64,000 nt of DNA, from the sequence record NC_006883.2. One strand, given 5' to 3'. Made by a program: the position numbers and the translations under genes. The notes under the pieces were generated by a model. The model did no database searches and was not told the origin of the DNA. It saw only the letters and a list, made by a program, of their open reading frames with translations. This document shows positions 1 to 64,000 of this stretch, in pieces (within the stretch, counting starts at the first letter, position 1; each line of letters begins with the position of its first letter).

Positions 1-2
1 GT

Positions 3-191
3 GGTGAGACAGAATTTCTTTATCAACAGAAAAAAATAAAACCAAAGAAAGGCACTGTTGTTATTTGGCCAGGTGGGTTTACTCATATGCATAGAGGTAA
101 TCCTCCAATGGATGATAAGTATATTGTTACTGGTTGGTTACAATCTGATAAAGGTGGTTTTGGGGAAAAAATAATTAAGGTTAATGGGTAA
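3..191 (+). CDS. C-terminal fragment of a 2OG-Fe(II) oxygenase (prolyl-4-hydroxylase-like), truncated by the window edge
   Basis: Hand translation: GETEFLYQQKKIKPKKGTVVIWPGGFTHMHRGNPPMDDKYIVTGW, with the GG.T.F / distal His / K-Y-I.TGW pattern of this family. Confidence 0.8.
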   Translation, partial: GETEFLYQQKKIKPKKGTVVIWPGGFTHMHRGNPPMDDKYIVTGWLQSDKGGFGEKIIKVNG

Positions 192-199
192 ACCGACCC

Positions 200-234
200 T
201 TGACATATAACGTAAACTTATGTTAATATAAATA
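200..234 (+). promoter_or_regulatory. Overlapping sigma70-like promoter and T4-type late promoter
   Basis: TTGACA at 200-205, TAATAT at 224-229 (18-bp spacer), TATAAATA at 227-234. Confidence 0.7.
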
Positions 235-324
235 CATCATACAAAGGAATCGAAAGATCGTACCCCTACGTAGATGTAAAACAGAATCCCATGTCGGGGA
301 TTCTATCATCCGCAGGGGTTTTTT
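235..324 (+). ncRNA. Candidate structured leader or small RNA (unassigned)
   Basis: ATC-GAAA-GAT tetraloop hairpin at 249-258; ACCCCTaCG 262-270 pairs with CGcAGGGGT 311-319; inner perfect stem AGAATCCC 283-290 / GGGATTCT 297-304; T-run 319-324. Confidence 0.5.
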
Positions 325-355
325 AGTCCCGTGCGAGATAATAATAAACAAAAAA

Positions 356-745
356 ATGTCTATTAAATCAACAATCGCAGCTCTTGCTGCATCACCTTTC
401 CTATTCGCTGGAGCCGCTTTTGCTGGTCCTTACGTGAATGTAGAGGCAAACGCATCATATCCTGATGGAGACTACACAGGTGCTACTACAGACGTTGCTG
501 TAGGTTTCGATGGATCTACTTCTGAAGGTAAGATCGCATACTACATCCAAGGTGGTCCTGCTTTCGTTCACAGTGAGTCTGCTGACGATACTGAGACTGA
601 GTTCTCTGGTAAGGCAGGTGCTTCTCTAGCAGTTAACGAAGATCTTTCAGTTTATGCTGAGATCTCTGGTATCTCTGATGAAGATTCAACTGGCGATGAC
701 ATCGTAAACTTCGGTGGTAAAATCGGTGCTAAGTTCGTATTCTAA
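356..745 (+). CDS. Exported small beta-barrel-like protein (cyanophage family found next to pstS; probably PhCOG173/DUF680-like)
   Basis: Signal peptide ending AFA-GPY, alternating beta-strand pattern, C-terminal Phe; similar to 980..1336. Confidence 0.6.
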   Translation: MSIKSTIAALAASPFLFAGAAFAGPYVNVEANASYPDGDYTGATTDVAVGFDGSTSEGKIAYYIQGGPAFVHSESADDTETEFSGKAGASLAVNEDLSVYAEISGISDEDSTGDDIVNFGGKIGAKFVF

Positions 746-768
746 ATATTAGGAGTTCGAGATGGATC

Positions 769-798
769 AAGACCTCTGCTTTGCAGGGGTCTTTTTTT
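769..798 (+). terminator. Rho-independent terminator
   Basis: AAGACCTCTGC-ttt-GCAGGGGTCTT followed by a T-run. Confidence 0.85.
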
Positions 799-892
799 AT
801 GTGTTGAAGATTACACAGAGATTAAGAAATATAACACAAATATAAAGAAAATGGTAAAAAAATGGTGTCATAGTGATACAGTATAAACGGAT

Positions 893-947
893 ACTAAACT
901 TCCCTTAACCTTCTCTTAGTTTACATATCAATTAAATTTGATATAAT
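893..947 (+). promoter_or_regulatory. Pho-box-like direct repeats plus extended -10, upstream of the 980-pstS operon
   Basis: ACTAAACT (893), CTTAACCT (904), CTTAGTTT (915) at an 11-bp period, matching the cyanobacterial PyTTAAPyPy(T/A) PhoB/SphR box; TGaTATAAT at 939-947. Confidence 0.6.
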
Positions 948-979
948 GTATAGATATTACAGTTTCTTTAAAAAAACTA

Positions 980-1336
980 ATGAAAGCATTCGCAGTTGTC
1001 CTGCTCGCACTTGGTGTATCAGCACCAGCATTTGCAGGCCCGTATGTATCCACCAAGTCCGAATTTAAAGGTAATGAGGATGGATACAGTAAAGCAGCAA
1101 ACCAAGCACGAATCGGAAACACCTTCGATATTGGATTGGGTAAATCCTATATTGAAGCAGGTGGTGGTATTGTATCTCCTGATAGTGGAGATAGTGAAGG
1201 ATTCAAGGTTGCTGAAGTTGGAACCAAGTTTAAGGTAACAGACTCACTCTCTGCTAAAGCAAAGTTTGAGCACAAGTGGTCTCCCGATGATGAGAGAGAC
1301 TGGAAATTTGAAGTAGCAACAAAGTACAAATTCTAA
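980..1336 (+). CDS. Exported small beta-barrel-like protein (PhCOG173/DUF680-like), directly upstream of pstS
   Basis: Signal peptide ending AFA-GPY, C-terminal KYKF; paralog of 356..745. Confidence 0.65.
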   Translation: MKAFAVVLLALGVSAPAFAGPYVSTKSEFKGNEDGYSKAANQARIGNTFDIGLGKSYIEAGGGIVSPDSGDSEGFKVAEVGTKFKVTDSLSAKAKFEHKWSPDDERDWKFEVATKYKF

Positions 1337-1346
1337 GGACTAGATA

Positions 1347-2312
1347 ATGAAAAAAACTCTACTAATCGCAGCAGCATTATTCACTGCTGTATCTCCTGTA
1401 ATGGCAGGAGGAAGACTAAGTGGTGCTGGTGCATCATTCCCATCTAAAATTTACACTAGATGGTTTGCTGATCTTGCAAAAGAGAAGGGTGCTCCAAGAG
1501 TAAACTATCAGGCAGTTGGTTCTGGTAGTGGTCGTAAGGCATTTATTGATGAGACAGTTAACTTCGGTGCGTCTGATGATCCTATGAAGGACAAGGATAT
1601 TGCCAAGGTGAAGAGAGGACTAGTTCAAATTCCTATGACAGGAGGTACTATTGCTTTTGGATACAACAACCCTGGCTGTGATCTCAAACTTACACAGCAA
1701 AAAGCAGTTGAAGTTGCAATGGGACAAGTCACTAACTGGTCTGAACTTGGATGTGATGACAAAAAACTTACTTGGGCTCACAGATCCGATGGATCAGGCA
1801 CAACTAAGGCATTCACAAACTCAATGCAAGCGTTCTCAAAAACATGGACACTAGGTACAGGTAAGTCAGTTGCTTGGCCTGCTGGTGTAGGTGGTAAGGG
1901 TAATGCTGGTGTTGCTGGTGTCATCAGAAATACTGATGGTGCTATTGGTTATGTGAACCAGTCATACATTGATGAGAATGTTAGAGCTGCTGCATTGCAG
2001 AATCTATCTGGTGAGTTCTTGAAACCATCTGTTGAGGCAGGTGCAAAAGCACTTAATGGTATTACCTTAGATGAAAATCTTGCAGGTACTAATCCAAACC
2101 CAACCGCAAAGGGAGCATACCCTATAGCAACGTTGACTTGGATACTTGCATATGAGAATGGTAATGGTAGAAATACTAAACCAGTTAAGACTGCATTGAG
2201 CAGACTCTTAAGTGATGAGTATCAAGATAAAGCACCTAGTTTAGGATTCGTTCCTCTTAAAGGTGATATTCTTGAGAAGGCAAGAGGTGCGGTTGAAAGA
2301 ATAGGTAAGTAG
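1347..2312 (+). CDS. pstS: Phosphate ABC transporter substrate-binding protein
   Basis: GAGASFP, YQAVGSGSG, FGASD, RSDGSGTT and AYPI motifs. Confidence 0.97.
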   Translation: MKKTLLIAAALFTAVSPVMAGGRLSGAGASFPSKIYTRWFADLAKEKGAPRVNYQAVGSGSGRKAFIDETVNFGASDDPMKDKDIAKVKRGLVQIPMTGGTIAFGYNNPGCDLKLTQQKAVEVAMGQVTNWSELGCDDKKLTWAHRSDGSGTTKAFTNSMQAFSKTWTLGTGKSVAWPAGVGGKGNAGVAGVIRNTDGAIGYVNQSYIDENVRAAALQNLSGEFLKPSVEAGAKALNGITLDENLAGTNPNPTAKGAYPIATLTWILAYENGNGRNTKPVKTALSRLLSDEYQDKAPSLGFVPLKGDILEKARGAVERIGK

Positions 2313-2335
2313 ATAATTGTTAAATAATGTGTTAG

Positions 2336-2363
2336 AATGGGAGGGTAATACCTCCCATTTTTT
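2336..2363 (+). terminator. Rho-independent terminator
   Basis: AATGGGAGG-gtaata-CCTCCCATT plus TTTT. Confidence 0.85.
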
Positions 2364-2374
2364 ATAGGAGTAAT

Positions 2375-2572
2375 ATGGATCCTAATAAAGATTGTTCTCC
2401 CAAATGGAGGAAGTGGTGTATGGCTTGTTGCTCAACGCAACTATGGATACTACCAGCAATGTTATTGATAGTATTGATTAGTATTGAATATCAACATACA
2501 CAAGCACATAATAATGCCCAAGATGGTATTGATGTGCATGGGTGGTGCAAACAAGCAGGATTTAAACAATAA
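2375..2572 (+). CDS. Small membrane protein
   Basis: AGGAG RBS, one hydrophobic segment. Confidence 0.6.
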   Translation: MDPNKDCSPKWRKWCMACCSTQLWILPAMLLIVLISIEYQHTQAHNNAQDGIDVHGWCKQAGFKQ

Positions 2573-2618
2573 AAATCATATATAAAGAAAAGCATTTGTG
2601 TAAGACATAAAGTTTGAG

Positions 2619-2879
2619 ATGGAGAACATTAGAATAAGATGTCGCTCTTGTGGTAAAGAGGTGATAGGTTGTGCTGGTAAATCAGTCTCGTGCGGATGCC
2701 CTAATATGGCATCCGTTATCGGGGATGTAGTGTCTGCTAAAGATATGGATCAGGTGATTATGCTTAATTCTTATATGCCAAAAAAAGAACAAAAAGAAGG
2801 GTTAACCGATCAAGATTTGTTATGGCAAGAACAAAGAAGGAAGCGTAAAGTGCGTAAGTTGGATTTTGAAGTTAGATAA
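2619..2879 (+). CDS. Zn-ribbon-like hypothetical protein
   Basis: CRSC...CGC motif. Confidence 0.7.
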   Translation: MENIRIRCRSCGKEVIGCAGKSVSCGCPNMASVIGDVVSAKDMDQVIMLNSYMPKKEQKEGLTDQDLLWQEQRRKRKVRKLDFEVR

Positions 2880-2954
2880 ATATTAATACTTAAATCCACA
2901 ACTCACTGTGTAGCTTTTGGTGGGGAGGTTTAAGAGAAGCATTTTAAAACTTAA

Positions 2955-3116
2955 ATGACTGACAGTTCTATTGAATCTGAACTTAAAGAAGTCCATAAGA
3001 AATTGGACGATATTGAAAAGAAGCAAGAGATGATGAATAAGTTGTATCAGATAGACAGAGACAAGAAAGCGAAGATGGGGGAACGACCATCTACACACAT
3101 CCACGAGATGATGTGA
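2955..3116 (+). CDS. Hypothetical 53-aa coiled-coil protein (not in ORF track)
   Basis: Hand translation MTDSSIESELKEVHKKLDDIEKKQEMMNKLYQIDRD...HEMM*. Confidence 0.6.
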   Translation: MTDSSIESELKEVHKKLDDIEKKQEMMNKLYQIDRDKKAKMGERPSTHIHEMM

Positions 3117-3155
3117 TATAATAGATACTAATACAAATAGTTCATATTGATACAT

Positions 3156-3485
3156 ATGACAGAAGAGGCAATTAAAAAAATCCTCCCTCACTTATGCTAT
3201 ACTAAAGAAGAAGTTGATGTGCTAATTCGTGCTGCTGTAGAAGAGGCAAGAGCTATTGATGAAGCATCAATGGCAAAGCATAATAGGGAGGCAACGATCA
3301 TCAGTATGATTTTAGGATTTACTTGCCTAGCATTATTTGTAGATGGTTTGCTTAGGATTCTAGGAGTCATTCCTCCATTTATGCACCTTGATGTAAACAT
3401 CATAGAGAAAGTATCTGATAGGGTTGAGATGGATGTTATGCATAAGATAAGACAAGTACCACTAGAAAGAATATTCAGAAGATGA
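3156..3485 (+). CDS. Hypothetical membrane protein
   Basis: ORF with one TM segment; stop overlaps the next start (ATGA). Confidence 0.7.
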   Translation: MTEEAIKKILPHLCYTKEEVDVLIRAAVEEARAIDEASMAKHNREATIISMILGFTCLALFVDGLLRILGVIPPFMHLDVNIIEKVSDRVEMDVMHKIRQVPLERIFRR

Positions 3486-4066
3486 AAAAAGTATTAACAG
3501 CAATAATGGCAGCATCAATGCTATTGCCTACAGGAGCATTAGCATCCTCTATCAGACCAGGTTCAAGAGTCACTCACGATTCTCTTAATTCCAAATCAAG
3601 AAAAAGTATATCAAATTGTCTTGTACTAGTAGATGATGGTGAATATGTTGAAGAGAAGTGGGAGAAATGTGAGGTAGTAATAGATGAGACAGGTGTAACA
3701 CATCCTTCAGGTAAGATTATTAATGTAGTTCAATGGACTACAGAAGAGAAAGAGTTTAATGTAGCAGGTGGAATTGTTGGTGGTGCTGCTGGTGCTACTG
3801 TAGGTTTTGCTGCTGGATTGGGTAGTTGTGCTTTTCTAGGACCATTTTGTTTGATTACAGCACCAGCAATAATGAATGGTGGAGCAATGGTTGGTGGTGC
3901 TGCTGGTGGAGTGGGAACAGGAAAGTTCTTTACTATCGTTGGTGATGATATTAATGGTAGAAGATTGATAGGAGAGGTTTACTTTAATACAGGAAAGTCA
4001 GTTAGAAAGGCATCTAAAGATTTACTCAGAACAACTGGACTAGCAGAAGGAGAGGTAAGAAGATGA
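3482..4066 (+). CDS. Exported protein with glycine-zipper-like segment
   Basis: Signal peptide; GGIVGGAAGATVGFAAG...GGAMVGGAAGG. Confidence 0.65.
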   Translation: MKKVLTAIMAASMLLPTGALASSIRPGSRVTHDSLNSKSRKSISNCLVLVDDGEYVEEKWEKCEVVIDETGVTHPSGKIINVVQWTTEEKEFNVAGGIVGGAAGATVGFAAGLGSCAFLGPFCLITAPAIMNGGAMVGGAAGGVGTGKFFTIVGDDINGRRLIGEVYFNTGKSVRKASKDLLRTTGLAEGEVRR

Positions 4067-4197
4067 TTTTAGAAACATTCCTAATTCTTGCGGCACTTCC
4101 ATTTGTAGGATTGACTCTATTCTTTGGAAGTAAGAATGGTTATTATGATAGTGATGATTATCAAGGTGATGGTTGTGCTCACGATGTAAAACGATGA
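4063..4197 (+). CDS. 44-aa single-TM protein (not in track)
   Basis: MILETFLILAALPFVGLTLFFGSKNGYYDSDDYQGDGCAHDVKR*; ATGA overlaps on both sides. Confidence 0.65.
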   Translation: MILETFLILAALPFVGLTLFFGSKNGYYDSDDYQGDGCAHDVKR

Positions 4198-4277
4198 TTA
4201 CAGCATTTCCTTTTTTCTTTGTAATTGTTATAGTTATTGGATTACATTATACCTGGCCTTTAAAATATAGAAGATGA
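4194..4277 (+). CDS. 27-aa single-TM peptide (not in track)
   Basis: MITAFPFFFVIVIVIGLHYTWPLKYRR*; ATGA-coupled. Confidence 0.5.
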   Translation: MITAFPFFFVIVIVIGLHYTWPLKYRR

Positions 4278-4369
4278 TCGACACATCACCCAGTTCGATA
4301 AGAGTATTTTTTATTATTGTTTTATCAATTGCGTGGTTGTGGATTTTTAATACTAGAAGTAGTGAATAG
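4274..4369 (+). CDS. 31-aa single-TM peptide (not in track)
   Basis: MIDTSPSSIRVFFIIVLSIAWLWIFNTRSSE*; ATGA-coupled. Confidence 0.5.
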   Translation: MIDTSPSSIRVFFIIVLSIAWLWIFNTRSSE

Positions 4370-4370
4370 C

Positions 4371-4399
4371 TTGACTAGATACCTTACATCCATTATAAT
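4371..4399 (+). promoter_or_regulatory. sigma70-like (early) promoter
   Basis: TTGACT-17bp-TATAAT. Confidence 0.8.
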
Positions 4400-4422
4400 A
4401 GTAGGGTAAACTATTCAGAGCA

Positions 4423-4638
4423 ATGACGCTTACTTCCAAATTTAAGAAAGATTTGCAGACACTTCGTGCTGCTGCCAACAAAGAATTATTTCTTGATGTA
4501 AAGAATCCAAAGCTATACAAGAAAGTTAGAAAATACTACGAACGTGAAGAAAATATAGAATTTACTGGCGAACCCCTAGAGGATTATGATATACTAATGG
4601 ATGTAATCAAAGAAGACCTCCAATCGGTTGAAGCCTAA
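4423..4638 (+). CDS. Conserved cyanophage hypothetical protein
   Basis: ORF downstream of the promoter, coupled to the next gene. Confidence 0.75.
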   Translation: MTLTSKFKKDLQTLRAAANKELFLDVKNPKLYKKVRKYYEREENIEFTGEPLEDYDILMDVIKEDLQSVEA

Positions 4639-4877
4639 TGAACATTCTCCTTGAAAGATTCCCTTATCGTTATGTTGAGAACGGAACTTTAGAAAACGGT
4701 AAACCTGATTTCCGCATCCAAAAGATGAGTTCTTATTCTCCTAGATGGAAGGATATGTATCTCTGTGATAATGGAATGCAACTTACTCAAGCTATGGAAG
4801 ACTTTGAGTATACTAAATGGCTTGATCCTGATGGTGTTCCTTGCTATACTAAAGATGAAGCAAGGAGTTACTCATGA
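4638..4877 (+). CDS. Conserved cyanophage hypothetical protein
   Basis: ORF with TAATG coupling. Confidence 0.75.
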   Translation: MNILLERFPYRYVENGTLENGKPDFRIQKMSSYSPRWKDMYLCDNGMQLTQAMEDFEYTKWLDPDGVPCYTKDEARSYS

Positions 4878-5023
4878 GTGAAGAGTTCACTAGGATTGCA
4901 TCAGCACTCGAAAGAATTGCTAATGCACTAGAGCATCTACATATTGAGAAGATCGATCATGCACATATCGATGATATTGGTGAGATCCACGGTGATGTGG
5001 TAACTCATCCTAAGCAATTTTAA
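4874..5023 (+). CDS. 49-aa His-rich hypothetical protein (not in track)
   Basis: MSEEFTRIASALERIANALEHLHIEKIDHAHIDDIGEIHGDVVTHPKQF*; AGGAG RBS. Confidence 0.6.
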   Translation: MSEEFTRIASALERIANALEHLHIEKIDHAHIDDIGEIHGDVVTHPKQF

Positions 5024-5026
5024 ATA

Positions 5027-6028
5027 ATGAAAAAAGCATTAATAACAGGCATAACTGGGCAGGATGGATCTTATCTTGCCGAGTTTCTTTTGTCTAAGGG
5101 ATATGAAGTTCATGGTATTGTAAGGAGAAGTTCCCTAATCAATACTCATAGAATTGATCATATCTATGAGAAGATCACTCTTCATTATGGAGATCTAACT
5201 GATCCTGTAAATGTTATGGGTGTCATTAGGGCAGTTGAACCTGCTGAGATCTATAATCTTGGTGCTCAAAGTCATGTTAAAGTTTCCTTTGAGATGCCAG
5301 AGTATACTTCTAATGTTGATGCTTTAGGAACTCTTAGAATACTTGAAGCAGTTCGTATGTTGGGAATGGAGAAAGATGTTCGCATCTATCAGGCATCTAC
5401 CAGCGAACTGTATGGTGGTGTTCTAGGCACTCCACTATCAGAAACCACACCATTTCATCCACGCTCTCCTTATGGTGTAGCAAAGTTGTATGGTTATTGG
5501 ATCATCAAGAATTATCGTGAGTCATATGGATTCCACGCTAGTTCTGGTATTCTCTTCAATCACGAATCTCCAAGAAGAGGTGAGACATTTGTAACTCGTA
5601 AGATTACACAAGGTTTATCTAAGATCTCTGTTGGATTACAGAAGATTCTTTATCTTGGTAATCTTAATGCTAAGAGGGATTGGGGACACGCAAAGGATTA
5701 TGTTGAAGCGATGTGGTTAATGTTGCAACAGGATGAACCCGATGATTATGTGATTGCTACAGGTGAACAGTATTCTGTTAGAGACTTTGTGAATGAAGCA
5801 GCACCCTATTTTGGTTTTAAACTAGAATGGATGGGTGAAGGTGAAGACGAGATTGCTCTCGATTGGAATACTAAAAAAACAATCATCGGAATCAACCCTA
5901 GATACTTCAGACCTGCAGAAGTGGATTCATTATTAGGTGATGCTACAAAAGCAAAAGAAGTTTTAGGTTGGGAACCTAAGATTAAATTTAAAGAATTGGT
6001 TGAGGACATGTGCATTTATGGACAGTAA
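5027..6028 (+). CDS. gmd: GDP-mannose 4,6-dehydratase
   Basis: [46 protein letters not shown]. Confidence 0.97.
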
Positions 6029-6953
6029 TAGTAAAGTATTCGTTGCAGGGCATAAAGGTCTTGTAGGATCTGCGATATATCGTAATCTAGAATCTAAGCA
6101 TTATCAAAATATCTATTGGATAGGAAGAGATAACTGTGATCTAAGAAATAAGTTAGAGGTTGATGCATACTTTAAGCAATCGAAACCTGAGTATGTATTT
6201 CTTGCTGCTGCTAAGGTAGGTGGTATAGGTGGTAACTCTACCTATCCTGCCGATTTCATCTATGACAATCTGATGATTCAGACAAATGTTATTGATGCTG
6301 CATATCGTAATGGAGTTAAGAAACTATTGTTTCTAGGTTCATCTTGCATCTATCCTAAGTTTCCAAAGATACCTATTACAGAGGATCAGTTACTTGCTAG
6401 TCCTTTGGAAGAATCTAATAGTGCTTATGCAATTGCAAAGATAGCAGGTATGAGGATGTGTCAAGCATATCGTCAGCAGTATGGATTTAATGCAATATCA
6501 TTAATGCCTACTAATCTATACGGACCTAATGATAATTTTGATATTAATAATGGTCATGTATTACCATCACTCATCGCTAAGTTCCACGGATCACTTGAGA
6601 AGAGTGAGCACTGGGTTGTTAAGTTATGGGGTGATGGATCTCCGAAGAGAGAGTTCCTTCATGTTGATGATCTAGCAGAAGCTTGTGTTAAGTGTATGCA
6701 AGAGTATGATGATGAAGAACACATTAATGTTGGCACAGGTGAAGATGTAACTATCAAAGAACTTGCTGAAACTATTGTTGATGTGGTAGGATATAAGAAC
6801 CATTATGAATGGGATACCAGCAAACCAAATGGAACTCCACGCAAAGTATTGAATGTGGATAAGATGAAGTCACTTGGTTGGGAACCTAAGATTGGTCTTA
6901 GGGAAGGTATTGAATCTACTTATGAGTGGTATAAAGAAAATGTCAGAGACTAA
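6018..6953 (+). CDS. fcl: GDP-L-fucose synthase (Fcl/WcaG)
   Basis: [48 protein letters not shown]; start moved to the internal ATG (MDSNSK). Confidence 0.95.
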
Positions 6954-7800
6954 AAGAATCCTTATTCTTGGATCAAGTGGTCAGATAGGAGCATACCTAA
7001 CAGAATACTTTAAGAAAAAAGATTATGATGTTAGGGAGTTTGATATTGTAAATGGTGAAGATCAAGACATTAGAAAGTTTGAGAGTTCAACTTTACACGC
7101 AGCGATTAGTACTGCTGACTTTATTTTCTTCCTTGCCTTTGATGTTGGTGGATCAAGGTACTTGAAAAAGTATCAACATACCTTTGATTTCATTCATAAC
7201 AACTCAAGGATAATGGTAAATGCCTTTGATTATATAAAAAGGTATGAAAAACCGTTCGTTTTCGCATCATCTCAGATGTCGAACATGGGTCATTCACCCT
7301 ACGGTGTTCTTAAAAATGTAGGAGAACTGTATACAAAATCCTTAAATGGGTTGGTAGTTAAGTTCTGGAACATATATGGTATAGAAAAGGATATGGATAA
7401 GTCCCATGTGATTACTGATTTCATTAAAAAGGGATTTGAAACTGGCACTATTGACATGATTACAGATGGCACGGAAGAAAGGGAATTTCTATACGCTGAA
7501 GATTGTTGCGAAGCGTTGGATACGGTTATGTCTAAGTACTCTGAGTTCACTAGCGATAATGATCTTCATATTACTTCTGGCAATTCTACAAGTATTTTGG
7601 AGATTGGTAGAGAAATACAAAAGTTATTCAAAGGTATCGGTAAGGAAATCGAGGTTGTCCCCTCTGAAGAGAAGGATGTTGTACAGAAGGACGCAAGAAA
7701 TATCGCAGATCCATTCTTTAGAAAATGGTGGGAACCAAAAACTTCCTTAGTAGAAGGTATCGGTAAAGTGTTTAATGAGATGAAAAATGACAAAGGTTAG
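6940..7800 (+). CDS. NAD-dependent epimerase/dehydratase (extended SDR)
   Basis: ILGSSGQIG Rossmann motif, YGVLK (YxxxK), REFLYAEDC. Confidence 0.85.
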   Translation: MSETKRILILGSSGQIGAYLTEYFKKKDYDVREFDIVNGEDQDIRKFESSTLHAAISTADFIFFLAFDVGGSRYLKKYQHTFDFIHNNSRIMVNAFDYIKRYEKPFVFASSQMSNMGHSPYGVLKNVGELYTKSLNGLVVKFWNIYGIEKDMDKSHVITDFIKKGFETGTIDMITDGTEEREFLYAEDCCEALDTVMSKYSEFTSDNDLHITSGNSTSILEIGREIQKLFKGIGKEIEVVPSEEKDVVQKDARNIADPFFRKWWEPKTSLVEGIGKVFNEMKNDKG

Positions 7801-8566
7801 TACGATTACACCTTGCTATAATATGGGCAAGTATATGCAAGGTTTCCTTGAGAATCTTTCTAAGCAAACTCATAAGGATATTGAGATAGTGATGGATCAT
7901 AATAATCCTTCAGATGAAGAGGTTACTATGATTGAAGAATATAATGAAATCTATGATAATATCTTTCACATTCAAGTAGAAGGTGTTGATCCTATTGGCA
8001 TCTCTATGAACAGATGTATTGAAAATGCGTCTGGTGAATACTTGTGTATATGGAATATAGATGATCTAAGAACACCTGATTCTGTTGAGATGATGGCAAA
8101 GGCATTAGACGATAACCCTGATGTTGATTTTGTATATGGAGACTTTACTATAGTTCCACGATTCAGATCTACTGAAGGAGAGTATGTTGATAATGCTGGT
8201 AGAGAGGATCTACTCAAGGTTGGAATGATTCTCGGACCTTTCTTTATGTTTAGGAAATCTATTCTAAAGATGACTAAGGTATTTGATGAGCAATTAGTAT
8301 CGGGTGCTGATTATGATCTAGCATTACGATTAGCTCATAATGGTAAAGGAATGCATATACCCCATAACTCAGGTTATTATCTGAATGAGGGATTAGGTGC
8401 AAGCACTAGACCAGACAGTAAGCAACCAGTAGAGAGGACTGTGATTGAAATGAGATACGGATTAGATGTTATTGACCCACGGTTGATACCTTATACAAGT
8501 GATTATGATATTGAGAATGTTCATAATGGAACTTTTAAATTTAAAGCCAAGTGTTTAGTAGCATGA
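7787..8566 (+). CDS. Glycosyltransferase family 2
   Basis: VSTITPCYN, NIDD, GADYDLALR. Confidence 0.85.
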   Translation: MTKVSTITPCYNMGKYMQGFLENLSKQTHKDIEIVMDHNNPSDEEVTMIEEYNEIYDNIFHIQVEGVDPIGISMNRCIENASGEYLCIWNIDDLRTPDSVEMMAKALDDNPDVDFVYGDFTIVPRFRSTEGEYVDNAGREDLLKVGMILGPFFMFRKSILKMTKVFDEQLVSGADYDLALRLAHNGKGMHIPHNSGYYLNEGLGASTRPDSKQPVERTVIEMRYGLDVIDPRLIPYTSDYDIENVHNGTFKFKAKCLVA

Positions 8567-9465
8567 AAGTAATTGCCTTATTGCCATTTAAAAATGAAGA
8601 ATGGTGTTTACCTGCATACCTTCACAATACAAAGGTAATCGCAGATGAGATTATTGCCATAGATGATGGATCTACCGATGATTCTGTAAAAATTTTAGAA
8701 TATGCTGGTGCAAAAGTATATTCCTCAGAAAAACTAAGGAACTTTAATTCTGGTTGGTCTGAAGGATCTATTCGTGCAGAGTTATTAAGATTAGGTAGAG
8801 AAGCAGAAGGAACTCATTTTGTTTGCTTAGATGCTGATGAATCTTTTAGTAATAACTTTGCGGTATTAGCAAAACAGATATTACCTCAAGTTAAACCAGG
8901 TAAAAAGATTGCTATGCAATGGTTGGCACTATGGAAAAGTTATACTCATTATAGACATGATTCTACTGTGTGGAGTGATAACTGGAAGGAGTTTATATTT
9001 GCAGATGATCCATCATTAAGTTATAACTCAGAACAACATATGCATCTTGGTAGAACACCTGTTTCTCCTGATGAATCTGGTGATTCTAATTGGTTGCGTA
9101 TAGATCAAAATATTGGAACCGTATTACATTTCCAATTTGCTGCATATAATAATTTCCAATTAAAGCAATCTTGGTTTAGATGTTCGGAATTAATTCAAGC
9201 ACCAGGTACAGAAGCAGCGATTAATGCTAAGTATTCTATTACATTATTAGATGATAATGTTGGTCTTAAGGAGATGCCTGAAGTTTGGTATGAGGGTATT
9301 CCTATGCCTACGATTGGATATGATCCAGAGTGGGGTGAAGATTCGTTTGCTAGAAAGGATCTATTACCAGGTATAATGAAGTACTTTGATGATTATGGTG
9401 TTGAGTATTTTAAAGGTTTAGATATTTGGCACATACCACAACTAAAGGAAAGATTAGATGGGTAA
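8563..9465 (+). CDS. GT-A fold glycosyltransferase (GT2-like)
   Basis: PFKNEE, IDDGSTDDS, CLDADE. Confidence 0.8.
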   Translation: MKVIALLPFKNEEWCLPAYLHNTKVIADEIIAIDDGSTDDSVKILEYAGAKVYSSEKLRNFNSGWSEGSIRAELLRLGREAEGTHFVCLDADESFSNNFAVLAKQILPQVKPGKKIAMQWLALWKSYTHYRHDSTVWSDNWKEFIFADDPSLSYNSEQHMHLGRTPVSPDESGDSNWLRIDQNIGTVLHFQFAAYNNFQLKQSWFRCSELIQAPGTEAAINAKYSITLLDDNVGLKEMPEVWYEGIPMPTIGYDPEWGEDSFARKDLLPGIMKYFDDYGVEYFKGLDIWHIPQLKERLDG

Positions 9466-10069
9466 TATTCAATCTATTTTTCCAGTACCCATATACATGG
9501 ATAAAGCAGAGGGAGAAAATTTTAAATTAATTCAAGAGGAACTCCTTTCTATCACTGAAAAAATTGAATTTTCTCAAAGAAAGGGGTGGAATAAAGATAC
9601 TCATATGTTGAATAAAGATCCTTTTTCTACTAATTTTTTATTTGACAACAATTGCCAAAATACTGTGAGATTTATCTATGAATCTGCTACCGAGTATGTT
9701 CAAAATATTGCTGGTCATCCTGATTATCAATATAGTATAATAGAATCTTGGATAACTAAAACATTAAAAGGTCAGTATGCTCATGAACATCATCATGGTG
9801 CTACTGATATTTCAGGGGTATATTATATTAACACTAATGGAGAAGATGGTAATTTGATATTTGATAATATTCACAGTCAAATGGCTGGTAATTTTGTATT
9901 TTCTTCATTGGTTTTTGATCACAAACTGCCTTTAGAAAATGGTTTACTTATTCTTTGGCCAGGACTACTTAGACATAGAACACAAGAAAACACTACTGAT
10001 AATGAAAGATTGAGTTTAAGTTTTAATATTATGATAGGAAGAAAGGGGTTTGTAGTAGAAAATGGTTAG
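9458..10069 (+). CDS. 2OG-Fe(II) oxygenase (TIGR02466-like)
   Basis: SIFPVPIY start, HHHGATDISGVYY, LILWPGLLRH, RLSLSFN. Confidence 0.85.
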   Translation: MGNIQSIFPVPIYMDKAEGENFKLIQEELLSITEKIEFSQRKGWNKDTHMLNKDPFSTNFLFDNNCQNTVRFIYESATEYVQNIAGHPDYQYSIIESWITKTLKGQYAHEHHHGATDISGVYYINTNGEDGNLIFDNIHSQMAGNFVFSSLVFDHKLPLENGLLILWPGLLRHRTQENTTDNERLSLSFNIMIGRKGFVVENG

Positions 10070-11204
10070 TGCGAGAATCAATTTAGATCATTACTTTGAT
10101 CCTAATGAAAAGAGAATCAGAGTTGCTTTCATAAAGTTCTGTGGTATGGCTACAGGTGGTACTGAGAAGGTTCTACAAACTATTGCTTCAAACTTAGATA
10201 AGAATAAGTTTCTAGTAGATTTTTATTACTGTGATTCTGCACCTTATATTGGATCTGATTTCGTTCATCCTGATAATGATCTTGATAGGATGGCATATTG
10301 TTATGCTGGTGGTGTAAGATTAATTAAGTTTTTTGTAAAGAATAAAGATCTAAGAGTTCCCACACACGATTGGATAGGTACTGATTTCTGGGATGTATTT
10401 AAAGAGAGTAGATATGATGTAATACAGACTGGTCGTGCTGGACATCCAGAATATCCTTTCACCTTAATTAATAACACTCCTATAGTTGATAGTATTCATC
10501 TGGCAGGGATGGCAGAGGATAAACCAAATGTATATAAGACAGTTTTAATATCTAAGGATCAAAGGGACAGATGGGTTAGTGCTGGTGGTCCTAGAGATAG
10601 ATCGGTAATCATACCAAACCCAGTAGAGATACCTGATTATACTGACAGTTATATACAGAAATTAAAATTAAGAAGGAAGTTTGTATTTGGTATGCATCAA
10701 AGAGATGATGATGGTATCTTCTCTAGTATTCCTTTAGATGCATATAAAACTATTGAAAGTGATAAGACTCATTTTATAATGTTAGGTGGAAGTGCTAGAT
10801 ATAAAAAGCAAGCAGAAGATCTTGGTATTAAGAATATTACTTTCTTACCAACGGTGTCTGATTTAGAATCTATTCATAAGTTTTTGAACACATTAAAGGT
10901 ATATTCACACGGTAGAGCAGATGGCGAACAGTGTTCTTGTGCTATAATAGAAGCACTAGCACATAATTTACCTGTGATTAGTCATACTGCACCTAGTATG
11001 GGTCATTTAGAACAGATAGGTAATGCTGGTAAAGTGGTTTCTAATCCTGTTGAATACTCTGAGGTAATGATTAAATTGATTGAGGATAAGGAATATTATA
11101 AAGAATGTTCTACTAATGCAAAGAAAAGGTTTGATTCTATCTATGGTATGGATGCAATTATATCAAGATACTCTGCCATCTATGAGGAAATAAAAAATGG
11201 ATGA
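10062..11204 (+). CDS. GT-B glycosyltransferase (GT4-like)
   Basis: GGTEKVL; GEQCSCAIIEALAHNLPVI (E-x7-E). Confidence 0.85.
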   Translation: MVSARINLDHYFDPNEKRIRVAFIKFCGMATGGTEKVLQTIASNLDKNKFLVDFYYCDSAPYIGSDFVHPDNDLDRMAYCYAGGVRLIKFFVKNKDLRVPTHDWIGTDFWDVFKESRYDVIQTGRAGHPEYPFTLINNTPIVDSIHLAGMAEDKPNVYKTVLISKDQRDRWVSAGGPRDRSVIIPNPVEIPDYTDSYIQKLKLRRKFVFGMHQRDDDGIFSSIPLDAYKTIESDKTHFIMLGGSARYKKQAEDLGIKNITFLPTVSDLESIHKFLNTLKVYSHGRADGEQCSCAIIEALAHNLPVISHTAPSMGHLEQIGNAGKVVSNPVEYSEVMIKLIEDKEYYKECSTNAKKRFDSIYGMDAIISRYSAIYEEIKNG

Positions 11205-11835
11205 TATATCTTACACTAAACATAATTCTCATTATGTTCAGGACTCTGCTCTTAGTGCAGAGAAAATGGCACATGAAAGAAACAATATAGAAAACTTTAA
11301 ATTTTTATATCAACCAGATGTTCCTCACGGTGATGTATTAGACAGTACTAAATTTAAAACTGCTGTTGATATTGGATCTGGTACTGGATGGTTTGCTAAT
11401 TATCTTGTTAATGAGAGAAAGTATAGTAAGGTATATGCAATAGAACCATCTGAATCTGCTATTGATATTTCTAAACAAATATATCCTGATCAGAAGAAAG
11501 TGAAATATATAAATGGGTTTGCTGAAGAAGAGTTATCAAAAATAAAGTTGACAAAACCTTCTTTATTTTCTACTTTATGTGTTCTAACTCATCTTAAGAA
11601 TGAAACTGTAATACCTATTTTAAGTGCTGTTGATAAGATCGCACAAACTGGATCTGTTCTTGCTTGTTCAGAGGCTTGGGGTATTAGACATATAGAAGAT
11701 GCTTGGAATATCAGATCACCTGAATGGTGGGTTGAGAATCTTCCTAATTGGGAATTTGAATTCTATAATGATTATGTTCTTCCTCATCCAACAGATCATC
11801 CACGTTACAAAGGATTTATTGCTACTAAATTATGA
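11197..11835 (+). CDS. Class I SAM-dependent methyltransferase
   Basis: AVDIGSGTGWFA, YAIEPS. Confidence 0.85.
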   Translation: MDDISYTKHNSHYVQDSALSAEKMAHERNNIENFKFLYQPDVPHGDVLDSTKFKTAVDIGSGTGWFANYLVNERKYSKVYAIEPSESAIDISKQIYPDQKKVKYINGFAEEELSKIKLTKPSLFSTLCVLTHLKNETVIPILSAVDKIAQTGSVLACSEAWGIRHIEDAWNIRSPEWWVENLPNWEFEFYNDYVLPHPTDHPRYKGFIATKL

Positions 11836-12626
11836 TTAGTTTTAACAGTCTTGGAAATCTTGGTAGACTTGCTAACCAGATGTTTCAGTATGCTTCATTA
11901 AAAGGTATTGCCAAGAATAGGGGTTTTGATTTTGTCATACCACCTGAAAGTAAGTTTGGAGAATCAGATCCTTTAGTTAGAAGTGATCCTCTTAATATAC
12001 ATAATTGTTTTTATGTTGGTAAACATACTGAGATGGGATTGTATCCTAATGATATGTTTGGTGAAAGGATGCACACCTTTGATAAGGATTTATTTGAACA
12101 GTGTCCTGATAATATAGATCTATTTGGATATTTTCAAACACCAAAGTATTTTAATCATATTGAAGATGAGATAAGAAAAGATTTTTCTTTCTCTAAGGAG
12201 TTGAATGATAGTTGTCAGGATGTAGTGAATAGTTTGGGTGATGATCCAATCTCACTTCATATTCGTAGAACTGATTACAAAGCAAATCCAAATCATCCCT
12301 TACAAACGATAGAGTATTATCAGAGTGCTTTAGATAAGTTACCTAAAGATTCTCCTGTGATTGTATTCTCGGATGATCCTGAGTGGTGTGAGAACCATGA
12401 AGCGTTCTCTGATGATAGGTTTGCTATATCAAATAACGCAGCAGACTTCGATCTATGTTTAATGACTTTATGTAAGTATCATATTATTGCTAACTCATCT
12501 TACTCTTGGTGGGGTGCTTGGTTAGGTAAGAGTGATATGGTTATCGCACCTAAGAATTGGTTTGGTGCTAGTTGTGCTCATAAATCTGTAGAGGATATGC
12601 AATTCGGAGGTTGGATCTGGTTATGA
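11832..12626 (+). CDS. Alpha-1,2-fucosyltransferase (GT11)
   Basis: GRLANQMFQYA, GYFQ, SLHIRRTDY, VFSDD, IIANSSYSWWGAWL. Confidence 0.92.
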   Translation: MISFNSLGNLGRLANQMFQYASLKGIAKNRGFDFVIPPESKFGESDPLVRSDPLNIHNCFYVGKHTEMGLYPNDMFGERMHTFDKDLFEQCPDNIDLFGYFQTPKYFNHIEDEIRKDFSFSKELNDSCQDVVNSLGDDPISLHIRRTDYKANPNHPLQTIEYYQSALDKLPKDSPVIVFSDDPEWCENHEAFSDDRFAISNNAADFDLCLMTLCKYHIIANSSYSWWGAWLGKSDMVIAPKNWFGASCAHKSVEDMQFGGWIWL

Positions 12627-13486
12627 TTAATTTATTTTATGAAGAGGATTATTGGCGTGGTGCTAGAACTTTAAATGGTCCTAAAAAGGTTATTGACAAT
12701 TTAAAGGCATCTTTAGAACAAGAGAAGATACCTTATGCTATTAATGAAGAGAAGTATAAGAATAACTTCTTAGTTCAGTATGACTATAATGCATATCTAA
12801 AACATTCTAAACTTACATTAGAGAACTGTGTGATAGGTCCACAGATATGGATGTTTGATTCTCATATAGAACTAAAGGAGAATCCACATTATTATAAGTC
12901 TATTATTACACCATCTCAGTGGGTAAAGGATCTTTATGTAAGTAAGTTTGGATACCCAGAAGAAAAGATATCTGTCTGGCCAGTTGGTATTACATTACCC
13001 AAATACAAAAGAGAGAAGAAGTATGGGTGTTTGGTTTACTATAAACGTAGAGATGAAGCATCATTATCTAAGGTTAGAGAACTACTAGCAGATAGGCATA
13101 TAACATATAATGTTATGGAGTATGGTCAATATTCTCAGAATGCACTTGAGATACTTGCACCAGAATCAGAATTTTGTTTTGTATTAAATGGGACAGAAAG
13201 TCAGGGTATAGCAATCCAAGAGATTATGAGTTATAACACTCCTATGTTTGTATGGGATATTGAATCTTGGGAGGATCAAGGACCAGAATGGTCTGTTCCA
13301 GCAACATCGATTCCATATTGGTCTGATGAATGTGGTGAAAGATTTGTTAACGCTGATGATATGGACGTGACATTTGATAAGTTTTATAGTAGAATAGGTG
13401 AATATAATCCTCGTAAATATGTTGAGGATAATTTATCTTACAAGAAATCAGTAGAAAAGTTATTGGAGATTTTCGATGCTAATTAG
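12623..13486 (+). CDS. Putative GT-B glycosyltransferase
   Basis: TESQGIAIQEIMSYNTPMFV resembles the GT4 donor-binding motif. Confidence 0.6.
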   Translation: MINLFYEEDYWRGARTLNGPKKVIDNLKASLEQEKIPYAINEEKYKNNFLVQYDYNAYLKHSKLTLENCVIGPQIWMFDSHIELKENPHYYKSIITPSQWVKDLYVSKFGYPEEKISVWPVGITLPKYKREKKYGCLVYYKRRDEASLSKVRELLADRHITYNVMEYGQYSQNALEILAPESEFCFVLNGTESQGIAIQEIMSYNTPMFVWDIESWEDQGPEWSVPATSIPYWSDECGERFVNADDMDVTFDKFYSRIGEYNPRKYVEDNLSYKKSVEKLLEIFDAN

Positions 13487-14096
13487 TTTTAAAGACTTAG
13501 TTAAAAAATATGACCTAAAGATTAGAGGCATTATTCATATTGGTGGTCATCATGGTGAAGAATTAGAAGATTATATTGATGAAGGAATTCAGAATATACT
13601 TTTATTTGAACCTTTAAGTGATTGTTTTGATGTTATAGGATATAAGTGTCAAGATTTAAATGCTAATATTCAAGGGCATCAAGTTGCATTGGGTTCTGAA
13701 AGAGGAATTAAGAAGATGTATGTGAGTGATAATGAAAAGCAAAGTAGTTCTATTTTGAAACCAAAAGTTCATTTAACACATCATCCTCATGTAAAGTTTG
13801 TTGAAACAGAAAACGTAGAGGTTCATCTTTTAGATGATTATATTAAGGATGTTAAAAATTATAATTTTATTAATATGGATGTTCAAGGATATGAACTTGA
13901 AGTATTAAAGGGTGGGAAGAAAGTATTAGAGAATATTAATTATGTTTATTGTGAAGTGAATCGTGATGAGGTTTATGAGAATAATGCATATGTAGAAGAG
14001 ATTGATGAGTTCCTCGCTGATTATGGTATGGAAAGAGTAGAAACCAATTGGGCAGGTGACATTTGGGGTGATGCACTTTATATAAGAACAAAATGA
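13476..14096 (+). CDS. FkbM-family methyltransferase
   Basis: IHIGGHHGEE, FEP, MDVQGYELEVLKG. Confidence 0.9.
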   Translation: MLISFKDLVKKYDLKIRGIIHIGGHHGEELEDYIDEGIQNILLFEPLSDCFDVIGYKCQDLNANIQGHQVALGSERGIKKMYVSDNEKQSSSILKPKVHLTHHPHVKFVETENVEVHLLDDYIKDVKNYNFINMDVQGYELEVLKGGKKVLENINYVYCEVNRDEVYENNAYVEEIDEFLADYGMERVETNWAGDIWGDALYIRTK

Positions 14097-14788
14097 AAAT
14101 TTGTATTTTAACCATAGCAACAAACAAATATATTCAGTTTGTTGAAAAGTTATATGATAATATTGATGATCATTTTTTAAATGGACATGAAATAGAAGGT
14201 ATAATTTTTACTGATCAGGAAGTAGAATCTTCTGATAATATTAAAATATCTCAGATAGAACATGAACCTTGGCCAGTTCCTACTTTGAAGAGATACAATT
14301 ACTTTATGAAAGAAGCAGAGCATATCTCTAAGTATGATTACTGCTTCTATTTTGATGTAGATATGGGTATAGTAGATAAGGTTGGTGATGAGGTCTTAGG
14401 TGATCTTGTTGCTACTATGCATCCATATCAATCTTTTGCTCCTAAGATACAAAGATCATATGATCGTAATCCAAAGTCATTAGCATATGTTCCTTTATAT
14501 GATGAGGGTGAACATTACTATGCTGGTGGATTCAATGGTGGATCTACTAAGAGATTCCTAGAGATGGCAGAGGTTATTGCTGATAGGGTTAATAAGGATC
14601 TTGAGAATGATGTTATTGCTTTATGGCACGATGAGTCGCATTTGAACAGGTATTTGATTGATAATCCACCAACCATAAGTTTAACCCCTTCATATTGTTT
14701 TGCAGAGGAACAGATGAGTAACTTAGAATATCCATATAAACCAAAAATTATTGCATTGAAGAAGGATCATAATGAACTTAGATCTTAG
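14093..14788 (+). CDS. Glycosyltransferase family 6 (ABO/alpha-1,3-Gal(NAc) transferase-like)
   Basis: IATNKY, YFDVDM, YYAGGFNGG, WHDESHLN (the last is identical to the ABO motif). Confidence 0.9.
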   Translation: MKICILTIATNKYIQFVEKLYDNIDDHFLNGHEIEGIIFTDQEVESSDNIKISQIEHEPWPVPTLKRYNYFMKEAEHISKYDYCFYFDVDMGIVDKVGDEVLGDLVATMHPYQSFAPKIQRSYDRNPKSLAYVPLYDEGEHYYAGGFNGGSTKRFLEMAEVIADRVNKDLENDVIALWHDESHLNRYLIDNPPTISLTPSYCFAEEQMSNLEYPYKPKIIALKKDHNELRS

Positions 14789-15410
14789 AACTGTATCAGC
14801 AGTCTATATCAATCTCAAGAAGGATGTAAAAAAAGATTTTGAGATGAAGAGGTTGATGGTTGACTTTGGATTCAAGAATGTTATTCGTGTAGAAGGTAAT
14901 GTTATACCCGATAGACATCTTGCTGGATGTTCTCTCTCACACTATAATGCTCTACATGAAATAGATCCACCCTTTATTATCTTTGAGGATGATTGTGTAA
15001 TCAAAAACAATACACCAGAGATAGAAATACCTGATGATGCAGATGCAGTTTATCTTGGTGTGTCTTCTTGGGGTAGAATGAACTCACACTCAGGACCATT
15101 TGTTCAGTATGAAAAGGTTGATGAAAATCTTGTAAGGGTGTATAATATGCTTGGTGCTCACGCAATATTATATCTGAATCAAGAGTATGCTTCTATGTGT
15201 AGTAGAATCGCTCAGAATGGATATGATATAGCAGATCATCAAGATATAGGATTCGCAGAGATTCAAAGGTACTTTAATGTATATGCCTTTAATGATCCTC
15301 TGTTCTATCAGACAAGTTCTAATGGAACTAATGAACCATTAACTTCATATCCTACACAAGAATTGATGCAACCACATCGTTCATTCTGGAAACCAACAGC
15401 TTTATACTAA
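14772..15410 (+). CDS. GT25-like glycosyltransferase
   Basis: VYINLKK, GCSLSH, IIFEDD. Confidence 0.7.
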   Translation: MNLDLRTVSAVYINLKKDVKKDFEMKRLMVDFGFKNVIRVEGNVIPDRHLAGCSLSHYNALHEIDPPFIIFEDDCVIKNNTPEIEIPDDADAVYLGVSSWGRMNSHSGPFVQYEKVDENLVRVYNMLGAHAILYLNQEYASMCSRIAQNGYDIADHQDIGFAEIQRYFNVYAFNDPLFYQTSSNGTNEPLTSYPTQELMQPHRSFWKPTALY

Positions 15411-16315
15411 TGAGTAAACCCCTAAGTTTAGTAACAGGTGCAGCAGGTTTTATTGGATCAAACCTGACTGACTATCTTCTTGATTTAGATCATCAAGTTA
15501 TATGTGTTGATAATAAGAGTGCTGATAATGATAAGTTCCATTGGAACGATAAGGCATGGAATGTAGATTGTGATATAACAGATTACAAAGCTATGAAGAA
15601 TGTATTCAACAAGGTTGATTATGTTTTTCACTTGGCAGCAGAGTCAAGAATACAATCTGCAATAGACAATCCTATACAGGCAGTTCAGAGGAATTGTGTA
15701 GGTACTGCTACGGTGCTACAGTGTGCTAGAGAAGCTGGCGTAAAGAGATTTGTATATTCTTCAACCTCTTCTGGTTACGGTAATAATCCTTTTCCAAATG
15801 TAGAGACACAACCAGATGATTGTCTGAATCCTTATTCTGCAACTAAGGTTGCTGGTGAGAAACTATGTAAGATGTATACTAATCTCTATGGGTTAGAGAC
15901 AGTTGTTCTTAGATACTTTAATGTCTTTGGGCAGAGATCCCCTACAAAGGGGCAGTATGCTCCTGTGATTGGTATATTCAGAAGGCAGTTAGATAGTAAA
16001 GAACCATTAACTATTGTTGGTGATGGATCTCAGAGAAGAGATTTTGTTCATGTTAATGATGTAGCAAGAGCAAATTATCTTGCATCAATATTACCACTTC
16101 AAGGACACGAGGGTGAAGTGTTTAATGTGGGTAGTGGAAAGAACTATTCTGTTCAAGAGATTGCAGATGTTATTTCTGATAATCAAGTTTATCTTCCAAA
16201 GAGAGAAGGTGAGATGGACACTACTCTTGCTAACATAGATAAGATTGGTAGTATAATAGGATGGAAACCTGAAGTGGATGTAATGGATTGGATTAAAGGT
16301 GAGATGAATGGATAA
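15410..16315 (+). CDS. NAD-dependent sugar-nucleotide epimerase (GalE-like)
   Basis: TGAAGFIGS, SSTSSGYG, NPYSATK, LRYFNVFG, RDFVHVND. Confidence 0.9.
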   Translation: MSKPLSLVTGAAGFIGSNLTDYLLDLDHQVICVDNKSADNDKFHWNDKAWNVDCDITDYKAMKNVFNKVDYVFHLAAESRIQSAIDNPIQAVQRNCVGTATVLQCAREAGVKRFVYSSTSSGYGNNPFPNVETQPDDCLNPYSATKVAGEKLCKMYTNLYGLETVVLRYFNVFGQRSPTKGQYAPVIGIFRRQLDSKEPLTIVGDGSQRRDFVHVNDVARANYLASILPLQGHEGEVFNVGSGKNYSVQEIADVISDNQVYLPKREGEMDTTLANIDKIGSIIGWKPEVDVMDWIKGEMNG

Positions 16316-17099
16316 GAATAAAGCATCTAGTAAACTTAAGGGTTTTCCTCATGTATACTGTATTAACCTTGATGGTGAACCACATAGATGGGAATCTATG
16401 AAAACGATGCTTGAGTATTGGGAAGTAGAAAACTATACTCGTATCTCTGCTTATGATGGTAGAGAGGATGATCTAAGTGATATTCTTAAAGGTAGATACC
16501 CAGATTCTATGACTGGTGGTGAGGTTGGATGTACTACTTCACATCTAAAAGCACTTAAGGAATTTCTTAAGACAGATCAACCTTGTGCTATTGTTATGGA
16601 AGATGATTGTGATCTAAGTCCAGTAGCACACTGGGGATTTACTTGGAAGGATTTCTTTTCAAAGATTCCTTATGATTATGATGTAATTCAATTAGCAATT
16701 ATTAATCCAGCACAGGTACACCTACAGATGCATCGTAGGTTTGTAAATGATTTTTCTACTGCTTGCTATTTGATTACAAGACACCACGCAGAGAAACTTG
16801 TTAGATTACATTGTAGGGGTGAGGATAAGTATAAGTTAGATCAAGGTGTTAAACCTAGAGCAGTTGCAGATGATTTAATATACAATTCAGGTAATACATT
16901 CGCTATGCCACTCTTTCTCTATAAGATTGAGTTAGGATCTTCGATACATGATATTCATATCAATGTATTTCATAAGACAAGTTACGAAGGACTATGGCAG
17001 TTCTGGAGAAACGAATCTCCTAACATTACTGATTGGAATGCTTTGTTTTCGTATGATCCGTACTTCAACCGTATTCCACCAGGTTTTGAAGGTAAGTAA
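16308..17099 (+). CDS. Glycosyltransferase family 25
   Basis: YCINLD, GEVGCTTSH, VMEDD. Confidence 0.85.
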   Translation: MDKNKASSKLKGFPHVYCINLDGEPHRWESMKTMLEYWEVENYTRISAYDGREDDLSDILKGRYPDSMTGGEVGCTTSHLKALKEFLKTDQPCAIVMEDDCDLSPVAHWGFTWKDFFSKIPYDYDVIQLAIINPAQVHLQMHRRFVNDFSTACYLITRHHAEKLVRLHCRGEDKYKLDQGVKPRAVADDLIYNSGNTFAMPLFLYKIELGSSIHDIHINVFHKTSYEGLWQFWRNESPNITDWNALFSYDPYFNRIPPGFEGK

Positions 17100-17115
17100 T
17101 ATTAATTAACTTTAT

Positions 17116-17137
17116 GGGGGTCATTAGACCCCCTTTT
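17116..17137 (+). terminator. Rho-independent terminator
   Basis: GGGGGTC-atta-GACCCCC-TTTT. Confidence 0.8.
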
Positions 17138-17158
17138 CATTGTTCGGATACCACTATT

Positions 17159-17215
17159 GTTACACTTCTTTACAAAGGTTAAGGTTTACTATATAATTAT
17201 GTAAAGAAACGTTAC
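17159..17215 (+). promoter_or_regulatory. sigma70-like promoter of the hli cluster flanked by two HLR1 (RpaB)-like sites
   Basis: TTTACA 17169-17174, 17 bp, TATAAT 17192-17197; GTTACACT-tc-TTTACAAA at 17159-17176 and (minus strand) GTAACGTT-tc-TTTACATA at 17198-17215. Confidence 0.65.
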
Positions 17216-17228
17216 AAACAAAAGTTCA

Positions 17229-17447
17229 ATGACTTCTTCATCAACAACTGAAAAGTATACCGTTACTGAATACGGCAAACAGAATATGTTTGGAGCAGAG
17301 GTAACACCTTGGGTTGACGAGAACGACAACTACGAAGGTTATGCTTTAAATGCTGAGAAAACTAATGGTCGTTGGGCCATGATCGGTTTCATAGCACTCA
17401 TCGGTGCTTATGTAACAACAGGTCAAATTATTCCAGGAGTATTTTAA
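17229..17447 (+). CDS. hli: High-light inducible protein
   Basis: AEKTNGRWAMIGF...TGQIIPGVF. Confidence 0.95.
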   Translation: MTSSSTTEKYTVTEYGKQNMFGAEVTPWVDENDNYEGYALNAEKTNGRWAMIGFIALIGAYVTTGQIIPGVF

Positions 17448-17561
17448 ATGAACTACTGGAAGAACGCAGAACAAATCAATGGTCGCCTTGCGATGATGGG
17501 TTTCTTCGCTGCCGTAATTAACTACGGATTTACAGGCTGGGTTATACCTGGCATATTTTGA
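17448..17561 (+). CDS. hli: High-light inducible protein (37 aa, not in track)
   Basis: MNYWKNAEQINGRLAMMGFFAAVINYGFTGWVIPGIF*. Confidence 0.92.
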   Translation: MNYWKNAEQINGRLAMMGFFAAVINYGFTGWVIPGIF

Positions 17562-17605
17562 GATAAAAGGTCTCTTACACTTCTACCCCTATTAATCTAA
17601 GAACA

Positions 17606-17713
17606 ATGACTCCAGAAGCAGAAAAATTTAACGGTTGGATGGCAATGATCGGTTTCGTAGCCGCATTCGGTGCTTATGCAACAACAGGACAAATCATTCC
17701 AGGTATTTTCTAA
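17606..17713 (+). CDS. hli: High-light inducible protein (35 aa, not in track)
   Basis: MTPEAEKFNGWMAMIGFVAAFGAYATTGQIIPGIF*. Confidence 0.92.
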   Translation: MTPEAEKFNGWMAMIGFVAAFGAYATTGQIIPGIF

Positions 17714-17826
17714 TGAACAACAAACAAATCTTTTTAAGAGCAAATGGTCGTGCAGCAATGATCGGCTTCCTTGTACTCTGTGCATCATACGCAACAACAG
17801 GCAACCTTATTCCAGGTATAGTTTAA
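17713..17826 (+). CDS. hli: High-light inducible protein (37 aa)
   Basis: MNNKQIFLRANGRAAMIGF...TGNLIPGIV*; lacks the usual Glu of AExxNG. Confidence 0.85.
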   Translation: MNNKQIFLRANGRAAMIGFLVLCASYATTGNLIPGIV

Positions 17827-17969
17827 TGACAAAGCAAACACAAAAAACTGAAGACAAGGTAGATTTTTCTATCGCTGAGAAATGGAATGGCATTGCTGCC
17901 ATCGTTGGATGTGGAGCACTTATCGTGTCCTACTCACTATCAGGTCAAATCATTCCAGGTTTCGTTTAA
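17826..17969 (+). CDS. hli: High-light inducible protein (47 aa, divergent)
   Basis: AEKWNGIAAIVG...SGQIIPGFV*. Confidence 0.85.
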   Translation: MTKQTQKTEDKVDFSIAEKWNGIAAIVGCGALIVSYSLSGQIIPGFV

Positions 17970-18097
17970 TGAACGTCCCAACTTACGACATTCCAGCATC
18001 ACCAATCCTTCTTTTAGGATTTGCTGGAATCGCAGTTGCACTCTTCACACTTTATACTGTGAACAAAGCATACGCAAACTCACCCTTTAAGTCATGA
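17969..18097 (+). CDS. 42-aa single-TM protein
   Basis: MNVPTYDIPASPILLLGFAGIAVALFTLYTVNKAYANSPFKS*; TAATG-coupled. Confidence 0.65.
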   Translation: MNVPTYDIPASPILLLGFAGIAVALFTLYTVNKAYANSPFKS

Positions 18098-18180
18098 AAG
18101 CACTCATCCAAACCCTATTCTTAGGAACTGTTGCAGCAACAGTTATATACGCACCATCTATGGCATACGTGGTAGTATAA
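18094..18180 (+). CDS. 28-aa hydrophobic peptide (not in track)
   Basis: MKALIQTLFLGTVAATVIYAPSMAYVVV*. Confidence 0.5.
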   Translation: MKALIQTLFLGTVAATVIYAPSMAYVVV

Positions 18181-18299
18181 TGACTTGCACTTTATTTACA
18201 ATCAAAAGATCTACTTTAGTAAAATTACTCGTGGTAATCAACTTACCTTGGATAGCGGTTTCTGCTACAGCAGGTTCCCTGATTAGTATAATTACCTAG
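18180..18299 (+). CDS. 39-aa hydrophobic peptide (not in track)
   Basis: MTCTLFTIKRSTLVKLLVVINLPWIAVSATAGSLISIIT*. Confidence 0.5.
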   Translation: MTCTLFTIKRSTLVKLLVVINLPWIAVSATAGSLISIIT

Positions 18300-18355
18300 T
18301 GCAAATCTTAACATATCTAAATATTTACTCGTAGCATATCAGCATACCAAAATAA

Positions 18356-18553
18356 ATGAGCGAATTCCAAGTAGCAACAGATACATTCCCAATATGGAAA
18401 GCAGTCCTATGGATCTTTTATCCTATGGCAGCACTTGTAATGGTGGAACTACTTCTACGTGGATTCGATGACGATGATGATGACGATGGTGGTAAAGGAA
18501 TCAGAATCCGTTCACAGGAAATGACTCCAGCATACGCACCATCAGGAGCATGA
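18356..18553 (+). CDS. Small membrane protein with poly-Asp tract
   Basis: TM segment followed by DDDDDDDGGKG. Confidence 0.75.
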   Translation: MSEFQVATDTFPIWKAVLWIFYPMAALVMVELLLRGFDDDDDDDGGKGIRIRSQEMTPAYAPSGA

Positions 18554-18654
18554 TCGATTATTCTCATCAGTATTGGAGATACGCAGAACGTTGGAATGGA
18601 CGTTTAGCAATGGTTGGAGTACTTATTTTAGTTTTAAAAACATGTATCAATTAA
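18550..18654 (+). CDS. hli: High-light inducible protein (34 aa, C-terminally short; not in track)
   Basis: MIDYSHQYWRYAERWNGRLAMVGVLILVLKTCIN*. Confidence 0.85.
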   Translation: MIDYSHQYWRYAERWNGRLAMVGVLILVLKTCIN

Positions 18655-18716
18655 TTTTCGTAGCAGCAGTAGCAGTTACTGTATATACAAACGGTTTATC
18701 TTTCGTATTTCAATGA
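18642..18716 (+). CDS. 24-aa hydrophobic peptide (not in track)
   Basis: MYQLIFVAAVAVTVYTNGLSFVFQ*. Confidence 0.45.
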   Translation: MYQLIFVAAVAVTVYTNGLSFVFQ

Positions 18717-18826
18717 TACCACTCGCAGTTTTATTAACATCACTACCACCAGGCTCTAGGGATTTAGTAGAGTTTGGATTTTTTGTGACGGTAGGGATTA
18801 CAGCAGGTTCACTGGGACTAATATAA
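18713..18826 (+). CDS. 37-aa membrane peptide (not in track)
   Basis: MIPLAVLLTSLPPGSRDLVEFGFFVTVGITAGSLGLI*. Confidence 0.55.
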   Translation: MIPLAVLLTSLPPGSRDLVEFGFFVTVGITAGSLGLI

Positions 18827-18930
18827 TGGAAACTTTTAAAATGACTTTGATGATACTAGGGACAGTTGTATCATTTACAACTCTCTGGATGACAATGATG
18901 TATTACATGATGAAAGAAGACAATGGTTAA
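18826..18930 (+). CDS. 34-aa Met-rich membrane peptide (not in track)
   Basis: METFKMTLMILGTVVSFTTLWMTMMYYMMKEDNG*. Confidence 0.5.
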   Translation: METFKMTLMILGTVVSFTTLWMTMMYYMMKEDNG

Positions 18931-19114
18931 TCACGCAAGAACACCCTCAATAGAAGAAGAAAGAAAGGTAGCACTCAGAGAGCAAGTTATCCAGATTTTG
19001 TATCGACAATTTGGAAATAAAGACGATATATATGAATGTGCTGATGAATGGGTAGGAAAACAAGTTACATCTGCAGGTATAGTCAGTTACTATAAGGCGT
19101 ATTATAATAAATAA
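18923..19114 (+). CDS. Hypothetical protein
   Basis: ORF in the coupled chain. Confidence 0.7.
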   Translation: MVNHARTPSIEEERKVALREQVIQILYRQFGNKDDIYECADEWVGKQVTSAGIVSYYKAYYNK

Positions 19115-19135
19115 AATTGCCTTATATAATTTTAA

Positions 19136-19429
19136 ATGGCTTACTCAATTACACTTCGCTCACCTGATGGAGCAGAAGAAGTAGTCCAATGTGAAGAAGA
19201 TCAATATATACTAGAAGCAGCCGAAGATGCTGGTCTAGATATGCCTTCTTCTTGTAGAGCAGGAGCTTGTTCTGCTTGTTTAGGAAAAGTATTAGAAGGA
19301 TCAGTTAATAATGAAGAACAATCATTCTTAGATGATGATCAATTAGAAGAAGGATGGTCACTTCTTTGTGTTGCTATGCCACAGTCAGACTGTGTTATAC
19401 TAACTGAACAAGAGGACAACTTAGACTAA
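19136..19429 (+). CDS. petF: Plant-type [2Fe-2S] ferredoxin
   Basis: [12 protein letters not shown]...LLCVA. Confidence 0.97.
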
Positions 19430-19629
19430 TGAGAGAAAAACTACTTAAGGCACTTCTAGCACACGCTAATGGAGATATCCAAAAGCATGTTGCTAATGTA
19501 GAAGTCTACCTAGAAAATCCTGCTGGTATTGGAGAACACTCCAATATCGTAGAAGCAATCGAAGAAGAACTTAATATGATTGCCAAATATCAGGATCAAA
19601 TTGAGGTAATCAAAACATATTTCAAATAA
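19429..19629 (+). CDS. Conserved cyanophage hypothetical protein
   Basis: NPAGIGEHSNIVEAIEEEL motif; coupled to petF. Confidence 0.75.
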   Translation: MREKLLKALLAHANGDIQKHVANVEVYLENPAGIGEHSNIVEAIEEELNMIAKYQDQIEVIKTYFK

Positions 19630-19656
19630 TATAAGTCTTTCTTATTAAATAATAGT

Positions 19657-19881
19657 ATGTTATTTCCACGACGCTATGCTAGTTGCCCTTGGCCTGATTC
19701 TAGGTACAGAGAGTATATGAACGGACGACTTAAAAAGATCGATATGAAAGCCCGACTTATGGGTATTAAAAAAGGTATCGATGAGAAGGTATGGTATCCT
19801 GAATGGGATAGTAAAGAAAGATGGGCAGCTCAAAGAGCACTTAATAATGCCTTAGATGTCCTTGACGAATACGACTACTAA
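19657..19881 (+). CDS. Conserved cyanophage hypothetical protein
   Basis: ORF preceded by TAAATA. Confidence 0.7.
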   Translation: MLFPRRYASCPWPDSRYREYMNGRLKKIDMKARLMGIKKGIDEKVWYPEWDSKERWAAQRALNNALDVLDEYDY

Positions 19882-19905
19882 ATATCTAAAAGACGTAGAT
19901 CTTTA

Positions 19906-22900
19906 ATGTCGTATTTTAAGAAAGCAAGAAGTTATACAAAACCTTCAGTAACTCTTGATGAAAAGATTGCAAAAGCAAATCAAGAGTATGAGAAGACGGG
20001 TGTTGACTTAGTAGAGATTGCTAACAGCACTGCTGGTGTTTATTATGCTGGTATAGATCACCCAGAAGAGCCTGCTATTCCGAGTGATGTGCCAGATTCA
20101 AATGGATTTAGAAGTAGAGATCCAAGTCTTCCTGCTGAGAATGCTTCTGATATAGATCCTTCTGATCCATCCACATGGGAAACTGGTGGACAGGGTATGG
20201 ATCATTTAATAAATCCAAATGAATTACCTGTAATTCATGGTGATAATGGAGTAGAAACTCAGTCTACTGTTAAAGATCAACCAATATTAATAACACCAGA
20301 CCTTACAGGATTTAAAGGATTGAGAGTTGACCCAAATGGTGATCAGAATGACATGGGTCAGTATGGTGGTATAGCGTATACTTATAATTTGGGTGTTTGG
20401 GGTAGGACAGAAGGTGTTATAGGACCTGGTAATAAATTTGTATCGGTATTAGCTGCATTTGGTTGGCCAACTGGTCCACTTGTAGATTCTGGTCATCCAG
20501 ACTATCCATCAGATAGAGCTATGTTTGGATTTTATAGGTATGATGATAATGCGACCTATGCTGCAAGGTTGAAAATGAAAGCGTTGTATGCGAATGGTTT
20601 ACCATCGGGTTCTTGGAAACCAGTTAAGTGTTGGATGAATTTTAATTCATATGGATTTGGTCAGACATGGACACAATATACATCAAATCCAAATAATATA
20701 TGGAGAGCGAATGGTGATGCATATGTCACAGTTCATGTATATGATGGTGCAAATCAATATAATTCGACAGATACTGTACCACCATATACAACGGTAATAT
20801 TTAAAGACGATATTGGTAAAGGAGAGAATCTACCTATTGGTGGTTTATTAGGAGATTTAATAGGAAAATTATTTGGTATAGGTGGATCTGCTGCTGAAGA
20901 CCTTGCTTGGCTTGGTGGTGGTAAGAAAACTCCAAATTGGCCAAAACCAGGAACTCTTAGTGGTAATAGAATAAGAAGTGAAGCAGGGTATGCACAGGAT
21001 GGAGCTTATCCTGGAGGACCACAAGCCTTTGAAGATAAGTATGGATATACTCCCCAAGAGGCAATTGATGCTTATAATAATGGAGGAACTCCTCCAGACC
21101 AATCATCTACTGGTGGTGATATTGGTGATATTGCAGGATCTTGGAGTGGTGGTCCTAGAGTAGCACCAGGAACAGGAGGTAATAAAGGACCTCATCCTGG
21201 ACCAGGTTGGAAATGGTATCCTGATGCTAAAGGTGGACAGGGAGATTATCTTCCTATACCAAAAGTAGATGCTGGTGGGGGTGGATCTCAAGTTGCATCC
21301 GCATCACAAACTTCACCATTTCCTTCAGATCCTGCATCCGATGCTTCATCTGGTTTAGGTGTTCAAGATGGTGATCAACTTGCTTTCAATTGGGGTAATT
21401 CAGGAACACCATCAACAAATAAAAAATTGGGTCATGGAGCTGATACGAATGCTGTTAATTATGCTAATACTAATGGAGAAATGGGCGGACTTCCTGATGG
21501 TTGGACAGATCAAGATCTTCAGGATTATCTAGACAATAGAGATAAGGGATTTCCAGACCAATCATCTATTGATGCTGGTTTACCTAATCAAATGGTTGCA
21601 GCACTTAATAATGCACAGATGCCGCAATATGTTAAGGATTCTATTAAGAGACAGTATAAAGGTGGACCTGATTATTCCATAGAAGATAAGAAAAATATTC
21701 TTAACTGGCAGCAAAAGATGAAAGTAGATGCTGGTGGTTCTGATTGGACTCCAAGTAGCGGAGTTCAAGTTGCTTCAACTGATCTTAGTGGTTTATTTGG
21801 ATCAAGTGGAACTGGAAGTGGTTCAACAGGTCAATTAAATCTGCCTAGTTGGTTTTCTGGTTATGGAAATGCCAAGAATGCTAAGTTAGATGCTGATGGT
21901 AGAATATATGGATATAATTATTCTGGTGGATATGGATACTTAAGTAGAGGACCTGGATCAGGTGCTCCTGGTACAGCAGAATCGGGTTATGGCACTAAAG
22001 GATTTGATTGGGATACTCAATCAGGTGGAACCAGTTGGTCATTTACTCGTCACGATCCATCTAAAGTTGCTGCTTCTCCTAATAGTCCTGATCCAGTTAA
22101 GCCTGGAGATGTTCCTACAGCCCCTAGTAGTCCTTATCTACCAGGTAAATCACCATATAAAGTTGCTGCAAATGCAGGACCTTCTACTCCTGTTAAAAAT
22201 TATGATGGTAAATTTTTACCTAATATGGGTGGTGGAAGACCTGGAAACATAAGACCAAAAGGTAGTGCTGCATTTCCACAGGCAAAGAAAGATGATACTG
22301 GTAGAGGTGGTAAGGGTAATAATTTTGGTATGGGTTCTGCTGTTGTTACTAAAGGTAAGAAAAAGAAGAATAACAAGCTTGTTACAGCTTCAAATGAAAT
22401 AACAGGAGTATTTTTAAATGAAAGTAATCTCTTAATGGAGAAGAATTATCTGAGAGATTTGAGAGAGAAGAAAAGAGAAAAGAAAAATGCTGGTGATAAA
22501 GTCATGAAGATTAATATAACTGGACCAAAAGATCATCTTACTGTCAAGGCAATTGATATGCTTAGACAATATAAAGTTAGTGAAAAGGAGATGCAAGAGT
22601 ATGCAACCATAATCTCAGATATTAATCAGTGGATAAGAGAGAATCCAAAAGAGTATGAGATATGGAAAGTAAGATATCCAGCAAATGATCCTAGAACTGC
22701 TGAGTTAAACTGGAGATTGGATCAGCAGTTAAAAGCATCAGATGAATATATGGATTCTCATTTCCCAGAGAATGAAAAATTATTTGGAAAACTTAGGCAG
22801 AAGATTGCTACTAATGTTGATATAACAGACCCTCGTAATTTCAAAGATGTTAAACCAGTAGTAACTCATAAGAAGTTATTACAGGTTTCAAAGGCATTAG

Positions 22901-22911
22901 AAAAGGAGTAA
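19906..22911 (+). CDS. 1001-aa Gly/Pro/Ser-rich low-complexity protein, possibly virion-associated
   Basis: Long ORF after TAAATA; helical N and C termini, disordered middle. Confidence 0.75.
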   Translation: MSYFKKARSYTKPSVTLDEKIAKANQEYEKTGVDLVEIANSTAGVYYAGIDHPEEPAIPSDVPDSNGFRSRDPSLPAENASDIDPSDPSTWETGGQGMDHLINPNELPVIHGDNGVETQSTVKDQPILITPDLTGFKGLRVDPNGDQNDMGQYGGIAYTYNLGVWGRTEGVIGPGNKFVSVLAAFGWPTGPLVDSGHPDYPSDRAMFGFYRYDDNATYAARLKMKALYANGLPSGSWKPVKCWMNFNSYGFGQTWTQYTSNPNNIWRANGDAYVTVHVYDGANQYNSTDTVPPYTTVIFKDDIGKGENLPIGGLLGDLIGKLFGIGGSAAEDLAWLGGGKKTPNWPKPGTLSGNRIRSEAGYAQDGAYPGGPQAFEDKYGYTPQEAIDAYNNGGTPPDQSSTGGDIGDIAGSWSGGPRVAPGTGGNKGPHPGPGWKWYPDAKGGQGDYLPIPKVDAGGGGSQVASASQTSPFPSDPASDASSGLGVQDGDQLAFNWGNSGTPSTNKKLGHGADTNAVNYANTNGEMGGLPDGWTDQDLQDYLDNRDKGFPDQSSIDAGLPNQMVAALNNAQMPQYVKDSIKRQYKGGPDYSIEDKKNILNWQQKMKVDAGGSDWTPSSGVQVASTDLSGLFGSSGTGSGSTGQLNLPSWFSGYGNAKNAKLDADGRIYGYNYSGGYGYLSRGPGSGAPGTAESGYGTKGFDWDTQSGGTSWSFTRHDPSKVAASPNSPDPVKPGDVPTAPSSPYLPGKSPYKVAANAGPSTPVKNYDGKFLPNMGGGRPGNIRPKGSAAFPQAKKDDTGRGGKGNNFGMGSAVVTKGKKKKNNKLVTASNEITGVFLNESNLLMEKNYLRDLREKKREKKNAGDKVMKINITGPKDHLTVKAIDMLRQYKVSEKEMQEYATIISDINQWIRENPKEYEIWKVRYPANDPRTAELNWRLDQQLKASDEYMDSHFPENEKLFGKLRQKIATNVDITDPRNFKDVKPVVTHKKLLQVSKALEKE

Positions 22912-22949
22912 TTATAACAGTCATAAAGGATGCTTATAATTGTTCGGTG

Positions 22950-22983
22950 TTGACATAATTGTAAAGATTTGTTATAATAAATA
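22950..22983 (+). promoter_or_regulatory. psbA promoter (sigma70 consensus plus overlapping late-type TAAATA)
   Basis: TTGACA 22950-22955, 17 bp, TATAAT 22973-22978, then TAAATA. Confidence 0.85.
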
Positions 22984-23004
22984 CATCGGTGAGCATTTCC
23001 TCAC

Positions 23005-23070
23005 TTCCCTCTAACCGAGATCACGGGGGTTACATCTCTCATATCCACTAGTGAAGGGATTAGTGGAAAT
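23005..23070 (+). ncRNA. Structured psbA 5' leader, probably the PhotoRC-II RNA motif
   Basis: GAGAT/ATCTC stem; TCCACTA/TAGTGGA hairpin whose loop (AGGGA) can pair with upstream TCCCT; location directly upstream of phage psbA. Confidence 0.55.
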
Positions 23071-23117
23071 AAACGTATCGCTCTACCCTTTGAGCCCTAC
23101 TAAATTTAATTGTCCTC

Positions 23118-24200
23118 ATGACAACTCTTCAAAAAAGGGAACAAGGCTTACTATCAGGTTGGTCTGAGTTCTGCGACTGGGTAACATCAACAAACAACAG
23201 AATCTATGTTGGTTGGTTTGGTGTTCTTATGATCCCATGTCTTCTAGCTGCAACAACATGCTTTATCGTAGCATTCATCGCAGCACCTCCCGTTGATATC
23301 GACGGAATCCGTGAACCAGTAGCTGGTTCATTCATGTATGGTAACAACATCATCTCTGGTGCAGTTGTTCCATCTTCAAACGCAATCGGTTTACACTTCT
23401 ATCCTATCTGGGAAGCAGCAACTCTTGATGAGTGGCTCTACAATGGTGGTCCTTACCAGTTGGTAATCTTCCACTTCCTTATCGGAATCTCAGCATACAT
23501 GGGAAGACAGTGGGAACTTTCATACCGTTTAGGTATGCGTCCTTGGATCTGTGTTGCTTATTCAGCACCTGTATCAGCAGCTTTCGCTGTATTCCTTGTT
23601 TACCCATTCGGTCAGGGTTCATTCTCAGACGGTATGCCTTTAGGTATATCAGGAACATTCAACTTCATGTTCGTATTCCAAGCAGAACATAACATCCTTA
23701 TGCACCCATTCCATATGGCAGGTGTTGCAGGTATGTTCGGTGGAGCATTATTCTCTGCTATGCACGGTTCTCTTGTTACATCTTCACTTATCCGTGAAAC
23801 CACTGGTTTAGATTCACAGAACTATGGTTACAAGTTCGGACAAGAAGAAGAGACATATAACATCGTTGCTGCACATGGATACTTCGGTAGACTTATCTTC
23901 CAGTATGCATCATTCAACAACAGCAGAAGTTTACACTTCTTCCTCGCATCATGGCCTGTTATCTGTGTATGGTTAACCTCTATGGGTATCTGCACAATGG
24001 CATTCAACCTAAATGGATTCAACTTCAACCAATCAGTTGTTGATGCATCAGGTAAGGTTGTTCCTACTTGGGGTGATGTTCTTAACAGAGCAAACCTTGG
24101 TATGGAAGTTATGCACGAAAGAAATGCACACAACTTCCCACTTGACTTAGCATCTGCTAACGAGACAGAAGTTGCTCTTGTTGCTCCTTCTATAGGTTAA
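23118..24200 (+). CDS. psbA: Photosystem II D1 protein
   Basis: [36 protein letters not shown]; uninterrupted 360 aa. Confidence 0.99.
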
Positions 24201-24274
24201 TGGAAATTCTATTTCTAGTTGCTGCCATAGGCGGTGCAGCATTCGGTGCATATAAGATGACACCTACTAAATAA
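24200..24274 (+). CDS. 24-aa membrane peptide coupled to psbA (not in track)
   Basis: [24 protein letters not shown]; TAATG overlap; lies before the terminator. Confidence 0.55.
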   Translation: MEILFLVAAIGGAAFGAYKMTPTK

Positions 24275-24283
24275 ATCAACTAT

Positions 24284-24311
24284 AAGACCCCTTTTATAGG
24301 GGTCTTTTTTT
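24284..24311 (+). terminator. Rho-independent terminator
   Basis: AAGACCCCT-tttat-AGGGGTCTT plus T-run. Confidence 0.85.
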
Positions 24312-24677
24312 ATGGATATAGATCGCCAATTAAAATCTGAGAATCTTTTATTGGAGGAGAGAACTTGTAGAACCTGTGGAGGATACAAGAATCTGTTAAC
24401 AGATTTTTATTTGTCTAGGAGTGATACTCCAGATCTACCATCATCATATTCTTATGAATGTAAAGAGTGTGCCAAATTAAGAATTAGGAAACATTATTCA
24501 GAAGATAATATATTAGGTACTTGTTGTATTTGTGGTAGTCATGATGTAAAAGTATCTAAGGGTATTTGTAAGAAGTGTAATAATGGATTGAAACAGTTTG
24601 GATATAATATCGACACTTTAAGGAAATCTGTGCTATACTTAGAGGACAATAAATTAACTGGCACATCTAAAAAATAA
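24312..24677 (+). CDS. Endonuclease VII-like (F-CphI-type) protein, apparently degenerate
   Basis: CRTC..CKEC N-terminal Zn finger; CCICG..CKKCNNGLKQFGYNIDTLRKSVLYLE resembles the EndoVII C-terminus, but no DH catalytic motif is seen. Confidence 0.55.
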   Translation: MDIDRQLKSENLLLEERTCRTCGGYKNLLTDFYLSRSDTPDLPSSYSYECKECAKLRIRKHYSEDNILGTCCICGSHDVKVSKGICKKCNNGLKQFGYNIDTLRKSVLYLEDNKLTGTSKK

Positions 24678-24701
24678 ATATTTTTAGTTACGGAGATTAT
24701 T

Positions 24702-24788
24702 ATGACACCGATGGAGATCACTGGTATTATCGCAGCAGCATTTGTTATTACTGCATTTCAATTTCGTTTATTTGGATTACTTAAATAA
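24702..24788 (+). CDS. 28-aa membrane peptide (not in track)
   Basis: MTPMEITGIIAAAFVITAFQFRLFGLLK*; GGAG RBS. Confidence 0.5.
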   Translation: MTPMEITGIIAAAFVITAFQFRLFGLLK

Positions 24789-25024
24789 TGACTGATAAAA
24801 CTTATGATGACTCCAATTGGAGGGAAGAATACAAGAACTATACTTCTAGTAGGTATGAGTTAGATCTACTTGAGAATGGTCCTCGTAGTTTATCTCAATC
24901 TTGGATGATGAGTGCATTACATAATAAGTGGAAGAAGATGAAAGGATATAAAGATCCTTCACCACCAGACGTATCATCATCTATGAAAGAGTTTTTTCAA
25001 CGACAAAAAGATCAAGGTATTTAA
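24788..25024 (+). CDS. Conserved cyanophage hypothetical protein
   Basis: Coupled ORF. Confidence 0.75.
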   Translation: MTDKTYDDSNWREEYKNYTSSRYELDLLENGPRSLSQSWMMSALHNKWKKMKGYKDPSPPDVSSSMKEFFQRQKDQGI

Positions 25025-25306
25025 ATGACTTTTCTAATAGCAGTAATGTCTTTTGCAAATTTTGTATTTTGGCCATTGGTCATAGGTACAATTATTGCAT
25101 TTGTTATTGAGCAGATTCTAAGACAAATAGGTAATGCATATGATCCTGTAGCAGTTAAGAAAGTAGATATTGCTATGCGTGTGAGAAAATATTTTTGGAG
25201 ACAAGCTTGGTTATTTAATATAATATGGTTCGTATGTTATGGAATATTATTATTCGTAATGCGACCAGGACAACAAACAATGCCCGATATGATATGGCAA
25301 GGATAA
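25025..25306 (+). CDS. Two-TM membrane protein
   Basis: Two hydrophobic segments. Confidence 0.7.
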   Translation: MTFLIAVMSFANFVFWPLVIGTIIAFVIEQILRQIGNAYDPVAVKKVDIAMRVRKYFWRQAWLFNIIWFVCYGILLFVMRPGQQTMPDMIWQG

Positions 25307-25307
25307 A

Positions 25308-26009
25308 ATGACAGTAGCAGATTTTTCAGTTCAAATAAAAGAGGGAACAAAGAAGTCCCATTCAGCAGCAGAGAATACTTCTTTCGTTGCATCATTTCTT
25401 AGAGGTGTTGTAAGTAAAGAAAGTTATAAAGCATTAGTAAAGGATCTGTATTATGTTTACAGAACCTTGGAAGAGGAGTTTGAAAAGCATAAGGATCATC
25501 CTGTAGTTGGAAAACTTTACCTCCCAGAACTTAATAGAGTTAATGCACTTGAAAGAGATCTTAGATTCTATTATGGACCTATATGGAGATCTTTAATTAT
25601 GCCTTCTGAGGCTTGTGCCAATTATGTAAGTAGAATCAAATGTTGTTCTATTGAAGATCCTACTCTATTAGTTGGACATCATTACACAAGATACTTGGGT
25701 GATTTATCAGGTGGACAGATACTTAAAGGTATTGCTGAGAAAGCAATGGGTCTCAAGGATGAAGGATTATATTTCTATGATTTTGATAAGATAGAAAATG
25801 CCAAGAAATATAAGGATGGGTATAGAGCAATTCTTAATGGACTCGATGTAGATCAACATCAAGTAGATGCTATTATAGTAGAAGCGAATTATGCTTTTAG
25901 ATTAAACATGTATATGTTTGATACCTTAGAAGGTAATTGGTTCCAGTCATTAATACAAATGATATTTGGTTTTATCAAGTCAATTCTAAAGAAAAGAAAA
26001 AGCGAATAG
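25308..26009 (+). CDS. ho1: Heme oxygenase
   Basis: KEGTKKSHSAAENT, HHYTRYLGDLSGGQIL, EANYAFRLN. Confidence 0.96.
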   Translation: MTVADFSVQIKEGTKKSHSAAENTSFVASFLRGVVSKESYKALVKDLYYVYRTLEEEFEKHKDHPVVGKLYLPELNRVNALERDLRFYYGPIWRSLIMPSEACANYVSRIKCCSIEDPTLLVGHHYTRYLGDLSGGQILKGIAEKAMGLKDEGLYFYDFDKIENAKKYKDGYRAILNGLDVDQHQVDAIIVEANYAFRLNMYMFDTLEGNWFQSLIQMIFGFIKSILKKRKSE

Positions 26010-26042
26010 TAATCAATAAATAATTGTAACTCGCAATAGTTT

Positions 26043-26414
26043 ATGACTATTCTCCATACTCCGAAGGCTTATGTGTTTAACTTACAAACTACAAGTTCAT
26101 CAGAAGCAAAACGATTATGGAGGAGGGATATAAAAGAAAGTTGGAATTTTAAATGTGCCTATTGTGGTAGTGAAGATCATCTTACAATAGATCACATAGT
26201 TCCTAGAGCAAAAGGTGGTCCTGATTTTACAAAGAACGTGTTGTGTTGCTGCCATTCTTGTAATCAAGATAAGGGACATGAAGATTGGGAAGAATGGTTT
26301 TTTAATCAGAGTTTTTTCTCTTTAGAAAGATATCATGAGATTAGAAAATGGATGAGACCCGATCCACCAAAGGACTTATTTGCGTATCGCCCAAGAAGGA
26401 ATAATTTAACTTGA
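26043..26414 (+). CDS. HNH endonuclease
   Basis: CAYCG..LTIDHIVPRAKGG..N...CHSCNQDKG. Confidence 0.9.
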   Translation: MTILHTPKAYVFNLQTTSSSEAKRLWRRDIKESWNFKCAYCGSEDHLTIDHIVPRAKGGPDFTKNVLCCCHSCNQDKGHEDWEEWFFNQSFFSLERYHEIRKWMRPDPPKDLFAYRPRRNNLT

Positions 26415-26421
26415 ATAAATA
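26414..26421 (+). promoter_or_regulatory. Late-type promoter for the structural gene block
   Basis: AATAAATA upstream of 26473. Confidence 0.55.
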
Positions 26422-26472
26422 ACTCAGCAGTATATACTGCTAGTTTTAAGGTACATACCGAAATCATTATAA

Positions 26473-28326
26473 ATGGCGACTCCGTTTAGAATTAAACGAT
26501 CTGCCGTTCCTGGGAAAGGACCGTCAGTATCTGACCTACAATTAGGTGAATTAGCTCTTAATACTTATGATGCTGAACTGTATACACTACGTTCACGTCC
26601 TGGTATTGGCACGGAAGTTGTAAAAATCGGTGGTGCTGCAATAGAGAATGTTTTATATGTCAACAAAGACGGAGACGACGGAAATTCAGGATCAACCCCT
26701 GCCGACGCAAAAGCAACCCTCAAAGCAGCAGTTGGAATCGCATCAGAGGGAACTGCGATTAAAGTTGCTGCTGGAACTTATATAGAAAACAATCCTATAA
26801 AAGTACCGAAACAAGTTAGTATTGTTGGAGACAGTTTGAGAGAAGTAACTGTATCTCCTCAGAATGCTGATGAGGATATGTTCCACGTATCTCCTGGAGA
26901 TATGATAAGTGAAATAACATTTTCGGGGACAGTAGATAAAGGTGTTGCGGTAATAGCATTTGATCCTGATAAAATTCAATATGTTAATCAATCACCTTAC
27001 ATAAGATTTTGTACCAATAGAGTTGCTAATAGTATTGGTTTAAAGGTAGATGGTAATAAAGCAGTAGGACCATTTAAGAGTATGGTTACAGACTCCTACA
27101 CTCAGTATAATGTGAGTGGTATAGGGGTCTCTGTTAGTAATGAGGGATATGCTCAGATAGTTTCATTATTTACGATGAACCTTGATGAAGCAGTTGCTTG
27201 TCATTCTGGTGGGCAATGTGATGTAACAAACTCCAACTCTTCATTTGGTAATTATGGATTAGTTGCTGATGGTGTAGGAGCACTTCAATATACAGGAACC
27301 ATAGCATCAGAAGCTAAAGAGAATACTGATAAGTTTGAGGTTAATTTAAGTACATCTTCAGTTAATATTTCTAATTTTGTTTATGATAATGTAAGTGGAT
27401 TGGCAACAGTTACTACTAGTTCTGCTCATGGATTCAATGTTGGAATGGGAGTTACTATTGCAGGTGTTCAACTAACTTGCCCTTATGGAACAAAGACATA
27501 TCCACATCAAGCTCCATATGTGTTTACAGTTGATACTGTTCCAAACACAACATCCTTTACTACAAATATAGGAATATCAACTCTTGCTCATTCTTATTTT
27601 GGTGGTGGTACTGCAAAGATAAATTTGATTAGACCTTTTGATGGTAAGGCTGTTTATTTTGAGAATGAATATAATACTATTGGAAAAATAAAACTTACTA
27701 ATCCTGGTAGTGGATATAATACTGCACCTACCGTTACTATAGGAGATCCTAGTACTTCAAGTACTTTTGGTGTTACTGCGACAGCATTAGCAACTATAAT
27801 TGGTAGTAAGGTTGACGAGATTCAAATTCTCTCAAATGGTAGAGGATATACTTCTCTACCATCTGTTACAATTTCTGCTCCTGATGTTGGGATAAATACA
27901 GCAACAGCTACCGTAGAATTACTTCCAACTTATTATACTGTTAAAGAATCAACTCCAATTTCTGCTGGAATTTGTACTATTACAATAAACGAAACCCTTC
28001 CATATTCTGTTGGTGTTGGAACAACAGTTCCTTTCTTTAGACAAAGTAGAATATTAGCATCCAGTCATTCCTTCCAATATATTGGAAGTGGTGTTGATCC
28101 TATTAATTCTCTTCCTTCTCGTGGAGGTGTTACTATACAGGAGAATGAAGTTGATAACCGTAATGGTGGATTAGTTGTATACACTAGTACTGATCAAGGT
28201 GGAAACTTTAGAATCGGTGATGGTGTTCAAATAGACCAAATTAGCGGAACTATTACTGGTACTTCTTATTCTAAGAGTTTATTTGCCAATGTTACACCAT
28301 TAATTCTAGCACTAGGAGGAGAATAA
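26473..28326 (+). CDS. Tail fibre/virion structural protein with beta-helix-like region
   Basis: N-terminal IKRSAVPGK..LQLGELALNTYD fibre motif; YVNKDGDDGNSG..TLKAA; C-terminus similar to 39214..43194. Confidence 0.75.
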   Translation: MATPFRIKRSAVPGKGPSVSDLQLGELALNTYDAELYTLRSRPGIGTEVVKIGGAAIENVLYVNKDGDDGNSGSTPADAKATLKAAVGIASEGTAIKVAAGTYIENNPIKVPKQVSIVGDSLREVTVSPQNADEDMFHVSPGDMISEITFSGTVDKGVAVIAFDPDKIQYVNQSPYIRFCTNRVANSIGLKVDGNKAVGPFKSMVTDSYTQYNVSGIGVSVSNEGYAQIVSLFTMNLDEAVACHSGGQCDVTNSNSSFGNYGLVADGVGALQYTGTIASEAKENTDKFEVNLSTSSVNISNFVYDNVSGLATVTTSSAHGFNVGMGVTIAGVQLTCPYGTKTYPHQAPYVFTVDTVPNTTSFTTNIGISTLAHSYFGGGTAKINLIRPFDGKAVYFENEYNTIGKIKLTNPGSGYNTAPTVTIGDPSTSSTFGVTATALATIIGSKVDEIQILSNGRGYTSLPSVTISAPDVGINTATATVELLPTYYTVKESTPISAGICTITINETLPYSVGVGTTVPFFRQSRILASSHSFQYIGSGVDPINSLPSRGGVTIQENEVDNRNGGLVVYTSTDQGGNFRIGDGVQIDQISGTITGTSYSKSLFANVTPLILALGGE

Positions 28327-28330
28327 TAAA

Positions 28331-28672
28331 ATGGCATTACCATTAAACGTATTTCAAACAATAACATATGTCGCACCAGGAAGTCCAGTTGGAATTTATA
28401 CTGCTCCAGTTGGATATAGTGGTGTTATTTTAGGTTGTCAAGCAACGAATGTAGATTCTACATCACATACAGTATCATTAGATCATGTAAGAACTAGAAC
28501 TGGTATTGCTGTTACTACTGAGATTGTAAAGCAAATGCCTATTCAAGGTCATGATACTATGAATTTGACTTCTGGAAAGATAGTGCTTGAAACTGGCGAT
28601 GAACTTAAATTATCTGCAAGCAATCCTAATCATGTAAAATTTATTGGAAGTATATTAGAAACCCTTAATTAG
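28331..28672 (+). CDS. Small beta-sandwich structural protein
   Basis: IYTAPVG...IVLETGDELKLSAS; similar to 43247..43567. Confidence 0.65.
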   Translation: MALPLNVFQTITYVAPGSPVGIYTAPVGYSGVILGCQATNVDSTSHTVSLDHVRTRTGIAVTTEIVKQMPIQGHDTMNLTSGKIVLETGDELKLSASNPNHVKFIGSILETLN

Positions 28673-28683
28673 TATATCAAGTA

Positions 28684-31600
28684 ATGACAAGGTTTAGAAG
28701 CGGAAGAGTCCCCCATCAACATATCGGTATTAGTTCTTTTACCGAAGATAAGCTTGTCCTTGATGTAATAGGTAATGCCACGATTAGTGGTACTTTAAGT
28801 GTTGGTGTTGGAACTAATAATAGTGGTAATGGTAATATTAGTATTGGTGGAACTACTGGAACAATAGGTCAGTATTTAAAATCCACTGGTGTTGGAGTTA
28901 CTTGGGCTGATTTTGCTGATGTAAGAGATTCTCAATCCTTTGTTGCAACTGCAGGACAAACAACATTTGTATTTACTGCAAATGAACTTAATCAATATAA
29001 TCCAAATTTTATTGATGTATATGTTAATGGTGTTAAATTAATTAATAGTGAATATGATGCATTTAATGGATCTAATGTAGTTTTAAAATCTGCGTGTTTT
29101 GCTGGAGATATTGTTGAGTTAATTTCTTATAATACAAATCAAATTACTAATGGTATGGGTGGAAGTACCATTGGTATTAACACCTTTGCTACATCAACCT
29201 TTACTCATATAGGTGCAAGTGGGGTTGTAACTGCTACAACTTATTATGGTGATGGATCTAATTTAACAGGAGTAACAACTTCTTTACGTTCTGAGTATGC
29301 TGATGTATCTGGCATTTCAACTATCTCTCAAGGGTTAACTGGAACACCTGATATTGCAGTAAGAAATATTAATGTTGGTATTGCAACTTTTACTGGGAAC
29401 CTTGATGCTGTTGATGCTTCCTTTAGTGGAAATGTATCTATCGGTGGAACATTAACATACGAAGATGTAACAAATATAGATTCAGTTGGACTTATAACTG
29501 CTAGAAATGGTATAGATGTAACTGGTCCTATAAAGGGGTTTAGTTATACTCAATCACCATATAGTAATACTGTAGAAACAATAATAGTAAAAGTAGTAAC
29601 TAAAACTGCAGCACACCGATATAATGGTAATGGTAGTTCACTTGGATATACTTTTGATGGTGTCGAATCTCCTTTCCTCACGTTAACACCTGGTAAAACT
29701 TATAGATTTGATCAATCAGATAATTCAAACCTTACACATCAATTAAGATTTTATTTAGATCCTGAGAAGGTAGTAGAATATCTTAGAACTCCTGGTGAGA
29801 TTGTTTATAGTGGAGCAGCAGGTTCTAATGGTTCTTATACTGAAATTCAAATACTTGATGATACCCCAACGGTCTTATATTATCAATGCGTAAACCATTC
29901 TTATATGGGTAATGCGGTTCAGGTTAATACTGGACACGCTATTGGATTTGCAACAGCAGCATCTATAGACACATCTGGTATTATAACTGCATTTAGATAT
30001 TATGGTGATGGAACATATCTAAGTGGAGTACAATCTCAACTTGTAATACAAGAAGAGGGTGGTGCTGTAGGTACTGCTGGAACAATTAATTTTGTTGGTG
30101 TTGGTGTAACAGCATCGGTTACTGATGATATTGCAACAATTCAAGTTGGTAATCATTTTGCTGTTACTGCTGGTATTGCTACTGTTGCTGAAGGGATAAC
30201 AGGATCTCCAAATGCTTCATTCTCTGGTATAACTGCAACAGGATTGCAGATGACTGGATTATGTACTGCTGGTACTTTTGTTGGTAACTTAGTTGGTGGT
30301 GTTGCTGGTGGTAATTGGGGTGGATATGATTCAACTGCTACTAATAATGTAAGTGCTGGTCAAAATGTAAGTGCTGGTCAATCAGTAACAGCAGGAAATG
30401 GATTCTATGGTGATGGTTCTGGTATAACAAATCTTGTTACAACCTCAGATACCGCACCAAGTAATCCTACTGATGGTAATCTTTGGTGGAAATCTGATGA
30501 AGGTCAATTAAAAATATATTATCAAGATGCTGATAGTGCTCAATGGGTAGATGCAAATGCTAGTGGTGGAGCTGGTTCTTCTGGTGGATCTAGCGATCTA
30601 TTAAATGACACAACACCACAGTTGGGAGGAACACTAGATCTTAATAACCGTGATATTACTGGAACTGGTAATATATCCATTAATGGAGGTTTAACTTTAA
30701 TTGGTGGTACAAGTAATATAGGTAATGTATACTCGACTGGTATTGTAACTGCTTCAACTTTCTATGGAAACATTGTAGGTGATCTTAGTGGTACTTCTAC
30801 TGGTAATGTAACTGGAACTGTTAATGCTACTGGATTATCTACTTTTACTACCCTTGACATAAATGGTGATGTTAATGTTAGTGGTGCATCTACTATAACT
30901 GGTGCTCTTGATGTAACTGATAGTGTTGATGCACATAGTATAAATGTTTCTACAGCAGTAACGGCAATATCATTCCACGGTGATGGACAATATTTAACTA
31001 ACATATATTCTGCACCTCCACAAGGTATTAGTACAACTGGATATACTGGATTAACAAATTTATTCTGTGGTGGATACTTAGAGGTAGATGGTCAATCTAT
31101 CCTTGATGATGTTATTGTATCTGCTGCTGCAACTTTCCAAGGTGCTTTAAGTGCTAATACAGGACCAGTTACTCTTAACAATGCAACTATTAATGGTACT
31201 ACAAATGTAACTGGTCCATCTACGCTTACAACTGTTAATGTGGTTGGTCATTCAGAATTAGATAATGTAAATATTTCTGGTGTTGCTACTGCTATAGGTT
31301 TTGTTGGACCTTTGACTGGTAATGCTGCTACTGCTTCTAATTTAAGTGGATCCCCAAGTATTAGTGTTACGAATGTATCTGCTGGAATTATAACTGCAAC
31401 TAACGGTTATTATGGAAATGTAAATGTTAATAATCAAAATATTGAAGTTGGTAATTGTACCACTCAAGGAACCGATAATACTATAAAGGTAGGATCTAGT
31501 GCATTAGAAATTTTCCATAGACCTGCTGCATATGCAACTTATCTTCAAAATAAAGCAGATACAAACCTCTTTATAACTGGTAATGATGCTACTGGAACTT

Positions 31601-32196
31601 GGGGTAATATATTCATTAGACCTTATCTAAGTAACTTTAGTGGAGTTGCTTGTTGGTGGGGCGGTGCTACAGAATTATTCTATGGTAATAATAACACTAA
31701 GAGATTGGAGACGACTTCTGGTGGTGTTAATATTATTGGAACCCTGAGTAAGAGTGGTGGATCGTTTAAGATTCCTCATCCAGTATCAGGATTATCTACC
31801 ACTAAGCACTTAGTTCATTCTTTCCTTGAAGGTCCACAAATGGATCTTATCTATCGTGGTAAGGTTGATTTGGTTGGTGGTACTGCTACAGTTAATATTG
31901 ATACCAAGGCTGGTATGACTGAAGGGACATTTGTTTTATTAAATAGAGATGTTCAATGTTTTACTACAAATGAAACTGGGTGGACAGCAGTGAAGGGTTC
32001 TGTAACTGGTAATGAGATTACTATAGTTGCACAAGATAATAGTTGTACTGATACTATTTCTTGGATGGTTGTTGGTGAAAGACAAGATGATACTGTTAAG
32101 GCATTAGATATGACTGATAGTGAGGGTAACTTAATTGTTGAACCAGATCAACCAGCAGCAGACACAAAACATGCTGATGTTCAAGCACAGTTATAG
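28684..32196 (+). CDS. Long tail fibre-like protein (1170 aa)
   Basis: Thr/Gly/Ser-rich repeats, ATAGQTTF..DVYVNGVKL module, LWWKSDEGQLKIYY module, C-terminal GSFKIPHP domain. Confidence 0.8.
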   Translation: MTRFRSGRVPHQHIGISSFTEDKLVLDVIGNATISGTLSVGVGTNNSGNGNISIGGTTGTIGQYLKSTGVGVTWADFADVRDSQSFVATAGQTTFVFTANELNQYNPNFIDVYVNGVKLINSEYDAFNGSNVVLKSACFAGDIVELISYNTNQITNGMGGSTIGINTFATSTFTHIGASGVVTATTYYGDGSNLTGVTTSLRSEYADVSGISTISQGLTGTPDIAVRNINVGIATFTGNLDAVDASFSGNVSIGGTLTYEDVTNIDSVGLITARNGIDVTGPIKGFSYTQSPYSNTVETIIVKVVTKTAAHRYNGNGSSLGYTFDGVESPFLTLTPGKTYRFDQSDNSNLTHQLRFYLDPEKVVEYLRTPGEIVYSGAAGSNGSYTEIQILDDTPTVLYYQCVNHSYMGNAVQVNTGHAIGFATAASIDTSGIITAFRYYGDGTYLSGVQSQLVIQEEGGAVGTAGTINFVGVGVTASVTDDIATIQVGNHFAVTAGIATVAEGITGSPNASFSGITATGLQMTGLCTAGTFVGNLVGGVAGGNWGGYDSTATNNVSAGQNVSAGQSVTAGNGFYGDGSGITNLVTTSDTAPSNPTDGNLWWKSDEGQLKIYYQDADSAQWVDANASGGAGSSGGSSDLLNDTTPQLGGTLDLNNRDITGTGNISINGGLTLIGGTSNIGNVYSTGIVTASTFYGNIVGDLSGTSTGNVTGTVNATGLSTFTTLDINGDVNVSGASTITGALDVTDSVDAHSINVSTAVTAISFHGDGQYLTNIYSAPPQGISTTGYTGLTNLFCGGYLEVDGQSILDDVIVSAAATFQGALSANTGPVTLNNATINGTTNVTGPSTLTTVNVVGHSELDNVNISGVATAIGFVGPLTGNAATASNLSGSPSISVTNVSAGIITATNGYYGNVNVNNQNIEVGNCTTQGTDNTIKVGSSALEIFHRPAAYATYLQNKADTNLFITGNDATGTWGNIFIRPYLSNFSGVACWWGGATELFYGNNNTKRLETTSGGVNIIGTLSKSGGSFKIPHPVSGLSTTKHLVHSFLEGPQMDLIYRGKVDLVGGTATVNIDTKAGMTEGTFVLLNRDVQCFTTNETGWTAVKGSVTGNEITIVAQDNSCTDTISWMVVGERQDDTVKALDMTDSEGNLIVEPDQPAADTKHADVQAQL
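30346..30381 (+). repeat. 18-bp tandem duplication (NVSAGQ x2)
   Basis: AATGTAAGTGCTGGTCAA twice. Confidence 0.85.
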
Positions 32197-32206
32197 AGGT
32201 AAATAA

Positions 32207-32971
32207 ATGGCTATTAATTTTCCAAGCAATCCTAGCGTAAACGATACTCACACTGCAAATAATATTACATGGAAGTGGGATGGAACAACTTGGAAAGTTG
32301 GCATAACCACTTTTAATGCTGCTACTATTCCAGGTATTAGCACATCAGGGACATCATATTTTTATGATTTAGATGTTGCTCATAATGTATCAGTGGGTTC
32401 TTCTATAACTGCTGGTACTTATTTTGGTGATGGTGCTGGTTTAACAAATGTTGCTGGTACTACTGGTCCTGCTGGTCCTACTGGTTCTCCTGGTCCTGCT
32501 GGTCCTGCTGGTGGAACTGGTCCACAAGGTTCACCTGGTCCTGCTGGTTCGCCTGGTGCAACTGGTCCTGTTGGAAATCCTGGTCCTACTGGTCCTTCTG
32601 GTGGTCCTGTTGGTCCTCCAGGTCCTCCTGGTCCTGCTGGTGGTGGAACGGGTGGAACTATTGGTAGTGGATCCTTTAATGCAGTTGCAGGTCAAACAGT
32701 TCAGTTGGATAGTGTTACACAGGCTCATTTACTATCTGATTATGATATGTATTTCAGTCATAGTGCTGGTACACAATCTCAAAAAGTTACAGTATTAAAT
32801 GCTGGTGGAACTACTGCACACTCTCAACAATTTGGTATTATGTTTAATAATAATTTACTTGTTTCTGTTGGATCATCTATTCATAATAGTAATTTAACTG
32901 TAAATGTTACACCAGAGCCAGGAATAACTGGCACAGTAACGTATAAGTTCCTTAGAACGGAGGTATCATGA
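32207..32971 (+). CDS. Collagen-like fibre protein
   Basis: About 21 Gly-X-Y triplets (GPA, GSP, GPP) at 32456-32648 with one extra Gly interruption. Confidence 0.85.
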
Positions 32972-34803
32972 TTAGTACAACATTAGATTCAAATACTGGA
33001 AGAGTTCTTGTTGTTCATAGCACTTCTGCTCAACCATATACTGTTTGTGTAAAGGATGCTGCGGATTGGGCAGAGATTCATAATTATATAATCAATGAAA
33101 ATAATATAGATGATATTCCAAATAGGAAGATTGATTGTACATCAGAGATGCAGTGTTCTCCTAAGAGAGGTGTATATGAAATCTCTCCTGCAGAGGCAGA
33201 TGTATTAAAGAATCACCCTAAGATTGAATGGGTATTGAGGTCTGCTTTATATAATGAGTATGAATTAGAACAGAGAAAATATGATCAAGAGTTTGATCAA
33301 CACATTACTACTAATAGATTTAAATATGATGTAACTAATAGAAGGTTTTCAACCAGTGGTGGAGGTAATCCAGGAAACACTTTAGATTTTACTCAGTGGG
33401 GATTATATCGTCACTCTCATAGGAGTAATAAGTTTATTAATGCTACAACTATAACTGAAGATCTGCAGTATACTTTATCGGGGAAAAATGTTGATGTTGT
33501 TATTATGGATACTGGAGTTCGTTGGAATCACCCAGAATTTTTAAAACCAGGATACACATCTGTTGCTAATAGTTTAGCTTGTGAAACTGAGAGTAGAGTT
33601 AGAGATATATTAATTCATGGTGAATCTGAATATGGAATCAATTGGTCTGCTAATGGATTATCTGCACCTGGATCAGGAGCATTTGGAAATTATAATGTTG
33701 CTGGTGCTTTATTGATGCATAATAATGGTAATCAAAATAATAGTTTAGCAAACCATCATGGTTCTCACTGTGCTGGAACTGCTGCTGGTAATCAGTTTGG
33801 TCATGCTTTTGAAGCAAATATATGGTCTATTGCTTGTGTTGATAGAAGTGATCTTGGATGGTCAAATCCTTCTGATGGATTTGATTATATTAAAGTTTGG
33901 CATAAGAATAAACCAATTAATCCATTAACTGGTAGAAGAAATCCTACAGTTGTTAATGGTAGTTGGGGAAATAGGCAATTTTGGAATTATAATAATGCTC
34001 ATATTGCAACCTTTAGAGGAACTGCTTATAACGAGACTCAAATAAATTCTACTACTGCACCTGCAGTACATTATATGTCTTATGGTTTCAGTACTTATAA
34101 TGAGTTTACTGCTAAACAAACATATGGTCAATCAGAAGCAGATGAATTATTTGATGATCCTGATTGTAAGGATATAGTATTTTGTTTTGCTGCAGGTAAT
34201 TCTAATGATAAACAGGAGATTCCTTCAGGGAGAGATTATCATAATGAAATGACTTCTGCTACTTTTTATTATAGTTCTGGGTATGAACATTATTATAATA
34301 GATCTGGAACACCTGCTATATCTGGGGAAGGAAGAGATGATGCTGCGATAGTTGTTGGATCTATTGATGCTACAAGACAGACAACTGGAGGGCAAGAAAG
34401 ATGTTCCTCTTTCAGTAATAGAGGTCCAAGAATTGATGTTTGGGCTGGAGGATCTATTATCTTAAGTCCATATGCAACTGGATATGCTGATCCAAGAAAT
34501 AATAATTTTTATAATTATGCTATAAGTGGAACTAGTATGGCAACACCTCAAGTATGTGGTGTGATGGCGTTGTATTTGGAATCTCAACCACAGGCAACTA
34601 GAGCAGATGCTAGAAAATGGTTGTATAATCATGGATCTTGTGAAGTTGCTGACACTGAATATTATGATCCATACCAAAGTAATGGTGATACTGATTCAAA
34701 CTACTGGGGTAACACTTATAGTTTGAAGAGTTCTCCTCGTAGGATTTTATTTAATCCTTTCGCTAATAATGGTGAATCATCCATTACTGGCATTTCATTC
34801 TAA
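32968..34803 (+). CDS. Subtilisin-like serine protease (S8)
   Basis: VVIMDTG (Asp), HGSHCAGTAAG (His), FAAGNSN (oxyanion Asn), SGTSMATPQV (Ser). Confidence 0.92.
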   Translation: MISTTLDSNTGRVLVVHSTSAQPYTVCVKDAADWAEIHNYIINENNIDDIPNRKIDCTSEMQCSPKRGVYEISPAEADVLKNHPKIEWVLRSALYNEYELEQRKYDQEFDQHITTNRFKYDVTNRRFSTSGGGNPGNTLDFTQWGLYRHSHRSNKFINATTITEDLQYTLSGKNVDVVIMDTGVRWNHPEFLKPGYTSVANSLACETESRVRDILIHGESEYGINWSANGLSAPGSGAFGNYNVAGALLMHNNGNQNNSLANHHGSHCAGTAAGNQFGHAFEANIWSIACVDRSDLGWSNPSDGFDYIKVWHKNKPINPLTGRRNPTVVNGSWGNRQFWNYNNAHIATFRGTAYNETQINSTTAPAVHYMSYGFSTYNEFTAKQTYGQSEADELFDDPDCKDIVFCFAAGNSNDKQEIPSGRDYHNEMTSATFYYSSGYEHYYNRSGTPAISGEGRDDAAIVVGSIDATRQTTGGQERCSSFSNRGPRIDVWAGGSIILSPYATGYADPRNNNFYNYAISGTSMATPQVCGVMALYLESQPQATRADARKWLYNHGSCEVADTEYYDPYQSNGDTDSNYWGNTYSLKSSPRRILFNPFANNGESSITGISF

Positions 34804-34823
34804 ATATTTAAAAAATAAAGCAA

Positions 34824-37800
34824 ATGGCAGATAAAGGATTTGGCGTAAAGAAAATTAATTTGATTGGGGCATCTGGTACTCCAACACTTACAAGTCCAAA
34901 TAATCTAAATTTAAACGCAGTAAACGTTGCTATAAGTACTGATGTATCAATCGGTGGAACTTGTACTGCATATGAATTTAGTGGTGCTACTGCTAGTTGG
35001 ATGGTTGGTAATGATGGAACAGATAATTACACTTTTATAGGATCAGGTATTTCAACTCAAGTAAATGATCCAGAATTAAATCTTTATAAAGGACAAAAAT
35101 ATATTTTTCATAATAGATCTTCAGGGCATCCATTTAGGATTCAAATCACTCCTAATGGGTCTGTAGGTGGACAATATAATACTGGTGTGACCAATAATGA
35201 TGGTTCCGCACAAACAGATATTATATTTGAAGTTCCACAAGATGCACCTGATACTCTATATTATCAGTGTACATCGCATACTGGAATGGGTGGTAAGATT
35301 AATATAGTAGGTGTAGCTTCTGATACTGATACAACTTTAGATGGAAAGACTAGTGGTACAAATGTTTACTTAGGAACTACTGCTGGTGCAGCAAATACAA
35401 CAAGTCCTGGTAATGAAGTTGGTATTGGTTACAGTGCATTAATGCAATCTACTGGCCGTGATAGTACTGGTATTGGAGCATACGCTTTACAAAATGTTAA
35501 TGGATATTATAATACTGCAGTTGGATCTTACGCTGGATTTAGTACTACTGCTGGCATTAGCACTGCATCAGATAATAGTTTCTTTGGATATGCTTCTGGG
35601 TATCAGAATAATGGAGATGGTAATTCTGGAATTGGTCTTCGTACTCTCTTTAGAAATATTGGAACAGAGAATACTGCATTGGGTATGTATTCTTTACAGG
35701 ATAATATAAATGGAAGTTATAATGTTGGAATGGGTGTTTATGCACAATACGCTAATGTGAGTGGATCAAACAATACTTCGGCTGGTTGGGCTGCATTATC
35801 CTCTAATGTGAGTGGTAATTTTAATTTGGTTTTAGGGTCGAATGCATTAAGAACAATTACCTCTGGACTTTCAAATGCTGCTGTAGGTTCTGATGCAGGA
35901 AGGTATTTAACTGGTGGATCTAGTTATAATACATTAATTGGTAATTATGCTGTTGGTATTGGTACTACTGGAAGTTATGTCACTGCCGTTGGAGCAAGTG
36001 CATTAGCTAAGAATATAGCAAATTTTAACACAGCAACAGGTGCTTATGCATCGCTACAGAATACAACAGGAGCTTTGAATTGTTCTTTCGGTGCTTATGC
36101 AGGAGAAAATACCACGACAGGAAGTTGGAATAATGCGTTTGGATATGCTGCTTTAAATGATAATATAACAGGTGTATCTAATAATGTAATGGGATATTTC
36201 GCACTTGGAGTTTCTACTGATGCTAGTTATAATGTTGCAATCGGATATGAGAGTTTAAAATCTCTAAAAACTGGTGATTATAATACTGCCGTAGGACATA
36301 GGACACTTGATCTTCAAACTAGTGGAAGTTATCAAACTGCTCTTGGTGGATTTGCATTAGGTATGAGTACTACGACCATATCAAATACTGCTATTGGATA
36401 TGGTAGTCAACTTCAGACTATAGAAGGTAATTATAATACTGCGGTTGGAAATAATAGTTTACGGGAAAATATTGAGGGTGATAGTAATGTTGCTGTGGGA
36501 GATAACGCAATTGGTATTGGAACGACTGGAAGTTATAATGTTGCAGTTGGTGCTTATGCATTAGAAAAAAATAATAGTAACTATAGTACTGCAGTAGGTT
36601 ATAAAGCATTACGAAACATTACGAAATCTCAAAGTACTGCAGTAGGTTATAACGCTGCTGGTATAGCTACGGAAGCTTGGAACGTATGTGCATTTGGATT
36701 TCAAACACTATTTCACTTGACAACAGGTGATAATAATTGTGCTTATGGACATATGAGTCAGTTTGATACCACAACAGGACAATTTAATTCGTCCTTTGGT
36801 TCGTTATCAATGAGAGATAACACCATAGGTGGTCAGAATTGTGCTTTTGGTGAACAGGCATTAAAATCAAGTGGAATTGGTTCTGATAATACTGCAGTGG
36901 GATATAAAGCACTGTTGAGCATGAATAACGGTTCAAATACTAATACTGCGGTTGGTAGTTTTTGTCTTAGTAATACAGGTACAGTTGCACCATTTGCTAT
37001 AGCTGTTGTTAATTCTGGAGCAAGTTCATATACTATGAGTGGTACTGATAGAAATGGATCAGTTTCTGGTGGAGCCAACCCAACTATTACTCTTAATATA
37101 AATGACACTGCTACAATTAGTATAAGTGCTATTGGACATCCATTCTGGATTCAGTCAAGTTCTGGTGGATATAATGCTTCAAATGTTCTTGGAACAAACG
37201 AGGGTGTAACTAATAATGGGCAAGATAATGCAAATGTCGTTTTTAAGCCTAAAACTGCTGGTACTTATTACTATGTTTGCCAAAATCATGCGGCTATGCA
37301 GGGGCAAATTGTTGTTCAGGACCCACCTAATCCAAGCACTGCTGTGGGATATGCTGCGTTATACAACCAAACAGTTGGGGGTAATAACGTAGCTGTTGGT
37401 AAAAATACAATGTTCCTTAACCTTTCAGGTTATAACAATACTTCGATAGGTCAACAATCACATTATGGTAATAGTGGATCAACTCATTCATCATACGACT
37501 GTGTCTCTGTGGGACATATGGCACATTATTCCCTTGATACAGGATATTCAAATACTGCTGTGGGTAAATGGGCTGGATATTTTGTTAATACTGGTAGTAA
37601 TAATACCTGTATAGGGTATCAGTCAGGAACTGGATCATCACCATCAGGTTCTGTTAATAGTAATAGTAATGTTATTTGTTTAGGAGATAATTCTGTTCAA
37701 AATATATATTGTAATGATACATCAATTAGTTCTTCGGATCTGAGAGATAAGGCTGATATACAAAATTTTGATCATGGATTAGCGTGGATTAAGGAGTTAA

Positions 37801-38108
37801 GACCTGTTACTTATCGTTGGGATAAGCGTTCTTGGTATACTGAAGATCCAGCTACTAAAGGAACACCTGATGGAAGTAAGAAGACTAATCGTATTCATGT
37901 AGGTTTCATAGCACAAGAAGCAATTGAAGTTGAGAAAAAATTTGGTTATGGAGATAAAAAGGATAATATGCTTATCACTAACCAAGATGAGGATGATGCT
38001 GATCCTTCATATGGTATGAAGTATGAAAGATTAATCCCAGTTCTTGTAAATGCAATCAAGGAATTGTCTAGTGAGATAGACACTTTGAAGGCAAAAATAG
38101 CAGAATAG
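34824..38108 (+). CDS. Tail fibre with 14-residue N.A.G..AL repeats and C-terminal S74 intramolecular chaperone
   Basis: Many NTAVGY.AL repeats; SSDLRDKADIQ..LRPVTYRWD..GFIAQE..YERLIPVLVNAIKEL. Confidence 0.88.
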   Translation: MADKGFGVKKINLIGASGTPTLTSPNNLNLNAVNVAISTDVSIGGTCTAYEFSGATASWMVGNDGTDNYTFIGSGISTQVNDPELNLYKGQKYIFHNRSSGHPFRIQITPNGSVGGQYNTGVTNNDGSAQTDIIFEVPQDAPDTLYYQCTSHTGMGGKINIVGVASDTDTTLDGKTSGTNVYLGTTAGAANTTSPGNEVGIGYSALMQSTGRDSTGIGAYALQNVNGYYNTAVGSYAGFSTTAGISTASDNSFFGYASGYQNNGDGNSGIGLRTLFRNIGTENTALGMYSLQDNINGSYNVGMGVYAQYANVSGSNNTSAGWAALSSNVSGNFNLVLGSNALRTITSGLSNAAVGSDAGRYLTGGSSYNTLIGNYAVGIGTTGSYVTAVGASALAKNIANFNTATGAYASLQNTTGALNCSFGAYAGENTTTGSWNNAFGYAALNDNITGVSNNVMGYFALGVSTDASYNVAIGYESLKSLKTGDYNTAVGHRTLDLQTSGSYQTALGGFALGMSTTTISNTAIGYGSQLQTIEGNYNTAVGNNSLRENIEGDSNVAVGDNAIGIGTTGSYNVAVGAYALEKNNSNYSTAVGYKALRNITKSQSTAVGYNAAGIATEAWNVCAFGFQTLFHLTTGDNNCAYGHMSQFDTTTGQFNSSFGSLSMRDNTIGGQNCAFGEQALKSSGIGSDNTAVGYKALLSMNNGSNTNTAVGSFCLSNTGTVAPFAIAVVNSGASSYTMSGTDRNGSVSGGANPTITLNINDTATISISAIGHPFWIQSSSGGYNASNVLGTNEGVTNNGQDNANVVFKPKTAGTYYYVCQNHAAMQGQIVVQDPPNPSTAVGYAALYNQTVGGNNVAVGKNTMFLNLSGYNNTSIGQQSHYGNSGSTHSSYDCVSVGHMAHYSLDTGYSNTAVGKWAGYFVNTGSNNTCIGYQSGTGSSPSGSVNSNSNVICLGDNSVQNIYCNDTSISSSDLRDKADIQNFDHGLAWIKELRPVTYRWDKRSWYTEDPATKGTPDGSKKTNRIHVGFIAQEAIEVEKKFGYGDKKDNMLITNQDEDDADPSYGMKYERLIPVLVNAIKELSSEIDTLKAKIAE

Positions 38109-38151
38109 TAGATGTACAACCTCAATAAATACCTAATAAAGTAATCATATA

Positions 38152-38817
38152 ATGGCATTCAATAGAGAGCTGTCACAATTTGGTCATTATATAGTAGTTG
38201 ATGACACTACTGGTAAGATTGCTATTACCAGTACAACAACTCCTAATATTGGATTCGGAACTACAAATCCACAATTTAAAGTGGATGTTGCTGGTGATAT
38301 TAATTTTACTGGTGATATCTATAGACAAGGTGAAAAATTTACTTCTGGTGTTGGTATTGGATCAACAACAAGTAATCCAGTTTCAGCAGAGATAAGTAAT
38401 AAAATTGGTGTAGGATTTACTGACATCAACTTTGTTGGTGCTGGTATGACTGTTACTGGTTATGGAACTACTATAGTTGTTGACTTTACCAACCTTGCTG
38501 TTAAATCAGATGCTACAATACCATCATTAACTATACTAAGTTCAAGTGTTAATGTTGATTCTAATACGAGTTATCTGACTAATACTGTAGGTGCAGGATT
38601 TACTGTAACTCTTCCCTTAACTAAGAACCCTGGAGATTTTATTGAACTTCATGATACGGAAGTAAGTTGGGGCATAAATAATCTTATGGTTGCAACCCAA
38701 AATAATGAGCAGTTTAAAAACTTTTCAGGCGTGATTGATTCTCCTTTAGCATGTGATGTCGATGGTGCTACTGTAAAATTAGTTTGGACCAACACTTACT
38801 GGAGGGTATTTGCATGA
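38152..38817 (+). CDS. Virion structural protein
   Basis: IGFGTTNPQFKVDVAGDI; VTLP...GDFIEL module typical of fibre proteins. Confidence 0.65.
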   Translation: MAFNRELSQFGHYIVVDDTTGKIAITSTTTPNIGFGTTNPQFKVDVAGDINFTGDIYRQGEKFTSGVGIGSTTSNPVSAEISNKIGVGFTDINFVGAGMTVTGYGTTIVVDFTNLAVKSDATIPSLTILSSSVNVDSNTSYLTNTVGAGFTVTLPLTKNPGDFIELHDTEVSWGINNLMVATQNNEQFKNFSGVIDSPLACDVDGATVKLVWTNTYWRVFA

Positions 38818-39197
38818 CAATGTTCCTAAGTGGGAGTATGCTATCAGGGTCATCTGGAGGTGGCGGTGGCGGACTTCAATTTGGTCAGCAAGATAATTTT
38901 ACCGTTCACGCTCTAAGAAGAGATGATGACGGTATGCTTCGTTATACTAAAGTAAAAACTTCTGATCCTGATGTAGTTGATGTATCACATAGACTCGATG
39001 GAACAGCATACCCAGAGTTCTTAGAAGGTTTAGATTATGTGGATGAAACCACTGAAGAAAAAACTTATAAGAACAACGACTTCGATAAATACCAGCAGTT
39101 CAGGTTTGATTTTAGGAGAACATCCTATTATATTGATGATGATGGATATCTAACTGTATCTTTTAGTGATTATGATTATACCGCAGGACCAAAATAG
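38814..39197 (+). CDS. Hypothetical structural protein
   Basis: ATGA-coupled ORF; start moved to MTMFLSGS. Confidence 0.65.
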   Translation: MTMFLSGSMLSGSSGGGGGGLQFGQQDNFTVHALRRDDDGMLRYTKVKTSDPDVVDVSHRLDGTAYPEFLEGLDYVDETTEEKTYKNNDFDKYQQFRFDFRRTSYYIDDDGYLTVSFSDYDYTAGPK

Positions 39198-39213
39198 GAT
39201 TTAACAAAAAACA

Positions 39214-42200
39214 ATGGCTGAATTTAGACTTGGCAGATTAAAATTTAACTGGCGTAGTGACTGGACTATAAGTACTGCGTATGTTATAGATGACATCATA
39301 AAGTATGGTGCAAATACTTATGTTTGTAAGAAGAATCACACTTCTGCTGGTGCTGAAGAATCTTTTTATAGCACAGATCTAACACTTAATTGGTCCTTAC
39401 ATACCGAAGGAATTGTTAATAAGGGAAGTTGGGCAGCAAATTATTGGTATAAAGTAAACGATATATTCAAATACGGTAATACTCAATATAGAGTAACTAC
39501 TGGATTTACTTCTGGTGCTACTTTTGATGAAGCTGCTACTACTACAAATGTAGTTGAGTATTTACAATCATTTAATTATGAAGATACTTGGAGTAATTCA
39601 ACACAGTATCAGGATGGAGATGTTGTAACTTACGGTGGATACACTTACGTTGCAAAGAGCGTTAATACAAATAAAGCACCTTCATATAATTTAACGAATG
39701 ATTGGGATATTATAACTACAGGATTTAGTGTAGTTGGTTATTATTCTACAACAACAGATTATAAGCAAGGTGATGTGGTTCAATATGGTGGATACACCTA
39801 TGTTGCAATTACAACTAGTACAAATACTATCCCAACAACACCAGCAAATTGGACCTTAGTTACTAAAGGTGTTTCTTGGAAAGGTAACTGGGATTCTACT
39901 GTAAAGTATGAATTAGGAGATGCTGTAAAGAGATTAAGTAATAGTTATATTGGTGTTGCTACTGTTGGTAGTTTAAACGAAGATCCTTCAACTGACGGTA
40001 CAAGTACTTATTGGAGTATGTTGGCTGAGGGTGCTGCCAACAATGTGATGACCACTCAAGGTGATATGGTCTATTACACCACTGGTTCTGCTAGATTACC
40101 TAAAGGAACTAATGGTCAAGTACTCGCTATGAGTTCTGGTGGTGTACCTAATTGGGAATCTAATAGTGTAACACATCCAGTTTTCTATGTAACAGAAGAA
40201 GGAAGTGATACTAATGATGGTTCAAATATCAGTAGAGCATTTGCCTCAGTAAGACATGCTTGTGCAAAAGCAGCTGAAACAGGAAATCCTTGTTCAGTTT
40301 ATGTAAAAGCAGGAACATATTCAGAAACACTTCCAATTGTAGTGCCACCATTTGTATCTATTGTTGGAGATAACTTAAGAACATCTAGGGTTAAACCAGG
40401 TGTTCATTATGCACATACCTTTATAAGTGGTCTTACTGGTAGTATTACGGCAGATTCTGGTGGTCCTTTTACTGCTGGTAGTGGAACAACCTACGATTCT
40501 GCAACAGGAGACCTTGTATTAGAAATTGGAACACATAGTTTAACTACTTCTAATACTATTGGTATTAATGGTAATTCATTAACATTTACTTGTTCACAGG
40601 ATAGTCATGCTACTCAGCATACTTATCCAAGACCAAAGGATCCAGTTTACAATAAAACTGATATAGCAATTATTGCAACAACTGGAACTACAATTACAGT
40701 TAGAGTTGGTAAAGGAAATGCATCTAGGCATCAAGATCTAGTATTAGCATCTGCTCCTTCTTCTGTTTCATATGGTTCTTCAATCTTTAATGGTGCTGGA
40801 ACTAAATGTGCTGTTATCTTAGATTCAGATTACGCTGAGAAGAAGATACAAATCAGATGGCTTTCTGGTGGAGAATGGACAACATCAGACGAGTGGGAAA
40901 ATGGTGGAACAGATATAGGTATTACTTCGGTTACTACAAGACCGAATGAAGAATCAACAATGTTTATGTTAAGCAACGCAACGATGCTTAAAGACTTGTT
41001 GATGGAAGATATGACTGGTTTCAGTCCAGCAGGTATCGTTACAACTATAAGTTGTAGTATTGCTGGATCAAAAGTAACTGGTAGTGAGTTATTCCCAGAC
41101 TTAGTTGGTACAACTGTAACTGGTTCTGGTGTTTCAACTGGAACAAAGGTTAGTGGATTTATTGATGCACAAACATTAGAAGTTGATATAGTTCAAAATC
41201 TTGGTGCAACTGATCTTACATTTACAGCACAACAGTATGATCCTAATAACGCACATATTAAAGGAACCTTTTGTGCTTTAAACCCAGAAAGTAGAGTTAT
41301 TAAATCACCATACGTATCAAACTGTTCTGCAAAATCAGTTAGAGGTATTGGTGCAGTCGTAGATGGTGGGGTTCATAGACAATTTGTTGATGGATCAGCA
41401 ACACCTTCTAACAAATCTATCGTGTTTGACTCATTTACAAATATTCACGATGAAGGAATGGCATTCTGGATCACAGACGGTGCTGTGGCAGAAACAGTTT
41501 CTTGTTTCACATACTATAACCATATAAGTTATGCTGCTACTCGTGGTGGAAGACTTAGATCTCTTGTTGGAAATAGTTCTTGGGGTAAGTATGGTGTTGT
41601 AAGTTCTGGATTCAGTCCACTTGAAAAAGCAAGAGAAGGTGAGATTGAAGGATTAGTTCTTCAATATGATGTAGATAGTATGAGTGGATCTGGTTTCCAA
41701 GTTGGAGAAAGAATTAGAGGTAACACTTCTGGTGCTTGGGGTTATATTAACTCAGTACAAGGAACTACTCAAGAGAAAATATATTATTCAGTAATTAGTG
41801 AAGGTCCAGTTGGAGTTGGAACAGGATTTGGACCTGGTGAAACCATTACTGCTATGACTTCAGGAACAACTGCTCCACTTCTTAATAATACAAGTGCAAA
41901 CGAGGGTCAAGCTGGTCGTATTCTTGTTCTTAGTGGATTAGGAACATCACCAACCCTTGAAGTTAATGGTAGTATTGAATTTATTACTGGATTGGGTAAC
42001 GGTGGATATAATAGCGATAATATTACTGGTGCTGATCCATTTACCTTTGTGATCTCTGGTGTGAGTCAGACAGGTCCTACTGGTAAGGGTAATGTACAGA
42101 TTGACAGAGCACAGTGGTCTACTACTGGTGCAGCACATACAGGTGGAAGTACAACGTTTGTTAAGTATCCAGTTAATATTGGTGCTTCATTTACTCTGCT

Positions 42201-43194
42201 AACTCCTGCTGCTGCTGGCGATACTACTCTCAGTACGAGTACTATTAGTGGATTCAATCCAGGTGAATATTGTTTATCACCAACTAATGAACTTTGTAAG
42301 ATTGTTAGTTTCCCAACTGCAAACTCTATGAGTGTTCAGAGAGCACAAGATGGTGCTGGTGCTGCTGTTGCATATAGTATTGGTGACATCTTTACTTCAA
42401 TTGGAACAACTAGTTTTGTTACTTCAGCAGAAGTTAATAAAGATTTTACTGGTGTTTCTACTGACTTTAGAGCAACGATTTCAAATAGATTTGAGGATGC
42501 TGTTGGTGCTTATATGAAGATTGATGATGAATTTACAAAAGTAACAGGTGTTACTACTGATACTTACGGTACTACTACAGTAACTCTTGTTGAAGAAAAG
42601 GCTGCTAAATCCTTTGATGAACAGGATATTAAGATCCGCTACATCTTCAGTCAGGCAAGATTAACTGGACATGACTTCTTACAAGTAGGAACTGGTGGAA
42701 CATACACAACTAATTGGCCTGATGTTCCTTCACAAGATCCAGTTCAGACACAGGAAATTACAGAAGACTTCCCAGGAAGGGTATTCTATGTTTCTACTGA
42801 TGAACAAGGTAACTTTAGGGTTGGTAAGTACTTCCGTGTTAACCAGGCAACTGGTGCTGCAACGTTGAATGCTAACAGTTTCGATCTATCTGGTTTGACC
42901 TCAATTCGATTGGGTTCAATCGGTGCTCAGTTAGGTGCTCAAGTTAATGAGTTCTCAACTGATGGAACTATGGCACAAAATAGTAATGAGAAAGTGCCAA
43001 CACAGGCTGCGGTTAGAACTTATGTTGCTACTAGAGATGCAGAGCATCTTGTAATGGCACAAAACGCAGCAAACTTGGGTATAGCAACTGCATTAGCACA
43101 CGCTAACGCTGGTATAGCAACTTTAAGAACTGATGCAAACACTGAGTTCAGATCAGGAGTTCAGGTATCTGAATTCTTTGTTGGGCAAATCTAA
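39214..43194 (+). CDS. Large virion structural protein (1326 aa)
   Basis: N-terminal carbohydrate-binding-like repeats (W...T.Y..GDVV.YGGYTYVA) followed by a beta-helix-like region. Confidence 0.8.
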   Translation: MAEFRLGRLKFNWRSDWTISTAYVIDDIIKYGANTYVCKKNHTSAGAEESFYSTDLTLNWSLHTEGIVNKGSWAANYWYKVNDIFKYGNTQYRVTTGFTSGATFDEAATTTNVVEYLQSFNYEDTWSNSTQYQDGDVVTYGGYTYVAKSVNTNKAPSYNLTNDWDIITTGFSVVGYYSTTTDYKQGDVVQYGGYTYVAITTSTNTIPTTPANWTLVTKGVSWKGNWDSTVKYELGDAVKRLSNSYIGVATVGSLNEDPSTDGTSTYWSMLAEGAANNVMTTQGDMVYYTTGSARLPKGTNGQVLAMSSGGVPNWESNSVTHPVFYVTEEGSDTNDGSNISRAFASVRHACAKAAETGNPCSVYVKAGTYSETLPIVVPPFVSIVGDNLRTSRVKPGVHYAHTFISGLTGSITADSGGPFTAGSGTTYDSATGDLVLEIGTHSLTTSNTIGINGNSLTFTCSQDSHATQHTYPRPKDPVYNKTDIAIIATTGTTITVRVGKGNASRHQDLVLASAPSSVSYGSSIFNGAGTKCAVILDSDYAEKKIQIRWLSGGEWTTSDEWENGGTDIGITSVTTRPNEESTMFMLSNATMLKDLLMEDMTGFSPAGIVTTISCSIAGSKVTGSELFPDLVGTTVTGSGVSTGTKVSGFIDAQTLEVDIVQNLGATDLTFTAQQYDPNNAHIKGTFCALNPESRVIKSPYVSNCSAKSVRGIGAVVDGGVHRQFVDGSATPSNKSIVFDSFTNIHDEGMAFWITDGAVAETVSCFTYYNHISYAATRGGRLRSLVGNSSWGKYGVVSSGFSPLEKAREGEIEGLVLQYDVDSMSGSGFQVGERIRGNTSGAWGYINSVQGTTQEKIYYSVISEGPVGVGTGFGPGETITAMTSGTTAPLLNNTSANEGQAGRILVLSGLGTSPTLEVNGSIEFITGLGNGGYNSDNITGADPFTFVISGVSQTGPTGKGNVQIDRAQWSTTGAAHTGGSTTFVKYPVNIGASFTLLTPAAAGDTTLSTSTISGFNPGEYCLSPTNELCKIVSFPTANSMSVQRAQDGAGAAVAYSIGDIFTSIGTTSFVTSAEVNKDFTGVSTDFRATISNRFEDAVGAYMKIDDEFTKVTGVTTDTYGTTTVTLVEEKAAKSFDEQDIKIRYIFSQARLTGHDFLQVGTGGTYTTNWPDVPSQDPVQTQEITEDFPGRVFYVSTDEQGNFRVGKYFRVNQATGAATLNANSFDLSGLTSIRLGSIGAQLGAQVNEFSTDGTMAQNSNEKVPTQAAVRTYVATRDAEHLVMAQNAANLGIATALAHANAGIATLRTDANTEFRSGVQVSEFFVGQI

Positions 43195-43213
43195 AGAGAG
43201 TATATCTATAAAT

Positions 43214-43221
43214 TATAAATA
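43214..43221 (+). promoter_or_regulatory. T4-type late promoter
   Basis: TATAAATA. Confidence 0.75.
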
Positions 43222-43246
43222 ATCAAGACAAAGGAAAGTTTAAACA

Positions 43247-43567
43247 ATGGCATCTGGTATTTTAGGACAGTCTGCGTTGGGTGCGAGCTCTAATACTACA
43301 GTATATACAGTTCCTGCATCAACTCACGCTGTTGTCAATGTAAGTATATTGAATCGATCAAGTTCATCTGCTTCTACAGTAAGACTTGCTATTTCTGCAA
43401 CAGGTTCTCCTGGTAATGCAGAATGGATTGAATATGGTGTATCTGTTCCTAAAGGTGCTGTTCTTGAAAGAACTGCAATATCTTTGAATGCAGGTAAAAA
43501 TGTAGTCGCTTGGGCATCTGGTTCAGATTGCAGTGTAAGTGTCTATGGTATTGAACAAGCAGTTTAA
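43247..43567 (+). CDS. Small beta-sandwich structural protein
   Basis: TTVYTVPA...ISLNAGKNVVAWAS...VYGIE. Confidence 0.7.
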   Translation: MASGILGQSALGASSNTTVYTVPASTHAVVNVSILNRSSSSASTVRLAISATGSPGNAEWIEYGVSVPKGAVLERTAISLNAGKNVVAWASGSDCSVSVYGIEQAV

Positions 43568-43579
43568 TAGGTATCTAAC

Positions 43580-43855
43580 ATGGGAAGATTTGTAGGTCTT
43601 AGTATAAACAAAGGAAAAGGTGGTGGTGGTGGAACCATTGTTGGAACTGATTCTTTTACAAGGGCATCAGGTATTACTACTAATGCTGCTAATAACGTAA
43701 CAGCTATTACGTTGGGTGACAATAATTATAGTAATATTGCATATAATGCATCCAATCTTATAACATCCTATACTGAAAGTATAGGTGGTGTTGATAAAAA
43801 TTGGCAACTTACATATAATTCCGCAAATCTAGTTACAGCAATTACTGAGGTATAA
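43580..43855 (+). CDS. Small structural protein
   Basis: Internal repeat YNASNLITSYTE / YNSANLVTAITE. Confidence 0.65.
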   Translation: MGRFVGLSINKGKGGGGGTIVGTDSFTRASGITTNAANNVTAITLGDNNYSNIAYNASNLITSYTESIGGVDKNWQLTYNSANLVTAITEV

Positions 43856-43858
43856 GAA

Positions 43859-44929
43859 ATGGCAGCAGACGTATTAACCTATAATGCTCTCGCAGAAGTT
43901 AATCAAGAGTTAAAGGCTGAATCTGCAGCATTGACAGCTGCTATTACTGCTGCTGAAAGTGGTGGTGGCGGTGGTGGAGCCGCAGAAACCACTACTCAAG
44001 CAATAATGAAGAATGCATATAGTCCAAATGCTGGATTATGGTGTATGATTCCAACAGGAAGTGCTTCTTCAGAAGCAGACCCTCATGCAGGTGGTTGGAG
44101 TGGTGGTATTAAAGTATGTGATACATCAAACTATCGTAGATGTGGTTGTTGCTGTGGATGGACTGTTCCAGGTGGCGTAACTTGTGCTCGATTCCAAATT
44201 TGGGGTGCTGGTGGTGGAGCTGGAATGGGATGTTGTTGTGGTGGATCTCCTAATGGTGGATCTGGTGCATATGCGTCTGTTATTATGCCTGTAACAGCAG
44301 GTCAAACTTATACTCTTTGTGCTGGTTGTGCTTACTGTTGTTATACAGAAAGAAACCAGATGACTGCTGATGGATGTCCATCTTACGTTCAAGGTCAAGG
44401 ATTAACAAACTTCTGTGCTGAAGGTGGCGAATCTAATATTTTCTGTGAAAGAAAAACTAGATGTCATTACCAGCCAAATCAAAGTAACGTTTGTCAGTAC
44501 ATGGGTGGATGTATATGTAATAATGGTTCAGATTATTGTGAAGAAAATTCTCAAACTCCTTCTCCTGGATATCCACAGCATAGAATGGACGCAAACTTCC
44601 CTGTAGCTGCGAGTTGTAAGACTCACTATGGATCAGCGACAGGTGGAAGTGTATATGGTATACCTGGAACATTTTCATTCTGGAAACATAATCACGGATC
44701 ATATAACCAGTGCATGAAGCACGGTGGTACATATGGATTCCCACAATGTTCTTGCTGTAATGCAACTATGAATAATGAAAATACTGGATGTTGCTACCAA
44801 GCATGTTATTGTCAAGCAATGCAATGTATTCCTGGTGCTGGTGCATGGGGTTACTCAACTTGCGGTGGAGACACTACTGGGTGTGCTGACATTGGTAAAA
44901 CAGGTATGGTTTGTGTATCATACTGCTAA
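43859..44929 (+). CDS. Cys-rich, Gly-rich-domain protein (putative fibre tip/adhesin)
   Basis: WTVPGGVT.ARFQIWGAGGG Gly-rich-domain signature; 36 Cys in 356 aa by hand count. Confidence 0.7.
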   Translation: MAADVLTYNALAEVNQELKAESAALTAAITAAESGGGGGGAAETTTQAIMKNAYSPNAGLWCMIPTGSASSEADPHAGGWSGGIKVCDTSNYRRCGCCCGWTVPGGVTCARFQIWGAGGGAGMGCCCGGSPNGGSGAYASVIMPVTAGQTYTLCAGCAYCCYTERNQMTADGCPSYVQGQGLTNFCAEGGESNIFCERKTRCHYQPNQSNVCQYMGGCICNNGSDYCEENSQTPSPGYPQHRMDANFPVAASCKTHYGSATGGSVYGIPGTFSFWKHNHGSYNQCMKHGGTYGFPQCSCCNATMNNENTGCCYQACYCQAMQCIPGAGAWGYSTCGGDTTGCADIGKTGMVCVSYC

Positions 44930-44937
44930 TATATTAT

Positions 44938-44945
44938 TATAAATA
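44938..44945 (+). promoter_or_regulatory. T4-type late promoter
   Basis: TATAAATA. Confidence 0.7.
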
Positions 44946-44979
44946 ACTAAAGTAAAAAAAACAGAGATCGTAAAAAACA

Positions 44980-45657
44980 ATGGCAAACATTACATCATCT
45001 TTTACTCACCTTCTTCCTACTGAATTGTATGTCGCTGGCATCTCTACAAATATAACAGGAAGTTATACTTATGTTGGACCTGATGCGTTTGATGTATGGG
45101 TTGACAGGTCAGATGGAGAAGTAACTAAAATTGCCGTTACTACTGATCCTCCTGAAGGTGGTGATATTAGAAAAACTATTTCGGCAACGAGTCCTGATTC
45201 ATTGCCGATGGCATATGCGTTATCACATCAATTCACCGATGATTATAGTTGGCCTTACACCTATACTAATGAAACTATGGAGAATGGTGATATCTATAAG
45301 AAGATAGATAACCCAGATTTAAGAGATGCATACCAAGTTTATTGGGATTTTGCTTCAGAAAAATGGGCATTCAAGCAGATATTAAAACTATTAGTGAATG
45401 ATAATGCTGATGAAGCAAAGAGAAGAAGGGATTATGTAAAAACTTTTACAGATCAATATGATTTTGGTGATACTATTAACACTAAAGCAGATCATTATAT
45501 TGCTGGTATTGGAACATATCTAGGAAATAATCCATACTATAAGAGGTGGAAGTACATAACACTTCCAGCATCAGTAGGAACTATACCAAAAATTCCTGTT
45601 GATGTTCAAATTGAATTAAATAAAGTCTCTATTCGAGGGGTTGGGGGTGTTGTCTAA
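44980..45657 (+). CDS. Hypothetical protein between the two Cys-rich paralogs (possible assembly chaperone)
   Basis: ORF; function inferred from position only. Confidence 0.6.
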   Translation: MANITSSFTHLLPTELYVAGISTNITGSYTYVGPDAFDVWVDRSDGEVTKIAVTTDPPEGGDIRKTISATSPDSLPMAYALSHQFTDDYSWPYTYTNETMENGDIYKKIDNPDLRDAYQVYWDFASEKWAFKQILKLLVNDNADEAKRRRDYVKTFTDQYDFGDTINTKADHYIAGIGTYLGNNPYYKRWKYITLPASVGTIPKIPVDVQIELNKVSIRGVGGVV

Positions 45658-46725
45658 ATGGATGTATTAGTTTATAGTGCTCTGAATGAACAAGCTGCAC
45701 TGAAAAAAGAAATAGCTGAAAAGCAAGCCTGTTTATTTGATCTTAAACAGGATGCTAGTGCTGGTGGTGGTGCTTCTGGTTCTGCAGAATCTTGTGCTAA
45801 AGCTTGGTTAAATCGTGAAGATGGTAAAGGTGAGAAGGGGCATTGGAAAGATCCTGCTGATACAACTAAATGGCATGTTTGGGAAGGAGAAGGTTGGACT
45901 GGTGGTCTAAAAGTTTGTGATGGTACTGGTTATTATAGATGTAACTGTAGTTGTAACTGGACTGTTCCTTCTGGTGTAACAAAAGCTAGATTCCAATTAT
46001 GGGGTGCTGGTGGTGGTGCAAATAGAGGACCTTGTTGTTGTGCTCATACACCATTCGGATCTACTGGTGCTTATGCATCGGTTATTATTCCAGTAACTGC
46101 TGGTTGGACTTATTGTATGTGTACTGGTTGTGCTTATTGTTGCTATGCATATAGTCAATCTGGAGCACATAGACTAAATGGATGTCAAACTTGGGTAAGT
46201 GGATGCCACTTCTGTAATTTCTGTGCAGATGGAGGACAAGGTGGTTTAGGTGTTTGGATGTCCATGAGAGGTAACTACTGTGTTTGTAGGGTTGCTTCTG
46301 CACAAAATGATCAGTGTGGTGGGCAGATATGTTATAATGGTGGTGACTGGTGTTTCACTGGACCTAACTTTGGTGAGATATGTAATGTTCCTGGATCTCA
46401 TACTTCTGGATCTCTTTGCGATATCGCTTGTCCAACATTCGAGAATGTAATTTACGGTATTCGTGGAATATGGCCAAGTATGTGTTTCAATAGTGACCAT
46501 TATGGATGGGAAATGCATCCTCCTGTATATGGATTTGAAACTGCTACTAGATGTTGCCCTTGCTATACTAGTGGTAACTGTTGTGGATATGCGTGTAGTG
46601 CTTGGCAGAACTCTTGTTTAAGATATCCTGGTGCTGGTGGATTTGCATCACATGCTATGGGTGGTGGTACTAGTCACTGTGGTGACGTTGGTAAGTTTGG
46701 TATGGTTTGTGTATCTTGGAAATAG
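45658..46725 (+). CDS. Cys-rich, Gly-rich-domain protein, paralog of 43859..44929
   Basis: WTVPSGVTKARFQLWGAGGG, CTGCAYCCY, GD.GK.GMVCVS; 36 Cys in 355 aa by hand count. Confidence 0.7.
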   Translation: MDVLVYSALNEQAALKKEIAEKQACLFDLKQDASAGGGASGSAESCAKAWLNREDGKGEKGHWKDPADTTKWHVWEGEGWTGGLKVCDGTGYYRCNCSCNWTVPSGVTKARFQLWGAGGGANRGPCCCAHTPFGSTGAYASVIIPVTAGWTYCMCTGCAYCCYAYSQSGAHRLNGCQTWVSGCHFCNFCADGGQGGLGVWMSMRGNYCVCRVASAQNDQCGGQICYNGGDWCFTGPNFGEICNVPGSHTSGSLCDIACPTFENVIYGIRGIWPSMCFNSDHYGWEMHPPVYGFETATRCCPCYTSGNCCGYACSAWQNSCLRYPGAGGFASHAMGGGTSHCGDVGKFGMVCVSWK

Positions 46726-46749
46726 TATAATTTTTTAAATATAAAAATT

Positions 46750-46785
46750 AAAACCCTTGACTTATTCGGTTGAGGGTTTTATAAT
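46750..46785 (+). terminator. Terminator hairpin overlapping a sigma70-like promoter
   Basis: AAAACCCT..GAC-loop-GTT..AGGGTTTT; TTGACT 46757-46762, 17 bp, TATAAT 46780-46785. Confidence 0.75.
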
Positions 46786-46880
46786 GTAATGGTGTAGTGT
46801 AATCATAACCTAACACTCTTAGTTTGGTTGACTATATAAATCACCAATGATATAATATTAAACATTGAGGTTTGACTTGA

Positions 46881-47993
46881 ATGAATAAGGCGTTTTTCAT
46901 TAATGGTGGAGCAGGGCGTGTGCTTTGTTCTATTCCTGCATTAGAGAGGTTTGCAGAAACACATGACGATTTTGTAGTAGTATCTGAATCTTGGCATGAG
47001 TTATATTTAAACAGTAAAATATTACGAGAGAAGGTTTTTCCTTTTGGTCATAAAGATTTATTTGAAGATCATTTGAAAGATAAAAAGATAATATCACCTG
47101 AACCATACAGAGTAAATCAATATTTTAATCAGAAATGTAATCTCATACAAGCATTTGATATAGAGATTAATGAGTTGGATGAGATCCCAGAAACTAGAAA
47201 TATTAGTATAGATCTTAATAAAGAAGATCAAATAACTGGACATAATTTAACTGCTGAAGTAAAAGGCACTTTAGGTAAAGATAAGGTAATAGTATTTCAA
47301 CCATTTGGACAAGGTTCTAAATCTGAAGGTAATTTTATATACGATAGTAGTGGTAGAAGTTTTGAAGTTTCTAATATAATATCTCTAATTAAAGAGTTGA
47401 ATAAAAATTACGGTGTAATTATTATGACAACTATAGAAATTCCAGGATGGCAGGGAATGGGTGTTGCTTGTCCTCAAGGTTTAGGATTGAATGGTTGGAT
47501 GGGTGTTATTAACTCTGCGGATTATTTCTTAGGGTGTGACAGTATTGGGCAGCATATGGCATATGCATTAAAGAAACCTTCTACTGTTGTTATTGGATCA
47601 ACTTTTCCTGAAAATATTTCTTATCCAGATACTTCTAGATTTACTGTTATTGATAATGGAGAAGGAAGAAGACGGTATAGTCCAATAAGATTAACAATGG
47701 ATTTGAATGTTGATAGAAATAATGAAGATTTAATGGTACTAGACGATAAGAAGTTAAAAAATATTGTTAAAGGTATTAAAGATAAGATAGGTGTAAGTAA
47801 ATCAATAAATGTAGGAGTTGGGGTGACTCCTAAAGGTTCTTCTACACCAGAATTGGTATATAATAAACCCAATAAAGGAATTACACCTTCAAAGTATTCA
47901 ATCTCTCTTGATGGAGATTCAAAATCTTCAAAGAAAAAGAAAAAACCAATCGAAGAATTATTGACTTTAGAAACTAAAAAAGGATTATCTTAA
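46881..47993 (+). CDS. GT9-like (heptosyltransferase-like) glycosyltransferase
   Basis: GGAGRVLCSIPAL; IVFQPFG; INSADYFLGCDSIGQHMAYALKKPSTVVIGST matches the GT9 (ADLFIGNDSGPMHLAAA..P...FG.T) signature. Confidence 0.65.
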   Translation: MNKAFFINGGAGRVLCSIPALERFAETHDDFVVVSESWHELYLNSKILREKVFPFGHKDLFEDHLKDKKIISPEPYRVNQYFNQKCNLIQAFDIEINELDEIPETRNISIDLNKEDQITGHNLTAEVKGTLGKDKVIVFQPFGQGSKSEGNFIYDSSGRSFEVSNIISLIKELNKNYGVIIMTTIEIPGWQGMGVACPQGLGLNGWMGVINSADYFLGCDSIGQHMAYALKKPSTVVIGSTFPENISYPDTSRFTVIDNGEGRRRYSPIRLTMDLNVDRNNEDLMVLDDKKLKNIVKGIKDKIGVSKSINVGVGVTPKGSSTPELVYNKPNKGITPSKYSISLDGDSKSSKKKKKPIEELLTLETKKGLS

Positions 47994-47995
47994 TT

Positions 47996-49798
47996 ATGAG
48001 TAATATTATCTGTTCTATTTCTCGTGGACATAATGCTAGTACCACGTTGATGGTTGATGGTAAAATAATTTTTTATCTTGAGGAAGAGCGTTTATCTAGG
48101 TTTAAACGTGATGGTACTCCGTTGTTGGGGATGGCAAAAGTATATGAATATGTGGATCATATTGATCATTTAGTTGTTTGTCATACACATAGATCCGCAC
48201 CTACAGTTGATTGGACTACTGAGGATCTTTATAAATCTTGGATGAGAAAATTATGTAAGAGAAAAACTCCATATAAAATAACTTTTATTGATAGTATTCA
48301 CCATGAAATGCATTCTAATATAGCATTTATAAATTCTGGATTTGATAGTGCTGCTGCTGTCATTGCTGATGGTGCAGGAAGTTTTTTACATATTGAAGCT
48401 TTTGAAAATACAATATACGAATTTGAATCAATATATCATGTCAAGAAAGATTTAGATACTAAAACTGTGTATAAGCACTATGGAACAGACGAACCATGTG
48501 GATATATGTTATTAGATAGAGAAACCCAGAATCCAAATTTGATTATTACTGAGTTTCCTGGTATAGTGAAAGAATATGAAGCAATAACAAGATATTGTGG
48601 GTTTAATTCTATTGAAGCTGGAAAAACAATGGGTTTATCTCCATATGGAGAACCAAATCCAGAGATACCTCCAATGTTTGTGAATGGATTTGGAAATAGG
48701 AATTTATTTAAACCGAATTATCCAAATGGTGCATATGTTATAGAGGATCGATATAAAATAATTAGAGATGATTATATCTCTCATAATGGAGAAGTAGGAA
48801 CAGGAGAGTATACGCAGGTTCAAAAAGATCTAGCATATGCTATTCAGAAAGAATCTGAAGATCAAATGTGTGCTTTAATTCAAAAGGCACATGAAATGAC
48901 TGGAGAAAAGAATATTGTTATATGTGGTGGGTATGGTTTAAATTGTGTTGCTAACTATAAATTTAAGCAAAGATTTCCAAATCTAAACATATATGTTGAA
49001 CCAATTTCTCACGATGGTGGAACATCTATGGGTGGTGCTTACCATGTTTATTATAATGATTATGTAAAAACAGGGAAAGAATCTAGGAAAGTAGAACCAC
49101 CAAAAACAATATATTATGGACCTCAATATGATCCAGATACATACCTAAATTATATTCATGAGTATCCAAGTGCTAAAGTTACTGATGCTTCATATGATAG
49201 TGTTGCTAGGTTAATTCGTGAAGGTAATATTGTAACTATCTTCCAAGGTAGATCGGAAGCAGGTCCTAGAGCACTTGGAAATAGATCTATTCTATTTGAT
49301 CCTACTATTAAAGATGGTAAGGACATAGTTAATAGTGTAAAACATCGGGAGTTCTTTAGACCATTTGCGTGTTCTATTCTTGCAGATAAGGTTCATGATT
49401 GGTTTGATCTTGCTGGTATGGATGATTCTCCAAGTATGATGTATGCTGTAGATGCTTTACCTGGAGTTGCAGAGAAGATTCCATCAGTAATACATGTTGA
49501 TAATACTTGTAGAATTCAGACAGTTACTAAAGAGCAAAATGAACATTATTATAATTTGATTAGTGCTTTTGAAAAACTTTCCAACACGCCTATATTATTC
49601 AATACATCATTTAATTTGGGTGGAGATCCTTTAGTTGAAGATATTGATGATGCATTAGATACACTATCAACTAGTGATATTAATTATATGTATTTGCCTG
49701 AAATTCAAAAGTTAGTTGAACTAAAAACTAGGGAAATGCAAGATACAAGACAACAACCTATTAATATACTAACGGAAACTGCTGATACTAAATTATAA
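47996..49798 (+). CDS. Carbamoyltransferase (NodU/CmcH family)
   Basis: EEERLSRFK, HHEMH, GKTMGLSPYG, GGYGLNCVAN, GRSEAGPRALGNRSIL, KHREFFRPFA, NTSFN. Confidence 0.92.
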   Translation: MSNIICSISRGHNASTTLMVDGKIIFYLEEERLSRFKRDGTPLLGMAKVYEYVDHIDHLVVCHTHRSAPTVDWTTEDLYKSWMRKLCKRKTPYKITFIDSIHHEMHSNIAFINSGFDSAAAVIADGAGSFLHIEAFENTIYEFESIYHVKKDLDTKTVYKHYGTDEPCGYMLLDRETQNPNLIITEFPGIVKEYEAITRYCGFNSIEAGKTMGLSPYGEPNPEIPPMFVNGFGNRNLFKPNYPNGAYVIEDRYKIIRDDYISHNGEVGTGEYTQVQKDLAYAIQKESEDQMCALIQKAHEMTGEKNIVICGGYGLNCVANYKFKQRFPNLNIYVEPISHDGGTSMGGAYHVYYNDYVKTGKESRKVEPPKTIYYGPQYDPDTYLNYIHEYPSAKVTDASYDSVARLIREGNIVTIFQGRSEAGPRALGNRSILFDPTIKDGKDIVNSVKHREFFRPFACSILADKVHDWFDLAGMDDSPSMMYAVDALPGVAEKIPSVIHVDNTCRIQTVTKEQNEHYYNLISAFEKLSNTPILFNTSFNLGGDPLVEDIDDALDTLSTSDINYMYLPEIQKLVELKTREMQDTRQQPINILTETADTKL

Positions 49799-50214
49799 TG
49801 CAGAACGATATTGTTTGGTGCAACGGCACATTCGATATTCTTCATCCAGGACACATAGAACTATTCAAGGTTGCTAGATCTCTAGGAGACAAAGTAATAG
49901 TTGCTACGGATACGGATGAGAAGATTCGTACTGACAAAGGTGAGCATCGCCCTATAAACGATCTTTGTTATAGGGTTGCTATGCTTGAGGCAATCAAGTA
50001 TATTGATGTGGTACATACCTTTGGTAGTAGGAAAGAGTTAGAGGATCTAATTGAACTATACCAACCTGATATATTATTACTTGGTGATGATTGGAGGGAT
50101 GGTGATGTAGTTGGTTGGGAACACGCTGGTGAGGTAAGACATCTTCCTAGAGTAGGTGGATATGCCAGCAGTAATGTCATCAAAAAGATTAATGAAAGTA
50201 CTGTTACTGGGTGA
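49798..50214 (+). CDS. Sugar-phosphate nucleotidyltransferase (RfaE/HldE domain II-like)
   Basis: NGTFDILHPGH, KGEHRPIN, SSNVIKKI. Confidence 0.88.
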   Translation: MQNDIVWCNGTFDILHPGHIELFKVARSLGDKVIVATDTDEKIRTDKGEHRPINDLCYRVAMLEAIKYIDVVHTFGSRKELEDLIELYQPDILLLGDDWRDGDVVGWEHAGEVRHLPRVGGYASSNVIKKINESTVTG

Positions 50215-50932
50215 TAGTTGTGAAGATGAGTACATCTATGGTAGGTGTACTAGGTTAAGTCCAGAGGCTCCTGTACCTGTATTAGATTATGCTAAGTTAC
50301 AAACTAAATCTGGTATGGCAGGTAACGTTTGTTTAAACTTACAATCATTTGGTCTTGACATAACATTTTTAACTAACCCTGAGAAGATAGTAAAGACAAG
50401 ATTTATTGATGAGAAATCAAATCAACAGATACTCAGAGTTGATAATGAGACTAGAGTAAAACCTTTATTGGTTCCTGTAGCAACAAATAGTTTTGATGCA
50501 GTTGTTATTTCGGATTATAATAAAGGGTATCTACCTACAGAAAAGATATTTGAAATTGTAGAGAGTGCAACTTGCCCTGTTTTTATTGATAGTAAGAAAA
50601 CTGTTCTTCCTAACAAAGAGAATTGCTTTGTTAAGATAAATGATGTAGAATATGAGAAGTTACAGCATGATTGTTATATTGATAATCTGATAGTAACGAA
50701 AGGATCTCAAGGATGTGTTTACAAACAAACTTTATATCCAGCAGAGAAAGTAAATGTATATGATGTAGTTGGTGCTGGAGATACTTTTCTTTCAGCATTA
50801 GTCTATGGGTATATAACTACTAACAACATAGATGAATCCCTTATGATGGGAAATAGAGCAGCAGCGATTGCAGTTCAACAACCAGGAACTTACATTTTAA
50901 CAGAGGAAGATGTCCAAAAGATACTGTATTGA
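50192..50932 (+). CDS. PfkB-type sugar kinase (RfaE/HldE domain I-like)
   Basis: GDSCEDEYIYG..RLSPEAPVPV, ISDYNKG, DVVGAGDT. Confidence 0.9.
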   Translation: MKVLLLGDSCEDEYIYGRCTRLSPEAPVPVLDYAKLQTKSGMAGNVCLNLQSFGLDITFLTNPEKIVKTRFIDEKSNQQILRVDNETRVKPLLVPVATNSFDAVVISDYNKGYLPTEKIFEIVESATCPVFIDSKKTVLPNKENCFVKINDVEYEKLQHDCYIDNLIVTKGSQGCVYKQTLYPAEKVNVYDVVGAGDTFLSALVYGYITTNNIDESLMMGNRAAAIAVQQPGTYILTEEDVQKILY

Positions 50933-51254
50933 TATTGATGGTACAATTTGTACTCCAACTGTGGGTAGGGATTACCATAAAGCACAACCTTGGCAAGATC
51001 GTATTGCAAAAATAAATAATTTATATGATGAAGGTCATTATATTATCTACTTTACTGCTAGAGCGATGGGTAGATTTTCAGACCAACCTCATTCTATTGC
51101 TTCTGTAAAAGCAGAAGGAGTTCTATTTGATCTTACAAAGGATCAATTGGATGAGTGGGGATGTAAGTATAATGAATTGATTATGGGTAAACCTCATGCA
51201 GATTTATTCATAGATGACAAAGGAATTAACTGTGATGACTTCTTCAGAGATTAA
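50910..51254 (+). CDS. Minimal HAD-family phosphatase
   Basis: IDIDGTIC, GKPHADLFIDDK. Confidence 0.85.
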   Translation: MSKRYCIDIDGTICTPTVGRDYHKAQPWQDRIAKINNLYDEGHYIIYFTARAMGRFSDQPHSIASVKAEGVLFDLTKDQLDEWGCKYNELIMGKPHADLFIDDKGINCDDFFRD

Positions 51255-51591
51255 ATTTGTTCCTAAAGGATGGGGTTACGAGAAGTGGATATGTAATACC
51301 CCAGAATATTGTGGTAAACTTTTATTCTTTGCTAAAGGTAAGAGATGCTCTTGGCATTATCATCTTTTAAAAGATGAAACATTTTTCTTACAGTCAGGTA
51401 AGATACATCTCTTTTATGGTTTTGATAATAATATAGGATTGTCCGAGAGTATAGTTTTAGAACCAGGTGATAAATTTCATATTGAAAGAAAGATGAGACA
51501 TCAAATGTATGCTATGGAGGATTCAGAACTCTTTGAGTTTTCTACACAGCATTTTGATGAAGATTCACACAGGATCTTTAGAGGAGATTAA
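51235..51591 (+). CDS. Cupin (sugar isomerase-like)
   Basis: SWHYHLLKDETF...RHQM metal-binding cupin motifs. Confidence 0.8.
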   Translation: MTSSEIKFVPKGWGYEKWICNTPEYCGKLLFFAKGKRCSWHYHLLKDETFFLQSGKIHLFYGFDNNIGLSESIVLEPGDKFHIERKMRHQMYAMEDSELFEFSTQHFDEDSHRIFRGD

Positions 51592-52396
51592 GATATTGTG
51601 CTACATTTATAAACTGATAGTCCCATACCTTCTCTGCGATAGTTAGATATTGATATTTTCCTTTTAGATGTTCTGGGAATGGAACATATTCTATTTCCCC
51701 ATTATATTTTGCTGCTATTAATTCAGCAACAAGTTTAAAACTAATTGGGTTACTGGTTCCAAGATCATAGATCCCAGATGGTTTGTCATTATTAAGAACG
51801 ACTTCTACTATATCTCCAACCCAAATAAAATCTCTTAGATACTTACCTGAACCTTCAAATAGTTTTAGTTTACCTGTTTCCTTTACTTGTTTGGTAAACT
51901 TATGTACTGGACTTGCTTGGTCTCCTTTTTTATCTTCTCCTTCTCCATACACATTAAAGTATCTAAAACTTTGAATAGATGAGAACTTTTCTAGGTTGTC
52001 TTGAATGTAATAATCTATTTGTAATTTGGTAATAGCATAGTAATTTAATGGAGATATTTTATTGGGAGTACTTCCCATCAAACTCTTTCTTGTATTACCA
52101 TATACCGATGCAGATGAGGCAAATTTAACATCTATTTGATGCTCTATTGCCCTCTCAAACAGTTCTATAGTGAACCAAACATTAGTTCTATGGAGTTTAT
52201 CTATATCTGTTTCTGTTGTTGCTGAGATCGCTCCTTGGTGTAGTATAAGGGATACCTTATCCCAGTCCTTAAAATATGCTATCCAATCCCAACAATCATG
52301 CTCATCAACCGTGACGATTTCTTCATCAGAATGTTCTATTAGATACTTAAGAAAGTTCTGACCTATAAATCCTTTTGCTCCTGTTAATATAATCAT
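51578..52396 (-). CDS. rfaD: ADP-L-glycero-D-manno-heptose 6-epimerase-like (HldD/RfaD)
   Basis: TGAKGFIG, HQGAISATTETD, FASSASVYG, PLNYYAITK, FRYFNVYGEGEDKKGDQAS. Confidence 0.85.
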   Translation of the reverse strand: MIILTGAKGFIGQNFLKYLIEHSDEEIVTVDEHDCWDWIAYFKDWDKVSLILHQGAISATTETDIDKLHRTNVWFTIELFERAIEHQIDVKFASSASVYGNTRKSLMGSTPNKISPLNYYAITKLQIDYYIQDNLEKFSSIQSFRYFNVYGEGEDKKGDQASPVHKFTKQVKETGKLKLFEGSGKYLRDFIWVGDIVEVVLNNDKPSGIYDLGTSNPISFKLVAELIAAKYNGEIEYVPFPEHLKGKYQYLTIAEKVWDYQFINVAQYLNLL

Positions 52397-52890
52397 GGTG
52401 TAAATAATAGATTAAATGATGCTACTATTCTTTTCCCCTTTGATGGGGGTACTTCGTGATTCACTATAGATGGGAATAATAATAACATACCATTTTTTGG
52501 TTCAATTGTAAAATTATTCTCAAATATTATAGGTGAACTATTTTCTTCTACATCTATGTAGTATACACCTGACAGACCTCCTGGCCAATGATTATGTTTT
52601 ACTGCATGATTTCCTTTTTCATATTCCATCACCCAAAAATTTAAGGGATGTAAATTACAATTCATTTTTAAAAACTCTTGACTTTTTTTTAATATTTTAT
52701 CAATTAGAATCCTAAATCTTGGTTCTTTATAATGAGTATCAAAATGACTGTGCCATGCTTTTACATTACTATTATCTGATTCTGGATATTTTGTTCTAAA
52801 ATCAGATATAATCTTTTTTAATTTATTATTTAATTCTTGATAATCATCAAGAGTGTATATTCCAATTTCCGTTTCTGTTAATATAATCAT
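52393..52890 (-). CDS. 2OG-Fe(II) oxygenase (TIGR02466-like)
   Basis: HNHWPGGLSGVYY, LLLFPSIVNHEV, RIVASFN. Confidence 0.8.
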   Translation of the reverse strand: MIILTETEIGIYTLDDYQELNNKLKKIISDFRTKYPESDNSNVKAWHSHFDTHYKEPRFRILIDKILKKSQEFLKMNCNLHPLNFWVMEYEKGNHAVKHNHWPGGLSGVYYIDVEENSSPIIFENNFTIEPKNGMLLLFPSIVNHEVPPSKGKRIVASFNLLFTP

Positions 52891-52903
52891 TATAAATATT
52901 TAA
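52891..52903. promoter_or_regulatory. Overlapping divergent late-type promoters
   Basis: TATAAATA (+) at 52891-52898 and TTTAAATA (-) at 52896-52903, in a 30-bp gap between divergent genes. Confidence 0.5.
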
Positions 52904-52920
52904 AATTATTGTGTGTTTAA

Positions 52921-54435
52921 ATGGCATTTGGACTGTTAAACAGCATTATACCACAAACTGGAACAGTTACTACTCTTCATACTGGAGATACTGATAAGTT
53001 AACTGTAGGTAAGATAACCGTTGGTAGTAAGAATTATAATCCATCTAGGATACAGATTGGATATAAAGACGGTACTGGTGACGTAAAGTATTTTGAGTAC
53101 AATAGATATATTAAGTATGGTGAAGTAATAGAAACTGAGAATCTTTATTTAGGTGCTGGACAAGATTTAGTTATAAGATCAACTGAACCTGATGTAAACT
53201 TTTTATTTTATGGTGAAACTAGTAATGATGTTATAAATCCTGTAAGATCGGGTGTATTAAGTCATACTTTATCTACTGGTGCAACAAAACAAGCATTGTT
53301 TACTGCTCCTGTAGGATCTCAGTCTAAAGTAACAGTATCTATCTGTAATTTAGGACCTGATGTAGCAACAGTAAAACTTGGTCTTTCAAATGGTAATTTA
53401 GCACTATTTGATGCTACAGAATATTTAGATTTTGGTTTTCAAATAGGACCAGGTCAAACATATACTAGACCTGATATTAAATTGGGGGAAGGGCAGTCTT
53501 TAATTGGATTTTCTAATCCCAATTCAAAGGTAACATTCCTTTGTCATGGTAAATTATTCTATGAAGTAAGTGGATTACCTACGAGTGATGATTTTGTTGT
53601 TCTTGGTAACTCTAGGTTTGATGGTAATGTTGGTGTAGGAAGATCTGCTACTGTAAAATTAGATGTAGTTGGTGATGCAATTATTACTGGTAATACTATT
53701 ATTGGTGGTGATGCAAAGATTAAGACTACAAATTATAATGAAGATATTGATAATGTTAGAAATGTAAGATCTATAGGAATATCTACATTCACGGGTGATT
53801 TTACTATCAAAGGTGATACTACTGATATACAATCTTCTACATTAAAAACAAAATCTATTGATATTGTTTTAGGTAATACCACAACAGGATCTTTTACTGG
53901 AAATGTATCTGCTGGATCAAGTCATATTACCAATGTTTTACCTACAGATAACCTAGCAAAGGATATTGTTATTACTCCAACAAGTCTTCCTGGTGGATTA
54001 AATATTACTGGATCACCAACGGTTCTATCGATAGGTTCTTCAACTGTTAATATAAATCAAACGGTTTCTGGTAATGGATCTGGTCTTGCAACATTCAATA
54101 TATCAGCACCTTCAGATGAGATTGCTAATAATGGTGGAATTATCATTAAAGGAACTACTGACAAATCTATACTATGGAAAAATTCTTCAGGTAGATTTGA
54201 GTTTAGTAATGGTGCTACTTTAAAAACTGGAATACTTCAAATAGTAGATGCAGCATCAGAAATTACAATTGGATCTACAACTGTTATTACTGCTAATAAG
54301 GTTTTTGGTAGATTACTTACCGATTTAATTGAAGATGGTAATGATACTACAAATTATATTCCAACAGCAATAGCAGTTACTAAGAGATCAAGGCAAGTAT
54401 CAGCAGAAGGATATTTTGCATCAAATTCAATATAA
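52921..54435 (+). CDS. Virion structural protein with two N-terminal beta-sandwich repeats
   Basis: Two ~100-aa repeats similar to 43247..43567, then a Thr/Gly-rich fibre-like region. Confidence 0.7.
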   Translation: MAFGLLNSIIPQTGTVTTLHTGDTDKLTVGKITVGSKNYNPSRIQIGYKDGTGDVKYFEYNRYIKYGEVIETENLYLGAGQDLVIRSTEPDVNFLFYGETSNDVINPVRSGVLSHTLSTGATKQALFTAPVGSQSKVTVSICNLGPDVATVKLGLSNGNLALFDATEYLDFGFQIGPGQTYTRPDIKLGEGQSLIGFSNPNSKVTFLCHGKLFYEVSGLPTSDDFVVLGNSRFDGNVGVGRSATVKLDVVGDAIITGNTIIGGDAKIKTTNYNEDIDNVRNVRSIGISTFTGDFTIKGDTTDIQSSTLKTKSIDIVLGNTTTGSFTGNVSAGSSHITNVLPTDNLAKDIVITPTSLPGGLNITGSPTVLSIGSSTVNINQTVSGNGSGLATFNISAPSDEIANNGGIIIKGTTDKSILWKNSSGRFEFSNGATLKTGILQIVDAASEITIGSTTVITANKVFGRLLTDLIEDGNDTTNYIPTAIAVTKRSRQVSAEGYFASNSI

Positions 54436-54483
54436 TTTGTGTTATAATAACTACTAAATAATTTTTTAAAACTAATATCGAAA

Positions 54484-54732
54484 ATGAATTTTACGATTTA
54501 TAGTAGGGAAGGTTGCCCATATTGTGATAAAGTAAAGGAAGTGATGAGGTTGACAAAACTAGAACATGTTGTGTATAATCTAGAGGATGATTTTACACGA
54601 GAAGATTTTTATGCCGAGTTTGGTCAAGGATCAACATTTCCCCAAGTAGTCTGCGATGACACAGGAGAAAGGCAAAAAGTTGGCGGTTGCACAGAGACTG
54701 TCAAATTTCTTAGAGAAAATAAAATCGTCTAA
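54484..54732 (+). CDS. Glutaredoxin (T4 NrdC-like)
   Basis: YSREGCPYC, TFPQV, GGCTE. Confidence 0.92.
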   Translation: MNFTIYSREGCPYCDKVKEVMRLTKLEHVVYNLEDDFTREDFYAEFGQGSTFPQVVCDDTGERQKVGGCTETVKFLRENKIV

Positions 54733-54738
54733 GAAACC

Positions 54739-54746
54739 TATAAATA
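54739..54746 (+). promoter_or_regulatory. T4-type late promoter
   Basis: TATAAATA. Confidence 0.65.
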
Positions 54747-54850
54747 AACCAGATTATGATATTGATCGTGGTTTTGAATTCATTCTAACGGGAGGTAAAA
54801 AGCAAAGTAAACCATTACATATCACCACACTCACCATAGGAGGCAGACAG

Positions 54851-55066
54851 ATGTTAGCGATAAGTTTAGTTTTCGGGTCTTTTCTAACGATACTGTTTCT
54901 CATAGTAGGAGCGATTGGTGGATGGGTTGCCAGAGAATACTTTATGAACTATCATGATGTTAAAGTACATCCTGAAATGTTTGATGGTAATGGTAATTTA
55001 CTTCCCGACGAAATTGTAGCATTTAGATTTGAAAATTATGACAACAACGAAGAAGACGACGACTAG
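54851..55066 (+). CDS. Conserved cyanophage membrane protein
   Basis: AGGAGG RBS; TM segment then HPEMFDGNGNLLPDEIVAFRFE. Confidence 0.7.
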   Translation: MLAISLVFGSFLTILFLIVGAIGGWVAREYFMNYHDVKVHPEMFDGNGNLLPDEIVAFRFENYDNNEEDDD

Positions 55067-55661
55067 AAAGAAAGCGTCAACAACTAAAAAGGTTACTGCA
55101 ACAAAACCTAAAGCAGCACCTCAGAAGGTTCCTGATTTACCAAGGAATCCTTTTGCATATGAGGTTCTTAATGCTGCTTCTAAAATGAGAAGCAATGCAA
55201 AGAAGATAGAAGTCCTCCAAAGATACGGTGATCCTTCTTTAAAGGCAGTGTTTATATGGAATTTTGATGAAACAATTGAAACTCTTTTACCAGAGGGAGA
55301 AGTTCCTTATGGTAGTAATATAGAAGATGAAACCCAATCAGGTTCATTATCAGGTAAGATAGATGATGCTGTTGGTAAAATGACTGAAATGGGAAGTGCT
55401 TCTCTTGGATCACAAGACCAAGGTCAGACATCTATTCGTAAAGAATATAGTAAGTTTTATAATTTTTTAAAAGGTGGAAATCCTGGTATGAGTTCTCTTC
55501 GTAGAGAATCTATGTTTATTAACATACTTCAAGGATTACATCCATTAGAGGCAGAGATTCTTATATTAGTTAAGGATGGTAAATTAACTGATAAGTATAA
55601 GATTACAAAGGAAAATGTATCTGAAGCATATCCTGATATTACATGGGGAGGAAGAGGATGA
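55038..55661 (+). CDS. Conserved T4-like cyanophage hypothetical protein
   Basis: LIWNFD..LP.GEVPY..RRESMFINILQGLHP.EAEIL pattern. Confidence 0.75.
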   Translation: MTTTKKTTTRKKASTTKKVTATKPKAAPQKVPDLPRNPFAYEVLNAASKMRSNAKKIEVLQRYGDPSLKAVFIWNFDETIETLLPEGEVPYGSNIEDETQSGSLSGKIDDAVGKMTEMGSASLGSQDQGQTSIRKEYSKFYNFLKGGNPGMSSLRRESMFINILQGLHPLEAEILILVKDGKLTDKYKITKENVSEAYPDITWGGRG

Positions 55662-56029
55662 GTAAAGAAACTACAGAAGCTACAGAAACTGCAGAGTTAA
55701 AAAAACCTGTAAAGAAAGAGGAGATTTGGACTACTGAAGAAAAAAGTAAGATTAAATCTCAATATGGATGTGAAATGTTAGTTGAGAATGGATCTCTTCA
55801 GGATGTTTCTGCATTGGATGCACCTACAGATGCATATATTATAACCTATACCCTAGATGATCAGGTTAAATATGATTTGACTAGAGGAACTAAAACTAAC
55901 TTATTTGATATGTATTATGATAAGTTTAAAAAAGGTTTAAGGGATATTCAATATGGTCAAGGAACTGTGAGTCCAAAACTATGGGGATATAGGAATAAGC
56001 AAACAGGGAAGAAGAAAAGAAGAAAGTAA
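55658..56029 (+). CDS. Conserved cyanophage hypothetical protein
   Basis: ATGA-coupled ORF. Confidence 0.7.
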   Translation: MSKETTEATETAELKKPVKKEEIWTTEEKSKIKSQYGCEMLVENGSLQDVSALDAPTDAYIITYTLDDQVKYDLTRGTKTNLFDMYYDKFKKGLRDIQYGQGTVSPKLWGYRNKQTGKKKRRK

Positions 56030-56032
56030 AAA

Positions 56033-56623
56033 ATGTCCCAATTACATCCTCTTTTTCCAACTTTTGTATGGGAAACTCATTTGGGGTTAGATAAAGATGC
56101 TTTGGTATCTGCCATTAAAGAATTTAGTGAAGAAAATGAATCTGTTGATTTCACTAATAGAGATGGTGGATATCAGGCACATGGTTTTAATTATCCATTA
56201 TTAACTGATGCTATAAAGAATAATGTACCTACTAATTCTGATTTAGAGGATCTGGGTAAGTTGCATCTTCATACTTGGGTTAATATTAATAATAGTGGAT
56301 CTTATAATGTTAGACATGATCATACAGATGGTATAATTCTTTTATCTGGGTGCTATTATGTCTCTGTACCAGAAAATTCTGGGAATATTAAATTTCATGA
56401 TCCTAGATCTGAGATTATACACTCAATGGCAGATGCTAGATATTATCAATATGATAGAAGTGTTGAGTTAATACCAGAAGACGATTTGATATATTATTTT
56501 CCTTCTTGGTTACAGCACGAAGTAGGATCTAGTAAGAGTGATGATGAAAGAATTTCTATTGCTTTTAATTTGATACGTAAACCTGATGTGGATAGGTATT
56601 GTAATGTGTATAAGTACGAGTGA
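56033..56623 (+). CDS. 2OG-Fe(II) oxygenase (TIGR02466-like)
   Basis: PLFPT, HDHTD..LSGCYY, FPSWLQHEV, RISIAFN. Confidence 0.87.
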   Translation: MSQLHPLFPTFVWETHLGLDKDALVSAIKEFSEENESVDFTNRDGGYQAHGFNYPLLTDAIKNNVPTNSDLEDLGKLHLHTWVNINNSGSYNVRHDHTDGIILLSGCYYVSVPENSGNIKFHDPRSEIIHSMADARYYQYDRSVELIPEDDLIYYFPSWLQHEVGSSKSDDERISIAFNLIRKPDVDRYCNVYKYE

Positions 56624-56753
56624 AACGAAATTCGACTTTTAATTCCAAAATATGCCGACAAAAAATTCGGCAATTTTTTTGCTCTGTAGGGTCGATGTAG
56701 TAAAAAGACATATTGACTTGACTAAATAATTAAAATGTGTTATTATTAACACA

Positions 56754-56802
56754 ATCGTTCAACCTGATACATTCAGGTCGCAAGTAAGCCGACTCGGAAC
56801 GG
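56754..56802 (+). ncRNA. Glutamine riboswitch aptamer 1 (glnA-type motif)
   Basis: ATCGTTC..ACCTGA/TCAGGT stem..CGCAAGT..CCG/CGG..GAACGG; P1 CGTTC/GAACG. Confidence 0.7.
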
Positions 56803-56972
56803 ATCGTTCATCTCATGGACATACTACTCGCTACTATTTTAACTTGTGAAGAGGCAAAGGGGATTATCACTAAGATATCACCTTCGACTCAATATAGAAC
56901 CGAATTGGTTCAAATGGTAAGAGGTAGCACTCAAGGATGTTTATGGGACGCAGAAGTTGACTAAAGGAACGG
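56803..56972 (+). ncRNA. Glutamine riboswitch aptamer 2 with ~130-nt expanded P2 loop
   Basis: ATCGTTCA-TCTC (56803-56814) ... GGGA-CGCAGAAGTTGACTAAAGGAACGG (56945-56972). Confidence 0.6.
56815..56964 (+). CDS. 49-aa ORF nested inside aptamer 2 (not in track)
   Basis: MDILLATILTCEEAKGIITKISPSTQYRTELVQMVRGSTQGCLWDAEVD*. Confidence 0.55.
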   Translation: MDILLATILTCEEAKGIITKISPSTQYRTELVQMVRGSTQGCLWDAEVD

Positions 56973-57003
56973 ATTAAAACCCCTACTACTTTGGAGAAAC
57001 CCA

Positions 57004-57150
57004 ATGGCAAAAGTCACTTATCGTGGTGTCACATACGACACTGAGCATCGTCCTAATCAGGCAACACAACCAACAGAGCATCAAGAATCTTACCGTGGTG
57101 TAAAATTCCTTGTTGATTCTGAAGGACACAAACGTGTTCTTGTTGCTTAA
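57004..57150 (+). CDS. DUF4278-type peptide (related to the GifB/IF17 N-terminal region; not in track)
   Basis: MAKVTYRGVTYD...SYRGVKF, two YRGV motifs; GGAGA RBS. Confidence 0.8.
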   Translation: MAKVTYRGVTYDTEHRPNQATQPTEHQESYRGVKFLVDSEGHKRVLVA

Positions 57151-57175
57151 TTCTAGGAATAGCTAAAAAGAAAGG

Positions 57176-57201
57176 GAAGGGGTTGTACCCCTTCTTTTTT
57201 T
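57176..57201 (+). terminator. Rho-independent terminator
   Basis: GAAGGGG-ttgta-CCCCTTC plus T-run; followed by TATGCTATAAT (-10). Confidence 0.8.
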
Positions 57202-57231
57202 ATGCTATAATATACTCAAAATATATTACTA

Positions 57232-57366
57232 ATGACTAGTAGATCAACAATACTAATTCAAACACTTGAATACTGGATTGGTCAAAAGCATCTTCATACA
57301 GAACAAAAACTTGAAGATATGAAAGCACAGTTGAGAGTAATTAGAGAGGAACTTAATGGACGTTAA
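57232..57366 (+). CDS. 44-aa hypothetical protein (not in track)
   Basis: MTSRSTILIQTLEYWIGQKHLHTEQKLEDMKAQLRVIREELNGR*. Confidence 0.5.
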   Translation: MTSRSTILIQTLEYWIGQKHLHTEQKLEDMKAQLRVIREELNGR

Positions 57367-57991
57367 ATTTGTAAGTATCACTCCTGATGCTGAGAAGATG
57401 ATGGCGTATATCGCTAGGGTATCAAATCCATCAAATCAGCAAAATGAGAATTATTCGGGGTTATTAAAGTATTGTATTAAACATAATCATTGGAGTGTAT
57501 TTGAACAATCCTCAATGACTCTTGAAATCGAGACTACGAGGGGATTAGCGGCCCAGATTTTGAGGCATAGGAGCTTCACATTTCAGGAGTTTTCTCAGAG
57601 ATATGCTGATACAAAACTCTTAGATACTGAGATACCTGTACCAGATCTCCGCAGTCAGGACTTAAAGAATCGTCAGAATAGTAATGATGATATTCCACAG
57701 GAGAAAAAAGAGGAGTATCAGGCACTAATCGCAAGACACTTTGAGGATTCAATGAATCTTTATAATGCTTTACTATCTGAGGGAGTTGCAAAGGAATGTG
57801 CTAGATTTGTGCTTCCACTTGCCACTCCAACCCGTCTGTATATGACTGGTTCGTGCCGTTCTTGGATTCACTACATTAATTTGAGATCTGCACACGGTAC
57901 ACAGAGAGAGCATATGGATGTTGTGGAAAAGGCAAGATCTATCTTTACCGAACAATTTCCTTCGGTTTCCGAAGCCCTTGGATGGGTCTAA
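57356..57991 (+). CDS. thyX: Flavin-dependent thymidylate synthase
   Basis: HWSVFE, QILRHRSFTFQEFSQRY, ECARFVLP, WIHYINLRS. Confidence 0.96.
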   Translation: MDVKFVSITPDAEKMMAYIARVSNPSNQQNENYSGLLKYCIKHNHWSVFEQSSMTLEIETTRGLAAQILRHRSFTFQEFSQRYADTKLLDTEIPVPDLRSQDLKNRQNSNDDIPQEKKEEYQALIARHFEDSMNLYNALLSEGVAKECARFVLPLATPTRLYMTGSCRSWIHYINLRSAHGTQREHMDVVEKARSIFTEQFPSVSEALGWV

Positions 57992-58013
57992 ATAAGTTAC
58001 TTAGTTTATTGAT

Positions 58014-58295
58014 ATGCCTTTATATCCTGTAAAAAATTTAAAAACTGGAGAAGTGAAAGACATTCATATGTCTGTAGAGAAGTATGGAGTTTGGAGAAAA
58101 GAAAACCCTGATTGGGATAAGGATTGGTCACAAGGATGTGCTGGACTGAGATCATTAGGACCAGAATCATATTCTGCAGATGCAATAGCTAATCCAGGTG
58201 CATATGAGGATAAAAATAATAGTTTGTCTTCTGGTTTTAATGGTGCATCAGGACCTAACAATAGCTTAGTAAGAGATCACTTTAGAATGAAATAG
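58014..58295 (+). CDS. Conserved cyanophage hypothetical protein, paralog of 58866..59192
   Basis: MP.YPVKN.KTGE.K...MSV.......NPDW shared. Confidence 0.75.
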   Translation: MPLYPVKNLKTGEVKDIHMSVEKYGVWRKENPDWDKDWSQGCAGLRSLGPESYSADAIANPGAYEDKNNSLSSGFNGASGPNNSLVRDHFRMK

Positions 58296-58303
58296 AATAA
58301 AAT

Positions 58304-58837
58304 ATGGATTTAAAAATATTTGATAATTTTCTCCCATATGATAATTTTGAACAATTGAAGACAAATATTTGTTCTATAAATTTTCCTTGGTTTTATCAAT
58401 CTGAATTAAACCCAATTGGATTTGATGATGTTGTGGCATATAGGAATGATGATGATCATCAGTGGGATTGGTATCATACTCACAAACTTTATGATAATGA
58501 TAAAATTACTAGTGAATTTTTTGAACCTGTATATAATATGATTATTCCAAAGATTAGGGAAGTATCAGAATATCATAGTTTAATGAGGATAAAGGTTAAT
58601 TCATATCCAAATACTAAAATTATTAATGAACATGATCAACATTCGGATTATCAATTTTCTAGTTATGGAGGAATTTTATCATTAAATACTTGTAATGGAT
58701 TTACTAGATTGCATGATGGTACTAAGGTAGATAGTATAGAAAATAGATTTTTTATTTTTGACCCATCTAAAGCTCATAATTCATCTACTACAACTAATAC
58801 AAAAAGAAGAGTTAATATTAATTTCAATTGGATTTGA
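58304..58837 (+). CDS. 2OG-Fe(II) oxygenase-like protein
   Basis: FPWFY, HDQHSDY, FDPSKAHNS, RVNINFN. Confidence 0.8.
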   Translation: MDLKIFDNFLPYDNFEQLKTNICSINFPWFYQSELNPIGFDDVVAYRNDDDHQWDWYHTHKLYDNDKITSEFFEPVYNMIIPKIREVSEYHSLMRIKVNSYPNTKIINEHDQHSDYQFSSYGGILSLNTCNGFTRLHDGTKVDSIENRFFIFDPSKAHNSSTTTNTKRRVNINFNWI

Positions 58838-58865
58838 TATATAATCTTACACATCATTAAAACCT

Positions 58866-59192
58866 ATGGCAACGTATCCAGTAAAAAATAAAAAAACAGG
58901 TGAAGAGAAAGAAGTTGTAATGAGCGTTCATTCTTGGAGTCAATGGAAAGAAGATAATCCTGATTGGGAAAGATTTTTTACTCCTGAAAATTCACCAGCA
59001 CTAGGACTTGAAACTGTAGGTGATTGGAAAGATAAACTTACCAATAAAAATCCTGGATGGGGTGAAATATTAAAGAAAGCTGATAAAGCAGGTGGTATTT
59101 CTGGAAGATTAGCAAAGAGAGGAGGTATTAATTCTACTCAGGAGCATGATGATTCTTATGCTCCTTCCCCAAAGGAAAAAAAATCTAAGTAA
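58866..59192 (+). CDS. Conserved cyanophage hypothetical protein upstream of phoH
   Basis: MATYPVKNKKTGEEKE..NPDW..PGWGEILKK. Confidence 0.78.
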   Translation: MATYPVKNKKTGEEKEVVMSVHSWSQWKEDNPDWERFFTPENSPALGLETVGDWKDKLTNKNPGWGEILKKADKAGGISGRLAKRGGINSTQEHDDSYAPSPKEKKSK

Positions 59193-59197
59193 ATATT

Positions 59198-59950
59198 ATG
59201 CCAAGAAAAAAGAAGGTTGAGCAACCTATTGGGGTTGGATTGACGACCAAGCAAATAAAAAGAAAGAAACCAATTAATAATGATTATCTTGTTGATGTTC
59301 AACCATTAACAGAGAATCAGAAAAGATTGTTTGATTCTTATAAGGAAGGAAAGCATCTCGTTGCTTATGGCATCGCAGGTACAGGAAAAACATTCATTAC
59401 CTTATATAATGCTATAAAAGACGTTCTTTCTACGAATACTCCATATGATAGGATCTACTTGGTTCGTTCATTAGTATCTACTCGTGAGATTGGGTTCTTG
59501 CCTGGTGATCATGAAGATAAAGCAGACATCTATCAGATACCATATAAGAATATGGTGAAGTATATGTTCCAGATGCCTTCTGATGCTGACTTTGAGATGC
59601 TCTATGGCAACTTAAAGGCACAAGAAAGTATTAAGTTTTGGAGTACCTCGTTTATTCGTGGAACTACATTAGATAATGCAATCGTGATTGTTGATGAGTT
59701 TCAAAACCTCAATTTCCATGAATTAGATTCTATTATTACTCGTATTGGTGAAAATTCTAAGATTATGTTTTGTGGTGATGCAAGTCAAACTGATTTGACT
59801 AAAACAAATGATAAGAATGGTATTGTGGACTTTATGAGTGTTTTGCGTAAAATGCCTTCTTTCGATATAATAGAGTTTGGTGTTGAGGACATTGTTCGTT
59901 CTGGACTTGTCAAAGAATATATTGTTGCTAAACTTGAATCTGGTTTATGA
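59198..59950 (+). CDS. phoH: PhoH-family ATPase
   Basis: GIAGTGKT, REIGFLPGD, FIRGTTL, VDEFQNL, CGDASQTDL. Confidence 0.95.
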   Translation: MPRKKKVEQPIGVGLTTKQIKRKKPINNDYLVDVQPLTENQKRLFDSYKEGKHLVAYGIAGTGKTFITLYNAIKDVLSTNTPYDRIYLVRSLVSTREIGFLPGDHEDKADIYQIPYKNMVKYMFQMPSDADFEMLYGNLKAQESIKFWSTSFIRGTTLDNAIVIVDEFQNLNFHELDSIITRIGENSKIMFCGDASQTDLTKTNDKNGIVDFMSVLRKMPSFDIIEFGVEDIVRSGLVKEYIVAKLESGL

Positions 59951-60636
59951 AATTTCCCATAACCTGTTATGATAATTTTTATGAAAATCCAGATTATATT
60001 AGAGAGTTTGCTCTTTCTTTAGATTATTCTCCTGAATCTGGTACTTTTCCTGGTGTTAGATCTAAGTGTTTATCTACTATTAGTGAGGAATTTCATTATA
60101 AATCAGTAAATAAGATTTTATCTATGTTTGATGATTTTGATGCTCCTGATGTTTTATGGAAAGCAAATTCATATTTTCAAAAGATATGGTCTTTTTCTCA
60201 AGATAAAGATAGTTCTTTAAATACTGGTTGGACTCATTCTGATTATGGAACTGTTTTAGCAGCAGTAATTTACTTGGATCCCAATCCAATTGTTGATTCT
60301 GGAACTTCATTTTTTAAACCTAATAAAAATGATGATTTTTTATTAGATTGTAAAGATCCTAATTACACACCAGAACAAATTGCAAATATTCGTCAAGATG
60401 TTTGTCAATCTACTCAAAGTTGTAATATAGATTCTATACATCATTTTTCAAATATGAAAGACTATAATAATAGTCACTTTCATAAAACTATGGAAGTTAA
60501 AAATTCTTATAATAGAATGATTACATATGATGGAAGTGAATTTCATGCACAATCTAGTTTTTATAGTGAAAATTTTAGACTAACTCAGGTTTTTTTTATT
60601 GATGAACTTATTATACCCGATAGGATGTTACGATAA
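59947..60636 (+). CDS. 2OG-Fe(II) oxygenase-like protein (DUF6445-like)
   Basis: DNFYENPD, FPGVRS, WTHSD, YNRMITYDG.EFH, RLTQVFF. Confidence 0.75.
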   Translation: MKFPITCYDNFYENPDYIREFALSLDYSPESGTFPGVRSKCLSTISEEFHYKSVNKILSMFDDFDAPDVLWKANSYFQKIWSFSQDKDSSLNTGWTHSDYGTVLAAVIYLDPNPIVDSGTSFFKPNKNDDFLLDCKDPNYTPEQIANIRQDVCQSTQSCNIDSIHHFSNMKDYNNSHFHKTMEVKNSYNRMITYDGSEFHAQSSFYSENFRLTQVFFIDELIIPDRMLR

Positions 60637-61327
60637 TTTTTATAAAGACCCTGATCCTGTTAGAGAGTTTGCTTTAGGGTTAGACTATACCAAGTATGGT
60701 GGTTTTTATCCAGGATTTAGATCTCGTTGTATCTCAACATTGAATACTAAATTATTTGAGTATTCAGTTAAGAAATTATTATCAATGTATGGAAATTATT
60801 ATAATATTCCTTTAGAAAATTATGACGTATTTTCATATTTTCAAAAGATCTATAGGTTTTCGAGTAATCCTGATGATGTTATAAATGATGGTTGGATTCA
60901 TTGTGATGGTAATACTTTATTAGCTGCAGTTATTTACTTAGATAAAGAACCATTTTCTAATAATGGAACATCTTTTTATCATAAAGTTAATTCTTCATTT
61001 AAAACCATTGTTTCACAGGTAGATGGTGCTGCTGAACAAACTCCTTATGATAGAATCATAGGTGAATCTGATCATTGCAAGATAGATGATGTTCATTGGT
61101 ACAGAGATAAACTTATTGAAAACAATAATCAATTTAACTTGACTGTTAGTGTTAATAACTGCTATAATAGATTGATATCTTACAGTGGAGATCAGTGGCA
61201 TGGACAATCAAATTATTATATGCCAAATGATCAAGATTTTAGATTGACTCAAGTATTTTTCTTTTATAGGATGAATGTACCAATAGATTTAATTCCTTCA
61301 ATTAGGTGTAGTGCAGATGGCATTTGA
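60599..61327 (+). CDS. 2OG-Fe(II) oxygenase-like protein, tandem paralog of 59947..60636
   Basis: DNFYKDPD, YPGFRS, WIHCD, YNRLISYSG.QWH, RLTQVFF. Confidence 0.75.
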   Translation: MMNLLYPIGCYDNFYKDPDPVREFALGLDYTKYGGFYPGFRSRCISTLNTKLFEYSVKKLLSMYGNYYNIPLENYDVFSYFQKIYRFSSNPDDVINDGWIHCDGNTLLAAVIYLDKEPFSNNGTSFYHKVNSSFKTIVSQVDGAAEQTPYDRIIGESDHCKIDDVHWYRDKLIENNNQFNLTVSVNNCYNRLISYSGDQWHGQSNYYMPNDQDFRLTQVFFFYRMNVPIDLIPSIRCSADGI

Positions 61328-62006
61328 CCACGTTGAATTAGACCTCCCTAAACTCAATAGGGAAACCATAGATGGAGTTCGTTATTATTCCGTACCTGGT
61401 GAAGAAGAAGGAGAACTAATGAAGTTAGTCTCTATTACTTCTGTTACTAGTCACTTTAATAAGGAGATCTTTGTTAAGTGGAGAAAGAGAGTTGGTAATG
61501 AAGAGGCAGATCGTATTACTAAAGCGGCTACTGGTCGTGGAACTGATATGCACACTCTTACAGAACATTATCTGAAGAATGAAAACCTCCCTGAAGTGCG
61601 TCCCATTTCAGACTTTTTATTTAAGATATCAAAGGGGCATCTTAATAAAATAAACAATATATACGCTCTGGAAGGACCGCTATATAGTAAAGAATTAGGT
61701 CTTGCTGGAACCGTTGATTGTATTGCTGAGTATGATGGCGAGTTAGCAATAATAGATTTTAAAACATCAAAGAAACCTAAACCAAGGGACTGGATAGAAC
61801 ACTATTTTGTTCAGTGTATGGCATATGGATGTATGTTGTATGAGATGAAGGGAATATCGATTAAAAAACTGGTAATCATTATGGCCTGCGAAAATGGCGA
61901 GTGTGTAATTTATGAAGAACGAGACAAAGCGAAGTACATCAAACTTCTCGGAAAATACATTAACAAATTTGTTAACGATAAATTGGAGCTCTATGGAACC
62001 GAATAA
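61317..62006 (+). CDS. PD-(D/E)XK exonuclease (RecB/Cas4-like; T4-like cyanophage core gene)
   Basis: SITSVTS, RGTDMH, LAGTVDCIAEYDGELAIIDFKTS, QCMAY. Confidence 0.9.
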   Translation: MAFDHVELDLPKLNRETIDGVRYYSVPGEEEGELMKLVSITSVTSHFNKEIFVKWRKRVGNEEADRITKAATGRGTDMHTLTEHYLKNENLPEVRPISDFLFKISKGHLNKINNIYALEGPLYSKELGLAGTVDCIAEYDGELAIIDFKTSKKPKPRDWIEHYFVQCMAYGCMLYEMKGISIKKLVIIMACENGECVIYEERDKAKYIKLLGKYINKFVNDKLELYGTE

Positions 62007-62253
62007 AGAATTAGAACAAGCTATAGCTAATAAGTTTCTAACTCCAGTTAAGTTTTCTATGGAGATAGAAAAAATTGTTTTGGAGGAAGGTGTTAATTAT
62101 ATTGATGCCATAGTACAGTATTGCGATACTAACAATATTGAGGTAGAATCGGTTACAAAGTTAATTTCAAAACCACTAAAAGAAAAATTAAAATGGGATG
62201 CAACCCAACTTAATTTTATGAAGGCAACTTCTAAAGCGAAATTACCAATTTAA
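61993..62253 (+). CDS. gp33 late-promoter transcription co-activator
   Basis: KFSMEIEKIV..NYIDAIVQYC..NIEVE....LISKPLKEKLKWDA..LNF. Confidence 0.85.
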   Translation: MEPNKELEQAIANKFLTPVKFSMEIEKIVLEEGVNYIDAIVQYCDTNNIEVESVTKLISKPLKEKLKWDATQLNFMKATSKAKLPI

Positions 62254-62255
62254 TT

Positions 62256-62888
62256 ATGCCCACTCAAGCAGTATTCCCAATTCCAATTTATTATGAACAA
62301 TCTATTGATGAGGAATATGAGAATATTCAATCTGAATTATATAAAATTTTTAATCTTGTAAGATTTACAAATAATAATGATAATAATCATGATCTAAGTT
62401 TAGATCGTGATGACAAGTTGTTTTCTGATAATCAAATTGTAAAGTATAAATGTAATAATCTTATAAATTTTATACATCACTCTATGGTTGATTATTTTAA
62501 ATCTTTGAATATTTCTGATAATCTTGAAATTAATCATGATTATATAATTAAAAATTCATGGTTTACTAAAACAAATAAGGGACAAAAAGCACCTTTACAT
62601 TATCATGGTGATGCTGATATATCAGGAGTTTATTATCTACAGACAAATGGTAATGATGGTAATTTAAATTATCATTCTCCTCATAGAGGTCTTGAATCAA
62701 GTTTTATATACTCTAAGATAGAACACTCATTACCTATGTTATTAAACCAAGGATTACTTGCTTTATGGCCAGGTAATGTGTGGCATGACACTCTGGTTAA
62801 TTTAACAGATCATGAGCGTATTAGTGTGAGTTTTAATATTCAAGTATCACGTAAAGGATTTAAAGTAGACCCCGATCAATCGTATTAA
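62256..62888 (+). CDS. 2OG-Fe(II) oxygenase (TIGR02466-like)
   Basis: AVFPIPIY, HYHGDADISGVYY, LWPGNVWH, RISVSFN. Confidence 0.87.
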   Translation: MPTQAVFPIPIYYEQSIDEEYENIQSELYKIFNLVRFTNNNDNNHDLSLDRDDKLFSDNQIVKYKCNNLINFIHHSMVDYFKSLNISDNLEINHDYIIKNSWFTKTNKGQKAPLHYHGDADISGVYYLQTNGNDGNLNYHSPHRGLESSFIYSKIEHSLPMLLNQGLLALWPGNVWHDTLVNLTDHERISVSFNIQVSRKGFKVDPDQSY

Positions 62889-62889
62889 T

Positions 62890-63096
62890 ATGGAAGTATC
62901 AGAATTAGATTTGTTACATCATCGTTTACAAGCGATTTTGCGTGACTATAATATGCCTGACCTTGAATATCTTGGTGAGAGAAAAAGTTGGAAGTCTGGT
63001 GAAATGGTTCACTGGTATAGAGTAGGTGAGGCAGAAGTGCCTATTGATGCAATTACTGAATTTGAAACTGAGGAGAACGATGAAAACGACGATTAG
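62890..63096 (+). CDS. Hypothetical protein
   Basis: ORF. Confidence 0.65.
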   Translation: MEVSELDLLHHRLQAILRDYNMPDLEYLGERKSWKSGEMVHWYRVGEAEVPIDAITEFETEENDENDD

Positions 63097-63997
63097 ATTA
63101 GCAGGTGCTCAAATCCCAGTAGGTACTGATATACAGATTAACAAAAAAGAAATATTTAAAGCACTTGATTGGGCAAAAGAAACTGGAGTTGATTGTTTAT
63201 TAACACCTGAAGGATCTTTATCTGGATATTGTAATAACTGGCAAGGTAAACTAGAAGAGTTGATGGGAACTTTAACTGAAGTTGAAGAGTACCAGAAAAA
63301 GTGTGGTGTTGGTTTACATTTAGGAACTAATTATCCAGATAGAGAATCTCTTGGTTTAATTTATAGAAATCAAATTAGACATTATGCGAAGGATGGTAAA
63401 TTACTTGGTCTTACAAATAAAACATTTACTTTAGATGAAGAAGGTGTTATGGGTAGGAATAGTAAGATGGAACCTATAGTTTCTATTCCTTTAACAACAA
63501 CTACTTTTCTTAGGAGTTTAATAACAAATCAATCTCCAGAAAGATCAGAAATACACGCTATTGGTTTAGTGTGTAATGATATGTGGGGTGCTCATTACAG
63601 AGATGAGAGTTCTATAATTCCATTGGTAAATGATTTTTTAAAATATCGTCCTGAGATACAAATTATTTTTCATTCAACAAACGGTAGAAAAATTAACGGT
63701 AGTGATCCAAGACAAAAAACTTTTGTAGATTGGCACAATAGTGTTTTGCATGTTAATGCTACTTTTGCATATCCTATTCTTACTGTAGATTCTTGTACTC
63801 CTTGGGATTGGGATGGAAATGAAGAAGATGTTGATAAGTATCCAACATCAAGTCAGAGTGGACTTATTGATTTTAGTGGATGGTTAACAGACGTTCCTAA
63901 TTATGGAAGACAATATTTTTATCATGATTATGATATATCAGCTAGATATATTGATAAAATAGATCAATATTATAAAAAGATATCTCTGGATTTATAA
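63080..63997 (+). CDS. Carbon-nitrogen hydrolase (nitrilase superfamily)
   Basis: AGAQIP, LTPEGSLSGY (Glu), NKT (Lys), GLVCNDMW (Cys); AGGAG RBS. Confidence 0.8.
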   Translation: MKTTIRLAGAQIPVGTDIQINKKEIFKALDWAKETGVDCLLTPEGSLSGYCNNWQGKLEELMGTLTEVEEYQKKCGVGLHLGTNYPDRESLGLIYRNQIRHYAKDGKLLGLTNKTFTLDEEGVMGRNSKMEPIVSIPLTTTTFLRSLITNQSPERSEIHAIGLVCNDMWGAHYRDESSIIPLVNDFLKYRPEIQIIFHSTNGRKINGSDPRQKTFVDWHNSVLHVNATFAYPILTVDSCTPWDWDGNEEDVDKYPTSSQSGLIDFSGWLTDVPNYGRQYFYHDYDISARYIDKIDQYYKKISLDL

Positions 63998-64000
63998 ACT

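Follow-up and report, generated by a model that had tools for sequence, protein, structure and literature searches.

The window analysed, 64,000 nt of record NC_006883.2, is Prochlorococcus phage P-SSM2 itself (100 % identity). Fifteen plus-strand genes at 5027–17099 form a single operon, which extends past the originally flagged span of 5027–14788. The initial annotation had placed gmd, fcl, a GT11 and a GT6 in one overlapped operon; this holds, positions included, because adjacent genes overlap by 1–32 nt, the single exception being a 34 nt gap. A sigma70-type promoter-like site, TTGACT-17-TATAAT (4371–4399, plus strand), precedes three small ORFs leading into gmd; it is a consensus match only (11/12), and the number of such sites across the region is not above chance. 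No T4-late box was found in the cluster. At the operon end is an intrinsic-terminator-like hairpin (17116–17133, plus strand) with a 7 bp stem, 6 pairs of which are GC, followed by TTTT. Host-like auxiliary genes flank the operon, talC and pstS upstream and hli downstream.

The first gene encodes Gmd, a GDP-mannose 4,6-dehydratase (PSSM2_257, 5027–6028), scoring 539 bits against a TIGR01472 cut-off of 415 (Pfam E 6e-147). Fcl, the GDP-L-fucose synthase (PSSM2_258, 6018–6953), falls just below the NF047922 cut-off (462 against 500 bits) and matches E. coli GDP-fucose synthetase 1BSV over its full length (E 8e-101); an alternative Fcl start, TTG, lies at 6000. A third SDR nucleotide-sugar enzyme (PSSM2_259, 6922–7800; Pfam Epimerase E 3e-22) has weak, partial matches to Fcl and UXS and is carried by few related loci. 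It is followed by a GT2 glycosyltransferase present as an accessory gene in about 7/80 related loci (PSSM2_260, 7835–8566; PF00535 E 1e-17), a further accessory GT2 (PSSM2_261, 8563–9465; PF00535 E 9e-9), a 2OG-Fe(II) oxygenase (PSSM2_262, 9458–10069; PF13759 E 5e-16), a GT4 (GT-B) glycosyltransferase (PSSM2_263, 10062–11204; PF00534 E 2e-12) and a SAM-dependent methyltransferase (PSSM2_264, 11197–11835; Methyltransf_11/25 E about 1e-5).

The predicted alpha-1,2-fucosyltransferase GT11 (PSSM2_265, 11832–12626; PF01531 E 7e-26) carries the HxRRxDY and SS(F/Y)SWW motifs, in P-SSM2 as HIRRTDY and SSYSWW. Next is g266 (PSSM2_266, 12623–13486), annotated 'hypothetical'; the best Foldseek matches of its AF2 model (pLDDT 90) are GT-B glycosyltransferases (E 2e-8), including the protein O-glycosyltransferases SdgB and GtfA. 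An FkbM-family methyltransferase (PSSM2_267, 13476–14096; PF05050 E 1e-17) precedes the minimal DXD-type GT6, a predicted alpha-1,3-GalNAc transferase (PSSM2_268, 14093–14788; PF03414 E 1e-40). The second 'hypothetical' gene, g269 (PSSM2_269, 14772–15410), has no match in Pfam or NCBIfam. Its profile matches mimivirus R655 (E 9e-5), and its AF2 model (pLDDT 85) has R655, COLGALT1 and a beta-1,4-GalT as best Foldseek matches, with mimivirus R699 also among the best structural matches. Thus, on modelled folds and profiles, g269 (GT25-like, GT-A) and g266 (GT-B fold) are newly recognised as predicted glycosyltransferases. The operon closes with the nucleotide-sugar 4-epimerase-like SDR4 (PSSM2_270, 15410–16315) and a GT25 (g271, PSSM2_271, 16308–17099), which scores 47 bits against the PF01755 cut-off of 24, shares a GC-x-SH...EDDC block with g269 and is a candidate beta-Gal/Glc transferase. 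Glc is also transferred by GT25 enzymes.

The order GT11, GT6, g269, SDR4, GT25 recurs across marine viral contigs (IMG/VR loci), with g269 the most constant neighbour of GT6; many loci also place g266 between GT11 and GT6. The same glycan module is present in hundreds of marine phages. Core-gene dN/dS is 0.05–0.09 (Gmd and GT6 each 0.064, GT11 0.055, GT25 0.048). Compared with a 94 %-identical relative, 11 of the 15 operon genes give 0.05–0.14, and more distant loci give 0.05–0.27. This conserved gene order, under strong purifying selection, is described here for the first time. The earlier cyanophage cluster papers, in the text available from them, left functionality open, and Sullivan 2010 (PMC3037559) in particular allowed for 'stuffer DNA', a non-functional cluster filling an enlarged capsid. 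The 2OG oxygenase would fit such a reading (dN/dS 0.92, on few changes). However, reading frames are intact in all operon genes, catalytic motifs are all kept, gene order is retained in many contigs, and the stretch is found in culture RNA libraries and one marine metatranscriptome (assembled contigs, in which DNA carry-over is possible). Non-functional filler is therefore extremely improbable, and the low dN/dS effectively refutes it.

The three GT6 motifs noted at the outset are confirmed as D88-V-D90, HYYAGGFNGG at residues 141–150 and WHDESHLN at 178–185. The enzyme keeps the DXD, the catalytic Glu of WHDE and the C-terminal Lys/Arg. Its closest solved relatives are Bacteroides ovatus BoGT6a (4AYJ/4AYL; E 8e-39 to 4AYJ) and human GTA (E 1e-33). 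BoGT6a, GTA/GTB and the phage enzyme share the WHDES block and equivalents of His233, Ala343, Lys346 and Arg352. Architectures differ: BoGT6a is NXN-type and metal-independent with a membrane-binding C-terminal domain, and GTA/GTB are stem-bearing type II membrane proteins, whereas the phage GT6 is a bare, soluble DXD domain.

Ala/Gly residues at the donor positions had been taken to predict use of UDP-GalNAc. The donor-selectivity triplet (GTA 266–268) is indeed A-G-G, within the same YYAGG motif as in BoGT6a, a proven UDP-GalNAc:2′-fucosyllactose transferase, and A-G-G also occurs in Chlamydiota and Dependentiae GT6 homologues; the donor itself is a prediction from these residues. SDR4 may supply UDP-GalNAc, as was proposed for the GalE-like gene at 15410. 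Its best PDB matches and nearest solved relatives are 4-epimerases, TmGalE (4ZRM) and the UDP-GlcNAc/GalNAc enzymes WbpP and WbgU, and it co-varies with the triplet, being kept with 21/23 AGG-type GT6s versus 4/11 AAA-type. However, it scores 170 bits against the GalE model TIGR01179, under the cut-off of 262. SDR4 is thus a candidate UDP-GlcNAc/UDP-GalNAc epimerase, and given the sub-cut-off score another nucleotide sugar could be its substrate. The A-A-A (Gal-like) triplet replaces A-G-G in one phage GT6 subclade, which appears to have switched donor triplet and tends to lose the epimerase.

In the fucose pocket, the equivalents of His233 and Ala343, which allow for a 2′-fucose, are invariant across 77 viral homologues. 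On the other side, GTA has Gly235 and Phe236 at two positions that touch the acceptor in both GTA and BoGT6a, and the phage enzyme has Tyr112 and Gln113 there, unlike every A/B synthase; the acceptor beyond Fuc-Gal, or the acceptor class, may therefore differ. A further departure is Ser at the Thr245 equivalent. The GT6 could then be a true alpha-1,3-Gal/GalNAc transferase that naturally acts on something other than Fuc-alpha1,2-Gal, or GT11 could fucosylate a different sugar, giving a cyanobacterial-type fucosylated, methylated glycan lacking a blood-group-like epitope. The vertebrate GT6 paralogues alpha3GT, Forssman synthase and iGb3 synthase use non-fucosylated acceptors, and alpha3GT has a bulky Trp at the aligned position, contacting the sugar beyond Gal, while no characterised fucosyl-acceptor GT6 has Tyr/Gln at 112/113. 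Additionally, six more transferases or modifying enzymes lie between gmd and GT6, implying a more complex glycan. Nevertheless, this alternative is considered unlikely. Trp356, which sterically excludes fucose in alpha3GT, is Ala in 77/77 viral enzymes, and GT6 and GT11 occur together on essentially every contig tested (28/33 well-flanked loci and 5/5 re-searched contigs), often with Gmd and Fcl. Prochlorococcus-type chromosomes likewise carry a stand-alone four-gene cassette of soluble enzymes, GT11-Gmd-Fcl-GT6. The GT6 of this host cassette is NXN-type, a lineage different from the phage DXD enzymes, and the cassette, reported here for the first time, is independent.

The assayed relative PaGT6 (Parachlamydia acanthamoebae) also bears on the acceptor: it synthesises the A antigen and shows no activity on LacNAc (PMC3516806). 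PaGT6 and the other 'clade 1' enzymes resemble the phage GT6 in being minimal domains of ~230 aa with DXD and lacking the C-terminal membrane-binding domain, at about 40–45 % identity. At the 235/236 equivalents, cellular clade 1 members have Gly-Phe/Tyr, in contrast to Tyr-Gln in the cyanophage clade. An A-antigen-like product, as the initial annotation proposed, is thus plausible but unproven: the A-G-G triplet, the invariant His233/Ala343 equivalents and PaGT6 kinship argue for it, and Tyr112/Gln113 against. The searchable literature yielded no report of a cyanophage GT6, GT11 or GT25 having been assayed biochemically.

Transmembrane segments are absent from all 15 operon proteins, and neither a Bac_transf domain nor a large polytopic ORF was found anywhere in the P-SSM2 genome. 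The phage thus encodes no lipid-carrier, priming transferase, flippase, polymerase or ligase genes, a further new observation, so the operon enzymes have to decorate an acceptor that is already present. What the data show are the identities of the genes, how conserved they are, the selection on them and their residue states; from these we infer which linkages are made, from which donor, in what order and on what target, as follows. Gmd and Fcl would make GDP-L-fucose in the infected Prochlorococcus cytoplasm, and the operon would extend a glycan on which GT25 and/or GT25-like g269 lays down a beta-hexose, probably Gal. GT11 would then add Fuc alpha-1,2, and the metal-dependent (DXD) GT6 would cap with alpha-1,3 GalNAc from UDP-GalNAc, with the SDR4 4-epimerase in the core, producing a blood-group-A-like terminal trisaccharide. 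The two GT2s, GT4, g266, two methyltransferases, 2OG oxygenase and third SDR may be lineage-specific elaborations. The acceptor is most probably a lipid-linked glycan of the host envelope, which host machinery would export, remodelling the infected cell surface. Chances are about even that the 15 soluble enzymes build such a cap, most likely on a host envelope glycan.

The same chemistry could instead act on the virion, the soluble enzymes glycosylating capsid, tail or fibre proteins in the cytoplasm so that virions carry an A-like fucosylated glycan, by analogy with chlorovirus, mimivirus and mycobacteriophage virion glycosylation. Chloroviruses, for instance, have their own Gmd and GMER genes and attach fucose to their capsid protein. 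The solubility of 15/15 proteins and the lack of lipid-carrier machinery suit direct protein glycosylation, as do the resemblance of g266 to SdgB and GtfA and that of g269 to R655 and R699, two components of the glycosylation system that mimivirus encodes. However, the operon lies among host-like auxiliary genes, outside the structural module; its promoter match is of the sigma70 type, and late-type boxes are absent; and the analogous Prochlorococcus cassette has no phage proteins to decorate. Virion glycosylation in cyanomyoviruses is also not mentioned in the literature examined, and a virion target is judged quite improbable.

Bacterial histo-blood-group O-antigen clusters are among the closest known systems, for example that of E. 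coli O86, for which PMC3516806 cites Yi et al. 2005. The O86 cluster comprises wbnI (GT6), wbnK (GT11), gmd, fcl and gne together with wzx and wzy, and depends on a priming transferase. It shares with the phage cluster the logic of GDP-fucose, GT11, GT6, a beta-Gal transferase and a UDP-hexose/HexNAc 4-epimerase, whereas the phage cluster, unlike O86 with its wzx and wzy, has no membrane protein. The GT6 said to be already known from P-SSM2 is PSSM2_268, the window being P-SSM2. Thiyagarajan 2012 (PMC3516806) reported this enzyme with its DXD motif, related it to the assayed A-antigen synthase PaGT6 and named it as the type of the minimal DXD 'clade 1'. The operon is likewise the 'LPS cluster' of Sullivan 2005 and 2010 (PMC3037559). 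Novelty was thus overestimated initially, because GT6, DXD motif and cluster had all been published. In the text available from the earlier cluster papers, treatment is generic, no defined epitope is linked to GT6/GT11, and g266 and g269 are 'hypothetical'. T4-GCs 260, 265 and 266 (GT11, SDR4, GT25) are noted there as common to P-SSM2, S-SM2 and S-SSM7 (PMC3037559). S-SCSM1 is annotated with Gmd, Fcl and alpha-1,2-FucT, and both S-SCSM1 and S-SCSM2R are among the cyanophages with 'LPS / cell-wall synthesis and modification' clusters.

The stretch at 5027–17099 on the plus strand matches 193428–205500 of the Prochlorococcus phage P-SSM2 record NC_006883.2 at 100 % identity (megablast). The same region is matched at 99.5 % in P-SSM5 and 94.4 % in the single-cell-derived virus AG-345-E02. 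Of its 15 genes (PSSM2_257–271), three are deposited as hypothetical proteins, one each as methyltransferase and 2OG oxygenase, and the rest as epimerases and glycosyltransferases; talC and pstS lie upstream of them, and hli genes follow in a row downstream. Adjacent genes overlap by 1–32 nt, apart from one 34 nt gap. The initial annotation described Gmd, Fcl, GT11 and GT6 genes in one overlapped operon; profile matches, motifs and overlaps locate all four where it placed them, in a unit of overlapping genes that is larger than the span it flagged, with 15 genes to 17099.

A σ70-type promoter consensus match (11/12) is located at 4371–4399, in the gap ahead of three small ORFs running into gmd. 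A strong hairpin followed by a T-run lies at 17116–17133, after the last operon gene; like the promoter site, it is a consensus match and does not prove a transcription signal. No T4-late TATAAATA box is present in the cluster. A second 11/12 σ70-like match at 17169–17197 lies just past this predicted terminator and ahead of hli03, and thus the hli array looks like a unit separate from the glycan operon. The whole operon stretch occurs at 100 % identity in the RNA-seq libraries of one culture study, and 118 pieces in a marine metatranscriptome are 95–100 % identical to it; both are assembled contigs, which cannot prove transcription.

With its NCBIfam equivalog model, Gmd (5027–6028) scores 539 bits, above the cut-off of 415. 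Fcl (6018–6953) scores slightly below its own (462 bits against 500) and matches the E. coli GDP-fucose synthetase 1BSV over its full length (E 8e-101). Together the two would supply GDP-L-fucose de novo. The GT11 gene (11832–12626) matches PF01531 (91.6 bits, cut-off 23.9; E 7e-26). Its HIRRTDY and SSYSWW correspond to the HxRRxDY and (S/T)(S/T)(F/Y)SWW motifs of CAZy GT11, so that a place among these α-1,2-fucosyltransferases is predicted. Both motifs are found in 43 of 56 viral homologue matches and neither in the remaining 13, which are taken to be partial tblastn matches or second paralogues. Searches of solved structures by sequence returned no matches for GT11 or for two further operon products, PSSM2_266 and PSSM2_271.

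The GT6 gene (14093–14788) matches PF03414 (139.9 bits, cut-off 25; E 1e-40), and scores 197 bits, below the cut-off of 250, with the NCBIfam subfamily model NF041524. The motifs FDVDMG, HYYAGGFNGG and WHDESHLN are present. Family membership is indicated by the Pfam score, the DXD, the catalytic Glu in WHDE and the C-terminal Lys/Arg. Residue roles were assigned from pairwise HMMER alignments to the Bacteroides ovatus enzyme BoGT6a (E 8e-39) and the human ABO transferases GTA and GTB (E 1e-33). In these, D211-V-D213 of GTA corresponds to D88-V-D90, H233 to H110, L266-G267-G268 to A144-G145-G146, W300 and E303 to W178 and E181, A343 to A221, K346 to K224 and R352 to R230. Among 77 viral GT6 homologues there is no variation in the DXD, His110, Ala144, Trp178, Glu181, Ala221 or Lys224, and Arg230 is kept in all 59 that align at that position.

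The donor site has small residues at the positions of GTA 266 and 268, which would admit the N-acetyl group of UDP-GalNAc. The same triplet, beginning at A155, is found in BoGT6a, which is GalNAc-specific. A fucose-tolerant pocket is likewise predicted from H110 and A221, the equivalents of GTA 233 and 343, where α3GT has Gln and Trp356. The 2′-fucose is accommodated when the A343 position holds a small residue and is excluded by Trp356 of α3GT (PMC3516806). The conserved acceptor contacts of BoGT6a are His122, Thr134, Trp189 and Glu192 (PMC3516806). At the remaining acceptor contacts, Gly/Ser235, Phe236 and Thr245, the residues are not preserved: G235, F236 and T245 of GTA are replaced by Y112, Q113 and S122, and the viral homologues have Tyr in 57/77 and Gln in 46/77 at the first two. 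In P-SSM2 GT6, Tyr112 and Gln113 stand where a Gly and an aromatic residue line the acceptor site in the cellular DXD clade as well as in GTA and BoGT6a; this makes a lactose-like sugar beyond Fuc-Gal improbable and leaves the acceptor class less than fully secured. No assay of the P-SSM2 enzyme was found in the searchable literature, whose coverage of earlier GT6 work is incomplete. The proposal of an A-like product is backed by the A-G-G donor triplet and the retained fucose pocket, but not by the contacts at 235, 236 and 245. An A-antigen-like interpretation appears reasonable and partly supported, short of demonstrated.

Fifteen unique viral GT6 sequences have YYAAAF(V/A)GG in place of YYAGGFNGG. 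They derive from viral contig loci L050–L066, L068 and L072, where GT6 occupies approximately 10001–10730, and have Pro at the Thr245 equivalent. In a quick maximum-likelihood tree, with SH-aLRT support only, the AAA variant has a single origin (SH-aLRT 100) within the AGG cyanophage clade, where it sits on a long stem branch (0.69). GTB and α3GT, both of which are Gal transferases, likewise have Ala at the GTA 268 position. A switch to a Gal donor is accordingly predicted for the AAA subclade from its sequence. The ‘GalE-like’ gene PSSM2_270 (SDR4, 15410–16315) is kept in 21/23 AGG loci versus 4/11 AAA loci with enough flank (Fisher p 0.0017, kinship ignored); two or more losses are required to explain this distribution. 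This retention is suggestive, in that it fits SDR4 serving the GalNAc donor. SDR4 itself scores 170 bits with TIGR01179, below the GalE equivalog cut-off of 262. Its best PDB matches are 4-epimerases, namely Thermotoga GalE followed by the UDP-GlcNAc/GalNAc enzymes WbpP and WbgU, and its SSTSSGYG lacks the Asp-Glu dyad of 4,6-dehydratases. The position of WbpP Ser306 is a ‘gatekeeper’, with a small residue there for N-acetylated substrates; a Thr of SDR4 aligns with it.

Two of the hypothetical proteins appear to be glycosyltransferases. PSSM2_269 (14772–15410) is without a Pfam or NCBIfam match, yet has a GC-x-SH...EDDC block in common with the neighbouring GT25, PSSM2_271 (PF01755, 47.1 bits against a cut-off of 24), itself a GT25 family member by this profile. 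The PSSM2_269 family profile matches mimivirus R655. Its predicted fold is a GT-A domain (pLDDT 85) with R655, human COLGALT1 and a bacterial β-1,4-galactosyltransferase as best structural matches, and E72-D73-D74 is invariant. Profile, motif and fold point to a GT25-like GT-A glycosyltransferase rather than a demonstrated GT25 member. PSSM2_266 (12623–13486) is predicted to fold as a compact GT-B glycosyltransferase (pLDDT 90), and is often found between GT11 and GT6 in related loci. With these two, the operon would encode eight glycosyltransferases. The claim that the phage encodes the full logic of the pathway holds for Gmd, Fcl, GT11 and GT6, but that scheme left out the β-hexose (Gal) step that GT11 would need, for which the conserved core offers two candidates.

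An IMG/VR scan identified 326 loci encoding a GT6 relative, and a word-based protein search returned more than 1,100 clusters with such relatives. Across the 80 IMG/VR loci examined, the order [Gmd-Fcl]-GT11-...-GT6-PSSM2_269-SDR4-...-GT25 recurs, while both GT2s, GT4, the methyltransferases, the 2OG oxygenase and SDR3 (PSSM2_259) are rare. After dereplication to 62 loci, and with contig ends allowed for, PSSM2_269 is present in 48/57, SDR4 in 31/44 and GT25 in 26/36, and GT11 in 28/33 within 10 kb flanks. PSSM2_269 is the most constant GT6 neighbour in marine viral contigs; in 41 of the 52 loci carrying it, its start lies at most about 62 nt from the GT6 stop. The idea that some phages have GT6 but lack GT11 is rejected, as all five apparent negatives have GT11 further along the contig.

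Sullivan et al. (2010; PMC3037559) list T4-GCs 260, 265 and 266, which are GT11, SDR4 and GT25 here, as common to P-SSM2, S-SM2 and S-SSM7, and leave undecided whether the genes are functional or ‘stuffer DNA’. Against AG-345-E02, dN/dS is 0.055 for GT11, 0.064 for GT6, 0.070 for PSSM2_269, 0.088 for SDR4, 0.048 for GT25 and 0.064 for Gmd. These low values in the core genes rule out ‘stuffer DNA’. In the same comparison, amino acid identity is 87 % for Fcl and 74.5 % for SDR3 (dN/dS ~0.3; 6018–7800) against 92–99 % for the other thirteen genes, a divergence that suggests a recombination patch inside the operon. The 2OG-Fe(II) oxygenase (9458–10069) has a dN/dS of 0.92 from few substitutions (dS 0.04), and nearly no related locus has this gene.

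No transmembrane segments are predicted in any of the 15 operon proteins, and the 252 kb genome has no match to the priming enzyme family Bac_transf (PF02397). A genome-wide hydropathy scan, standing in for individual Wzx, Wzy and WaaL Pfam family searches, revealed no large polytopic ORF; its sensitivity is moderate, with only 3/5 psbA helices detected. The few small hydrophobic ORFs outside the cluster are without Pfam matches, and two extremely hydrophobic ones at 19545–20114 (189 aa) and 25914–26348 (144 aa) of the P-SSM2 record, outside the window (545–1114 and 6914–7348 of L179, a piece of that record), are the only phage membrane protein candidates for contact with lipid-linked glycans. 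These searches thus found none of the components of a Wzx/Wzy- or ABC-dependent O-antigen/LPS cluster in the phage: no priming phosphoglycosyl transferase, no flippase or ABC transporter, no polymerase and no ligase. Without export or priming genes, the module depends on an acceptor from another source, which it can only decorate. We favour a host lipid-linked envelope glycan, which would be exported by host machinery, given the neighbourhood rich in auxiliary metabolic genes, the σ70-type match, the lack of a late-type box in the cluster and a soluble-only cassette in host chromosomes. Glycosylation of virion proteins in place of the host envelope is a live rival.

The nearest cellular GT6 relatives belong to Dependentiae and Chlamydiota, and no picocyanobacterial GT6 is among the best 80 cellular matches. 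Among 401 sampled cyanobacterial genomes, 12 have GT6 by direct Pfam search, and 11 of these are 1.6–2.2 Mb in size. Ten GT6 loci from these small genomes have 29–34 % GC, and all four GT6-bearing genomes tested are without phycobilisome genes (the Moorena control has 15). Genome size, low GC and the absence of phycobilisome genes together indicate a Prochlorococcus-type assignment. Their GT6s are NXN-type (one QxN), 27–39 % identical to the phage GT6, and form a separate NXN clade in the quick tree; a recent host origin of the phage gene is rejected on these grounds. In two Prochlorococcus-type genomes, GT6 adjoins GT11, Gmd and Fcl (L168, 6816–10617; L173, approximately 9700–16500), and the L168 copy is a compact four-gene cassette flanked by ilvC and a YhdP-like gene on one side and by surE, dnaJ and uvrC on the other. 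The NXN and DXD lineages of GT6 have thus been joined to the same three partners independently. No comparative argument for a fucosylated GT6 acceptor here is stronger than this one. No paper on this Prochlorococcus cassette was found in the searchable literature.

The novelty assumed by the initial annotation is smaller than supposed, since the cluster and its GT6 are already in the literature. Sullivan et al. (2005) reported 24 ‘LPS genes’ in two P-SSM2 clusters and proposed host-surface alteration during stalled infection. Thiyagarajan et al. (2012; PMC3516806) described a minimal DXD prokaryotic GT6 clade with many marine-metagenome relatives and named as its type the enzyme of cyanophage ‘PSSM-2’. 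Gmd, Fcl and an α-1,2-fucosyltransferase are already annotated for cyanophage S-SCSM1. New here are the conserved core genes and the purifying selection on them, the glycosyltransferase assignment of two hypothetical proteins, the two donor-site forms of the phage GT6 and the epimerase loss that correlates with one of them, a host cassette that parallels the phage one, and the finding that export genes are missing; the gain over the published gene-level finding is moderate.

A speculative reading, which we consider unlikely, is an ABO-like polymorphism of glycans kept up by marine picocyanobacteria together with their phages. Under it, an ancestral A-like GT6 (AGG, epimerase retained) would stand against a once-derived B/α-Gal-like form (AAA, epimerase often lost), alongside the NXN-type GT11-Gmd-Fcl-GT6 cassette that some Prochlorococcus strains have of their own, and phages would use the module to give the infected cell a terminal glycan of another type. 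This could serve to exclude superinfection, to keep progeny from adsorbing to lysing cells or to evade grazers. If true, terminal Fuc-Gal-(Gal/GalNAc) epitopes would be a battleground analogous to the vertebrate histo-blood groups. P-SSM2-like myoviruses and Prochlorococcus are among the ocean's most abundant biological entities. Should the module install a defined epitope on cells or virions, lectins, anti-A/B antibodies and recombinant enzymes would give an assayable handle on the cyanophage manipulation of surface recognition, so far treated only generically as ‘LPS genes’. Minimal DXD enzymes have also been proposed as the ancestral type; their wide occurrence in marine phages, with predicted donor-site switches parallel to the A/B switch, bears on the long-standing question of the origin of vertebrate ABO-type GT6 enzymes.

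Other GT6 arrangements are apparent in the viral contigs. One contig type carries two GT6 paralogues approximately 1.4 kb apart (3952–4662 and 6045–6662 in L045, likewise in L046), the second of which is only 35 % identical to the P-SSM2 GT6 and has a cellular-type HPGFY acceptor motif. Additionally, the GT6 domain is found inside long ORFs in L067 (5725–7716, 663 aa) and L071 (9188–10900, 570 aa), where it is possibly fused to other domains.

Follow-up and report, generated by a model that had tools for sequence, protein, structure and literature searches.

The nearest solved folds to the product of gene PSSM2_307 of Prochlorococcus phage P-SSM2 are those of the E. coli GT9 heptosyltransferases WaaC (HepI) and WaaF (HepII) (Foldseek E about 1e-9), and they share with it two Rossmann-like domains and a C-domain Asp-Ser/Thr-x-x-x-His donor motif. 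The phage protein has marginal sequence similarity to these enzymes, carries an Arg at the place of the catalytic Asp13, and is encoded in phage tail modules rather than waa operons; the marine picocyanobacterial LPS so far characterised also has no Kdo-lipid A, the acceptor of WaaC and WaaF. The protein-heptosylating enzymes TibC and Aah (bacterial autotransporter heptosyltransferases, BAHT) likewise have a GT9-related catalytic fold (PMC4358343; Foldseek E about 1e-7 to PSSM2_307), serve as a precedent in that they O-heptosylate Ser residues of a long beta-rich adhesin from ADP-heptose, and, as with PSSM2_307, each gene adjoins that of the presumed protein substrate. The Pseudomonas WapO/PA5005 locus is alike in content, combining a GT9 heptosyltransferase with a NodU-type gene; its product is a carbamoyl-heptose (inner-core 7-O-carbamoylation), and WapO has been proposed to carbamoylate heptose II. 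However, the Pseudomonas system serves a cellular LPS core on Kdo-lipid A and includes heptose kinases. The split pathway of Burkholderia and Neisseria (GmhA, HldA, GmhB, HldC, HldD) resembles the phage genes in its separate PfkB kinase, cytidylyltransferase-fold nucleotidyltransferase and HldD-like epimerase, but the phage block has no SIS-type GmhA, its phosphatase belongs to the EcbF/BcbF HAD group and not with GmhB, its kinase and epimerase are shortened, and a conserved metal cupin is part of the cassette. Phage virions can be glycosylated according to Freeman et al. (2023), as cited in PMC12801897; in the mycobacteriophages of that report, as it is represented there, glycosyltransferase genes also adjoin structural genes and the enzymes were shown by experiment to modify virion proteins, although transferase families, sugars and hosts differ, and in P-SSM2 virion glycosylation is inferred only.

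The P-SSM2 block entered the literature in 2005 as "LPS genes" (Sullivan 2005), and it is these genes that make up the 'LPS / cell-wall modification' clusters of cyanomyophages (Sullivan 2005, 2010; S-SCSM2R 2025). Earlier cyanomyophage work listed T4-GC 302-308, noted that four of them co-occur in three phages, and took them as host-surface genes or possible filler. That work gave PSSM2_307 no assignment, did not mention the missing GmhA, and, unlike here, kept the fibre-linked gene pair and the mobile heptose cassette together.

Gene content of the block

The window analysed here is the last 64 kb of the P-SSM2 genome, and because it is 100% identical to NC_006883.2 the genes of the block are already publicly annotated. 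The block contains eight genes, PSSM2_307 to PSSM2_314, placed within the tail-fibre genes; all eight reading frames are intact, catalytic motifs are conserved, Pfam or NCBIfam assignments were obtained for seven of the genes, and no TM-like segment is present in any of the eight products. The grouping is not due to chance, since four further cyanomyophages in culture (S-SSM7, S-CAM1, S-CAM3 and Sf-FS3) and dozens of viral contigs have the genes in the same order. An earlier note on this DNA had placed all of its listed genes correctly, but its list omitted a 2OG-Fe(II) oxygenase gene, a hairpin and two promoter-like sites.

PSSM2_307 (46881..47993, + strand; phrog_8954) is annotated as hypothetical, and Pfam, fold and motif identify it as a divergent GT9-like GT-B glycosyltransferase. 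The match to PF01075 (E 0.011) is under the gathering score, and the same family matches 36 of 36 close relatives. A search of the PDB with an AF2 model (pTM 0.77) returned GT9 chains as all of its best 22 Foldseek matches, with WaaC (1.5e-9), WaaF, a Veillonella GT9 and TibC (1e-7) at the top; the GT9 signature that had been read from the gene is matched by a predicted GT-B/GT9-like fold, for which every one of the closest solved structures is a GT9 heptosyltransferase. Membership of the Aah/TibC family, a comparison the earlier note had also called for, can be set aside, as the N-terminal beta-barrel and four-Cys iron finger are absent and WaaC-type structures are closer; there is also no evidence in PSSM2_307 for a thumb or dodecamer as in TibC/Aah. 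Among 68 diverse family members with 25–63% identity to PSSM2_307, Asp220, Ser221 and His225 show little or no variation, and these align with Asp261, Thr262 and His266 of WaaC, which bind heptose and phosphate. The aligned GT9 catalytic Asp is replaced by Arg in 65 of the 68, so that PSSM2_307 could even be non-catalytic; other acidic residues are conserved, and to judge from the alignment Glu74 (65/68) or Asp155 (68/68) could act as an alternative base. The C-terminal ~60 residues form a disordered, Lys-rich tail. Relatives number 2699 by word-seeded search and form 552 representative clusters by exhaustive search, and 354 viral contigs carry one, with gene order kept across genera. We regard the GT9-like fold with its retained heptose-binding Asp and His, and the enzymology of the block, as well supported.

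The adjacent PSSM2_308 (47996..49798, +) encodes an O-carbamoyltransferase of the NodU/CmcH/TobZ family, in agreement with the earlier call; both Pfam domains exceed their cut-offs (Carbam_trans_C 3e-56, Carbam_trans_N 1e-19), and sequence matches in the PDB include 7xb6 (6e-51), GdmN, NovN and TobZ. To its right are the genes of the heptose cassette. PSSM2_309 (49798..50214, +) is an HldC-like heptose-1-phosphate nucleotidyltransferase related to rfaE domain II (TIGR02199 1e-30, under the equivalog cut-off), and consists of the nucleotidyltransferase half only rather than a bifunctional protein. PSSM2_310 (50174..50932, +) is a shortened HldA-like PfkB heptose-7-phosphate kinase related to rfaE domain I (TIGR02198 3e-43), whose sole PDB match is the Burkholderia D-beta-D-heptose 7-phosphate kinase 4e84 (9e-13). 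These are the split HldE halves described previously, except that the kinase starts at 50174, the former start at 50192 being Met7 of the RefSeq reading frame. PSSM2_311 (50910..51254, +) is a small HAD phosphatase that lacks a cap and carries a DxDGT motif (TIGR01689 1e-8; 9iqw 1e-10, 1xpj 5e-6), and is a candidate for the GmhB step; its RefSeq name, 'phosphoheptose isomerase', looks wrong. PSSM2_312 (51235..51591, +) is a 118-aa metal cupin with an invariant His-His-Glu-His set, and PSSM2_313 (51578..52396, −) an HldD-like ADP-heptose 6-epimerase (TIGR02197 5e-62; E. coli HldD 1eq2 4e-43) with a YxxxK motif conserved in the alignment. The phosphatase, cupin and epimerase had all been recognized before, and the omitted oxygenase, PSSM2_314 (52393..52890, −), is co-oriented with the epimerase gene. 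The description of the pathway as 'complete-looking' does not hold, as neither the block nor the other glycan cluster of the window encodes a SIS-type GmhA; within the block, only the cupin is a candidate sugar isomerase that might substitute for it. All of the heptose-pathway matches score under NCBIfam equivalog cut-offs, and the nucleotide (ADP or other) and stereochemistry of the heptose are family-based predictions.

Fibre neighbourhood and transcription signals

To the left of the block are PSSM2_301 (39214..43194, +), a large tail-fibre protein with 22% Ser+Thr and a candidate acceptor, and the Cys- and Gly-rich paralogues PSSM2_304 (43859..44929, +; 36 Cys), a candidate acceptor or partner, and PSSM2_306 (45658..46725, +), immediately upstream of the block. 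To its right is PSSM2_315 (52921..54435, +), a fibre-like structural protein (phrog_11338, 7e-33). The Ser/Thr-rich upstream fibre genes (20–22% Ser+Thr in their proteins), the structural gene at 52921 and the lack of nearby lipid A/Kdo genes had each been pointed out, and agree with the annotations seen. Homologues lie upstream of the GT9-like gene in 55 of 57 loci for PSSM2_301, 57 of 63 for PSSM2_304 and 60 of 69 for PSSM2_306, with a Cys-rich homologue in about 90% of loci, and the position after fibre and Cys-rich genes is common to P-SSM2, S-SSM7, S-CAM1, S-CAM3 and metagenome contigs.

Several patterns emerge that are new here. The GT9-like and carbamoyltransferase genes are an obligate pair, adjoining in all 66 viral loci with enough flank and kept together in a freshwater contig without the heptose cassette. 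The pair sits within the fibre module in cyanomyophages, and remote homologues of PSSM2_307 occur among tail genes elsewhere: N4-like vibriophages have one flanked on both sides by tail genes, and in the Aeromonas myophage HJ05 one separates a fibre-like gene from the tail sheath gene, in each case with no sugar-pathway genes nearby. S-T4, P-TIM68, S-SM2 and metagenome contigs carry the heptose cassette within other glycan clusters, where the pair is absent. An association of the whole block with fibre genes across cyanomyophages had been proposed as a check; it is non-random for the transferase gene but does not extend to the cassette, and because the latter is also found far from fibre genes in large glycan clusters, heptose use is not bound to fibres. 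The majority of the 80 loci are from related cyanomyophages, so common descent rather than function may account for the synteny they share. The surroundings of T4-type fibre genes are known to be hyperplastic.

A terminator-like hairpin follows PSSM2_306 (46749..46781, +; perfect 9-bp arms around a 15-nt loop, followed by a T run) and marks the block as a separate transcription unit; S-CAM1 and S-CAM3 have GC-rich hairpins at the equivalent position. In P-SSM2 the hairpin shares the 155-bp gap before 46881 with two near-consensus sigma-70-type promoter-like sites, at 46757..46785 (+; TTGACT-17-TATAAT, 11/12) and 46828..46856 (+; 11/12, extended TG), the second with a late-promoter octamer copy (one mismatch) within its spacer. 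The window has twelve sites of this kind on the + strand and none on the −, with ~1.9 expected per strand. An exact late-promoter octamer is at 52891, ahead of PSSM2_315; in P-SSM2 the flanking structural genes have exact octamers, whereas host-type sigma-70 promoters stand ahead of the block. Cyanomyovirus middle genes have been described with early and late promoters that overlap (PMC2984593).

Predicted pathway and its putative acceptor

On the best explanation, the block encodes a soluble and self-contained system for sugar tagging in the cytoplasm: very probably an activated seven-carbon sugar is produced and, along with a carbamoyl group, linked to some acceptor. From the family assignments, sedoheptulose-7-phosphate would be isomerised by the cupin, otherwise by a host enzyme, phosphorylated at C1 by the kinase, relieved of its C7 phosphate by the HAD phosphatase, activated by the nucleotidyltransferase and epimerised at C6 by PSSM2_313 to give ADP-L-glycero-beta-D-manno-heptose. 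Fold and donor motif suggest that PSSM2_307 would then move the heptose to the acceptor and PSSM2_308 would O-carbamoylate the sugar or the acceptor (cf. WapO). Gene neighbourhood, in three phage groups unrelated to one another, points to the phage's own tail-fibre module, with the large Ser/Thr-rich fibres or the Cys-rich PSSM2_304/306 as putative acceptors, which would be modified in the infected cell ahead of assembly. Heptose and Kdo are both absent from marine Synechococcus LPS (PMC4515613), which leaves GT9 enzymes without their canonical acceptor and makes it understandable that the phage should bring its own donor pathway.

Glycosylation of a protein of the phage's own tail-fibre module is our leading acceptor model, held tentatively and at somewhat less than even odds, and host-surface modification is a live rival, plausible if rather unlikely; the earlier note had allowed for either acceptor. 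Against the fibre model are the lack of TibC/Aah-specific features, the Arg at the catalytic position, the cassettes far from fibre genes, the host-type promoters beside late-octamer structural genes, the possibly inherited synteny, the hyperplasticity near T4-type fibre genes, and the sub-cut-off pathway matches; in the literature we found neither a demonstration of a glycan on a cyanophage virion nor a virion proteome for P-SSM2. If the GT9-like enzyme instead adds (carbamoyl)heptose to a host envelope glycolipid or polysaccharide on the membrane's inner face, the surface of the infected cell would change, and superinfection could thereby be blocked, progeny re-adsorption prevented or grazers deterred. 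This is the published view of the P-SSM2 'LPS' clusters (Sullivan 2005 and later reviews), and the 7-O-carbamoyl heptose of the Pseudomonas core, made by a putative NodU-type enzyme, is a parallel. The host-type promoters fit expression ahead of late genes, the Lys-rich tail of PSSM2_307 could hold it at the membrane, and cassettes in other cyanophages lie in multi-transferase clusters. To our knowledge, the biochemically characterised non-BAHT GT9 enzymes all act on LPS cores. However, besides the composition of Synechococcus LPS, genes for a flippase, polymerase, ligase or lipid carrier are absent from the block, as is any membrane-spanning protein, the WaaC Asp responsible for activating the Kdo hydroxyl has been replaced, and neither the constant fibre-module position of the pair nor the vibriophage and Aeromonas phage tail-gene homologues are accounted for.

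Those homologues in phages without nearby sugar genes, and the Arg substitution, would fit PSSM2_307 as a fibre assembly or accessory factor with a nucleotide-sugar-binding fold but no transfer activity, the cassette serving other transferases (e.g. those of the window's first glycan cluster) as it does in S-T4, P-TIM68 and S-SM2. We consider this improbable: the invariance of the Asp, Ser and His across such divergent relatives argues for retained donor binding, Glu74 or Asp155 could act as base, and the invariable pairing with a carbamoyltransferase is hard to square with a chaperone. The DNA glucosyltransferases of T4 belong to the GT-B enzymes, nucleic acid could be bound by the Lys-rich tail, and the nearest solved carbamoyltransferases (TobZ, GdmN, NovN) act on small secondary metabolites; even so, a soluble carbamoylated heptoside or a modification of phage DNA is quite improbable as the product, as genes for a base hydroxymethylase, scaffold synthesis or export are missing from the block, the fibre-module position in three phage lineages stays unaccounted for, and reviews state that evidence for base modification or glycosylation of DNA is lacking in cyanomyoviruses (PMC2984593). 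Functionless 'stuffer DNA' for headful packaging, raised by Sullivan 2010 (PMC3037559) and in keeping with an unusually large genome, is scarcely credible, as it is already contradicted by conservation: the intact frames and catalytic motifs, the number of relatives, residues invariant down to 25% identity, and a gene order maintained across genera.

The block and its transferase, PSSM2_307

The eight genes PSSM2_307 to PSSM2_314 lie within window 46750–52900, which corresponds to positions 235151–241301 of the P-SSM2 record at 100% identity; because the window is the final 64 kb of this genome, a window position is the record position minus 188401. Phage P-SSM5 is 99.9% identical over the same segment. 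The reading frames listed in the earlier note are all present with the family signatures given there, the fibre proteins encoded upstream are indeed rich in Ser and Thr (20–22% together), and the structural gene reported downstream at 52921 encodes a fibre-like protein (phrog_11338, 6.7e-33). Three public product names in the block appear to be wrong. The 'phosphoheptose isomerase' of RefSeq and PHROGs (PSSM2_311, 50910–51254) is a HAD phosphatase, the 'cysteine dioxygenase' (PSSM2_312, 51235–51591) is a small metal cupin whose nearest relatives are sugar isomerases, and the 'bifunctional kinase/adenylyltransferase' (49798–50214) is the nucleotidyltransferase half alone.

PSSM2_307 is assigned to phrog_8954, a PHROG of unknown function, and has no Pfam match at E<0.01; the GT9 model PF01075 scores 15.4 bits (E 0.011), below its curated cut-off of 22, and the NCBIfam matches are 16-bit hits to RfaQ and heptosyltransferase III. 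The wider family is more informative. A word-seeded search recovered 2699 relatives, a few of which already carry a PF01075 annotation, and an exhaustive search gave 552 representative clusters; at E<=1 each of the 36 close relatives that were aligned matches PF01075, and among 68 diverse relatives 32 match it at E<=0.01, the best at 1.2e-8. PDB sequence searches returned nothing with PSSM2_307 as a single query or with a close-relative profile, and the 68-member family profile reached WaaF and WaaC weakly (WaaF E 0.018). An AlphaFold2 monomer model built on the 36 relatives (pLDDT 77.5, pTM 0.77) contains two alpha/beta domains, and its 22 top-scoring Foldseek hits in the PDB are without exception GT9 chains, led by WaaC (1.5e-9), WaaF and a Veillonella GT9 (TM 0.59), and followed by TibC (1e-7). 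The fold on which the earlier note had staked its assignment of the gene at 46881 has thus come out as predicted, with a GT-B model whose nearest solved folds are GT9. The same model also matches subunits of the plant NDH-PSI supercomplex (9grx_1 and 7wff_a), and the fold matches in BFVD include a 924-residue protein that bears the name 'Glycosyltransferase Aah/TibC', together with several transferases labelled 'family 9' that come from Caudovirales phages not in culture.

The kinship suggested earlier with Aah/TibC-type heptosyltransferases (BAHT enzymes) does not hold. These enzymes, which form dodecameric rings and have a beta-hairpin thumb, carry an N-terminal beta-barrel before the catalytic domain and a four-Cys iron-finger insertion (PMC4358343), whereas PSSM2_307 opens directly at Rossmann strand 1 (residues 3–7) and has four cysteines in total, none of them conserved across the family; only Cys16 and Cys219 are kept in close relatives, and neither in the wider family. 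The donor motif, in contrast to these hallmarks, is preserved: Asp220 (68/68 members), Ser221 (67/68) and His225 (68/68) align in the 68-member profile to WaaC Asp261, Thr262 and His266, residues that reportedly form hydrogen bonds with the hydroxyls of the heptose and with the alpha-phosphate (bioRxiv 10.1101/2021.06.16.448588). The same study describes WaaC Asp13 as strictly conserved and the catalytic base, and TibC Asp110 occupies the same topological place, about 12 residues into the catalytic domain (PMC4358343). At the aligned position 65 of the 68 members have Arg, in an N-terminal alignment that scores poorly, although locally it agrees with strand 3–7 and helix 11–27 of the model. 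Two conserved acidic residues, Glu74 (65/68) and Asp155 (68/68), are candidates for the catalytic base. Because the TibC/Aah hallmarks are absent and the position aligned with the catalytic Asp holds Arg, we describe PSSM2_307 as GT9-like and not as a GT9 member in the strict sense. ADP-heptose is a candidate donor, as suggested by the donor motif and the presence of the heptose cassette beside the gene in about three-quarters of loci. The last ~60 residues of PSSM2_307 (312–370, window 47814–47993) are disordered and Lys-rich; a short end motif is kept in close relatives, and the tail is missing from distant relatives of about 300 residues.

Carbamoyltransferase and probable heptose-pathway genes

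PSSM2_308, immediately downstream, contains both domains of the NodU/CmcH/TobZ carbamoyltransferases, Kae1-like at the N-terminus and YrdC-like at the C-terminus, each above threshold (Carbam_trans_C 2.7e-56, Carbam_trans_N 1.2e-19; PF16861 190 bits, PF02543 71 bits), and its solved relatives are 7xb6, GdmN, NovN and TobZ, at 6e-51 to 1e-42. Three of the next five genes encode recognizable heptose-pathway enzymes. The nucleotidyltransferase PSSM2_309 matches TIGR02199 (rfaE domain II; 1.3e-30, 106 bits against a cut-off of 181.5), and, because its next-best match is glycerol-3-phosphate cytidylyltransferase, the nucleotide it uses is not fixed. The kinase PSSM2_310 matches TIGR02198 (rfaE domain I; 3.3e-43, 148 bits against an equivalog cut-off of 345), with the Burkholderia heptose-7-phosphate kinase HldA (4e84) as its sole PDB match at E<1e-6; the epimerase PSSM2_313 matches TIGR02197 (4.9e-62, 210 bits against a cut-off of 275) and aligns with E. 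coli HldD (1eq2, 4.4e-43), including its Tyr-x-x-x-Lys pair. Since all of these scores fall below the NCBIfam equivalog cut-offs, we refer to the enzymes as HldA-, HldC- and HldD-like, with orthology not proven. The nucleotidyltransferase gene precedes the kinase gene, the reverse of the order in fused HldE, so that the pair resembles the naturally separate HldC and HldA and not the split HldE halves first proposed.

The pathway had been described as complete-looking, which is supported for these three enzymes; the part that fails is the isomerase, as no SIS-type GmhA was seen among the block proteins, among ten proteins of the other glycan cluster of the window or at any of the related loci. 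PSSM2_311, a small HAD phosphatase carrying a DxDGT motif (TIGR01689 1e-8; PDB 9iqw 1e-10), groups with the EcbF/BcbF capsule phosphatases, and a GmhB model gave no match to it. The cupin PSSM2_312 (118 residues, with invariant His41, His43, Glu48 and His89) may supply the missing aldose-ketose isomerization. Its sequence-level PDB matches are to D-lyxose and L-ribose isomerases only (E 0.004–0.015), and the highest identity in a fold search (24%) is to D-lyxose isomerases amid many generic cupins; because the functions recovered by that search are so mixed (KdgF, HppE, CENP-C, CapF, D-lyxose isomerase, phosphomannose isomerase), the suggestion draws on the weak sequence matches and the gap in the pathway. 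The cupin belongs to the five-gene cassette (PSSM2_309 to PSSM2_313) in every context seen and is highly conserved, with identity of at least 67% among the top 120 of its 4708 relatives.

Genes for 2OG-Fe(II) oxygenases recur beside these sugar genes, including PSSM2_314, PSSM2_262, S-SSM7_122 and S-SSM7_132 (window 52393–52890 for PSSM2_314, window 9958–10569, and the relatives' loci L003 and L016), and in a freshwater contig two of them flank the transferase and carbamoyltransferase genes. Hydroxylation of the acceptor is one possible role.

Distribution, gene order and transcription signals

Among cultured phages the transferase is found in P-SSM2/P-SSM5, S-SSM7/S-SSM6a, S-CAM1, S-CAM3 and Sf-FS3, with homologues at 25–29% identity in about 30 N4-like vibriophages and Aeromonas phage HJ05. 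The co-occurrence of block and fibre cluster proposed as a check is borne out in P-SSM2, S-CAM1, S-CAM3, S-SSM7 and metagenome contigs, the order in S-CAM1, S-CAM3 and S-SSM7 being fibre, small proteins, transferase, carbamoyltransferase and heptose cassette. In S-CAM1 and S-CAM3 an epimerase on the opposite strand and a further fibre gene come next; additional genes interrupt the order in S-SSM7, where the compared stretch ends before any epimerase or downstream fibre gene, and metagenome contigs show the full order including both. RefSeq gives S-CAM3 a 129-bp ORF only at the nucleotidyltransferase position, as if the gene had decayed, but tblastn finds an uninterrupted homologue (S-CAM3 locus L005, 10842–11225), and this is therefore a gap in the annotation.

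IMG/VR contains 354 relatives of the transferase, and we analyzed the best 80 of these loci. Within this set the carbamoyltransferase gene adjoins the transferase gene in all 66 loci with enough flanking sequence, a PSSM2_301 fibre homologue lies upstream in 55 of 57, and homologues of the Cys-rich PSSM2_304/306 proteins lie upstream in about 90%; the nucleotidyltransferase and kinase are present in 44 of 58, and the cupin and epimerase in 42 of 55. The pair of transferase and carbamoyltransferase genes also occurs without the cassette, in the freshwater contig with its 2OG oxygenases, and conversely S-T4, P-TIM68, S-SM2 and a 207-kb contig have the cassette but not the pair, in multi-transferase clusters near hli genes. 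The genes thus fall into two modules that can be separated, the heptose cassette, which is mobile, and the transferase/carbamoyltransferase pair, which is linked to fibres. Three large glycan clusters (L008, L023 and L024) contain, besides the cassette, split transketolase-like genes, a second large nucleotidyltransferase, a class II aldolase and a Zn alcohol dehydrogenase, which hints at further sugar chemistry. In a 139.9-kb contig (L013, ENA ERZ5402351) identity to P-SSM2 is mosaic within the block, at 95–99% for the nucleotidyltransferase, kinase, HAD phosphatase and epimerase, and 65%, 70% and 71% for the transferase, carbamoyltransferase and cupin, respectively, a pattern suggestive of recombination within the unit.

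The vibriophage homologue retains the motifs of the family and is located between two tail genes, and the HJ05 homologue has a fibre-like gene on one side and the tail sheath gene on the other; no sugar-pathway genes are found near the homologue in either. This recurrence in independent lineages argues more strongly than anything else for a functional link to tail genes. The distant relatives P0311, P0283 and P0345 are on contigs too short for gene context. A close-alignment search of genome contigs found a single MAG contig, which has phage synteny; because the scan relies on narrow peptide patterns, the absence of the transferase from cellular genomes is suggestive only.

The 155-bp gap before the transferase gene contains a hairpin followed by a T run and two matches to the sigma-70 consensus (11/12 each), the spacer of the second holding a copy of the late-promoter octamer with one mismatch. 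Given the hairpin and these promoter-like sites, the block is predicted to be its own transcription unit. Near-consensus sigma-70 sites (at least 11/12) number 12 on the + strand and none on the − strand of the whole window, where about 1.9 would be expected for each strand. Exact copies of the late-promoter octamer are fewer than expected in the window (five against 10.5), and every one of them is on the + (coding) strand just before a gene; the octamer precedes the fibre-module genes at 43247, 44980 and 52921 and not the block. At the equivalent place in S-CAM1 a late-type motif comes after a terminator hairpin; the timing of the block may differ between phages. The late-promoter motif, and overlapping early and late promoters for middle genes, have been described previously (PMC2984593).

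Possible acceptors of the sugar

In the ocean few viruses are more abundant than the cyanomyophages, whose tail fibres determine the strains of Prochlorococcus and Synechococcus that they kill. To our knowledge, no function has been tested for the 'LPS genes' of P-SSM2 in the twenty years that they have been in print. Sullivan et al. (2005) described 24 such genes in two clusters and proposed that they alter the host surface; Sullivan et al. (2010; PMC3037559) reported that T4-GC 304, 305, 307 and 308 co-occur in three phages, leaving open whether they are functional or filler, and a 2025 paper (PMC12801897) still takes such genes as host cell-wall modification genes. A literature search found no paper connecting P-SSM2 with heptose. 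What was already known of the block is therefore its genes and the rough 'LPS' label; new are the placing of PSSM2_307 and its family by fold, their atypical catalytic position, the obligate pairing with a carbamoyltransferase, the division into two modules, the lack of GmhA with a cupin as candidate substitute, and the linkage to tail genes across lineages.

We consider it likely that the enzymology comprises an ADP-heptose-type donor, a GT9-like transfer step and O-carbamoylation; in Pseudomonas, heptose II of the core is carbamoylated by a putative NodU-type enzyme, WapO. Where the sugar goes is less secure. That it may be placed on virion proteins is suggested by gene position, and virion glycosylation is given as established in mycobacteriophages (Freeman 2023, as cited in PMC12801897). 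We tentatively favor proteins of the fibre module as the acceptor, on the grounds that the position of the pair is invariable, that two other phage lineages have independently placed the gene in tail modules, that the canonical acceptor is missing in the host group (the LPS of marine Synechococcus has no heptose and no Kdo; PMC4515613), and that the Kdo-activating Asp is lost. Against it, much of the synteny is inherited, the P-SSM2 promoters are of host type, and the same cassette is used in clusters unconnected with fibres. Remodelling of the host surface by the block, the earlier published proposal, is in our view less likely but a live rival. To a metabolite or a DNA modification as the product we attach very little weight, since such a product would leave the position in the fibre module unexplained. 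The Arg at the catalytic position would suit PSSM2_307 as a non-catalytic accessory of the fibre, which is improbable with the donor motif so well preserved; that the block is simply filler, as left open in 2010, is scarcely credible given eight intact reading frames and conserved catalytic motifs.

A broader form of the fibre-acceptor reading, which we regard as doubtful, is that many marine cyanomyophages supply ADP-heptose with a cupin in place of GmhA and that phrog_8954 and the carbamoyltransferase put carbamoyl-heptose on tail fibres, with vibriophages and Aeromonas myophages doing likewise. The small metal cupin would then replace the otherwise universal SIS-type isomerase in phage ADP-heptose supply, phrog_8954, lacking the canonical catalytic Asp, would act with its obligate carbamoyltransferase partner, and the N4-like vibriophages and Aeromonas myophages would use host ADP-heptose for the same task on the fibres. 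If true, glycosylation of tail fibres would be an influence on marine phage adsorption that is widespread but has been overlooked. If a fibre-linked sugar-tagging pair is demonstrated, these genes move from the host-metabolism class to the virion-modification class, the GT9 family gains a protein-directed branch and GmhA a possible non-homologous replacement; virion mass spectrometry would also have a concrete prediction to check cheaply. Should the module act on the host surface instead, it would remain the first heptose route to be defined for hosts with an LPS that reportedly contains no heptose.

Several features of the surrounding genes may be noted. PSSM2_304 (43859–44929) and PSSM2_306 (45658–46725) are paralogues (38% identical), each with 36 Cys (10%), about 15% Gly, an N-terminal helix-like segment and a Gly-rich linker, and have no Pfam or PDB relatives. 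PSSM2_296 (32207–32971; 254 residues), in the fibre module, contains 17 collagen-like Gly-X-Y triplets at residues 84–134; a collagen-like acceptor was considered and set aside, the repeats occurring in this one small protein only. The other P-SSM2 'LPS' cluster, at 5027–17099, encodes Gmd (GDP-mannose 4,6-dehydratase), other SDR epimerases/reductases, methyltransferases, a 2OG oxygenase and transferases of families GT2 (two), GT1, GT11 (the fucosyltransferase family), GT6 and GT25, and looks like a pathway for a fucose-containing glycan.

What the first reader, a model, noticed from the sequence alone, without database searches (positions are those of the whole stretch)
56754..57150. Tandem glutamine riboswitch whose second aptamer contains a whole 49-codon ORF, upstream of a DUF4278 (YRGV) peptide
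Seen: aptamer 1 is compact (56754-56802). Aptamer 2 starts at 56803, its P2 5' strand (TCTC) is followed immediately by an ATG (56815), and the ORF runs through about 130 nt of loop and through the aptamer 3' half (GGGACGCAGAAGTTGAC-TAA-AGGAACGG), so its last codons (WDAEVD*) double as riboswitch core. Established: glnA-type glutamine aptamers often occur in tandem and control gifB (IF17, glutamine synthetase inactivator), which carries DUF4278. Inference: ribosomes translating the nested ORF would unfold aptamer 2, giving a translation-gated glutamine sensor that lets the phage tune host nitrogen assimilation. I do not know of a description of this nested-ORF design.
Basis: partly seen in the sequence, partly recalled or inferred. 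Interest (0 to 1): 0.78.

Follow-up and report, generated by a model that had tools for sequence, protein, structure and literature searches.

The report
Glutamine riboswitch split by a gene
In cyanophage P-SSM2 and hundreds of related marine phages, the second of two glutamine-sensing RNA switches is interrupted by a real, conserved small protein gene whose start and stop codons lie inside the switch, so translating that gene and folding the sensor should exclude each other.

Summary
The window is Prochlorococcus phage P-SSM2. Positions 56718-57201 form one small transcription unit: promoter, compact glutamine aptamer 1 (Rfam 35.1 bits), a second aptamer split by a 49-codon ORF, a DUF4278 (YRGV) peptide gene, and a terminator.

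The split design recurs in 128 distinct units from cyanomyophages.
- The ORF starts 4 nt after CGUUCA, at the fifth P2 base pair.
- It ends at the UAA/UGA of the conserved GAC-URA-AGGAACGG core.
- It is open only in this frame, loop lengths differ by multiples of three, and dN/dS is about 0.26.
- P2 closes across the ORF with C-G, U-G and U-A variants. RNAalifold recovers only this long-range P1+P2 fold.

Phage P-TIM68 carries the same aptamer without the ORF, and that copy passes Rfam.

A new point: the hexamer holding the stop codon pairs with a hexamer overlapping the DUF4278 Shine-Dalgarno. UAA always faces U, UGA faces C or U, and A-C never occurs.

That translation and aptamer folding exclude each other follows from this geometry. 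The regulatory outcome, and glutamine binding by the split aptamer, are untested.

I found no published description. A 2010 glnA alignment treats this region as flank. I rate it a new variant of a known riboswitch class, of high interest.

The parts
56718..56746 (+). Sigma-70-type promoter: TTGACT, 17-nt spacer, TG-TATTAT. The predicted start is about 56753-56755, the first base of aptamer 1.
   Evidence: 10 of 12 consensus matches with an extended -10. The equivalent -10 box is visible upstream of aptamer 1 in related phages.
56754..56805 (+). Compact glutamine aptamer 1: P1 56756-56760 with 56797-56801, and P2 56762-56766 with 56774-56778.
   Evidence: Rfam RF01739 at 35.1 bits, gathering score 35. 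RF01704 at 26.4 bits, below its gathering score of 33. This P-SSM2 copy is listed in the glnA alignment of Weinberg et al. 2010.
56797..56809 (+). Alternative hairpin GAACG-GAU-CGUUC. It is made of the P1 3' strand of aptamer 1 and the P1 5' strand of aptamer 2, and would exclude both P1 helices.
   Evidence: It appears in the minimum-free-energy fold of the leader at -3.9 kcal/mol. It is inherent to abutting aptamers with identical P1 sequences. Its function is inferred only.
56803..56821 (+). 5' half of aptamer 2: P1 5' strand CGUUC 56805-56809, A 56810, and P2 5' strand UCUCAUGGACA 56811-56821, which contains the ATG.
   Evidence: In 126 of 128 units the ATG begins 4 nt after CGUUCA.
56815..56964 (+). 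Nested ORF of 49 codons. It is an acidic two-helix peptide with two invariant Cys, and belongs to PHROG 504 / T4-like gene cluster 430.
   Evidence: It is open only in this frame in 128 of 128 units. dN/dS is 0.26 overall and 0.35 in the P-SSM2 clade. The AlphaFold2 model has pLDDT 81. The family has 350 clusters at 50% identity.
56938..56972 (+). 3' half of aptamer 2: P2 3' strand 56938-56948, core CGCAGAAGUUGAC 56949-56961, stop TAA 56962-56964, and P1 3' strand GAACG 56967-56971.
   Evidence: Covariance model R1 scores it 29.2 bits, E = 1.3e-5, over the whole window. The orthologous compact aptamer of P-TIM68 passes Rfam at 35.4 bits.
56961..56994 (+). Helix between CUAAAG (56961-56966, which holds the nested stop codon) and CUUUGG (56989-56994, which overlaps the Shine-Dalgarno).
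   Evidence: A 6/6 complementary partner lies 9-11 nt before the DUF4278 ATG in 117 of 122 nested units. UAA faces U in 45 of 45; UGA faces C in 43 and U in 29; A-C never occurs. RNAalifold pair counts are GC 20, GU 15, AU 13. The helix is also present in 83 of 110 compact units.
56993..56996 (+). Shine-Dalgarno GGAG of the DUF4278 gene, 7 nt before its ATG.
   Evidence: Read from the sequence. It is conserved as (A)GGAG across the loci.
57004..57150 (+). DUF4278 peptide of 48 aa with two YRGV motifs. It is basic and IF17-like.
   Evidence: Pfam PF14105 at 29 bits, cut-off 25.3. PHROG 5049. The family's median pI is 9.4.
57178..57201 (+). Intrinsic terminator ending the unit.
   Evidence: stem at 57178-57193 followed by a T run. 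The upstream gene has its own terminator at 56653-56672.

Best explanation
Positions 56718-57201 are a self-contained two-cistron unit with a sigma-70-type promoter, in which glutamine sensing and translation share the same nucleotides.

SHOWN BY SEQUENCE AND COMPARISON
1. Aptamer 1 is an ordinary compact glutamine aptamer.
2. Aptamer 2 is a homologous aptamer. Its P2 loop has been replaced by a real protein-coding gene: 49 codons here, 49-66 elsewhere.
3. P1 (CGUUC with GAACG) and P2 close over 116-190 nt.
4. The A of the start codon forms the fifth P2 base pair. In P-SSM2 the whole AUG plus four more bases lie in an 11-bp P2.
5. The last five or six codons (W-D-A-x-x-D) and the stop codon are the aptamer core.
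6. The stop-codon hexamer CU(A/G)AAG pairs with a hexamer overlapping the Shine-Dalgarno of the DUF4278 gene.

INFERRED
- While the RNA is being made, the 5' half is single-stranded, so ribosomes can start on the nested ORF.
- Every ribosome on the ORF keeps P2, the core and P1 of aptamer 2 apart. The sensor therefore forms only on ribosome-free RNA.
- Once the ORF is empty, P2 closes over its own start codon. In P-SSM2 the modelled accessibility falls from 0.40 to 0.004.
- The RNA then works as a glutamine switch for the DUF4278 gene, most likely an ON switch as shown for cellular glutamine-I and -II riboswitches.
- A ribosome terminating at the nested stop must also melt the stop-codon/Shine-Dalgarno helix. 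Nested-ORF translation can therefore hand over to the DUF4278 gene by translational coupling.
- The net result would be ordered or reciprocal production of an acidic peptide (pI about 4.4) and a basic IF17-like peptide (pI about 9.4), set jointly by glutamine and translation.
- The proposed target, host glutamine synthetase, rests only on the DUF4278 family link.
For: Identity and context
- P-SSM2 identity; Rfam hit; promoter and terminators; Pfam DUF4278.

The ORF is real
- In 109 of 117 IMG/VR loci the ORF ends in URA followed by GGAACG.
- Among 128 unique units, the ATG offset is 4 nt in 126, and the stop lies 12 or 15 nt after the G of GACGCA in 120. Frames +1 and +2 carry a mean of 4.1 and 5.8 stops and are never open.
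- Loop lengths are congruent to 1 mod 3 in all but three units.
- dN/dS is 0.26, with 99.5% of pairs below 1. Differences by codon position are 33%, 16% and 50%.
- The aptamer linker is AG, making an SD-like GGAG, in 99 of 138 nested units against 2 of 104 compact units.

Long-range fold
- P2 pairs 1-4 are 98-100% canonical. Pair 4 is C-G 92, U-A 23, U-G 11. Pair 5, which involves the A of AUG, is 84% paired.
- The true 3' window is the best partner of the 5' strand within the ORF in 101 of 128 units.
- Duplex energy with the unit's own partner is -10.9 kcal/mol, against -8.2 with swapped partners.
- RNAalifold on 49 full-length units predicts only long-range P1 and P2 and nothing inside the ORF.
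- The P-SSM2 minimum-free-energy fold contains both helices.

Membership by orthology
- The compact second aptamer of P-TIM68, at the same position, scores 35.4 bits in Rfam.
- Model R1 hits the P-SSM2 3' half at E = 1e-5.

Stop-codon / Shine-Dalgarno helix
-. On a tree there are 22 changes of stop type and 24 of the partner base, with no A-C state.

Accessibility model
-.

ON-switch precedent
- PMC6212724 and PMC6698751.
Against: - No experiment shows that the split aptamer binds glutamine.
- Aptamer 2 lacks the P3 hairpin of glutamine-I. In P-SSM2 the stop UAA puts an A where the Rfam consensus has G (GAAGGAACG).
- P1 is invariant, so it offers no covariation. It appears in the minimum-free-energy fold of only 45 of 128 units.
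- Compensatory change in P2 rests on about four independent 3'-side changes. The phylogeny-aware sign tests are underpowered: p = 1 for P2 pair 4 and p = 0.125 for the stop helix.
- Nearest-neighbour modelling predicts no real gain in Shine-Dalgarno accessibility when a ribosome sits on the stop: 0.43 against 0.45.
- The stop-codon/Shine-Dalgarno helix could instead correspond to the ligand-independent P2 of glutamine-II riboswitches rather than a sequestering helix.
- In most phages, outside the P-SSM2 clade, only the A of the AUG is consistently paired.
- Translation of the ORF has not been observed directly.
Confidence: 0.6

Rival explanations
1. Relic-sensor model. The long-range helix is real, but aptamer 2 no longer senses glutamine. 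P1 and P2 survive only as a long-distance clamp that hides the nested ORF's start codon once the RNA is complete. Translation is thereby limited to nascent transcripts, or kept going by ribosomes that reopen P2. Aptamer 1 alone senses glutamine.
For: - Aptamer 2 has no P3.
- In P-SSM2 the conserved G of GAAGGAACG is replaced by the stop-codon A.
- P2 is extended to 11 bp at -11.2 kcal/mol, and start-codon accessibility falls from 0.40 to 0.004.
- Cellular P2-equivalent stems form without ligand (PMC6698751).
Against: - The aptamer core CGCA...GAC-URA-AGGAACGG is kept nearly invariant in 128 units, although it is also coding.
- It is the same sequence as in ORF-free compact second aptamers, one of which passes Rfam.
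- A mere clamp would not need the core or P1.
- In most clades P2 is only 5 bp.
Confidence: 0.2
2. No split aptamer. Aptamer 1 simply controls the next gene (the 49-codon ORF). The sequence at 56938-56972 is a separate, local, partial aptamer or leader for the DUF4278 gene. The CGUUCAUC after aptamer 1 is a leftover of a former compact tandem.
For: - Rfam reports nothing for aptamer 2.
- Model R1 can align the 3' half with a local surrogate P1 strand, UGUUU at 56938-56942.
- P1 never varies.
Against: - The surrogate strand is not conserved outside the P-SSM2 clade.
- The strand next to the ATG covaries with the strand before CGCA across 116-190 nt, and is its best partner in 101 of 128 units.
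- RNAalifold finds exactly the long-range P1+P2.
- In the upstream-nested family, all three stop codons covary with the 5' strand of P2.
- A leftover 5' half would not stay invariant in hundreds of phages.
Confidence: 0.1
3. Pure translational-coupling operon. The aptamer halves matter little, and the nested ORF is just the first cistron. Its terminating ribosome opens the helix at the DUF4278 Shine-Dalgarno, so the two peptides are made in fixed proportion whatever the glutamine level at aptamer 2.
For: - The stop codon lies in the helix that overlaps the Shine-Dalgarno, 29 nt upstream of it.
- That helix is more often intact in nested units (117 of 122) than in compact units (83 of 110), and more often Watson-Crick.
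Against: - The same helix exists without any ORF, so it is first a part of the riboswitch.
- Modelling gives almost no change in Shine-Dalgarno accessibility.
- Coupling alone does not explain the conserved P1, P2 and core.
Confidence: 0.1

Closest known systems
Glutamine-I riboswitch (glnA RNA, Rfam RF01739), including tandem arrangements upstream of gifB/DUF4278 genes (Weinberg et al. 2010, PMC2864571; Klahn et al. 2018, PMC6212724)
   Same: - Same conserved P1 (CGUUC/GAACG), P2 position and CGCA...GGAACGG core.
- Same tandem layout and the same downstream gene family, DUF4278.
- Aptamer 1 of P-SSM2 is already in the published glnA alignment.
   Different: - The P2 loop of the second aptamer, and in many phages of the first too, holds a conserved translated gene.
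- The start codon is in P2 and the stop codon is in the core.
- Aptamer 2 has no P3.
Glutamine-II riboswitch (Downstream-peptide motif, RF01704; Huang et al. 2019, PMC6698751)
   Same: - No P3.
- A G follows GAACG.
- After CGCA-N3-GA comes a helix whose loop carries GGAACGG. The stop-codon/Shine-Dalgarno helix could be its counterpart.
- It lies upstream of short YRG peptides and is reported to be an ON switch.
   Different: - RF01704 scores stay below its gathering score here: 26.4 bits for aptamer 1 and no hit for aptamer 2.
- The loop of the candidate P2-like helix is 20-30 nt, not 9.
- Its 5' strand abuts GAACG directly.
- No ORF is known inside that class.
Leader-peptide attenuators and the Salmonella mgtA leader with mgtL (from my own knowledge, not checked here)
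   Same: A short ORF lies within a regulatory leader, and ribosome position decides which RNA structure forms.
   Different: - There the ORF sits in the expression platform, and its peptide is usually not conserved as a protein.
- Here the ORF is inside the ligand-binding aptamer and encodes a peptide under purifying selection (dN/dS 0.26).
Long-distance RNA pairing that limits translation to nascent RNA, as for the phage MS2 maturation gene (from my own knowledge, not checked here)
   Same: The start codon is sequestered by pairing with a distant segment. This leaves a kinetic window for initiation before the partner is transcribed.
   Different: Here the partner strand is the 3' end of the same ORF and is at the same time a riboswitch helix.
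ORFs in peripheral loops of group I/II introns (from my own knowledge)
   Same: A protein gene is lodged in a variable loop of a structured functional RNA, whose core closes around it.
   Different: - Those ORFs encode mobility or maturase proteins and do not overlap the catalytic core.
- Here the codons are shared with the sensor core, and the RNA is a riboswitch.

Membership tests
Glutamine riboswitch, Rfam RF01739 (glnA RNA, glutamine-I) | Score at or above Rfam's gathering threshold (35 bits) | tested here: met
   Aptamer 1 at 56754-56805 scores 35.1 bits. Aptamer 2 cannot be scored, because it spans 170 nt. Its compact orthologue in P-TIM68 scores 35.4 bits.
Glutamine riboswitch, Rfam RF01739 (glnA RNA, glutamine-I) | P1 helix CGUUC/GAACG closing the aptamer | tested here: met
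   In aptamer 2, 56805-56809 pairs with 56967-56971. All 5 pairs are present in 49 of 49 aligned units but never vary, so there is no covariation. P1 is in the minimum-free-energy fold of P-SSM2.
Glutamine riboswitch, Rfam RF01739 (glnA RNA, glutamine-I) | P2 helix of about 5 bp directly after CGUUCA and directly before CGCA, with covariation | tested here: met
   The helix forms over long range. Pairs 1-4 are 98-100% canonical, and pair 4 is C-G 92, U-A 23, U-G 11. RNAalifold counts are CG 35, UA 8, UG 4. The tree-aware sign test is underpowered.
Glutamine riboswitch, Rfam RF01739 (glnA RNA, glutamine-I) | P3 hairpin between CGGAAGUA and GAAGGAACG | tested here: not met
   Aptamer 1 has it. 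Aptamer 2 does not: the segment is 7-13 nt with no possible hairpin, and Infernal skips it as a local end in the compact orthologue. Aptamer 2 is therefore a P3-less variant.
Glutamine riboswitch, Rfam RF01739 (glnA RNA, glutamine-I) | Selective binding of L-glutamine | not testable with these tools
   This needs in-line probing, ITC or a structure.
Glutamine-II riboswitch, Rfam RF01704 | Score at or above the gathering threshold (33 bits); P2 stem whose loop GGAACGG forms the pseudoknot | tested here: inconclusive
   Aptamer 1 scores 26.4 bits, below 33, and aptamer 2 gives no hit. A covarying helix flanks GAACGG, formed by CU(A/G)AAG and CUU(U/C)AG, but its loop is far larger than in the family.
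DUF4278 (Pfam PF14105) / IF17-like peptides | Pfam score above the cut-off, with YRG motifs | tested here: met
   29 bits against a cut-off of 25.3, with two YRGV motifs.
Glutamine synthetase inactivating factor IF17 (gifB) | C-terminal IF7-like region needed to bind glutamine synthetase | tested here: not met
   The peptide has 48 aa, of which residues 3-35 are the DUF4278 match, so it cannot hold the extra region. Klahn et al. note the same lack in Prochlorococcus IF17-like proteins. Action on glutamine synthetase remains a hypothesis.
Leader-peptide attenuation | The leader ORF acts through ribosome position only, and its peptide sequence is not selected as a protein | tested here: not met
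   The nested peptide is under purifying selection (dN/dS 0.26), has invariant Cys11 and Cys42, and gives a confident two-helix model. It may work partly like a leader ORF but is not one.

The most novel reading that the evidence does not exclude
A new regulatory architecture: a ribosome-gated riboswitch.
- One RNA would combine a metabolite signal (glutamine) with its own translation history.
- The nested gene is translated first, from nascent RNA. While it is translated it keeps the sensor apart and couples to the downstream gene.
- When translation lapses, P2 locks the nested start codon and the RNA becomes a glutamine switch for the IF17-like peptide.
- The acidic nested peptide and the basic DUF4278 peptide would be a functional pair, for example an inhibitor and its antagonist, acting on host nitrogen assimilation during infection.
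- The units appear modular and duplicable. Many phages carry two ORF-bearing aptamers in a row, and P-SSM2's closest relatives gain or lose one.
Probability: 0.35. Interest if true: 0.9.

Novelty: new variant of a known kind. Interest (0 to 1): 0.8.

Why it matters
Riboswitch aptamers are regarded as compact non-coding sensors, and phages are thought to use them rarely. A 2017 survey found only two glutamine aptamers in cyanophage genomes (PMC5473149).

Here a conserved protein gene sits inside the ligand-binding domain and shares its start codon, last codons and stop codon with sensor helices. The design is present in well over a hundred distinct marine cyanophage contigs.

If it works as proposed, it is a natural example of a sensor whose folding is gated by translation. 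It gives a compact way to order the synthesis of two peptides according to nitrogen status.

It also shows that model-based scans such as Rfam miss half of these phage riboswitches. And it points to two unstudied small-protein families (PHROG 504 and PHROG 6471) as likely players, with DUF4278 peptides, in phage control of host nitrogen metabolism.

Tried and rejected
1. Rfam with permissive thresholds on 56650-57250 finds only aptamer 1. The split aptamer is out of reach of the model, so this is not evidence against it.

2. Pfam gives nothing for the nested peptide, and Foldseek against the PDB gives no match with E below 5. Its function stays unknown.

3. A profile search of 1.8 billion representatives returns only small proteins of the same family, with no larger relatives.

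4. I considered a local pseudo-aptamer using UGUUU at 56938-42 as its P1 strand, as Infernal aligned it. I rejected it because that strand is not conserved outside the P-SSM2 clade and the construct has no P2.

5. I considered a non-coding, purely structural role for the insert. I rejected it: there is no conserved structure inside the ORF, the whole-leader fold has a z-score of -0.6, and the coding signals are strong.

6. I looked for the design in cellular genomes. One scan of 185,579 species genomes gave 9 hits. Four are chance matches in unrelated bacteria. The five real ones lie on contigs filed under cellular genomes; two were checked against phage records and are phage DNA, and the other three look phage-derived but were not checked. 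The pattern was specific to the phage tandem junction, so single nested aptamers in cells would have been missed.

7. Tree-aware sign tests of covariation were underpowered.

8. Thermodynamic modelling did not support strong occlusion of the DUF4278 Shine-Dalgarno by the 6-bp helix.

9. Ames and Breaker 2011 could not be read. An earlier mention of large P2 inserts there cannot be excluded.

10. The architecture counts are biased by the search pattern, which required an ATG. A less biased junction scan suggests nested forms make up about half or more of the second aptamers.
Full report
WHAT THE WINDOW IS
The region is 100% identical to Prochlorococcus phage P-SSM2, a T4-like cyanomyovirus of the genus Salacisavirus. 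One deposited annotation lists the nested ORF as "predicted protein" and the next ORF as "conserved hypothetical protein". Neighbouring genes are a 2OG-Fe(II) oxygenase (56033-56623) and thyX (57356-57991).

CHECK OF THE OBSERVATION
- Rfam places a glutamine aptamer (RF01739) at 56754-56805 with 35.1 bits, against a gathering score of 35. This is the only riboswitch hit in the window.
- Directly after it come, in order:
  - AUCGUUCA;
  - the strand UCUCAUGGACA (56811-56821), which contains the ATG at 56815;
  - a 49-codon ORF;
  - UGUUUAUGGGA (56938-56948);
  - CGCAGAAGUUGAC;
  - TAA (56962-56964);
  - AG and GAACG (56967-56971).
- The next ORF (57004-57150) is a DUF4278 peptide: Pfam 29 bits against a cut-off of 25.3, with two YRGV motifs.
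- A sigma-70-type promoter, TTGACT-17-TATTAT at 56718-56746, puts the transcript start at the first base of aptamer 1. Terminators lie at 56653-56672 and 57178-57193. The whole is therefore a unit of about 450 nt.
- The minimum-free-energy fold of the leader contains an 11-bp P2 across the ORF, worth -11.2 kcal/mol.
- Rfam cannot see aptamer 2 because of its span.
- A covariance model built from 17 ORF-free second aptamers of other phages finds only two strong hits in the 64-kb window: aptamer 1 (29.4 bits) and the 3' half at 56936-56974 (29.2 bits, E about 1e-5).

THE SAME DESIGN ELSEWHERE
- Forty-six phage records match the region.
- P-TIM68 has the same cassette with a compact second aptamer, which passes Rfam at 35.4 bits. 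Its 3' half is nearly identical to that of P-SSM2. This is the ORF-free form of the same element.
- P-SSM7, S-SSM4, S-SSM7, P-RSM6, P-HM1 and P-SSM4 have the ORF-bearing form. There the ORF is annotated as T4-like gene cluster 430, or 541 in P-HM1.
- A scan of IMG/VR for the aptamer junction followed by ATG hit the limit of 120 loci.
- In 109 of 117 of these loci, the ORF that starts at this ATG ends at the UAA/UGA of GAC-URA-AGGAACGG. In most of the rest it ends at a UAG in the P2 3' strand.
- Over 128 distinct units:
  - the ATG lies 4 nt after CGUUCA in 126;
  - the stop lies 12 or 15 nt after the G of GACGCA in 120;
  - ORFs are 49-66 codons long;
  - the other two frames carry 4.1 and 5.8 stops on average and are never open.
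- Loop lengths differ by multiples of three in all but three units.
- A junction scan that did not require an ATG suggests nested forms are about half or more of second aptamers. Compact second aptamers are also common.
- In 185,579 species genomes the junction pattern gave five real hits. Two were checked against phage records and are cyanophage DNA; the other three lie on short or metagenome-binned marine contigs and look phage-derived, but were not checked.

THE ORF IS A GENE
- dN/dS in the ORF interior, with the aptamer-overlapping ends excluded, has a median of 0.26, and 99.5% of pairs are below 1. Differences fall 33%, 16% and 50% on codon positions 1, 2 and 3. Within the P-SSM2 clade dN/dS is 0.35.
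- The peptide family is PHROG 504.
- It has invariant Cys11 and Cys42 and nearly invariant Glu30.
- It gives a two-helix model with pLDDT 81, with no fold match in the PDB.
- It has 350 clusters at 50% identity, all small proteins.
- It is acidic, with a median pI of 4.4. The DUF4278 peptides are basic, at 9.4.
- The linker between the aptamers is AG in 99 of 138 nested units but in only 2 of 104 compact units. AG creates an SD-like GGAG 10 nt before the ATG. This is an independent sign that the ORF is translated. P-SSM2 itself has AU at this position.

THE APTAMER CLOSES AROUND THE GENE
- P2 pairs 1-4 are 98-100% canonical. Pair 4 is C-G in 92 units, U-A in 23 and U-G in 11. Pair 5 is the A of the AUG with U, at 84%.
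- The strand after CGUUCA finds its best partner within the whole ORF at the window just before CGCA in 101 of 128 units.
- Duplex energy with the unit's own partner is -10.9 kcal/mol, against -8.2 for partners swapped among sequences.
- RNAalifold, run without guidance on 49 diverse full-length units, predicts exactly the long-range P1 (5 invariant pairs) and P2 (CG 35, UA 8, UG 4 at pair 4), and nothing conserved inside the ORF.
- Caveats:
  - P1 never varies.
  - On a tree built from other positions, the pair-4 type changes 14 times, but the 3' base changes only about 4 times. The sign test therefore has no power.

A SECOND NESTED FAMILY
- In P-SSM4, in P-HM1 and in 36 distinct IMG/VR units, the first aptamer is also split, by a 65-68-codon ORF (PHROG 6471, gene cluster 429).
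- There the start and stop codons lie on opposite strands of P2, and the stop type follows the 5' strand: UCCUAUG with CAUAGGA, UCUUAUG with UAUAAGA, and UCUCAUG with CAUGAGA.
- Two single-cell phage contigs, 98% and 94% identical to P-SSM2 here, carry this ORF in aptamer 1, where P-SSM2 is compact. Loop ORFs are therefore gained or lost between close relatives.
- The two peptide families are weakly similar: hhalign probability 58%, with both Cys aligned.

THE STOP CODON IS PART OF A HELIX AT THE NEXT GENE'S RIBOSOME SITE
- The hexamer CU(A/G)AAG holds the stop codon and abuts GAACG. It has a fully complementary hexamer ending 9-11 nt before the DUF4278 ATG in 117 of 122 nested units.
- That partner overlaps the A and G of AGGAG.
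- UAA faces U in 45 of 45 units. UGA faces C in 43 and U in 29. A-C never occurs. The uncorrected Fisher test gives p = 8e-13.
- RNAalifold reports the helix with GC 20, GU 15, AU 13 and none broken at that pair.
- On the tree the stop type changes 22 times and the partner base 24 times. Where both differ they agree (4 against 0), which is too few for significance, p = 0.125.
- In P-SSM2 the helix is 56961-56966 with 56989-56994, at -2.9 kcal/mol.
- The helix also exists in 83 of 110 compact second aptamers. It is therefore a riboswitch feature that the ORF's stop codon has come to occupy.
- Two readings of this helix remain open:
  - It may be a sequestering helix that competes with the conserved GAAG/E-loop and P1. 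Cellular glutamine switches are reported to be ON switches in which ligand binding is thought to release an occluded ribosome site (PMC6212724; PMC6698751).
  - It may be the counterpart of the ligand-independent P2 of glutamine-II.
- Nearest-neighbour modelling does not predict strong Shine-Dalgarno occlusion: 0.43 unpaired, and 0.45 with a ribosome placed on the stop.

HOW IT MOST LIKELY WORKS
- Shown: the nucleotides are shared between the gene and the sensor, as described above.
- Inferred:
  - A ribosome on the ORF must separate P2, the core and P1, so aptamer 2 can exist only on untranslated RNA.
  - Before the 3' half is transcribed, the start region is open. Once the RNA is complete it is less open. 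Modelled unpaired probability falls from 0.45 to 0.26 on average, and from 0.40 to 0.004 in P-SSM2. It returns to 0.44 when a ribosome covers the P2 3' strand.
  - A terminating ribosome must melt the helix at the DUF4278 Shine-Dalgarno.
- I therefore favour a translation-gated switch with hand-over to the downstream gene.
  - My confidence in the anatomy is about 0.9.
  - My confidence in this mechanism as stated is about 0.5-0.6.
- The main rivals are that aptamer 2 is a relic clamp that no longer binds glutamine, and that the cassette is a plain coupled operon.
- The link to host glutamine synthetase rests only on DUF4278 being part of IF17. The 48-aa peptide cannot hold the C-terminal region of IF17 that binds the enzyme.

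COMPARISON WITH WHAT IS KNOWN
- Glutamine aptamers, their tandem use, their link to DUF4278 genes and their presence in T4-like cyanophages are all published.
- Aptamer 1 of P-SSM2 is itself in the 2010 glnA alignment. In that alignment everything from the second CGUUCA onward is flank.
- A 2017 survey counted only two glutamine aptamers in cyanophage genomes and concluded that phages rarely use riboswitches.
- Full-text searches found no account of an ORF inside a glutamine aptamer.
- Ames and Breaker 2011 could not be read.
- I classify the finding as a new variant of a known kind.

VERDICT
The mechanism is plausible, rests on the geometry and is untested. Interest: 0.8.

Noticed in passing
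L014:402-602 (P-SSM4), L013:409-612 (P-HM1), L003 and L005 about 648-880, and 36 distinct IMG/VR units: The first aptamer of the tandem can also be split, by a 65-68-codon ORF (PHROG 6471, T4-like gene cluster 429). Its start and stop codons sit on opposite strands of P2, and all three stop codons covary with the 5' strand. Phage contigs 94-98% identical to P-SSM2 carry it where P-SSM2 has a compact aptamer 1. The family is weakly similar to PHROG 504 (hhalign probability 58%).
   Followed up: partly
window 22991-23080 (+): PhotoRC-II RNA (Rfam RF01717) at 48.9 bits, above its gathering score of 39. This is a cyanophage motif described upstream of psbA.
   Followed up: no
L012:1039-1224, L006:1010-1207, L004:1008-1207, L014:117-302: manA RNA (RF01745, 164-188 bits) lies next to the glutamine-aptamer/DUF4278 cassette in several phages. 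In P-SSM4 the annotated ORF PSSM4_169.1 (L014:172-345) overlaps this RNA and may be a false gene call.
   Followed up: no
L141 (Nonlabens xiamenensis 1Q3 NODE_6), L137 (Synechococcus MAG CUG2217 NODE_33), L142 and L143 (Euryarchaeota MAG TMED129), L138: Contigs filed under cellular genomes carry this cassette. L141 is 98% identical to cyanophage P-TIM40, and L137 carries T4-like Synechococcus phage genes, so both are phage DNA. L138, L142 and L143 look phage-derived but were not checked.
   Followed up: partly
IMG/VR loci L266, L270, L274, L281 and others; also L264, L268, L275, L284 and others: There is a further nested subfamily with the ATG only 3 nt after CGUUCA (CGUUCAUCU-AUGGAA, loops of 138-144 nt). 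There is also a frequent junction type, CGUUCAUUCGCUAUUCGCAAA, that my parser could not assign to a compact or nested aptamer.
   Followed up: no
Between aptamer 2 and the Shine-Dalgarno in many loci (e.g. L009, L018, L023); window 56971-56984 is the weak P-SSM2 equivalent: A small hairpin starts at the G residues after GAACG (GGGGC-NAAAA-UCCC and variants such as GGAUC...GAUCC and GGGUU...AACCU) and seems to covary. Some loci carry an extra inserted hairpin there. Its relation to the switch is unknown.
   Followed up: no
window 56797-56809: The P1 3' strand of aptamer 1 and the P1 5' strand of aptamer 2 form a perfect hairpin, GAACG-GAU-CGUUC, at -3.9 kcal/mol. It would exclude both P1 helices and lies 6-18 nt before the nested ATG. 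It could link the state of aptamer 1 to initiation on the nested ORF.
   Followed up: partly
window 57232-57366 (+): A 44-codon ORF lies between the terminator and thyX and overlaps the thyX start by 11 nt. It is annotated as a conserved hypothetical protein in one P-SSM2 record and has no Pfam match.
   Followed up: no
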